This document shows positions 1 through 64,000 of a DNA stretch of 64,000 bases, piece after piece. This stretch comes from Schmidtea polychroa (lineage: Eukaryota), in contig CM097885.1 in NCBI GenBank assembly GCA_044892525.1, positions 30,506,001 to 30,570,000 of the forward strand, written 5' to 3'. Numbering within the stretch: position 1 is the first letter of the stretch; the number at the start of each line of letters is the position of its first letter. The notes beneath the pieces were generated by a model. It made no database searches. It had not been told where the DNA came from and saw nothing but the letters and a program-made list of their open reading frames with translations. The position numbers were made by a program, and so were the translations under genes.

Positions 1-2828
1 TCTACAATAAAAATAATTATCATAAAATTCCAAAAGAGACTGATAACTAATGATAACATCTAATAAACCAGTAAATTCATTTAAATAATTGGTATATCCT
101 AGTGAATTCTCCAATTTCTCATTTCCTCCCAAATATATCAATATGTAAAGATTGGTATTGTAATGATAAATACTTGTTAAAGATCATATATTCCCCTCAG
201 ACTAATAAGATTGCTTAAACTCCCCTTTAAATGACTATAATTCTAACTTTAATTCCTATTATCATACATTTTTCACTATTGATAAAACCAGTTATAATTA
301 AATTTTTGTTAATCACTGTAAATTTTTGTAAATCACTGTACTTGAAATTTAAAATCTAAAATAAAATATAACTGACTAGGTCCCATTGAAAGATTAAATT
401 TATCCATTCAATAAAATATATTTCTTCAAATGGTCAACTTTTGTCGTTGTCCGTCTAAATAAAGATAAAAATAAATTAAAGTTGATATCAATCCCAATTA
501 TCTGTAAAGATTTCATTGTCAAAACCAAGTAAATCGATCATTATCCCTACTTAATAAAACATTGTTCTAAAATAATTTACTATGCATTAATCACAACCTA
601 ATAAAACGATATAATTATTATTGATTCATAACTGACTAATGTATTGCAATTTCCTTAAAAAACATTGATATTTTACCAACATCACCCTTAAAAAATCATA
701 TATTCCCATCGAAACCCTTCCCTCATTAAAAGCAACCGACTATATCTCCCTTACAATAATATATTCCCATCTTAACCCATCTCACATTAAATCTAACCGA
801 CTATATCCCCTTAAAAGATCATATTTTCCCCATCTTAACCGATCTCTCATTAAATCTAACCAACAATATCCCATCTTAACCGATCTCTCATTAAATCTAA
901 CCGACTATATCCCTTTAAAAATCATATATTCCCATCTTAACCCATCCCTCATTAAATTTAACCGACAATATCCTATCTTATCCGATCTCTCAGCAAATAT
1001 TTCTACCCTTTTAAACATCTATCCGATTATATCCCTTATTTTCCCTAAAGATTTCACCCGCTTGAGCCCTTTAATATATATCAATCCTCTTAAAATCCTC
1101 AGAGAACTTCAAAAATATGACTTTTAATTAATTGTTATAGAACCAGACAAATAATAAGAGCCCATTAAAAGATCAAAATTCACTAAATTTTCTACAAATA
1201 TTTACCATCAAATACTGGAGATGAAATATATTGTTTGATCATAATTCTTCATCGATTCAGCCAATCATTTTCAAGCAAACTAAATTTCAGTATATTCTAC
1301 AATCATTTTCATGTAAATTTAAAGTTAACTGGTTTCTTAGCTTATGTTTTTTAAAGTTCATCAACGAGTAAATTATTGAAAAAATTATTTAGTCAAATAT
1401 ATTACAAAGTTATCATCAAAAATCACTTAATTATTAACCTAATTGTCAATGAAATTAATTTTTATTTAAAAACTATTCAATAAAATACCACTAATTATCA
1501 AGAAATTAACTAAATTTATCACCATTAAAACTTTTAATCAGTCAACATGAAATTCTTAGAAAATTATTCAATATCCTCATCAAAATTTATCCTATCACTT
1601 GATTATTGTACAAACTTTAATTATTAACCTCATTAAAATAAATTTTTATTTAAAATTAAAAATACATCCAATTATCAAGAAATTAATTAAATTTATCTTA
1701 GAACTAACTTTAAATTATTAAATATTCATTCAATAAACATGAAATTTGCAAAAATGTTAGAAATACACAAAAATAATAGAAATTTACAAAAATAATAGAA
1801 ATTTACAAAAATCAAAGAAATTCACAAAAATGATAAAAATTCATGAAATGATGGAAATCTACAAAAAACGATAAAAATTCACAAAAAATTACGGAAATTC
1901 ATGAAAATAATGGAAATTCACAAAATTCATAAAAATTCACAAAAATGATAGAAATTCACAAGAATGATAAAAATCCACAAAAAATTCATAAAAATTCACA
2001 AAAATTATAGAAATTTACTTGAATATTTACTAAAACCATCAACTCTAAAAATTATCAATACCTTAAACATCAAATTTGCCTAAATAATCATTCAAATAAA
2101 AGTATTAAAAGTACCCTTGCGACATGTTGAATGTGAGTAGTACCCTTGTGAGCAATACCCATAGGGGGACAGAATATTTTGTCGGATAAACTCAGAGTAT
2201 ATATTAATTAACTCATTCTTCATTGAATTAGTCAAATTATCATAAATTTCGATAAAAATTCTAAAGTGGTAAGCAATGTAAAGAGAAATATTCTTTAAAC
2301 TTTGATAAAATTAACATTGAAGGTGGTAAGAATCATTAAAGTGAGGAAATTATTCATTACTCGATTCAAATGGGTGAAAATAATTGGTAGAATAATTCAT
2401 TAATGGAGGTAAATAATGAGAAGTGGCATAGATAAGAAGAAGGTTGATAAAAATGTAAATATATTAATTGAATTTATTTAAAATTATTTCATAAAATTCA
2501 TAAATTTAATAAAAAAAACTTTTAAAACAAATATTTGTGGGGAATAATTAATCAAAATCGGGGGGATATTAGTGATTAATTAATGGAAAATCGGGAATCG
2601 GGGAATATAAGTGAATAATTAATGGAAATTCTAGGGAATACAAATGATTAAATAGTGGAAATCGGGGGAATATAGGAGATTAAATAGTGGGGTATTGAGA
2701 ATCGGTGGAATATAAGTGAGAAGGATATGTAATTTAAACTATTTTATTACGTAACAAGCCGCGACTAGTTTATTACACAACAAGCCGTGACTAGTTTATT
2801 ACATAACAAGCTGTGAATAGTATTTTAT
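1..2828. repeat. Left arm of giant inverted repeat (continues off the left edge of the window)
   Basis: Reverse complement of 3524-6351 (position n pairs with 6352-n). I noticed only two mismatches, at about 108 and 1592. Confidence 0.97.
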
Positions 2829-3523
2829 AAGACATATATTTGAGTATTAACTTATTTTGATTGAAGTATCACATTTAATATTGTGATGATTGTTTTCTAA
2901 ATCGAAATATTTAGTGTAAAATAGTAAATTTAATAATAAATAGCTACAATATTAAAGGTCTTTTTTTAAAAAAATATTTACTTTCTATTACCTAATTCCA
3001 TCATTAAGTTTAGAAAGTCTATATCTGTTCAAAATTCAATTTCTTATTCACATTTTCTAATAAAACTTATATTTTTAAATTTAGTGTAAAGAATTTAATT
3101 TTAATTGTATTTTATAAGTCATTTATTTGAATATTTATCTTATTTTTATTGAAAGGAGTAATATAATTCATATTATGATATTCGTTTCGAAATATTTAGT
3201 GTAGAATCGTAAATTTAATAATATATAGCTATTATTGCAAGTACTTATACAACAAAAACTTTTTTATTTCTAATGTTTTATTCCATAAATAAGTTTAAAA
3301 GTATATAACTGGTAATGAATTAATTTCTTATTTAAATTTATTTAAAAAAGCTTTACTTATAAAATTTATATTTTCGAAGACTTATATTTGAATATTAACT
3401 TATATTGATTGAAAAGGGTAATTGATTTAGAAATTAATTAGTGTAAATCAAAACATTTAAATTATTAAGGTATTAAAGTACCTATTCAAAAATTAAAAAA
3501 AAAAGACCTAATCAATAATTTCA

Positions 3524-6351
3524 ATAAAATACTATTCACAGCTTGTTATGTAATAAACTAGTCACGGCTTGTTGTGTAATAAACTAGTCGCGGCTTGTTA
3601 CGTAATAAAATAGTTTAAATTACATATCCTTCTCACTTATATTCCACCGATTCTCAATACCCCACTATTTAATCTCCTATATTCCCCCGATTTCCACTAT
3701 TTAATCATTTGTATTCCCTAGAATTTCCATTAATTATTCACTTATATTCCCCGATTCCCGATTTTCCATTAATTAATCACTAATATCCCCCCGATTTTGA
3801 TTAATTATTCCCCACAAATATTTGTTTTAAAAGTTTTTTTTATTAAATTTATGAATTTTATGAAATAATTTTAAATAAATTCAATTAATATATTTACATT
3901 TTTATCAACCTTCTTCTTATCTATGCCACTTCTCATTATTTACCTCCATTAATGAATTATTCTACCAATTATTTTCACCCATTTGAATCGAGTAATGAAT
4001 AATTTCCTCACTTTAATGATTCTTACCACCTTCAATGTTAATTTTATCAAAGTTTAAAGAATATTTCTCTTTACATTGCTTACCACTTTAGAATTTTTAT
4101 CGAAATTTATGATAATTTGACTAATTCAATGAAGAATGAGTTAATTAATATATACTCTGAGTTTATCCGACAAAATATTCTGTCCCCCTATGGGTATTGC
4201 TCACAAGGGTACTACTCACATTCAACATGTCGCAAGGGTACTTTTAATACTTTTATTTGAATGATTATTTAGGCAAATTTGATGTTTAAGGTATTGATAA
4301 TTTTTAGAGTTGATGGTTTTAGTAAATATTCAAGTAAATTTCTATAATTTTTGTGAATTTTTATGAATTTTTTGTGGATTTTTATCATTCTTGTGAATTT
4401 CTATCATTTTTGTGAATTTTTATGAATTTTGTGAATTTCCATTATTTTCATGAATTTCCGTAATTTTTTGTGAATTTTTATCGTTTTTTGTAGATTTCCA
4501 TCATTTCATGAATTTTTATCATTTTTGTGAATTTCTTTGATTTTTGTAAATTTCTATTATTTTTGTAAATTTCTATTATTTTTGTGTATTTCTAACATTT
4601 TTGCAAATTTCATGTTTATTGAATGAATATTTAATAATTTAAAGTTAGTTCTAAGATAAATTTAATTAATTTCTTGATAATTGGATGTATTTTTAATTTT
4701 AAATAAAAATTTATTTTAATGAGGTTAATAATTAAAGTTTGTACAATAATCAAGTGATATGATAAATTTTGATGAGGATATTGAATAATTTTCTAAGAAT
4801 TTCATGTTGACTGATTAAAAGTTTTAATGGTGATAAATTTAGTTAATTTCTTGATAATTAGTGGTATTTTATTGAATAGTTTTTAAATAAAAATTAATTT
4901 CATTGACAATTAGGTTAATAATTAAGTGATTTTTGATGATAACTTTGTAATATATTTGACTAAATAATTTTTTCAATAATTTACTCGTTGATGAACTTTA
5001 AAAAACATAAGCTAAGAAACCAGTTAACTTTAAATTTACATGAAAATGATTGTAGAATATACTGAAATTTAGTTTGCTTGAAAATGATTGGCTGAATCGA
5101 TGAAGAATTATGATCAAACAATATATTTCATCTCCAGTATTTGATGGTAAATATTTGTAGAAAATTTAGTGAATTTTGATCTTTTAATGGGCTCTTATTA
5201 TTTGTCTGGTTCTATAACAATTAATTAAAAGTCATATTTTTGAAGTTCTCTGAGGATTTTAAGAGGATTGATATATATTAAAGGGCTCAAGCGGGTGAAA
5301 TCTTTAGGGAAAATAAGGGATATAATCGGATAGATGTTTAAAAGGGTAGAAATATTTGCTGAGAGATCGGATAAGATAGGATATTGTCGGTTAAATTTAA
5401 TGAGGGATGGGTTAAGATGGGAATATATGATTTTTAAAGGGATATAGTCGGTTAGATTTAATGAGAGATCGGTTAAGATGGGATATTGTTGGTTAGATTT
5501 AATGAGAGATCGGTTAAGATGGGGAAAATATGATCTTTTAAGGGGATATAGTCGGTTAGATTTAATGTGAGATGGGTTAAGATGGGAATATATTATTGTA
5601 AGGGAGATATAGTCGGTTGCTTTTAATGAGGGAAGGGTTTCGATGGGAATATATGATTTTTTAAGGGTGATGTTGGTAAAATATCAATGTTTTTTAAGGA
5701 AATTGCAATACATTAGTCAGTTATGAATCAATAATAATTATATCGTTTTATTAGGTTGTGATTAATGCATAGTAAATTATTTTAGAACAATGTTTTATTA
5801 AGTAGGGATAATGATCGATTTACTTGGTTTTGACAATGAAATCTTTACAGATAATTGGGATTGATATCAACTTTAATTTATTTTTATCTTTATTTAGACG
5901 GACAACGACAAAAGTTGACCATTTGAAGAAATATATTTTATTGAATGGATAAATTTAATCTTTCAATGGGACCTAGTCAGTTATATTTTATTTTAGATTT
6001 TAAATTTCAAGTACAGTGATTTACAAAAATTTACAGTGATTAACAAAAATTTAATTATAACTGGTTTTATCAATAGTGAAAAATGTATGATAATAGGAAT
6101 TAAAGTTAGAATTATAGTCATTTAAAGGGGAGTTTAAGCAATCTTATTAGTCTGAGGGGAATATATGATCTTTAACAAGTATTTATCATTACAATACCAA
6201 TCTTTACATATTGATATATTTGGGAGGAAATGAGAAATTGGAGTATTCACTAGGATATACCAATTATTTAAATGAATTTACTGGTTTATTAGATGTTATC
6301 ATTAGTTATCAGTCTCTTTTGGAATTTTATGATAATTATTTTTATTGTAGA
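3524..6351. repeat. Right arm of giant inverted repeat
   Basis: For example 6292-6351 is the reverse complement of 1-60, and 3524-3540 of 2812-2828. The spacer 2829-3523 is 695 bp. Confidence 0.97.
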
Positions 6352-6759
6352 TTGCTGACTTTGATAATTGTAATGAATTTATACTGATTTTTTTTTTGAA
6401 TATATTGAGAAATCAGTCAATCAATTTGAGTACATGTATTACTTTTAAAAAAATGCTTAAAATTAATTTTATTTCAATTAATTTATTCAATCTAAATCAA
6501 TTATCTACTAGATCTTATCTTATTAATTTATTATCTTAGTTGATTCAATTTGAATGATCAATATTTTTTTATTTACTTGATGACTAGAATTTTTTCCTGT
6601 CCATTAATTAAATTTTTATGATATTTATTTCGAATAATTTAAATTTTTACAATTATTTAATCAATTTTTACCTAGTTATTGATGCCTTGAGTTCAATTAA
6701 TTTTCCATCTAATTTTTCAAGTGATGAGTATTTTTCTTTTAAAGATCAATTTGTTAGTA

Positions 6760-7740
6760 CATAGTTGTTGGTTGTAAGTAGTTGGTTGACTTTTTAGATT
6801 TTGATAAGAAAATAGTGTATGCGATGAAGAATATTTTGTATTTAATTGCTATTATTTTTATGTGTTGTTAGTTGATTGTTGGTACTAAGTTGTTGGTATC
6901 TTGTATTTGGTAGTAGGTACAATGTTGTTTACTGATTGTTGTTATATAGTTGTAGGTTGATAATGCTTAGTACCTGGTTGTTGTTGGTTGTTAGTGTTTA
7001 GTATTTAGTTCTAGGTACTTGGTAGGTGGTAGCTAGTTGGTTGTAGGTACTTAGTAGCAGGTAACTGGTTGTTAGTAACTAGTTGTAGGTTGTAGGTGGT
7101 TGGTAATGCTTAGTACATGGTTGTTGTTGGTTGTGAGTACTCGGTATCTGGTACCTAGTTGGTTGCTATCAGGTAACTGGTTGTTAGTAACTAGTTGTAA
7201 GTATTTGGTATCAGGTAACTGGTTTGTTGGTTGTTTTTGGTTGTTAGTATCTAGTTGTAGTTATCAGGTAACTAGTTGTTAGTAACTAGTTGTAGGTTGT
7301 AGGTGGTTGGTAATGCTTAGTAGCTGGTTATTGTCGGTTGTGAGTACTCGGTATCTGGTACCTAGTTGGTTGGTTGTTTTGGTTGTATGTACTTGGTAAC
7401 AGGTAACTGTTTGTTAGTAACTAGTTGTAGGTTGTAAGTGTTTGGTATTTAGTTGACAGTGCTTAGTACTTGGTACCTAGTTGGTTGCTTGTTTTTGGTT
7501 GAATGTACTTGGTAGGTGGTAGCTAGTTGGTTGTAGGTATCTAGTTGTAGGTATCTGGTTGGTTGCTTGTTTTTGGTTGTTAGTACTTGTTAGGTGGTTG
7601 TAGGTACTTAGTATCAGGTAACTGGTTGTTAGTAACTAGTTGTAAGTACTTGGTACCTAGTTGTTAGTAACTAGTTGTAGGTATCTGGTTGTTAATACAT
7701 GTTCGTAAGTTACTGGTTGTTGGTACTAAGTTGTTGGTTT
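6760..7740. repeat. GT-rich degenerate tandem array (GGTTGTTAGTAACTAGTTGTAG-like units)
   Basis: Recurrent ggttgttagtaactagttgtag and ggtacctagttggttg motifs. Confidence 0.85.
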
Positions 7741-7989
7741 GTTGTTGAATTATTATTAAAATTTGTCTTTGTAAAATATTTCATAAAAAATTTCATTAAA
7801 AATTATCTTAAAAATTTCCATCTAAAATTAACATTGAAAAATATTTCATAAAAATTTCCATTAAAAATTAACTTAAAAAATTATTCCATAAAAATTTCCA
7901 TTAAAAATTACTTAAAAAATTATTTCATTAAAATTTTCATTAAAAAATTTCAATTCTCAAACACCTTCAACTTTTTGTAATTAAATTTT

Positions 7990-8870
7990 AAAATCTTACT
8001 TTAATTTACTTATTACATTACTTATTTAAAAATTATTACTTTAATTTACTTATTTAACTTTAATTTAAAATTTTTGACCATTGATTACTTAATTTTAAAA
8101 TTTGGACCTTAATTAACTTTAATTTAATTTTTTAGAACCTTAATTTAGTTATTTGAGCCCATTCATTACTTTAATTTAAAAATTTGAACCATAATTTACT
8201 TTAATTCAAAAATTTGGACCATTATTTACTTTAATTGAAAAATTTGAACCTTAATTTACTTTAATTTAGTTATTTGAGCCCATTCATTACTAATTGAAAA
8301 ATTTGGACCATAATTTACTGTAATTTAATTTTTAGAACCATAATTTACTGTAATTTAATTTTTAGGACCATAATTAACTGTAATTGAAAAATTTGGACCA
8401 TAATTTACTGTAATTTAATTTTTAGAACCATAATTTACTGTAATTTAATATTTTAGAACCTAAATTTACTGTTATTGAAAAATTTGAACCATCATTTACT
8501 TTAATTCAAAAATCTTAGCCCATAATTTACTTTAATTTAAAAATTTGGACCATAATTTACTGTAATTTAATTTTTTAGAACCAAAATTTACTTTAATTTA
8601 ATTTTTAGAACCATAATTAACTGTAATTAAATTTTTAGAACCATTATTTACTTTAATTTAAAAATTTGAACCTTAATTTAGTTATTTGAGCCCATAATTT
8701 ACTTTAATTCAAAAATCTGAGCCCATAATTTACTTTAATTCAAAAATTTGGACCATAATTTACTGTAATTTTAAAATTTGGACCATAATTTACTGTAATT
8801 CAAAATTTTTGACCCATAATTTACAGTAATTTAATTTTTAAGACCCATTATTTACTTTATTTTAAAAATT
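7990..8870. repeat. ~30-bp degenerate tandem array (CCATAATTTACTGTAATTTAATTTTTAGAA-like)
   Basis: Repeated ccataatttact[g/t]taatt...gaa/gga units. Confidence 0.9.
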
Positions 8871-9490
8871 TACCACGCTTTTTTAGTGTAGACCACCTTT
8901 TTCTCAGGACCAAGGAGACCCGCATTAATTTACTTTGAAAATTCCATGCTTTTTTAGTGATAATCGGATTTTTGTATTGAAAATATCCTGAGACCTTAAA
9001 TTACCATGCTTTTTTATTGAAGACCACCTTTTTCTATTGAAAATATCCTGAGACCTTAAATTACCACTCTTTTTTATTGAAGATCACCTTTTGCTATTGA
9101 AATTCTCAGGACCAAGGAGTCCCACCTGAATTGACCTAGAAAATTCCATGCTTTTTAGTGGTAGTCGGATTTTTGTATAGAAAATATCCTGAGACCTTAA
9201 ATTGCCACTCTTTTTTAGTGTAGACCACCTTTTTCTATTGAAAATATCCTGAGACCTTAAATTACCATGCATTTTTATTGAAGACTGTCTTTTTGTATTG
9301 AAAATATCCTGAGACCTTAAATTGCCACTCTTTTTTATGTATACTGCCTTTTTGTATTGAAAAAAATTTTTTTTTATTGAAAATCCCCGGACCATCGAGA
9401 GTATGAAAATTCCATGCTTTTTTATTGAAGACCGCCTTTTTGTATAGAAAAAATTTTTTTGTATTGAAAATCCCAGGACCATCGAGACCC
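8870..9490. repeat. ~60-bp subterminal tandem array
   Basis: Repeated ttgaaaatatcctgagaccttaaattaccatgc...gaccacc units. Confidence 0.9.
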
Positions 9491-9689
9491 CCTCACTATA
9501 GTCTGATAAAAAAAAAAAAATTTGGACCAAAAATCCCTGAAAGCAAAAAATGTGAGTTGCAACAATTGCGTAATAAAAAGTTGCAACAAAAAAAAAGTTG
9601 CAACAAAAAAAAGTTGCAACAACCCCCCCCCCCCCCCGGGGGGGGGGGTAATTGTTGCGGTAAGCCACTATCTACCTACTACTTGACGC

Positions 9690-10656
9690 GTTTACAAATA
9701 ACTTCAGATTTTATTCCGATTTTGGTCAGAGTTCTGCAATGAAGAGTAGTTATTGTAATGAATCTCATCTGCTTATTGATTTTCAGCCACTGTAAACATT
9801 ACCAACATAGTAGTTGCCATGAGTACATCGATGGTAGAAAGATAATACTCATGAAGGTGTTTAAAGAGAAATTGGTGACAAATTTATCAACGACCCGAAA
9901 ACATTTAAACAATGGACCACTTAAGCTTCAACATATCACTATGGGAGTTTTACATATTAAATATGACTTTTACCCATTTCAGATAACATTTGATGGTATT
10001 GAAATCACAAAAAGAATGGGTGGAAATTTCTCAACTTCCGATTGAAAGTCCCAGTGATACCTTCAAATAGTATTTCCACCACATGTTGAAAGTGAATTGA
10101 GTAATGTAATCAAAATAAAGTTGACCTACAATACTGTACAGCATTACTGTGTCTGACTAAGTTTTTCCATTTTCTGATGATTTTTACATAAAGAAATTTG
10201 AGGATTTATATAACTAATTAACGTTCAATTGCTCTTATATTTTCAAATCAGTTGAAATTAAAGAAAAAGCGTTTAAATTCGGTCTCGGTGAAAATATTAA
10301 AGAAATTAAATTTGATTAAATCCTGGTCAATACATCTGAATTACAGAAGCAAATATATAATATCAGAAAATTTGGCGGAATTCGTAAAAAAAAATATTTG
10401 ATCACTATCAACAAATGTTCATCTATAGTGATATTATTGGTCCAATAAATGTTGACGATACTTTGGTTTCTTTAATAAAAGCAGTATTGATTAAAAAATA
10501 TAAACAAGATGAAGTTGTACACGTTCAAATAGAAAATCCCATGTATTACCAAATACAAGAACATGTATAAACAATATAGAAATCACGTATTGGTAACTGA
10601 AATTTATCAGATTTGCAAGATTCAAAAACACACATGACTATACATTTTTGAAAACA
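9690..10656 (+). pseudogene. Decayed Polinton/adintovirus minor capsid (penton) gene; C-terminal part recognisable
   Basis: 10415 onward reads MFIYSDIIGPINVDDTLVSLIKAVLIKKYKQDEVVHVQIENPMYYQ / INNIEIT ... KTHMTIHF*KQ, which matches the penton C-terminal pattern (IYxDII.P..VGDT...L; F.NP.Y; IEI; TLHFRK). Frameshifts and stops present; 5' boundary uncertain. Confidence 0.72.
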
Positions 10657-10659
10657 AGG

Positions 10660-10830
10660 AACAAGTAAACAATAGGGATCGGTATGGTTAAAAACTATTA
10701 GTTGATTCGCTTTTCTTATTCTTAAACGTATAGAAAAGTTTGGCATGAAAACCGCTAAAGATATAATAATGAATAATGCAAAAATATTACCGTCTTTAAA
10801 ATCCAATACTATATTTGAATTCAAAGATGC
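10660..10830 (+). pseudogene. Possible remnant of the small basic amphipathic Polinton protein that often follows the penton gene
   Basis: Q*GSVWLKTIS*FAFLILKRIEKFGMKTAKDIIMNNAKILPSLKS; lies between penton and protease. Confidence 0.4.
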
Positions 10831-10916
10831 ATTACCAGATGTAATTTCTTTGTTAGCAATTGTAATAGGAATGCATAGCAATGCAAAGGAATCTGAAAAG
10901 TCAGATAAAAGTGAAG

Positions 10917-11087
10917 CCAGATAAAATATAGGTTTTTGATCCGATTGGATATTATTATCCAGGTATAATAATATCAAAACTACAAACAATTGGTAAACCC
11001 TTCTTGTATAATAAAATCCGATGCTAAATTCTAATGACTCAAACATGTGGTAAACACTGCCTTTCATGGCTAAATTCAATGTTATAA
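10917..11087 (+). pseudogene. Adenain-like (Polinton) cysteine protease fragment
   Basis: VFDPIGYYYP...YNKIRC*ILMTQTCGKHCLSWL matches FD(S/P)xG ... YN...Q....CGxxC. The oxyanion Gln codon is now TAA and the His region is missing. Confidence 0.75.
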
Positions 11088-11940
11088 ATCTATAAACAAT
11101 GTAGTTTTATTAAATGTTATTAGTAAAAATATCTTGTTATTTTATTGATTTTATTGATTATAATTAGGAAGCTGGCGGAATAATTATGAAAGAATTATTG
11201 GTTATTTAATAATTTTGCTAGATTATGCATCTTCCTCATCTCTCAATATACATGCAGGACAAAAAGAATATTCCACTTCGTGTCACTTATTCATTATTGA
11301 TGCATCATTACTTAATGCATGTATATTAAATTAAAATTTTTAAAATAAGTGTTATCTTAAAATAAATTCATTTGAGTCAAGGATTCTTATTGGACATAAT
11401 ATATAATATAAGATAATATTTCATATATTTCCATTATGACTAAAAAGATTAAAAATTAATTTGTACTAAATAAATTTTTGGCTTTGTATTTATCAAGTGT
11501 TATTTGATAAAGCCAAAGCCGAAAATATATGTTACGGAATTAGTTTTTTTAATTTTTGTCAATGAAAATAAAATAATTTACATCAAAAAAAGAAAACACG
11601 TCAAAAGTAACCAAAAAATAAAATATTTTACTGATATGCATCTTTTGTAAAATAAAAGTAACGATTTGAAGAATATAAAAATTTTCTTTTACTCATTTCA
11701 TTGTGTTTATTTACAAAAGTGGCTTTGATTCTGTCATTTTTAACTGACCTTATTTCGTTTTACTGATTTCATTTTTGTCTGAAAATTAATCTATGTCAGA
11801 AATATCTGAATTTTTTATAATGATTTAATAATTTTACCGATAATTGTGAATTAATTGTGAAATTCAACTAATTCCATTATCACTAATGTCTCATAAGGAT
11901 TTTTTGTTCTTTTTTTATATTTTTGTTTCTTATATTCTTA

Positions 11941-11980
11941 ACTCCTCCTCCTCCTCCTCCTTCTTCTTCTTCTTCTTCTT

Positions 11981-12070
<90 letters not shown>
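11941..12070. repeat. Compound microsatellite (CTC)n(CTT)n(ATT)n
   Basis: Direct reading. Confidence 0.95.
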
Positions 12071-12072
<2 letters not shown>

Positions 12073-14063
12073 ATTTCATTCATCGCTGTAAGGAACTAAA
12101 AAATTATCCTACAACGATTGACAACGTACACTTAACTCAGATTCTCAACAAAGATCAAAACATCAATGGATTAAATATAAACAAGACTTAAAAACATGTA
12201 AACAAAACATTAGCATGAAATAAAACTTTAATAAAAATAAAATTATAAAATGTTACTAACACAAAAGAATAGTCACTTCAAGATCTCTTGAAAAAATTTG
12301 AGCATAAATTTCATTCATTTGTGACAAAAATGCGTTCGGATATGTAGCCTGATTTTGGTGTGTATGTTTTAGTGCATTTAAACAAGTTCAAATTCTTTAA
12401 ATCAATTTCTTTTGCATTTAATTTTATCAATTTTTGTGGCAATTTTCGATTATCTACTATTTAATTTATTTGTATCATTTGATATCTAATTAATTTTTTA
12501 TTAATTGTGATTCCATGATAGATTTCACATTTTTTTTGGTTAAATTCGTAGTTTTTATTTTATTTTTCTAATTGATTTTTTCCATTATTTTATTCTTTAT
12601 TTCTATTCATCGCCTTAAATTTGAATTTGTATCAATTGTGTTATTTATTTATGTTATATTTATGTTTATTTCGTGCTATACTTCTCGCGGTTATTTATTT
12701 TAATTTTTTTTTTATGTTTCTCGATTTTGATGTTATGTTTGCTCATTTTTTCGTGTTTACTTTGTATTATCTATATATTTTGATTTAAATCAACCTAAAG
12801 ATATGTCGGCATGTTGTGTTCAAGCATTTTGGTCAAATTTCTTGTTTCCTTTGGGTCAAAATCAGTTTTTGCTCAATAATTGATTTATAAAAATGAATTA
12901 AATTTTACTAAATGTTAATTTTTAAATCCTCACAATTATCATATTATAATCAAAGAATTGGTACCAAAAACATTTTCAGTACATTTATTATGATTGTGTG
13001 TGTGTGTGTGTGTGTTGAGTAGAAATTAAATAAAAAATATTGCATTTTAATAATATCCTTGATGTAATGAAAAATTTTATATATACATTGTTTTCTCCAA
13101 CACACAAATTTATTTAAACACAATTAAAAGTGGGGATACTATTGCACATAATAGAAAAATTATTTATTTTATCATCATATAAATACTAGTCTTTTTATAT
13201 GATTTTTATAATAATAATAATATTTAACTAAAACTAAGATTAGTGATTAAATCATTTTAAAATTTTGCTTTTCGACGGAGAATGACGTGAATTTGAAATC
13301 AATTTAATTTTCTCACAACTTAAATATTTTTGACATCTTTTTAAATTGTCAATTTCATTTACAAAAAATTATACTGACAGTTTTCAATATCATTATTAAA
13401 ATAAAAATTTCAAATCGGATTTCAATTGAAAAAAATCGAAAAATGGCGTCATATTTTGGAATTGTTCTCAAAATAAAAGCAATAATTTTAAATAATTAAC
13501 ATTTTCACATTAAGTAATGATTTTTTTCATTAAAATTCAATATTATATTTGGAAATTGTTTTATTTGATATAGATTGTGAAATCATTTGTATCAAATTTC
13601 AGCTCATTCAAACAAAATAAATAATTTTAAATAAAGAAAGAAAACGTTAAATTTTATTTATTGATTAAATTCCTGGATTCGAAATTAAAGATTTATTAAT
13701 ATTTATTTTTAATATTTATAACATGCACCTAACTTAACTTATCTTAATCAAAATTGAATTCAATTTCGCCTTTCACTGTACTTTTTCTTTATCCATTAAA
13801 CATTTAATTTATGCTTGAATTTTGAAATATATTTTCTGATATTGTAAAAAACTTTCAAATCAAAATATAAGAAAAAATATAAAAATAGTTTTTTTTTAAA
13901 TTTCAGTCTTTCATGCTATGGTCTGAATTCACCATTACATGTAATTACTTTTCATCAGGTCTAAAATACGTTTTTTAAATAAAATATATTACATTAAAAG
14001 ATTGCAAATTAATGGTTCTTTTAAAAATTAGTAAAAATAAAATTTCTTTATTGACTTCTTTAA

Positions 14064-14289
14064 CCCCTTAACGCGCATGAAGAGAGCGTAACTCGGGTAA
14101 GTGTTACTGGCAAATTTGTGCATGCCCGAGAGAGACTCGGGTATACGAAATATAAAGTTTTGTTTAAGATTCACTAACTATTATATCTCGGGCAGTGTAA
14201 TAAAAAGATTTTTAATAAAAAATAATTTATATTCATTTTGACTATATTTTTGACTATTTTTGCCGTTGTATAAAAAAAGCGTTAAGGGG
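14064..14289. mobile_element. piggyBac-type MITE
   Basis: TTAA-CCCCTTAACGC ... GCGTTAAGGGG-TTAA (11-bp TIR, TTAA TSD). Confidence 0.85.
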
Positions 14290-14716
14290 TTAATCAAAGT
14301 TTTAATCTACCTTAAAGACTGTGAAATGAAATGATAATAAGGCATACTCATCAATCCTTGTAAATCTAAAGTTGCTAAATTTCTCTCTTTTCGTTTATTA
14401 GGATTAGTTAAGGTTACTTTAGATAATTAGACATGCGTACGTTTTCAACATTATTAAAACTATTTTTCACTGGTTATTTTACTGTCTAAGTATTTATTAG
14501 ATTGGCTTACTAATATTCCCCATTCGTGTCCGGTAGTACTGCATTTTTAGAATGATTAAAACAAGGTAATTAAAATCAACTAAAAATGTTAAACAATACA
14601 TGTTAAGAAATTGCAACACTTATAAATGTCACAATCTCATTTAATCTTGGTAAACAATTTATTGTTTATTATTTGAAAATTTAATTCTGCTTATGTCACG
14701 CTGTCTTTATTTTCAG

Positions 14717-44544
<29,828 letters not shown>

Positions 44545-45349
44545 TCATTTGGATCTAACTGTACAAGCCAATACATTATCATGTCATTACTGAATTATTT
44601 AAGAGTTCTTCTAATATAAAAGTTTTTGTGAAAACCATTACGAAATGAGAAATATTATTTTCTTTGTTCGTTACTGTCATATTCAATTAATTAGTGCCAT
44701 CTCTTTGTATATGTTCTAAAATTTATGTACTTTTGCATTTGTCACTTTTTGAATTATTGCCCTACAATAACACACACACACACATATACACATATATATA
44801 TATATATATATATTTCAAGGTCAACATAGTTTTATAGAGAAATAAGCAGAAATAAATTTTATACAAGGTGACTTAATCATAATTTGATACACAAATGGCT
44901 TGTTGTAAATATTACATTTTTCATTCAGATTGAATAATTTTTATAGAGTTTTCATTGTAAAAATGTATAGATAGAATTGTTTTCTTATATACATATGAAA
45001 ATACATATATGAAAAATACATATGAAATATTCAAAAGACCTACCTAATTTCGGTCGTGTGTATGTTTATATACATTTTATTGAATAATTTGTCTTTTTTG
45101 CAATTTACTTTCTGTTACTAAAGATTTACTTGAATAAGATTTCGATGTAATTTACTGCGATAAAATATATATTTTGCTCTTCACTGAAATGTCCTCTAAC
45201 TTTGTTGCAATATAATGTTTTAGATTGTTTTGGAAAGATGTTATTTAATTGTGAATGTTATCTATACTTTAATAAGCTATTAGACTTAATCGTCAAAAAG
45301 CGTTTCAACAGTCACATTTACGCCAGATTGTGTCAGCATTCACAATTAA

Positions 45350-46612
45350 CTCTCTGAGGTCCGCCACTTACAAGCACGACGCAAAAATTGTTTTTTGTTG
45401 AAAATAGTTTATGTTATCCGAACTAATGCAGCTTATGAATTGATTATGCGGAAAAATTAAAATCGTATAATTTCAGCAAGGTAGCAAGTTTTCTGCAATG
45501 GGCCTTTAAGGGCAAAAATGAGACACCTTCCATAAAAGCAATATATTTCAGTTTTGCGGATTGTGGTACACAAAAAGGCAGTCAGACAAAGAAAATCATT
45601 GCACTTAACCCATTTAAAGTGTACAAAGATGATAGAGGATGGGCAAATGCAGCATCATTGTGGTTTTGCTTAATAAACAAAGAAATTTCCAACGTTGTCA
45701 AGTCTAATTATAACAGGCTGTCGTCCATGACTTCTATTAGATGACGTTCGTTTTCAGTGCGGGAGAGGCATTTCATTTGCTCGTGAAGGACGACCCATCG
45801 GTGCTTTGAATTGGATGACTCTATTGACAACTTGCAGCTGAAAAGCTTTCACTGACATATAACACTTTCTCTTTGAGAAGGAATGTCGTCTTAATAGTAG
45901 TCAATCATACACTTTTTACATGGAAGTTATATAGCGAGGTAATTAAATTGTGAGGTCTATGTCTGCCAGGAACGTGTTGTATTCTATAATAAAAGAAGGG
46001 CAAGGGATAAATTGGTGTTCTATTTTGTTTCTGTCATATATTTTAATATGAGTTTCCGAGTGAATCCCAACATATTTGGAAATTAAGTGCACAGATCAGT
46101 TTATTTTAAAGAGCACCCGAAGCAACCTTTCGATCTCTTTAGTGTTGCTTTGAAAATCTGAGGTGTTTTTCATTGATGAAACTAGTGTTACTCTGTTCAC
46201 GAATGTTTCTCATCATAGTGTCATCAATAAAAATCTTAAATTAATCATGCAAAGTTTTCTCCTCAGTTAATTGTGACGAGTGAAACTATTCTATAAAGTA
46301 ACTAACATTGGTAGGAATTAAATCCCTTTTCTCCAAACTCGATCAAATGAAAATTTATTCAAAATTTTTTTCGTCATCAGTACTTTCGTCCTCACTGCTT
46401 TCGTTGTCTTTCACGGGTGCAGAAACATTCTCATTTTCTTCTCCATCTTGGGAGGTACTTTCATTTTCACTTTTATTGACATTGATAACTGTCATTATGC
46501 TATGCTTTTGCTTCCTCACTGGACGGTTGATTTTTATGAGCGTCATAAACAGCACGAGGAGGGCGTTCCTGAAAAAAAGATAGAGATAATATAGTCGATG
46601 TCACGTTGGTTA
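45350..46612 (-). mobile_element. Second, highly decayed piggyBac remnant
   Basis: IPCPSFIIEYNTFLADIDL (cf. P..I..YN..MGGVD); acidic N-terminus at 46355-46555; Cys-rich tail; TTAA near 46610; boundaries approximate. Confidence 0.6.
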
Positions 46613-48221
46613 AACTACAATTCTAACACAACTAAATATAAATAAAAAGAATGCTGATCAATTCATAAGTTAAAATCTTTATTATAAATATTACAAATCA
46701 ATAGCACAAGATAGTCTAACGTACAGATATTATAAATATTGTGTGCTTTTAAGTAAAGTGTATATATAAATTTCACTTTATTTTATTTTTAACATTGACT
46801 TCCGGTTTATTATTATTTTTTATATATAAATTATGAAGCATATACCTTTCATTATAAATGGTCAAATACGTATTGGGGACATAAAGGACATAAAGAGTTT
46901 TAGGAAAGGAATAAAGATAAATTATAAATAGTATTTAATAATTACTATTTCTAGAATAGATTAAATATAAACAATATAAATAGGTATCAAAATTTGAGAA
47001 AAAGGAGGAATAATTACAGATACAATAAACGAATATTAAGGACGTAAAAGAAGAAAGCGGACAATAATTTTAAGGATGCTCACAATAAACAACTACAGTT
47101 AATTTTCAATTTAAGTCAGATTGAGCATACATCACAAGTTATCAAGCCCACTGTATTAGTTAATTATCACCGTGGAATAATTATCGATTGAAAGCTCTTA
47201 AATACAATTGGAATTTTCTCAAGTTTAACATAGATAACCATTTTCGGGTTCATCTATATTTAATTCATCAAGGATAAATAATTAGTTAGTTTATTATTAT
47301 TAAATATATTTATTTTTAAACATAGAGAGGGTCAGTCATCAGCAAACATTTTTTGTAGTTGTTTTGATTTATATAAACAAACTATTAACCAATTCTCTGG
47401 GTTAATAGTATCGCGCTTAAATATCGGGAAATCCCTCTTCTTTATCCTCAGCACCTATATCGGGCTGTTAGCGCATTTAGGGCCAGCCTTGATACTTAGA
47501 AGTAATCTTCAGGGCGGTTTGAATAACCGTTATCTTAACTTTGAGCGCAGCCATTGTTGTTATTTGTAATTTAATTAGTTTGAATAAATTTTTGTATAAA
47601 TCATATTGTTATTTATTTATTCAATATTCACGCGCAACCTATTAATATCAATGGAGTCTAATTTAATCTGTGTTAGATCGAGAACAACCCATCGAACCTA
47701 ACATACGCATCAATTCATATACATATAATAGAAGATTAAGATGTAAATGTACCTAATTCAGCTATTTTGACAGTATGTCTCGCAATATCGTTTTAAATGA
47801 ACATGATAAGCTAAACATTCGTGTTTACTATTATTTTTAGCAAATTTTCTGCACATTATCATAATAGGGCTTAAGGCCTAGTGTAGCAAATTTGCACAAA
47901 ATTAAAATAATAAAACTAAATGCTTTTGGTTGCCTCATCACGTTATACAATTATTAATTATAATAAAAGTCAATAAAATAAACACGTTTTAAAATCAAAG
48001 GATTTTTTAAAGAACATACATATATTTACATATTCCGATACAAATTTTCTCTCCTGATACTAACTGATTAATACAAGCTCATCAGTAAGAACATGTAGCA
48101 AATCTAAGGTTACCAGATATTTAGATAGGCAAAGCGGGACAACTTTGATGGAGGGGTTATCAACAAACATTTTCATATAGAATAAAAATAATATGGTAAT
48201 ATTTTTTGATTTTTAACATAA

Positions 48222-49872
48222 TGTTGGGCTGAAAACGAGAACTGAGAGTTTGTTTTAATCGATCGAAAATACCTAACACAAAAACCGCAAAGTTGAAAAA
48301 AATTTATGACCAAGGTTTAATTTAAAATAAATAAAATAAACTACATCACACATTAAGAATCAATAAACCCCGTATAATAGAATAAAGAGATAAATAAATT
48401 TAACAGAAAATTCAACACTTAAAAATTTAAATAGAAAAATAATAAAATATAAAATGGAATTAGTTGAAAATTATTTAAACAATATAAAAATTAAATCGTC
48501 AAAAATAATAAAATTAATTAGCATTATGTAAATTGTAAAGTTTATAGAATTAAATGGTTATTTAACTTATTAAATTTAAAGAATAAAAATGTTTAAATTA
48601 ATAAAAATTAATATAACTCAAATTAGTTAAATTATAAAATTTGTAAAATTAAAATTAATAAAAATTAAATAAGAAATTAATTAAATTTATGAAATTAAAA
48701 CAAATAAATAATTACACACATTCATGCATGTGTGCAAAATCAATTCAATAATTCTCGCACTCTGATTGGATAGAGTACGCATTCAAAATCAGTATAAATA
48801 CTGATCACAAATTCAATTGAAAAACTCTCTTTTTTCAACATAGCCACTTAATTTGCAGAACTCTCAGTTTCGATTTTATGCCAACGTGGATGTGGTAATT
48901 TATTTGTTATTGTTTTCTGTAATTTTTATGAAGTATTTTAATTAATAAATTTAATTAATAAATGTCTCGGTTCAATTTTCTTTAGTGATCCTTTTTAATG
49001 GTTTAAATTCATTTATTCTAATTCATAGTCTCATTGAATTCAATTATATTATTTGTTGATTGTGTCGATGGTCTGGGCTGGGGAAAAGTTTGTGGACGGG
49101 CGGCACTACGTGCTGTTGTTCGGCAGATATTTCGCCGGTTGAGTCCATCGAGTTAGAGGACAGTGATAGTGATAGGAATGATTAGGGAGTGTAATGTCAT
49201 TTTAGGCCGTTTAGAATTTTATTTAGATTTAGACAATGTAGGTGGCTTAGTCACCTTTATGTTTTATAGACATAAGTGAGTTAGGAGTAAAGATGGAATA
49301 GTTGAGACCAGTTGAAGATGGATAAAGTTAGATTTATGTAATTTTTCCGACAGCTCATGATTTGAAACACAGGCAGATCCCTGCTCAAAATCTTTGAAGA
49401 ACAATTTAAATATTATGGCAAGTGTGGATTAACTTGAAAATAAGGGCCAATCCCTGCGCAAATTTTTCAAAGGATAATTTAAATATTGTAGGAAGTGTAG
49501 AATAATAATTACTAGCTGGGAAATAAGGACGGATCCCTGCACAAAATTTTATAAGAGAACAATTAGAAATACCCGTAATTGAGGACCAACAACGATCCAA
49601 AAATAGCCTATATAGTGAATAAGGACGTAAGACCTTCTATCGGCAGTCTAGAACCCGAAAAGAAAATCCAATGGGGAGTAGTTTTAGTAATAGAGCTCAC
49701 CTGCTCATTGTTTTTTCACCTTTGTGTACAGTACCAACATGGTCGTCGCCATGGGTACACAAATGGTTTAAATTGCAATAGTTATGGAGGTGCTTAGGAA
49801 AGAGTCGAACGGTTATGATTACCCCTAACGTATTTTAAATTGTAAAAAGGACACACCCCTAAGTAACCAACA
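48222..49872 (+). repeat. 5' LTR
   Basis: Direct repeat of 61949-63599; one mismatch noticed (48463 G vs 62190 T). Confidence 0.98.
48762..48805 (+). promoter_or_regulatory. Putative LTR promoter: inverted CCAAT box plus TATA box
   Basis: CTGATTGG about 30 bp upstream of TATAAATA; AATAAA signals at about 48943-48962. Confidence 0.55.
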
Positions 49873-49879
49873 TGATTTT

Positions 49880-49897
49880 TGGGGGCTCAGCCGGGAT
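49880..49897 (+). other. Primer binding site, tRNA-Pro-like
   Basis: TGGGGGCTCAGCCGGGAT versus the canonical tRNA-Pro PBS TGGGGGCTCGTCCGGGAT (16/18); starts 7 nt after the LTR. Confidence 0.85.
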
Positions 49898-52071
49898 TCC
49901 AATCAAAAAATCTGACAAAAATATACAAGTGAAAGTGACGAAATATTTACAACAAAATAAATACGATTCTAATTGATTAGATAAATTGACATTTTCGTAT
50001 TTAATTAATATCAAGATCATACCACAATTCAATCAATTATTTCAGCACTTTTATATCAATAACTTTATAATTTACTAAAAGCCAGGATGATTTCATTATT
50101 TATAACTCACAGGTTCACTATATCACATTATTATAATTGACTTTATATGCATCAAGAAAATCGTAGTTAAAAATGAATAGAAAATAAACTTGAAATACAG
50201 AGCTATTATTGCCTTTATGTATCCAATTTTATTCAACTGCATGCACATTACAATCAATGAATTTGTACACTTTAGACAATTCTATGAATGACTTTGTTAG
50301 CATATTTTTAGTGAGATATTGATGAATAATAATGCTAAATAAACCTCGGAGAACTTATAAAATCACTAAACTTATAGGGTAACTAAAACATTATTTGATA
50401 AACCAGAAAAGTGTCGATTTGCAAGAAACTCAAACGTGCACGCTGTGCTTGTTTCGGTTGGCTTGCGTGTGGATGTGATTTATGTCTGTGTTGTGCTTAC
50501 ATTTGCTGACAAGAATTATCACATTTATTTGTTGAGCAGCCGGTTAAACAGGTTTAAACTTATTCGATAAATCATGTCATCGTCCACTGACAAATTGCTG
50601 GTAAAAAATAATCGACCAAAAAGAAAAAATATAGCAACCAGAACACTTGAGAAAATGCCAACACAATGTTGTGATAGAACATGTTTGAGTAGTTGCCTGA
50701 AAATTGTGTACATGATGATTTGTTTTGCAGAGCAGTGTTGAAATGTTTTTTTTGTTTGAACTTGCATATTTGAGTCGAAATTAGCCTTATGTCAATGAAT
50801 GGAGTTGAATTGGTTGTGAAGTATCTGGAATCGGTATAAACGTGTTTATAATTCCTGGGCGGCTGTGAGAGTTGATTGTAACTGTGCTTCCAGCGATAGC
50901 TTGTTGGTATTTGACGACTGGTGTGGTGGTGCATAGTCAATGATTTTTTTTTCTCAGTGCTTTTAAGTCTACCGCTGGCGTTGTTGAATGATTCAAAATC
51001 AAGATTAAAGACTGAAAAAATTTGCCGACAACACCTGCTGTCTGTTGTCGGTTTGAGGTGATATCTGAAAAATGGGTATGTGTGTGTAGTAATAAAATAT
51101 TCCGGATTTTACTACTCAAGCTCTACGACAGTCTAGATTGAATATATAATTGTATAGTGTGTGTGCCGGCGGTATGGCATGGCATGTGTGCATGCGTGTT
51201 CTGTACAATGCGTGTGCAATTGGTTTTCTACGTTCATGAAAATCAGCCAATCAGAAACGAGATGTTTTACAGTTATTTGTTTTTCGTTTTTAGATTTCAC
51301 TTCTTTTGGATTTGGATTGTTGCTGTAATGTTCAGATGAAATTGAAATGATATGAGATTGACAGAACGAAAATGGAATACGTTTTTATTGATTTTACCAT
51401 GTCTATCAATTGGAATAATAATTCGAACATTTACTTTTGAAAATGATGCTGGAAATTTGATTAGTTCTTCGATTCATTGCAATTTCTCTCGGTTCGTTTC
51501 GTTGCTTTTGTCGATGTCGAGTAAAACTTTGAGCGACTTTTCAGTGCAGTATAGTTGGAATGGTTATATATATTTTTTATTGATTTTATGGACTTTACTA
51601 ATTAAATCAAGTATGTTTTATAAGTATTTTAAAATTCAGTTTTTAATAAAATTATGTATGGCTTTCTATTTTTGATTTAATTGGTTAAAATAAAACAGAA
51701 AATTGTCAAATTTGCATGTATGAAAATGATTTTTAATTATGTTACTATGGCATTTTGTACTTGTATACAAATTTATATGCACTTAAATAATTATTGTTAG
51801 TCAGTAATGGGATAATCAATGTATTAATAAATCATGTCCACTGGTCAGAACCATCAATTTATTTGGTGTTATTAATCTCAGGATAGTGGTAATTTTAAAA
51901 TTTTTTATATATGCGTAAAATATTCCATTATAAATTCGTGTGTTGTATAAGTAGTGTTGATTTATGCGTCTTAGTACTATTGACTTGACTCTATATGTTG
52001 GTCTGCCTTGTCTGTAATAAAATATCACAAGTGTCCTAAACAACTGTAGTGGAATTTCTATTCTAAAAATG

Positions 52072-52197
52072 TTAGTAGATTTTATTTATGGTGCCGATTA
52101 TTGTATTCCGTTGGATTCCGAGAATGCGGCCTGATTCGTGATAATCATGGCCATCCGCCATGGATTTGATGATTCTTTCGTTGTCAGCAATGGTCAT
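52072..52197 (-). other. 41-aa antisense micro-ORF with a helix-turn-helix signature
   Basis: MTIADNERIIKSMADGHDYHESGRILGIQRNTIIGTINKIY*. Confidence 0.5.
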
Positions 52198-55100
52198 TCC
52201 ATATAGATTTTATAAAATGTCTGAAGTTTAAATGAAAAGCTTACACATTTGGCTATGAATTTCTCGAAACGAAATAGTCGATTCTGATGAGACTACAGAC
52301 ATCCTCGTACATTTTTTTTTGTTGTTGTTAATTTTAAATTGGAAAATTTCAGCTGATTAAATGCCCTTGTTGAATCAATATCCTGTTGCATGTGTCTTGT
52401 GAGCCGTGTTTGTTTGTGCTTGTTTATAATATATATATTATTAACATCGATTTTGTTTCCTATTTTTGTATAATATAATTGCCAATTTAATTTCACATTG
52501 CTAATTCATACGCACATTTATTATAGGTAAGCTAAGGTTTATATTATAAAAAACCCAAATCAGTGCCCATTCGATGGTGATCGGCTGCCGGTCGGTGTAA
52601 TTATTTACAAATTATGATGATAGTAAAGACGAAAGGGCGGGTGAAATCATACACCCGGAGAGCATGTAGATACACCGGTAAGACAAGACACTTGCAACTA
52701 TAAGTTTTTACAAATATATTTCGGTTGGTGCGCATCTTGGCAATGATTTTAATTGACACGCTTCTATACATCGAGTGCTCGTGATTGGAGCTTGATCGAA
52801 TGGTGCATTATTGACTCCTATAAAATCATGATATTGTGTTACAGGCGGTTGTTTGCAAATAAATCTTAGGCGTAATCAAAAATCAATTATCGCGTGTATG
52901 GAATTAATAATCTGTTTCGAGGAAATTGCTAGCAGTGCATTGAGGAATTTATTAGGAAATTATAAATTATACGGAGTAGCAAATCGTAATTAATTGGTTT
53001 CGACAAAATTACTCTATTTTGTAAGATAGACGGAATGTTCTTTGCTAAAAATGATTGGATACGCCCAGAACAAAAGAATAATGTATGAATATCGTTACAT
53101 CCGGATTTTAGTAAATTCAGGGTTTGACAATAGGATAAGTAAGCTAAGCTAATTTTATGAAAATAAATAAGTCTTCTCCTTGATAATTTGTCCTTGTTTG
53201 GTTGAATGGTTGAATGATGGGCCAGCAATTGGTTGAGGATTGGTTATGCAGGCTCTTGATAATATTTATGTCAATGAATTATTAAATGTTAATTGTTATT
53301 ACGTTGATTAGTGAATGGATAAACCGAAGGAATGATAGCGGCTTTAGAAGGGGAACTTTTTGAGAATATACTGATAAATGAATATGTAATGGTATGAATG
53401 ATTATATGCAAATGATATATAAGAATGTATGGATTAGGGGGTTTAGGAAAAAGCAAGCTATATATGATTCTGGTATTGAGTTGTCGATACATACAGTGTA
53501 TGATAAGGACTATTTAAACCAATTATACCCTACAGGTAATACCTTCTACGCATACCAACCCAAGGGTAGAGTACCCAAGGATGTTAAATGCATCGGTAAA
53601 ATGGAAAGACCAAACCATAAAAACGATTGAATAAAAATCCAAATGAAAAATACGATAAAACTCGACAGATAACAAAGTACCAAACGATAAATAAAGCAAA
53701 TGATAACCATGTCTTAGCTTATGCAAATGTGAATCTGAGACGAACAACATTATAGATAAAGAGATGAGTTTACCAGACGAAACCGAGCGAGTCAACAGAT
53801 TCTACTGAAAGTAAAAGAAAGTAAAGACAAGAAAAGACATCGAAACATCACGAATAGAAATGAACAAAATGAACAAAAGCGTTAAGTAAAAGAACAAAAA
53901 CAAGAACTAAACTTGCCGGTAACTCGAAAAATAAATCTGAACCAAAGACAATCGAGAATAACTGCGAAAAAAATAAAATCACGGTACAAAAATAGAGCAA
54001 AAACAAATCGAAATAAAATCTTCGTGACAAAGGCACGAGAACTAAGTTAAAAGGCAGTGAAAAACTTTGCAAAATAGGCGAACATCACAGACATCAAGGA
54101 TACGTAGAAAATGAATTTTAAAATTTATGTAGAACGGCTCAGGAAGTTAACAAAATAAATACAGAAATTAATGAAAATAAATACACAAGACACCGGAATA
54201 ACGTGGTGGATATCGACAAATGATCCAGCGAAAGAAACCAAGAAGCCCAAGGTTAGCCAAAGTAATATGAATATACAAGACAGTTATACGTACGATGCTC
54301 ATATTAATAACCGGAACGAACTATGAAAAATTATCCAACGTCAACGATAGAGAATGGGAAACAATTAGAACCAGACGGGTGAAATATACAGTAAATGAAA
54401 GAGTACAGAACACTAAACTAAGACCAGTGGGGAGAGATCTAGAAAGTATCACGAATTACGAACCCACATACATAGAAAGGGTTATGACTATATATAGTGT
54501 GAACAATGAATATATAAAGGTATATGATTATATAAAAATATATGTATATATATCAGCGCGGTATAATTAGTATATAACTTCGGGAAGTAAGATGAAATAA
54601 AATTCAGATAAAAGATTAGGAATCAATGTAGGCGAATTAATAGGATAAAACGGATCACAATGGAAATCAATCCCAATACCACCACAGGAAAAGTATGGAA
54701 GCAGAAAAGCGCCATACTATCGCAAATAACATGCAAGGAATCTCATGGAGGAACAATCTAATCGAAACTTTGAACAATGAATTTGTTCGTGAAAGAATAA
54801 TCAAGGACCAGAGAAGAAAAATTGAACTAAGTGGAAGAGAAATAGAACAAATCAAATGATAAAGCCAAATGCAAGTAAATGAACTAATAGGAATAGCTGG
54901 GGAAATCAAGGAGAGAAAGAAATGATCAGAATGTAACGGAGAATATCAGACGTAAAAAGGAAACGGGAAAAAGAAAATGCAGTAAGCTGAAGATGAAGTA
55001 CAAATAGTTATAACAAATCCAGCATAGTATTCATTGAAAATTGTTATAAGATGAGGAGTAAAATATACCGAGATGGAGGTGGAATGAGTAGAAGAACATT

Positions 55101-56425
55101 TGTACCGGTGGTTTCTGTTGCGTAAAGGAGAAAACAACGAACTATTAGCATGGTCATAACATTGAAAAGAGACGGTAATGGCAGAACTGAGTGCCAAAAA
55201 GAGGACTAATTGTATATAAATAATTGTATATATCGGTGTATACACCCCAACCAAAATGATATATAATAAAAGTAGAGGACCGATCACCATAAACAAAGAT
55301 AAAATAATGCGAAAAATCAAAACATCAAAATCTACGCTTAGTTAAGAGTAAGGAAAATCAATCAGAGAAATGGACGTTTGGCAAATATTGTAGAGAGGAC
55401 ACGAGAACAAAATAGTGAGAACCGAGAGAACACAAGATAATAAATAAATCAAATAATGAATATCGGGGACGACATTTGGCGAAGATGCGGAGGAAAATGA
55501 GAACAAACTACAAACTAAGATAACAACAAACGGGAGACCAATATGAAAGTCAAAATGGACATGAGCAATAATAGGAACAATCGGGAAAAATTATACAAAA
55601 ACATGATTGACAGAAAATGAAGAGCGCACATATATCAAAATAGAATGTGAATAAATAAACACGATAAAAATGACAAGGAAAACACAAAACGAAATGAACA
55701 AACAGGAAACAATAAGTAACAAATTCACAGAAAGAAAGCAAGGTCAAAGACATTTGAATGAAAAATCAAAATTACGAGAAACAACAAATATAAAATGAAA
55801 CGCGATACAATATAATAGAACAAAAGTGAAAGCTTAACATCACGACACGGAAAATAAGAATAACAAGAGACACTCACAAAAATGAGACCAATTAGAAACA
55901 TTGAACAAAAGTTTTAGTTATGGAAAACGAACATACTGCCTACTTTTACTATGGAGCAAAAAGTTACAATAATGAAAAACGAACGGACTGTCTACTTTTA
56001 TTACGAAGCAAAAAGTTACAATCGTGGGAATTTCAATGATAAATTTGAATAAATTCAGAAATGATAGAAACAATAATATCAATCACTCCAGGAACAGCTA
56101 GGGAGAAATGCGTACAGATGTAGATATCCAGATATAGGTGGATATATTTATGAATATATGTTTATGAATAAGGGTATATGTATAAGTATATGCGTGTATA
56201 TGTAGACATAGATAAACAATTAAATGAGATAATGAATATAAATGACCAATCAAAGTTACGCGCCAAAAGTAAAATAGCAAATAGATGCGGAAATAAGTAA
56301 AAATAAAAAATACAGGGAGTGGAACAACGAGGCCCATAAACAGAAAAACAACAAACAAATTTTGAAAACGTAAAATATACGAAATGAGAAACATTATGAC
56401 GGGGAAATCAGTGAGAGGTCACATA

Positions 56426-56427
<2 letters not shown>

Positions 56428-56467
<40 letters not shown>
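56428..56467 (+). repeat. A40 homopolymer
   Basis: Direct reading. Confidence 0.95.
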
Positions 56468-56470
<3 letters not shown>

Positions 56471-57164
56471 AGCTGAGGAAAATATACAAATACGGAAGCG
56501 ATAAATTACAAAATTAAGCAGGGATGTTTCGTAAATAAACCATTAACGAATAGAAGGGTAACGAATAAAATGGATAAACTAATATTAACGAGTAATGCGA
56601 GAGGGATCTGCCTGAGGAAATAGTGAGCATATTAACGAGAAACAAGTCAACCAAAGCGGTAAGAGTAAAAGCGATAGCAATAAGACGTTAACTAGACAAG
56701 AGACGTGGATATATTTAGAATAATGAAGAAGGACCAAGAGTAATCGAGATAAGTAGATTAAGAGCACGACGTAAAAATGAGAATAAAGTATTATGAAAAT
56801 TGAGAGCAAATGAATAAGGAAAATTTTTCTGTTAGGATTTAGGACATCCACAACCTATGAGCTACGCTCAGCGTAGTACGGATAAGACCAGGAAAGTACC
56901 AACTGTCCTGACGAAAGATGTGGAACAGGGCCCATCGCATATACTGGAACATCTCTGCGTGTGACTGATCACCACACGATCGGAGATCGACCAGTGCGAG
57001 TGTTTCGCATCCAGAGTCAGGAGAGTGGGGAAAACCTGGAAGAGTAGTAAAAAGAAGCATGCAGGAGAAATAAAAGGAAGACCAAGTAACTGGAAAAAGA
57101 CAAAGCGAAGTAAAGAGAAACAATTAGAGCTTAAAGACTAAATTCATAAGATAACCAGTAGACA

Positions 57165-57494
57165 AATAATAGATGCGAATAATAGATGCGAATAATAGAT
57201 GCGAATAATAGATGCGAATAATAGATGCGAATAATAGATGCGAATAATAGATGCGAATAATAGATGCGAATAATAGATGCGAATAATAGATGCGAATAAT
57301 AGATGCGAATAATAGATGCGAATAATAGATGCGAATAATAGATGCGAATAATAGATGCGAATAATAGATGCGAATAATAGATGCGAATAATAGATGCGAA
57401 TAATAGATGCGAATAATAGATGCGAATAATAGATGCGAATAATAGATGCGAATAATAGATGCGAATAATAGATGCGAATAATAGATGCGAATAA
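57165..57494. repeat. Perfect 13-bp minisatellite (AATAATAGATGCG) x25
   Basis: Direct reading. Confidence 0.97.
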
Positions 57495-58358
57495 GAGATA
57501 CGAATATAAATGAGAATAATGGCTACGAATAGGAACGGAAATAACAGACGTGAATATAGATGAGGTAAAAGGAAAGATAAACGAGAATATAGATGAGTAC
57601 CTAGAAAGAAACATAGACGGGAATATAAATGAGAATACGAAGTCATTGACAGATATATAACTGAAAATAAATAAGATCGTGAAGGAAAAAGACGAAAAAC
57701 GAATTGAAAATAGACAACCGTGTAGGAGAATAGATGAGAATATAGAATGAATAATGGAGAACCGAGTCAAGAATAATAAATAAGTCTAAAAATTGGCAAC
57801 GATAATGGAAAAAGAGAGATATAAAGGACGACCAATAAGGTAAACGGAGGAAATTATAAAAATCGGAAACAAACATGAACAGAATAAAGACAACATCAAT
57901 GAAGAAAACTAAGATAGAAACAAGAATACAAGTAATGTAAGTCAATAGATAGAGATAAGCCAAGGAAAAAAAGACAGTTAAAGTAGAGAAAACTATAGAA
58001 ACGAAGAAAAGGAGTGTGAATTAAATAAGAAGGATCGAAAAAATTACGTAGGAATTTGAGAACCAATGTGTAAACAAAACTAACGACGAAATGAATATTA
58101 AGATATGCCGGCACCCAAAGAAACCAAAGTAAAAATATTGCAATTGCACTATATAATATATATATTACAATTTATAAATATAATAAACGATAGGGAGAAG
58201 TGATATTTTTCTATTCAGGTAAATCAATCAAACAAGCCAACAGCCAAGTATCAGCAACCAACTAGAAGTTATTGTCAAACAATTAAGCCAAGTTCAGAAA
58301 TATTGAACCAATAACAAAGCATACCAGATCAAAACAGTTAATAATAGAACCAAGTTTA

Positions 58359-60920
58359 TTGAAAGAAGAAGAATTAAAAGTTGCAAAGAAAGGAAGACGA
58401 ACTATTAAACCCACGCAAGCACAAGAAATCGAAAAGCAAAATCAAAAAGACATCTCAAAGACCAAAGGTCGATCCATAAAAGGAAGCAGTGAAAAGGATT
58501 TCGAAAACAATCGGCCAAGAAGCGTAATACGCGTATCAGAACCTCAGGAAGGAAAAACTCTATCTGAAAACAGAAATAATAAAAGTGACATAAACCTAAT
58601 AAAAGAAAACACAAACGGAAAAAGAATACAATTAAAGATGGTAGATACAACAGCCCAAATGGAAGCGATCAACAAGAGACTCAGTGAAATGGAGATACCC
58701 AATTTCCAGGGAAAATATAATGGCGAAAAATACGACGGAAAACCGAACAAACTATCAAACTTTATCCAACATTTTGAATCTTATTGCGATGCTCTAAAAT
58801 GGACAAACGAAATGATAGTGAGAAGACTCCCACTATATCTAGCAGATGACGCTTTTAATTGGTACTTCGGAATAAAAGAGTGTACAACCCCACTAAAAAC
58901 CTGGAAAGAAGTTAAGGAAGCTCTGATAAAAACATTTGGAGAAGCAAAAGATGCACAATACAAATTTCTAGAATTCTTCAATCGAGGACAAGCAGTGAAT
59001 GAATCAAATATATTGTACGCAAGCGCACTAAGACGTCTAGCCAAACCGCTATTTAGTGAAAAGGATATGGAAACACAACTAGTAACCCAATTTGTAAAAG
59101 GATTGCGACGAGATGACATTAAAGGTGTAGTAGGATGCAAAATATGCAAGACGCTGGACGAAGCAGTAGAGGCAGCGAATGTAAGCGAAATGTACACCAA
59201 AGTAACACAACCACCAAGTAGGAGGCACATCGCAGATAATCAACCCCAACACCACAGACAGTGGAGTCATAACATCAATAATCAAAGAAACGATAATGAC
59301 AATGAAAGCAAGAGGTTGAATAATAGAAACATTGAAAAATTTTGTGATGACTGCAAGAGAAAAGGACACTGGCTCGATGAATGTCATGGACAAAGAAGAT
59401 GTTGGAATTGCGGTAAGAAAGGACATACCGCAGTGAGATGTGGAATATCTAAAAAATGTTTCTCGTGCGGACAAGGAGACCATCTAGCAGTTGCATGTAC
59501 GAATAAAAGAAACCAACAACGGAGTGACAATAGGGATACGTCAGCAAAGCAACTAGCTGAAATGCAAAATCAAATAACAATTCTCACAGGACTGTGCAGG
59601 AACATGATCGATTATCAGTTTCAAGCGGAAGGAAAACAACAATCAAGAATAAATGTATTACAATGTGTGGGAGGCACATTACAAATTGAAAATATCCGAA
59701 CAAAACAACAACGAGAGTGGAACACCTTACAGATCGCGGAAGCACGAGAAGCGGAAGAAAGATGGAGTAAACGAAAAGAACCTCAGGCAAGAAGAGAAGA
59801 AAAATATTGGAAAACGAGAAAGGAAGAACTTTTAAAATTGGATATAATGAGACTAACCAACAACGACAACCAGAGGGAAAAGATAAAAGGAATATGGGAA
59901 AGAGAACAAAAAAGAGTAATACAAATCAATATGATGAGAATGATAACGAGCAACGAAATAGATTTACAAAAAATTCCGGACTCAAGGATCGAAAGCGAAA
60001 TAATTGAAAAACTGGAACAGGTAATATTAGACCATCAAAACATCAAAACATTTGAGGACAATCAGAGAGATTATACCGGCATCGATAGTCAGGTTGGAAT
60101 TGCAGTAATCCCGGAAAAGCGCGAATCGAAGAATGGCGAAAATCACGAAAAACGAAATAATGAAAAAACGCAAGAAAAGTACCATGACATAAACACGTTA
60201 AAAATTGAAAGCGGGTGCGAACCAGATATCGAATGGGACGCGAGTACAAACAATTACTGGAACAAATACCAACCACAAGGACACAATGAGCGCTATCGGT
60301 TCTTCGATAAGACGTATGGGAATTGTCAGAAAAATGAGCACAGAAAAAATAAATATCGCCGCATAAAGAGGTGTTACGAATGTAAAAGAACTGGACATTT
60401 AGTCAATAACTGTCCGAATGGGACAAACCCAGTGAGAGATCAGTCACGAGAATACGTCACAGAACAGAACAATAAAAAATATGTCGAAAACAGAATTTAT
60501 CAGCCAGAAATAAGAAAACACCAATCTCCAATGCTAATAAAACAACAGTCGACAAATGTACAGAGACGGACAAATGACGTGAAGGAACAGGTGAAACCCA
60601 ACGCATACGAGGAATTGAGGAGACAATGTGTGGAACAGTGCAGGTTAATAATGGAACTAGTTGTAAAAGAAACGAGACAGGATGAATTGATAATGATATG
60701 GAGAAAGGTTGCAGAAAACAGAACAAGAGAAAATGAAGTACTCAAGACAACGATACTCCGACTAAAAGAAGAAGCAAGGTCAGCCGAATTAAGAATCAAT
60801 GAAATAACGAGTAATCAAGAAAAATGTAAAGATATGGCAGAAGAGACACAAATGATGACAGCCAAGGAAAAGCAGAAGGGTAGTCCAAAGGATGTAGTGG
60901 AAATTAACGTGGAAGTGTAG
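58359..60920 (+). CDS. gag: Extended Gag-like protein (capsid domain, 4 CCHC zinc knuckles, C-terminal coiled coil); first ATG at 58638
   Basis: KYDGKP..LSNFIQHFESYCDALKW...LPLYLADDAFNWY, RGQAVNES...YASALRRLA, QFVKGLR; CX2CX4HX4C at 59343, 59399, 59457 and 60372. Confidence 0.92.
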   Translation: MKEEELKVAKKGRRTIKPTQAQEIEKQNQKDISKTKGRSIKGSSEKDFENNRPRSVIRVSEPQEGKTLSENRNNKSDINLIKENTNGKRIQLKMVDTTAQMEAINKRLSEMEIPNFQGKYNGEKYDGKPNKLSNFIQHFESYCDALKWTNEMIVRRLPLYLADDAFNWYFGIKECTTPLKTWKEVKEALIKTFGEAKDAQYKFLEFFNRGQAVNESNILYASALRRLAKPLFSEKDMETQLVTQFVKGLRRDDIKGVVGCKICKTLDEAVEAANVSEMYTKVTQPPSRRHIADNQPQHHRQWSHNINNQRNDNDNESKRLNNRNIEKFCDDCKRKGHWLDECHGQRRCWNCGKKGHTAVRCGISKKCFSCGQGDHLAVACTNKRNQQRSDNRDTSAKQLAEMQNQITILTGLCRNMIDYQFQAEGKQQSRINVLQCVGGTLQIENIRTKQQREWNTLQIAEAREAEERWSKRKEPQARREEKYWKTRKEELLKLDIMRLTNNDNQREKIKGIWEREQKRVIQINMMRMITSNEIDLQKIPDSRIESEIIEKLEQVILDHQNIKTFEDNQRDYTGIDSQVGIAVIPEKRESKNGENHEKRNNEKTQEKYHDINTLKIESGCEPDIEWDASTNNYWNKYQPQGHNERYRFFDKTYGNCQKNEHRKNKYRRIKRCYECKRTGHLVNNCPNGTNPVRDQSREYVTEQNNKKYVENRIYQPEIRKHQSPMLIKQQSTNVQRRTNDVKEQVKPNAYEELRRQCVEQCRLIMELVVKETRQDELIMIWRKVAENRTRENEVLKTTILRLKEEARSAELRINEITSNQEKCKDMAEETQMMTAKEKQKGSPKDVVEINVEV

Positions 60921-61948
60921 ATGAAAATAGTAAAAAGGAAGTGAACATATGTAAAAATTGATGTATAAATAGCAAACTAAATGTACTAGATGTATAGGTA
61001 TAAATTGATGTATAATGTGGCAAAAGATCGATGTATAAATAGAAATGGATCAAGTAATCAGTTGGGAAAAATACAAAATTTGAACCCTTACAATGGTAAA
61101 GGAGAACAGAGGCTCAAATGAGAAGAAAGAATATAAATCCAGAAGAAAGATAAAGATGCAAACCTAGAAAGAATGAGTTAAACGAATATCTAAAAATAAT
61201 ACCTAATTTGGAACCCCTAAACAAAGAACGGTAAAAGATCCTGATAAATGAGACGAAAGTCACAGACCCAGTGACATTAGAAACTTAATCAAATCAAGCG
61301 AACTTAGACCAAAATCGAAAATAATTCAAGTTACCCACTAGAGGAAGAAAACCCCTTAATAAGAGCAATACCGTAAACAAAACCACCAAGAAAAACCAAA
61401 AGAAAAATCAATGTGTCAAATCACCCAGTTGAACAAAAGTTCCGAAAACCCTGGAGCAAGGTCCGTCAATACCATCAAATGATCCAGAAAATCAGAATCC
61501 CAACCTAAAAATCCAAAGAGAATATGGGAAAACAGTCAAACCCCGATAGAGAGAATCCTATGATCTTCAGTAAGTATTACGAGCTAATTATGAAAATCAA
61601 CAACAGGAATCAAACATGCCTACAAAACCCAGCCGAAAGATTGAAAACCGAACCCAGAAAAGATAAGAAACAACCAACTGAAGAATTGATCCAGAAATAA
61701 AACTTTTGCATATGACTCGTACTTGAGTTTGGACACTGTATCAGTATGTATGTGTATTATGACCAGTCACTGTATGTGACAACTGCTTGAATTTGAGCTT
61801 AGACCTTTTTCTGCTAATTGAATTCTAACGTGTCTTAAACTATTATAGTATGTTTATAGGTTAATGGGAATGTAATAGACTATGACCTGGGAAATTCGTA
61901 TGTCTAACAGAATTGCGGGACGCAATTTTAACGGGTCCCGGAGTGATT

Positions 61949-63599
61949 TGTTGGGCTGAAAACGAGAACTGAGAGTTTGTTTTAATCGATCGAAAATACC
62001 TAACACAAAAACCGCAAAGTTGAAAAAAATTTATGACCAAGGTTTAATTTAAAATAAATAAAATAAACTACATCACACATTAAGAATCAATAAACCCCGT
62101 ATAATAGAATAAAGAGATAAATAAATTTAACAGAAAATTCAACACTTAAAAATTTAAATAGAAAAATAATAAAATATAAAATGGAATTATTTGAAAATTA
62201 TTTAAACAATATAAAAATTAAATCGTCAAAAATAATAAAATTAATTAGCATTATGTAAATTGTAAAGTTTATAGAATTAAATGGTTATTTAACTTATTAA
62301 ATTTAAAGAATAAAAATGTTTAAATTAATAAAAATTAATATAACTCAAATTAGTTAAATTATAAAATTTGTAAAATTAAAATTAATAAAAATTAAATAAG
62401 AAATTAATTAAATTTATGAAATTAAAACAAATAAATAATTACACACATTCATGCATGTGTGCAAAATCAATTCAATAATTCTCGCACTCTGATTGGATAG
62501 AGTACGCATTCAAAATCAGTATAAATACTGATCACAAATTCAATTGAAAAACTCTCTTTTTTCAACATAGCCACTTAATTTGCAGAACTCTCAGTTTCGA
62601 TTTTATGCCAACGTGGATGTGGTAATTTATTTGTTATTGTTTTCTGTAATTTTTATGAAGTATTTTAATTAATAAATTTAATTAATAAATGTCTCGGTTC
62701 AATTTTCTTTAGTGATCCTTTTTAATGGTTTAAATTCATTTATTCTAATTCATAGTCTCATTGAATTCAATTATATTATTTGTTGATTGTGTCGATGGTC
62801 TGGGCTGGGGAAAAGTTTGTGGACGGGCGGCACTACGTGCTGTTGTTCGGCAGATATTTCGCCGGTTGAGTCCATCGAGTTAGAGGACAGTGATAGTGAT
62901 AGGAATGATTAGGGAGTGTAATGTCATTTTAGGCCGTTTAGAATTTTATTTAGATTTAGACAATGTAGGTGGCTTAGTCACCTTTATGTTTTATAGACAT
63001 AAGTGAGTTAGGAGTAAAGATGGAATAGTTGAGACCAGTTGAAGATGGATAAAGTTAGATTTATGTAATTTTTCCGACAGCTCATGATTTGAAACACAGG
63101 CAGATCCCTGCTCAAAATCTTTGAAGAACAATTTAAATATTATGGCAAGTGTGGATTAACTTGAAAATAAGGGCCAATCCCTGCGCAAATTTTTCAAAGG
63201 ATAATTTAAATATTGTAGGAAGTGTAGAATAATAATTACTAGCTGGGAAATAAGGACGGATCCCTGCACAAAATTTTATAAGAGAACAATTAGAAATACC
63301 CGTAATTGAGGACCAACAACGATCCAAAAATAGCCTATATAGTGAATAAGGACGTAAGACCTTCTATCGGCAGTCTAGAACCCGAAAAGAAAATCCAATG
63401 GGGAGTAGTTTTAGTAATAGAGCTCACCTGCTCATTGTTTTTTCACCTTTGTGTACAGTACCAACATGGTCGTCGCCATGGGTACACAAATGGTTTAAAT
63501 TGCAATAGTTATGGAGGTGCTTAGGAAAGAGTCGAACGGTTATGATTACCCCTAACGTATTTTAAATTGTAAAAAGGACACACCCCTAAGTAACCAACA
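61949..63599 (+). repeat. 3' LTR
   Basis: Direct repeat of the 5' LTR at a constant offset of 13727. Confidence 0.98.
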
Positions 63600-64000
63600 A
63601 TAAGTACAATTTATATTTATAAAGTATTGTATAATATTTTATTCCTTGACATATTTTTTATTTGAGCGAATTTGTTTCAGTAGATTGTTGTCATTTTTTA
63701 AAATATTGTAAAAATCTTCACAAGAATTTGTCAAATTATATTTGACACTTAAAAATACTTTCAAAGTTTCAACACTTAATTTTGATTTCTCTGATGTCCA
63801 CGCTTAATTTAGTGTAGAGAAAACGCCTTCAGTCGCAGCGTTAGTTCCAGGTATTAGTTCCTCGAGTATTTTAAGCTAAGTTTAAGAAAATTTATGTATT
63901 TATGAAATATATAAATAAATTACTTACCTTAATTTTCTATGGTATGTAGCATATTTGTAATATTTATTTGTTTAATTAGCTTCCTAGCACACAGTACGAA

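Follow-up and report, generated by a model that had tools for sequence, protein, structure and literature searches.

The current view of Polintons (Mavericks) is that linear copies replicate by protein priming and strand displacement, that the displaced strand folds into a panhandle of the adenovirus kind and that insertion creates a 6-bp duplication; their replication in animals is still mostly deduced from gene content. The non-autonomous Polintons of zebrafish in Repbase may include long-TIR examples. Classical copy-back or snap-back defective genomes form afresh each time and consist of sequence copied from the helper.

In the text of the vertebrate survey (PMC8097293), Polintons have an AGT end motif, a 6-bp target site duplication (TSD) and terminal inverted repeats (TIRs) of 46–1,447 bp; intact elements measure 16,862 ± 1,678 bp, and a size constraint is suggested. 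Non-autonomous Polintons, such as Polinton-1N1_DR, are named in Repbase according to PMC9341505, and planarian Polintons are described as piRNA-silenced in PMC8532177, which would bear on the present element if its host is a planarian, as the make-up of the genome may suggest.

The element analysed here resembles Polintons in its AGT-type end, its 6-bp TSD, its length near that of the vertebrate elements as given in PMC8097293 and its ends, which are common to coding copies. Unlike autonomous Polintons it has no PolB, integrase, ATPase, protease or capsid genes, and its inverted arms of 6–8 kb contrast with the TIRs of 46–1,447 bp in the survey text (PMC8097293). With the Repbase non-autonomous Polintons, compared by name, it shares the category, and these may already be of this design. 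No description of gene-less whole-element palindromic Polintons was found in the literature searched, a search that lay outside Repbase, Kapitonov & Jurka 2006 and supplementary TE tables.

Anatomy of the element

The window (G000:C1:30,506,001–30,570,000, the whole 64,000-bp stretch of DNA analysed, from an AT-rich genome of 781 Mb) contains the right two-thirds of an element with a full length of 15,046 bp, from −5365 to 9680, the remainder lying upstream (L031:4635–10000). Negative coordinates are positions in the upstream piece L031 minus 10,000. The features are as follows:

L031:4629–4634, left TSD, ACTTGA
L031:4635–9280, left outer part: terminus AGTAGGTAGATAGTGG, 99-bp array (7.1 copies), 30-bp array (45.5 copies), long CT-rich array and LU module of about 1 kb
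1–9680, no strand assigned, in-window portion of the element, the rest being upstream (L031:4635–10000)
1–2828, minus strand, left mirror arm as far as it lies in the window; the arm starts 720 bp upstream (L031:9281) and is the reverse complement of 3524–7068 (99.4%)
2135–2210, minus strand, conserved box of about 70 bp, inner copy of the left arm, TATACTCTGAGTTTATCCGAC...
2738–2821, plus strand, 26-bp repeat (3.2 copies) in which the mirror terminates; most family copies turn around here too
2829–3523, no strand assigned, central non-mirrored spacer of 695 bp, 72–98% homologous to the spacers of other copies
3524–7068, plus strand, right mirror arm, non-coding, with 19-, 26-, 32- and 61-bp arrays
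4146–4220, plus strand, conserved box, inner copy of the right arm
7069–9680, plus strand, right outer part: 30-bp array (27.7 copies, 8052–8871), 60/201-bp array (8901–9363) and terminus
9651–9680, minus strand, right terminus, the element sequence finishing ...CTACCTACT
9681–9686, plus strand, right TSD copy, ACTTGA

Both ends of the element read AGTAGGTAGATAGTGG..., the left one from L031:4635 (window −5365), with the AGT-type termini in inverted orientation. The first 30 bp of the right terminus are the same as those of the left terminus and of the ends of the coding elements (helpers) E7, E11, E12, E13 and E17. A perfect 6-bp TSD, ACTTGA, flanks both ends; among the loci compared for an empty site, a single match of 112 bp at 75% was obtained.

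The initial annotation had proposed, if the symmetry continued upstream, an element of about 13 kb composed of two inverted arms of about 6.16 kb, with a left end about 3.3 kb upstream, a right end at 9683 and TGACGC as the TSD. Its palindrome, with arms of at least 2.8 kb, two mismatches and a 695-bp spacer, was reproduced by self-BLAST, in which 1–2828 and 3524–6351 paired over 2,828 bp with exactly two mismatches (108/6244 and 1592/4760); the tandem arrays of the right part and the Polinton-type end are also both present. The limits of the element had to be redrawn. A 6-bp TSD does exist, but it is ACTTGA at 9681–9686, which recurs left of the left end, and the real right end is 9680, the position 9683 having resulted from three TSD bases being counted as element terminus. 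The left end is located 5.37 kb upstream, giving an actual length of 15.0 kb. When 10 kb of upstream DNA was added, the full mirror comprised 3,548 bp per arm (99.4%) and broke at −719/7068. The upstream mirror expected for 6352–9683 thus stops short of the terminus; the outer parts differ, and only the inner 3.5 kb is mirrored. The LU module of the left outer part carries an outer copy of the conserved box, and both are missing from the right outer part, where a short CT-rich module abuts the long CT-rich array. No second copy with this right-arm junction was found among the 40 scored candidates of 3,600.

The lack of coding capacity noted at the outset was confirmed, the longest ATG ORF (132 aa) falling within the range of 50 local shuffles (mean 87, maximum 133). 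The matches of 143 helper ORF queries to the element were confined to the terminal repeats and the non-coding box, and no PolB, integrase, capsid, ATPase or protease genes were found inside it. Hidden coding in the arm was rejected on the basis of inter-lineage tblastx, which gave short matches in mixed frames with stops, and of the lack of arm matches to helper ORFs. A structured RNA was rejected as well, since the Rfam search of 1–10000 gave no matches at E ≤ 0.1 and the box folded no more stably than its shuffles (z 0.22). An SRP-like fragment of the sister lineage described below is missing from this element and from all the same-ended copies examined.

A 21-mer of the conserved box occurs 6,311 times in the genome. 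The box is found four times per full gene-less copy and three times in this element, and two other coding Polinton families (M12; D7, D9 and D10) carry it at the inner border of their TIRs. It is missing from all nine same-ended helpers, which, together with the lack of the arm interior in the aligned helpers, speaks against the reading preferred below. A separate 3.2-kb transposon with the box as its TIR was considered and discarded, as all five apparent stand-alone pairs sat within arms of gene-less copies.

A gene-less family and its coding relatives

Exact ends were found 2,242 times in the genome (831 finishing in TAGTGG and 1,411 in TAGTAG), and reversed controls gave none. The first 100 TAGTGG ends listed yielded 34 pairs, 23 of them spanning 15–18 kb. 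Twenty of the 28 TAGTGG pairs of up to 20 kb were newly sampled; three others were this element, E6 and E11, and five (8.4, 10.1, 10.1, 15.1 and 16.3 kb) were left out of the sample. Seventeen of the 20 were gene-less, with the shared block set on both strands, and three were coding; a 6-bp TSD was present in 18. Among 18 TAGTAG pairs, represented by their central 10-kb pieces, 16 were gene-less (some internally deleted) and two coding. The two order-picked samples pooled therefore contained 33 gene-less copies of one design and five coding copies with the same ends out of 38. The gene-less form thus outnumbers the coding form by about 6:1 in these samples, a point of difference from known Polintons. 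As a rough estimate, extrapolated from the start of one chromosome, there would be about 1,000 gene-less copies (about 1,100 copies in all), and the family would roughly account for up to about 2% of the genome.

The family is dispersed and multi-copy, and the flanks differ between copies. With a sampling that favoured full-length pairs, the median length was 16.3 kb for gene-less copies (n = 34) and 16.7 kb for coding copies (n = 9). The TSD was kept in 30 of 34 gene-less and in 9 of 9 coding copies examined; its absence from four of the 34 gene-less copies is a point against the reading preferred below. In copies E3, E8 and E9 the flanks are mirrored and the TSD is absent, as it also is from S3 and S13. 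The element studied is a non-autonomous Polinton in the features tested: inverted AGT ends, a 6-bp TSD, ends shared with coding copies and a dispersed multi-copy distribution.

The nine coding copies examined carry the same ends, the left 999 bp of E7 being 95.9% identical to the left end of the element. These helpers encode an integrase (PF00665, 1.3e-8), an A32-like ATPase (PF04665), an adenovirus-type protease (PF00770) and a TBP-fold ORF. Their PolB gave no direct Pfam match and no match in the PDB search; it aligned over 1,146 aa, at 29% (E 2e-94), with a PolB positive for DNA_pol_B_2 (PF03175). An ORF of 408 aa had an Atlas score of 0.98 to clusters in which 14–30% of the members carry PF21738 (DJR), which is a lead only towards a capsid-like protein. 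The Polinton terminus first proposed and its occurrence on coding elements (with integrase, ATPase, PolB and protease genes and a capsid-like ORF) are supported, as is the idea of a satellite-like class.

When helpers E7, E11 and S1 were aligned against the left arm, similarity ended after about 2.6 kb (the end and the 100-bp and 30-bp arrays), and the arm interior had no counterpart in these three. Copy E9 was tried as a coding element from which the arm might derive and was rejected, because its PolB cassette is that of an unrelated Polinton family with other TIRs of about 950 bp; the inner arm blocks were found in none of eight copies of that family.

A sister lineage whose ends are of another type (520 occurrences) comprises the same three classes, namely coding copies, a PolB-less chimera and gene-less palindromes, and its core is 65–73% similar to the arm of this element. 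Five palindromes of this lineage measure 13.6–14.7 kb versus 16.2–17.1 kb for three helpers (80–90% of helper length). The arm appears to be an old module now joined to at least two end types, and a Polinton-end origin is likely.

Equalised arms and mosaic copies

The left and right arms of the gene-less copies were at least 99% alike in 23, 24, 24 and 25 of 29 copies at blocks B6, B5, B4 and B3, respectively, whereas the between-copy medians at these blocks were 93.5%, 91.9%, 91.1% and 93.2%. The outermost blocks were equal less often, with T at or above 99% in 7 of 27 copies and J2 in 15 of 29; this would not be predicted by simple panhandle repair from the ends, and counts against the reading set out below. 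For most of 27 copies the limit of the mirror fell within one and the same 26-bp repeat zone (exceptions include E3, E8, F7, F9 and F10), which indicates that the fold-back point is inherited and that the arms are re-equalised in each copy.

The copy in the window follows this pattern, its arms being 99.7–100% alike at the inner blocks, 90.9% at J2 and 93.6% at T. Its left J2 and LU are closest to those of F7/F10 (98.3% and 99.8%) and its right J2 to that of S19 (98.3%). At B4 its two arms cluster (98/86), and a single group at J2 was rejected (p-AU 4e-7) in an unrooted test of 58 rows with one 290-bp block. By sequence comparison, the outer parts of this copy are assigned to different lineages of the family within one intact insertion site.

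Nine of the 29 copies had J2 arms less than 97% alike, and the TSD was kept in all nine. By contrast, in the part of the Galileo literature represented by PMC3573991, 12 of 12 chimeric copies are without a matching TSD. TSD-intact mosaics, unlike the Galileo chimeras, point to exchange before insertion or without crossover. Recombination also involves the helpers: in the chimeras D2, D5, D6 and M3 the arm replaces PolB, each time at another junction (AAT-rich runs in three of the four), and the TSDs are intact. In copy E3 the mirrored flanks extend as far as both termini of a larger element that has a TSD of its own, which points to a nested insertion copied from arm to arm.

Mode of spread

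The gene-less, TSD-flanked, Polinton-ended element is one recombinant member of a large family of palindromes, which same-ended coding Polintons probably replicate and integrate in trans; panhandle copying would equalise the arms, and template switching would reshuffle them. That helper proteins mobilise these copies is likely, judging from the shared ends and the TSDs. A free linear copy would be replicated from its AGTAG ends by the protein-primed PolB of the helper, and the displaced single strand would snap back into a long panhandle with a loop of about 0.7–1 kb. The panhandle would restore a duplex origin and could allow one arm to overwrite the other; template switches at shared repeats between co-replicating copies would reshuffle the blocks, and the helper integrase would insert the product with a 6-bp duplication. 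The copy studied would be such a switch product: one lineage would have supplied the outer 4.6 kb on the left and another the outer 2.6 kb on the right (without LU), and the inner 3.5 kb would have been equalised between the arms. Passage through a helper capsid is a weakly supported possibility, as the match to helper length holds in this lineage (medians of 16.3 and 16.7 kb) and fails in the sister lineage.

Gene conversion on the chromosome, between arms or between copies, could yield the same equalisation and mosaics, which is an observation against the reading just given. The corresponding explanation, which we consider unlikely, is a non-autonomous family moved by integrase cut-and-paste alone, without extrachromosomal replication, whose arms and mosaics arise by chromosomal conversion (hairpin or ectopic) as in Foldback/Galileo. 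Inner blocks are indeed equal more often than outer ones, as expected if conversion spreads from the centre of a cruciform, about 1,100 copies would offer plentiful donors, and TIR extension and chimeras of Galileo are attributed to recombination in the text of PMC3573991. However, conversion tracts of 3.5 to 8 kb would be required, the AGTAG end and the near-helper length are preserved, and the chimeric copies of this family keep the TSD (9 of 9) as against none of 12 Galileo chimeras in the same source (PMC3573991). The general likeness to the Foldback/Galileo elements of Drosophila and to MITEs, as described there (PMC3573991), lies in non-coding, long, internally repetitive inverted arms moved in trans, with extended TIRs and chimeras. 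Galileo differs in that source by its P-superfamily transposase, a 7-bp TSD, TIRs of up to about 1.3 kb and the lack of a replicase/capsid helper (PMC3573991), and the present element has a TSD of 6 bp and ends that match integrase-coding Polintons.

A fold-back artefact of assembly or library (missed adapter, amplification chimera), or a merge of haplotypes producing mismatched outer arms, is very improbable. It would account for arms that are 99.4% alike and for the mirrored flanks that replace the TSD in E3, E8 and E9, and the read data consist of short unitigs only. In four public runs, one of which may derive from the source sample of the assembly, the right-junction contigs entered the element by only 13 and 11 bases, and no junction-bridging unitigs were found under the bridging rule applied. 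Against an artefact, the flanks are distinct and carry a direct 6-bp repeat, one TSD encloses both outer parts, the 695-bp spacer is homologous to the spacers of other copies, and copies with arms just 80–95% alike exist (E6, E15 and S7); furthermore, unitigs of the four runs covered the element far more deeply than its flanks, the depth of the spacer unitigs being 341–482 (X2) and 420–670 (X3) versus 16.5 and 12 for the flank contigs.

The weakest explanation, a one-off copy-back defective genome derived from a same-ended helper and integrated once, would explain the palindromic design and the approximately 2.6 kb of ends and arrays in common with helpers, but is hardly tenable, given that the arm interior is missing from the aligned helpers E7, E11 and S1 and that block order, spacer and turn-around point are common to dozens of the copies examined. 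The initial proposal of a fresh copy-back of a helper genome does not hold for the same reasons, the fold-back point being common to most copies; the palindrome is an inherited family design, because the three aligned helpers lack the arm interior and most copies share that point. Copy-back is contradicted as the origin of each copy, leaving at most a role for it in the ancient beginnings of the family. By analogy, the element may be likened to copy-back genomes and the adenovirus panhandle in being self-complementary, keeping its origins and depending on a helper. It is unlike them in that the arm is not same-ended helper sequence, nor an inverted duplicate of the helper, by comparison with E7, E11 and S1, the junction is inherited rather than new in each copy, and the copies are fixed in the host genome.

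Within the preferred reading of replication and integration in trans, the element works, by analogy, like a Foldback/MITE-type passenger of a Polinton, and what this locus contributes is a recombinant whose target duplication is intact. The gene-less family would define the cis-sequences sufficient for movement, namely the termini together with some 2.6 kb of arrays. Equalised arms and TSD-intact recombinants make the panhandle and template-switch model testable through orthologous insertions. Gene-less copies evade searches anchored on polymerase or integrase and may be mistaken for assembly fold-backs.

A further suggestion, which we put forward only tentatively and regard as somewhat doubtful, is that these elements might be true satellite genomes of an endogenous polintovirus. 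They would then be helper-length gene-less palindromes, about 6:1 over their helpers, that replicate extrachromosomally with them, recombine with helpers and with each other as viral populations do, change helper family by end swaps and are packaged in helper capsids. If so, they would be the first satellite class to be described for animal Polintons, and their copies would preserve a natural record of the intermediates through which Polintons replicate.

A sister Polinton system and the coding helpers

The sister system, a related set of Polintons whose ends differ from those of the main element (the 15,046-bp gene-less palindromic satellite with its right end at window position 9680), is represented by the following loci.

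Loci L171–L190 and L163–L164: sister system, ends AGTAGTAGGATGTGGGC, 520 genome-wide.

Ten pairs of ends comprised four gene-less palindromes, three full coding elements and three PolB-less chimeras, in which a satellite arm replaces PolB, and a TSD was found in 9/10. The core of this system was 65–73% alike to the arm of the main element. Confined to the arms of the sister lineage was an SRP (7SL)-like fragment (L175:3197–3263), which matched Rfam RF00017 with E = 0.0087, under the gathering score.

The coding helpers with the same ends as the main element encode a small TBP-fold protein (L043:2933–3448; PF00352, E 5.4e-16). In several coding helpers (L032/L033, L051–L056, L062/L063) the left and right terminal arrays were likewise unequal, even though the TSDs were intact.

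Insertion surroundings of individual copies

Loci L091–L106: unrelated Polinton family, PolB of 1,452 aa, TIRs of ~950 bp.
G000:C3 ~57,433,300–57,460,900 (loci L107, L034, L035 and L108): surroundings of copy E3.

The unrelated family, present in at least 54 copies at 97–98%, was the insertion target of satellite M7, and pieces of it were also found within satellite copy E9. The flanks of E3 mirrored each other over ~4.6 kb, and its host was an element of ~27.6 kb whose ends (AGTAGATGG...) belong to a third type and which has a separate TSD, TAAAAT; both arms of this host appear to carry a copy of the nested insertion.

Other repeats and the right flank of the main element

Direct repeats of 1,651 bp, 99.94% identical (window 48222–49872 and 61949–63599), flank a 15.4-kb unit containing an 877-aa frame with CCHC-like knuckles (58287–60920); the whole is a putative young large LTR retroelement. 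Short frames at 28293–28748 and 35136–35561 are presumably similar to hAT transposase C-terminal fragments.

Adjoining the right end of the main element, window ~9929–11081 holds a decayed Polinton remnant split into several frames, with 38–61% matches to penton-like, small and protease ORFs from coding copies. The main element landed inside an older Polinton or adjacent to one.

Follow-up and report, generated by a model that had tools for sequence, protein, structure and literature searches.

How an LTR retrotransposon that encodes Gag but no polymerase can multiply in an animal genome is the question raised by a locus of Schmidtea polychroa. The stretch of DNA analysed here (the window, 64,000 nucleotides) contains such an element of 15,378 bp at 48222-63599 on the plus strand.

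Structure of the Gag-only element

The element begins with a 1651-bp LTR bounded by TG and CA (48222..49872, plus strand) and ends with a second LTR of the same length (61949..63599, plus strand). Alignment of the pair revealed exactly one mismatch, at LTR position 242, and the target-site duplication (TSD) ATAA adjoins both ends (48218..48221 and 63600..63603, no strand assigned). A 7-base spacer and the primer-binding site (PBS, 49880-49898) follow the 5' LTR (49873..49898, plus strand); beginning 7 bases past the LTR, the PBS matches over 19 bases the 3' end of a host tRNA-Pro(TGG) gene plus CCA, and tRNA-Pro would prime reverse transcription. The near-identical LTRs, intact TSD and intact PBS given in the preliminary description were thus all confirmed. 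No polypurine tract precedes the 3' LTR; its expected position (61911..61948, plus strand) is instead occupied by a hairpin (61911-61927) and a non-purine motif, which are common to the partner element described below.

The one long frame of the element (58287..60920, plus strand) encodes Gag and comprises 877 codons from stop to stop; the 853 codons reported earlier for this single frame are obtained by counting from codon 25, a TTG. No ATG occurs before codon 118 (58638), from which Gag would be 760 amino acids long. Gag contains a Ty3/gypsy-type capsid followed by three adjacent CCHC knuckles that end near 59501, and its C-terminal half, which contains a fourth knuckle, resembles a duplicate of the nucleocapsid region that has diverged. 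The capsid is confidently predicted to adopt a two-lobed helical fold (mean pLDDT 83.5), for which the best Foldseek matches were dArc1/2, PNMA2 and Arc (E 3.5e-5 to 9e-4), and the Ty3 capsid was also matched (2.1e-3). For residues 430-877, the best ESM Atlas match scored 0.84, which is a lead only.

When the entire internal region was compared with Pfam in six frames (12 pieces, X in place of stops, E<=1), no PR, RT, RH, IN or env was detected; Retrotrans_gag and zf-CCHC matched, as did DUF7692 below threshold on a knuckle, and nothing else. A tblastn search with 46 open frames of partner loci recovered gag and a weak TRAF/MATH trace only. The approximately 1-kb region downstream of gag (60921..61910, plus strand) is non-coding and was without pol homology in both searches. 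The absence of RT, RNase H and integrase, first proposed from missing motifs, therefore holds in all six frames.

Composition of the leader and possible expression of Gag

The leader is approximately 8.4 kb long. It had been described as about 8.5 kb of non-coding DNA, which is correct for its present state, but part of it is decayed coding and spacer DNA of Burro, an env-bearing gypsy element. This relic (54299..55448, plus strand; 61-70% nucleotide identity) retains Burro's order, namely the end of the polyprotein frame, a spacer, part of a MATH domain and the end of a RING/TRAF/MATH accessory gene, and is disrupted by stops and deletions. Because the lenient blastn search gave control matches down to E 6e-15, weak leader and LTR matches were disregarded and the relic was retested with shuffles, against which it stood out (z 15-37, block shuffles). 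The family would derive from an old Burro-like lineage in which env-pol was lost, with the decayed 3' accessory region of Burro now placed before gag.

Directly after the PBS lies a swappable segment (49899..51228, plus strand) that forms 14 sequence clusters among 40 copies; the version in the window adjoins the LTR end and PBS of this family only (30/30 loci). An origin from Burro leaders was rejected, as there was no match and only 3-4 of the 14 versions scored slightly above shuffles. Capture from host genes was likewise rejected, since 30/30 and 20/20 loci adjoin family LTRs and no host source was found. The variable versions converge on a segment common to most copies (51229..51538, plus strand), which contains a CCAAT-box-like motif (51244-51255). 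An optional 1.4-kb segment (51825..53229, no strand assigned) is missing from several copies, and part of it matches, on the opposite strand, a repeat seen in L190. A transposase-like appearance on the minus strand at approximately 52.0-52.2 kb, noticed by eye, had no Pfam support. Further downstream are a 40-base poly(A) run (56428..56467, plus strand) and a 13-bp tandem array of about 28 copies (57165..57531, plus strand), which is present in a capsid-less sister form too.

The 5' LTR contains TATAAAT at 48793 and, at 48762, a CCAAT-like motif in reverse orientation, which may act as a promoter, and transcription of the element would be driven by the LTR. Because the TATA-like motif and the gag ATG are separated by sequence with 256 ATGs, Gag would be translated from an RNA that is spliced or starts internally; an acceptor-like site ends at 58217. 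In two presumed-RNA sets, contigs span the gag region as well as parts of the leader, although contigs give no level, strand or starts; no joint with GT..AG ends was present among the matches listed.

Copy number and independent insertion

Exact markers were abundant genome-wide, with 234 capsid 24-mers and 348 LTR-end/PBS junctions, and 134 gag matches, the best of 5896 candidates, were scored at 93-100% identity. All ten copies fetched whole had the order LTR-leader-gag-1 kb-LTR, and copies ranged from 13.7 to 16.1 kb. The pol census covered the 100 capsid sites on chromosome 1 (C1) of the 234 genome-wide. Judged by coordinates, 50 of them have a 3' junction 3.0-3.5 kb downstream; 10 were examined separately and 40 were fetched as sequence, 31 of which show the 3' junction while 9 are deleted, interrupted or mutated there. 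None of the 40 fetched sites has pol inside, and none of the 100 C1 sites examined reveals pol after gag. LTR pairs within copies differ by 0-7 substitutions in approximately 1400 bp, apart from one older copy with 14 substitutions in 1267 bp.

Tandem arrays also exist, including one at C1:77.26-77.32 Mb in which five units are spaced about 13.55 kb apart, as would be expected if DNA-level duplication or gene conversion had multiplied the copies and gag were a host-domesticated gene. This explanation is highly improbable and largely refuted by the TSD census, in which 19 of 20 copies in one set have different flanks and individual 4-bp TSDs; in a second set, all eight copies parsed (among 10) had TSDs, each of 4 bp. 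Integration would proceed with a 4-bp duplication. These results show that the family is young, high-copy and independently inserted, with each examined copy lacking pol, so that the preliminary description of a recently mobile element, as opposed to a single copy with a post-insertion deletion, is upheld. Together with the capsid-less form, the family may account for more than 350 copies of about 14-15 kb, or roughly 5 Mb of the genome.

Selection on gag

In a sample of 51 copies, gag variants were sorted by the number of copies sharing them. Singletons comprised 54 silent and 161 replacement changes (including 6 stops; omega 1.02), whereas variants in at least three copies comprised 69 silent and 107 replacement changes (no stops; omega 0.53; Fisher p=0.003). 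This depletion of replacements answers the dN/dS check proposed for gag and gives signs, albeit uneven, of purifying selection in lineages that multiplied and of neutrality after insertion. The unevenness is seen in variants in exactly two copies (omega 1.03), in codons 331-720, which taken alone showed no significant selection, and in a smaller sample, in which singletons and shared variants did not differ. The non-capsid C-terminal part (omega 0.43) was constrained like the capsid (omega 0.41). Site counts for codons 1-117 in the gag frame gave no support for selection; in frame +1 before the ATG, pairwise dN/dS was 0.19, but this value was dropped as pseudo-replication, and that frame has stops. 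The accumulation of stops among neutral singletons fits selection during transposition and not on inserted copies, which is a further point against a domesticated host gene.

A Burro-type candidate helper

Four RNase H matches sit approximately 12 kb behind a listed PBS. Burro-type elements are 30.5-31.1 kb long, with 4.2-kb LTRs and 4-bp TSDs, and are young (0-5 substitutions in 1500 bp between paired LTRs). Their coding order is gag-env-PR-RT-RH-IN-ankyrin plus a TRAF gene, and Gag, Env and Pol form one chain of 4,800 residues. The PBS is identical in the family and this partner. Over the 31-33 bases of LTR end, spacer and PBS, identity is 97-100%, and over the 47-55 bases of the non-purine 3' signal and LTR start it is 94-96%; about 5-6 bases are shared at the LTR 3' end. 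In contrast, the LTR bodies barely align, with only the 3' half above shuffles (local scores 62-91 vs shuffle maxima of 40-50). The first 100 PBS sites on C1 all belong to this family or to one of two Burro-type families; 11 were given to Burro by junction motif, and four of these were opened. A pol-bearing gypsy partner sharing PBS and LTR ends, which the preliminary description had anticipated, was thus found, and this env-bearing family of 30-31 kb, which is co-active, is the likely helper. The shared signals, equal TSD length and co-activity suggest that Burro enzymes may cross-mobilise the family. A compact gypsy family with a 3334-aa frame was rejected in this role, since its capsid is 26-27% identical and it does not share the PBS.

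The family capsid is 41-44% identical to Burro capsids, which is low for mixed capsids and is an observation against co-assembly. In the tree, the family gag forms a long branch that is sister to the two Burro-type families and lies within neither (support 82/83, not starred). Public protein relatives are MetaClust entries, which are closer to Burro-type frames than to the family gag, and no longer Gag-Pol relatives were present among candidates of 1536-4385 aa, although this is weak evidence. The position in the tree, and a gag search that gave only its best 134 of 5896 candidates, would be compatible with an autonomous sister element as the true helper, one that has this gag and LTR but is rare or absent from the assembly, Burro sharing ancestral signals. 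This is very unlikely, as no such element is revealed by any of the 100 C1 capsid sites or the first 100 C1 PBS sites. Furthermore, the junction signals are nearly identical where identity is otherwise 60-65%, which suggests that Burro enzymes are still being used, and the exchange of a 74-bp repeat with Burro, judged by how closely its units match, is recent.

The capsid-less sister form and the role of Gag

This repeat is found in a sister form without capsid and knuckles. It has the 13-bp tandem array followed by Burro's 74-bp array, whose unit is 1-2 bases from that of 4/5 Burro copies, and the adjacent leader matches Burro over 550 bp at 73-84%. This form has 121 markers, and its paired LTRs differ at as few as 0 positions; it shows that some lineages can do without Gag in cis and that movement does not strictly require a Gag of the element's own. 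As a derived form that lost capsid and knuckles and carries the helper's leader repeat, it could use helper Gag. The markers of the two dependent forms together (234+121) exceed the matching helper junctions (274).

We estimate a probability of about 0.8 that the element belongs to a young Gag-only LTR family that is copied in trans by Burro RT and integrase, and whose own Gag favours the packaging of its own RNA. Family Gag would co-assemble with the Burro Gag-Env-Pol polyprotein, which would bring Pol into the particle. Of the earlier proposal of a parasite with its own capsid and Pol borrowed from gypsy, the existence of a partner and selection on gag stand, whereas the particle role and the source of Pol are what we infer. 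It is unlikely, but less so than a hidden sister, that Burro proteins alone package and copy the RNA, with family Gag kept for RNA chaperoning or export, or for interference that shifts Pol to the parasite. The modest capsid identity, the good mobility of the capsid-less form and the equal constraint on the non-capsid part of Gag would agree with this; on the other hand, the capsid fold is confidently predicted and matches Arc and Ty3 capsids, and all knuckles are kept. Burro's 74-bp array was also not found in the window or in 10 whole Gag-bearing copies, while all capsid-less copies in the census (9/9) carry the Burro leader, but this contrast arose in one event and is not independent evidence.

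An extension of the trans-mobilisation reading, which we offer only tentatively, is a satellite system of three tiers built on an enveloped animal retroelement, consisting of Burro, a Gag-supplying satellite and a capsid-deleted hyperparasite. Burro, with one polyprotein chain, would be short of free capsid, and the satellite would supply surplus Gag, assemble jointly with the Burro polyprotein, package its own RNA first and perhaps travel between cells in enveloped particles. The hyperparasite would have taken the helper's 74-bp packaging repeat by template switching, and the swappable post-PBS segment may be an escape or tuning module.

Comparison with known systems and significance

Gag-only elements had been regarded as mainly plant elements of much smaller size. 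This applies to TR-GAG elements, which are plant elements of <4 kb (PMC4350172), but large plant partners exist, such as Quinta and Sabrina (PMC11302176). In the available account of RLG_Quinta/RLG_Cereba of wheat centromeres and of RLG_Sabrina/WHAM, the non-autonomous partner encodes Gag with an unknown C-terminal domain and lacks RT and IN; it has PBS, LTR termini and 3' signal in common with a single-ORF autonomous gypsy element, the gag genes are homologous in protein but hardly in DNA, recombination occurred around gag, and extra Gag supply was proposed (PMC11302176). The family likewise encodes Gag without RT or IN and shares PBS, LTR termini and 3' signal with an autonomous gypsy element, and by this analogy it appears to work like the wheat pair, with mobilisation in trans. 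Unlike the wheat pair, it has an animal host and an env-bearing 30-kb helper, its LTR bodies are not conserved with the helper (the second half is weakly similar, whereas theirs is strongly conserved), its 8.4-kb leader has a decayed helper 3' region before gag, and it has no purine tract but a third, capsid-deleted tier.

The type family of TR-GAG has a polypurine tract and a 5-bp TSD, and the available text reports no partner for TR-GAG1 (PMC4350172). The present family resembles TR-GAG in its LTRs, PBS, TSD, single Gag ORF with zinc knuckle, several young copies and lack of PR, RT, RH and IN. It is not a TR-GAG by size (13.7-16.1 kb), and it also differs in its 4-bp TSD, missing polypurine tract and identifiable candidate partner. 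Burro/GYPSM1 of Schmidtea mediterranea is described as >30 kb, with in-frame env, ankyrin, MATH/TRAF, and Retrotrans_gag followed by three CCHC knuckles; the available part of that account mentions no Gag-only derivative (PMC6431247). The partner found here fits this size and content, and the family Gag has the same domain order, but the family is half the size and lacks env, pol and intact accessory genes. LARDs, VL30, ETn and MaLR are non-autonomous LTR elements, either large or abundant, whose movement relies on a related helper (PMC6431247, PMC6466679). The capsid-less sister form is LARD/ETn-like, whereas the main form differs in keeping a selected Gag. A gag-like ORF is also present in MaLRs, and among non-LTR elements HeT-A of Drosophila encodes only Gag.

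Why Pol-less retroelements keep Gag is a question also posed by the plant cases TR-GAG and Quinta. Here, hundreds of dated copies provide a direct population signal that is neutral after insertion and purifying in multiplying lineages. The system has a named candidate helper and a natural control, in which the capsid was lost and helper leader DNA gained, in an animal group accessible to RNAi. It thus makes testable the Gag/Pol balance in single-polyprotein retroelements, the co-assembly of capsids that are 40% alike, and the location of the Burro packaging signal.

Structure and Coding Capacity of the Element

The element at 48222-63599 is bounded by two 1651-bp LTRs (TG...CA) that differ by a single mismatch, with ATAA on both flanks. 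Its PBS, located 7 bases past the 5' LTR, matches the 3' end of a tRNA-Pro(TGG) gene plus CCA over 19 bases. No protease, RT, RNase H, integrase, or env was detected in six frames of the element (stops read as X). The near-identical LTRs, the intact TSD and PBS, and the lack of pol in the preliminary description were thus confirmed. No purine tract was found ahead of the 3' LTR; its place is taken by a hairpin of 17 bases and then a non-purine motif.

The sole plus-strand frame exceeding 110 codons, 58287-60920, spans 877 codons from stop to stop; the 853 codons previously counted begin at a TTG, and counting from the first ATG leaves 760. It encodes Retrotrans_gag and CCHC knuckles; residues 134-408 have a predicted fold (mean pLDDT 83.5) that matches the dArc, PNMA2, Arc, and Ty3 capsids, and the C-terminal half resembles a diverged second copy of the knuckle region. 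Because 256 ATGs precede the gag ATG, gag is likely translated from a spliced or internally started RNA. A pyrimidine run ending in CAG (58200-58217), 70 bases 5' of the opening of the gag frame, is a putative splice acceptor. The frame of Burro, a giant env-bearing gypsy element of the same genome, likewise runs for ~180 codons ahead of its first Met.

Elsewhere in the window, a long foldback-like inverted arrangement of mirrored tandem repeats (~300-2800 vs. 3530-6050) was observed at 669-5683, as well as minus-strand fragments of a hAT transposase dimerisation domain (28293-28748 and 35136-35561) and an exon-sized segment (33562-33936) whose similarity to the ASF1 histone chaperone falls below threshold.

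Copy Number and Insertion Census

Exact patterns identified 348 LTR-end/PBS junctions and 234 capsid markers in the 781-Mb genome (four large contigs among those seen), and the reversed-pattern controls had 0 matches. All 10 copies picked from gag matches showed the order LTR, leader, gag, 1 kb, LTR; the eight with parsed ends measured 13.7-16.1 kb, each had its own 4-bp TSD, and their LTR pairs differed by 0-3 substitutions. An unbiased set of 28 copies (the first 30 junctions on contig C1, minus the window and one copy already seen) comprised 14 gag-bearing, nine capsid-less (one truncated), and five interrupted or truncated copies. None of the 28 contained pol between its LTRs, two RT matches being in the flank or on the other strand. 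A 4-bp TSD was found in 19 of 20 tested copies, the start of the remaining one not being located; beside these duplications, spread at the DNA level is a very remote prospect.

The capsid-site census covered 100 listed C1 sites of the 234. The 3' junction lay 3.0-3.5 kb downstream at 50 sites, and 10 more had been seen before. The remaining 40 were fetched, of which 30 were normal, one had an insertion, and nine had a deletion, interruption, or mutation at the junction; pol was not found inside any of the 40, and four pol matches lay beyond the 3' LTR. With pol absent throughout these samples, a hidden autonomous sister element serving as helper is improbable. The window element belongs to a family, and the case of a single copy with a post-insertion pol deletion fails against the repeated structure, the distinct TSDs, and the pol-free census.

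Head-to-tail arrays with units ~13-13.7 kb apart occur on three contigs (C1:77.26-77.32, C2:48.93-48.95, and C3:4.36-4.39 Mb). The family LTRs form at least two subtypes that differ by a replaced segment at LTR position ~794-1145; the shorter contains a 126-138-bp piece 78-82% identical to Burro LTRs.

Selection on gag

The dN/dS comparison envisaged in the preliminary description was made on 51 copies (kappa 3.8): 14 census copies, one of them the window element, and 37 of 40 newly fetched. Three truncated new copies and two gapped census copies were left out. Variants seen once (54 silent, 161 replacement, six stops within) gave a neutral omega of 1.02, whereas those in at least three copies (69 silent, 107 replacement, no stop) gave 0.53 (p=4.7e-5; Fisher p=0.003 between the classes). 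Both the capsid (omega 0.41) and the final 157 codons (0.43) carried the signal; codons 331-720 taken alone were not significant. Variants in exactly two copies gave 1.03, and in a smaller first sample omega was below 1 in both classes, which did not differ. This pattern would be expected if a copy's own gag aids its multiplication. That Burro proteins handle all packaging and the family Gag serves another role is unlikely, though less so than the two alternatives considered with the census.

A Probable Burro-Type Partner

The 19-base PBS occurs 603 times genome-wide, and among the PBS sites listed, four RNase H matches lay ~12 kb downstream of a PBS. The first-type Burro elements fetched are 30.5-31.1 kb long, with 4.2-kb LTRs (0-5 differences per 1500) and 4-bp TSDs. 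Their single frame encodes gag, a Monjiviricetes-type fusion glycoprotein, protease, RT, RNase H, integrase, and ankyrins, and is followed by a RING/TRAF/MATH gene; they fit the description of Burro in section 7 of PMC6431247, which suggests a planarian host. This type (274 junctions in the genome) has 31-33 bases in common with the family from the LTR end through the spacer to the PBS, and 47-55 across the hairpin, non-purine motif, and LTR start; it is the likely pol-bearing partner anticipated earlier. A second Burro-type family has an identical PBS, but its spacer is different and its 3' signal more distant. By motif, 50 of the first 100 C1 PBS sites belonged to the family, 11 to the first Burro type, and 12 to the second; the other 27, when opened, were 24 second-type and three family or family-like.

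The LTR bodies of the family and Burro were not kept alike. The split between them is old, as the capsid is 41-44% identical to that of either Burro type and the family gag forms a long branch adjoining them in the tree, yet the enzyme-facing signals have remained alike. Burro LTRs (e.g., 6097-6858 of fetched locus L025) contain a 253-272-codon frame without a Pfam match, 35% identical between subfamilies.

A tandem array of tRNA-Pro(TGG) genes repeating every 475 bp, which includes the gene matched by the PBS, was observed at ~130.90-130.95 Mb of C1 and beyond (locus L187), and a 20-base pattern of this tRNA had 1658 genome-wide matches, PBSs among them. These genes are the source of the primer type for the family and both Burro types.

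Leader and Capsid-Less Sister Form

Within the leader, 54299-55448 is a decayed Burro 3' region (61-70% identity; z 15-37 vs. block shuffles). The alignment follows the Burro order: first the end of the polyprotein frame, next the spacer, and then the TRAF gene, represented by part of its MATH domain and by its end; the spacer match was present in all nine other family leaders tested. The position of this region ahead of gag suggests an origin from a tandem or recombined element pair. The first 1-1.7 kb past the PBS is swappable, with 40 copies (two loci being one copy) falling into 14 clusters, and many versions converge near 51229, at a CCAAT-like motif; the two versions searched were found only beside family LTRs. 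Putative-RNA contigs, which do not measure level, are far denser at 51225-51770 than elsewhere in the window, and loose ends resembling poly(A) occur near 51538 and 51662; this segment may be a short abundant transcript.

The sister form lacks the equivalent of 58618-59505 (capsid and three knuckles) through a deletion whose single junction shows short microhomology. All 10 copies seen have this junction in the same form, and 121 exact matches to it exist genome-wide. It is young, as several LTR pairs have 0 differences and TSDs are individual. On the 3' side of a 13-bp array it has the Burro leader repeat, which is absent from gag-bearing copies; one 74-bp unit is 1-2 bases from the unit in four of five Burro copies, and 550 bp of leader are 73-84% identical to Burro (76-94% within Burro). 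Judged from these sequences, template switching inside shared particles would best account for the recent exchange of sequence with Burro. Locus L085 joins a 5' part of the sister form to a 3' part nearer the gag-bearing form. In one capsid-less copy (L188-L189, C1:168.46 Mb), the 74-bp array is strongly expanded and the internal region is 15.2 kb.

Proposed Mechanism and Relation to Known Systems

The most likely mechanism (probability of about 0.8) is that family RNA would be transcribed from the LTR and Gag produced in cis, co-assembling with the Burro polyprotein or packaging beside it. Reverse transcription would be primed by tRNA-Pro, the plus strand would begin at the motif common to both, and Burro integrase would insert the copies.

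The family lacks the coding content of Burro, and it exceeds the size limit in the available text on TR-GAG (PMC4350172). As far as the available text of PMC11302176 goes, it works like wheat Quinta/Cereba, and two of the three criteria for that pair apply to it. The accessible parts of the literature searched (including PMC8532177, PMC11410931, PMC6466679, and PMC13524379) contain no Gag-only Burro dependant, though the supplement of Grohme et al. (2018) may list the family. The family is real, and it is a variant of an already known kind.
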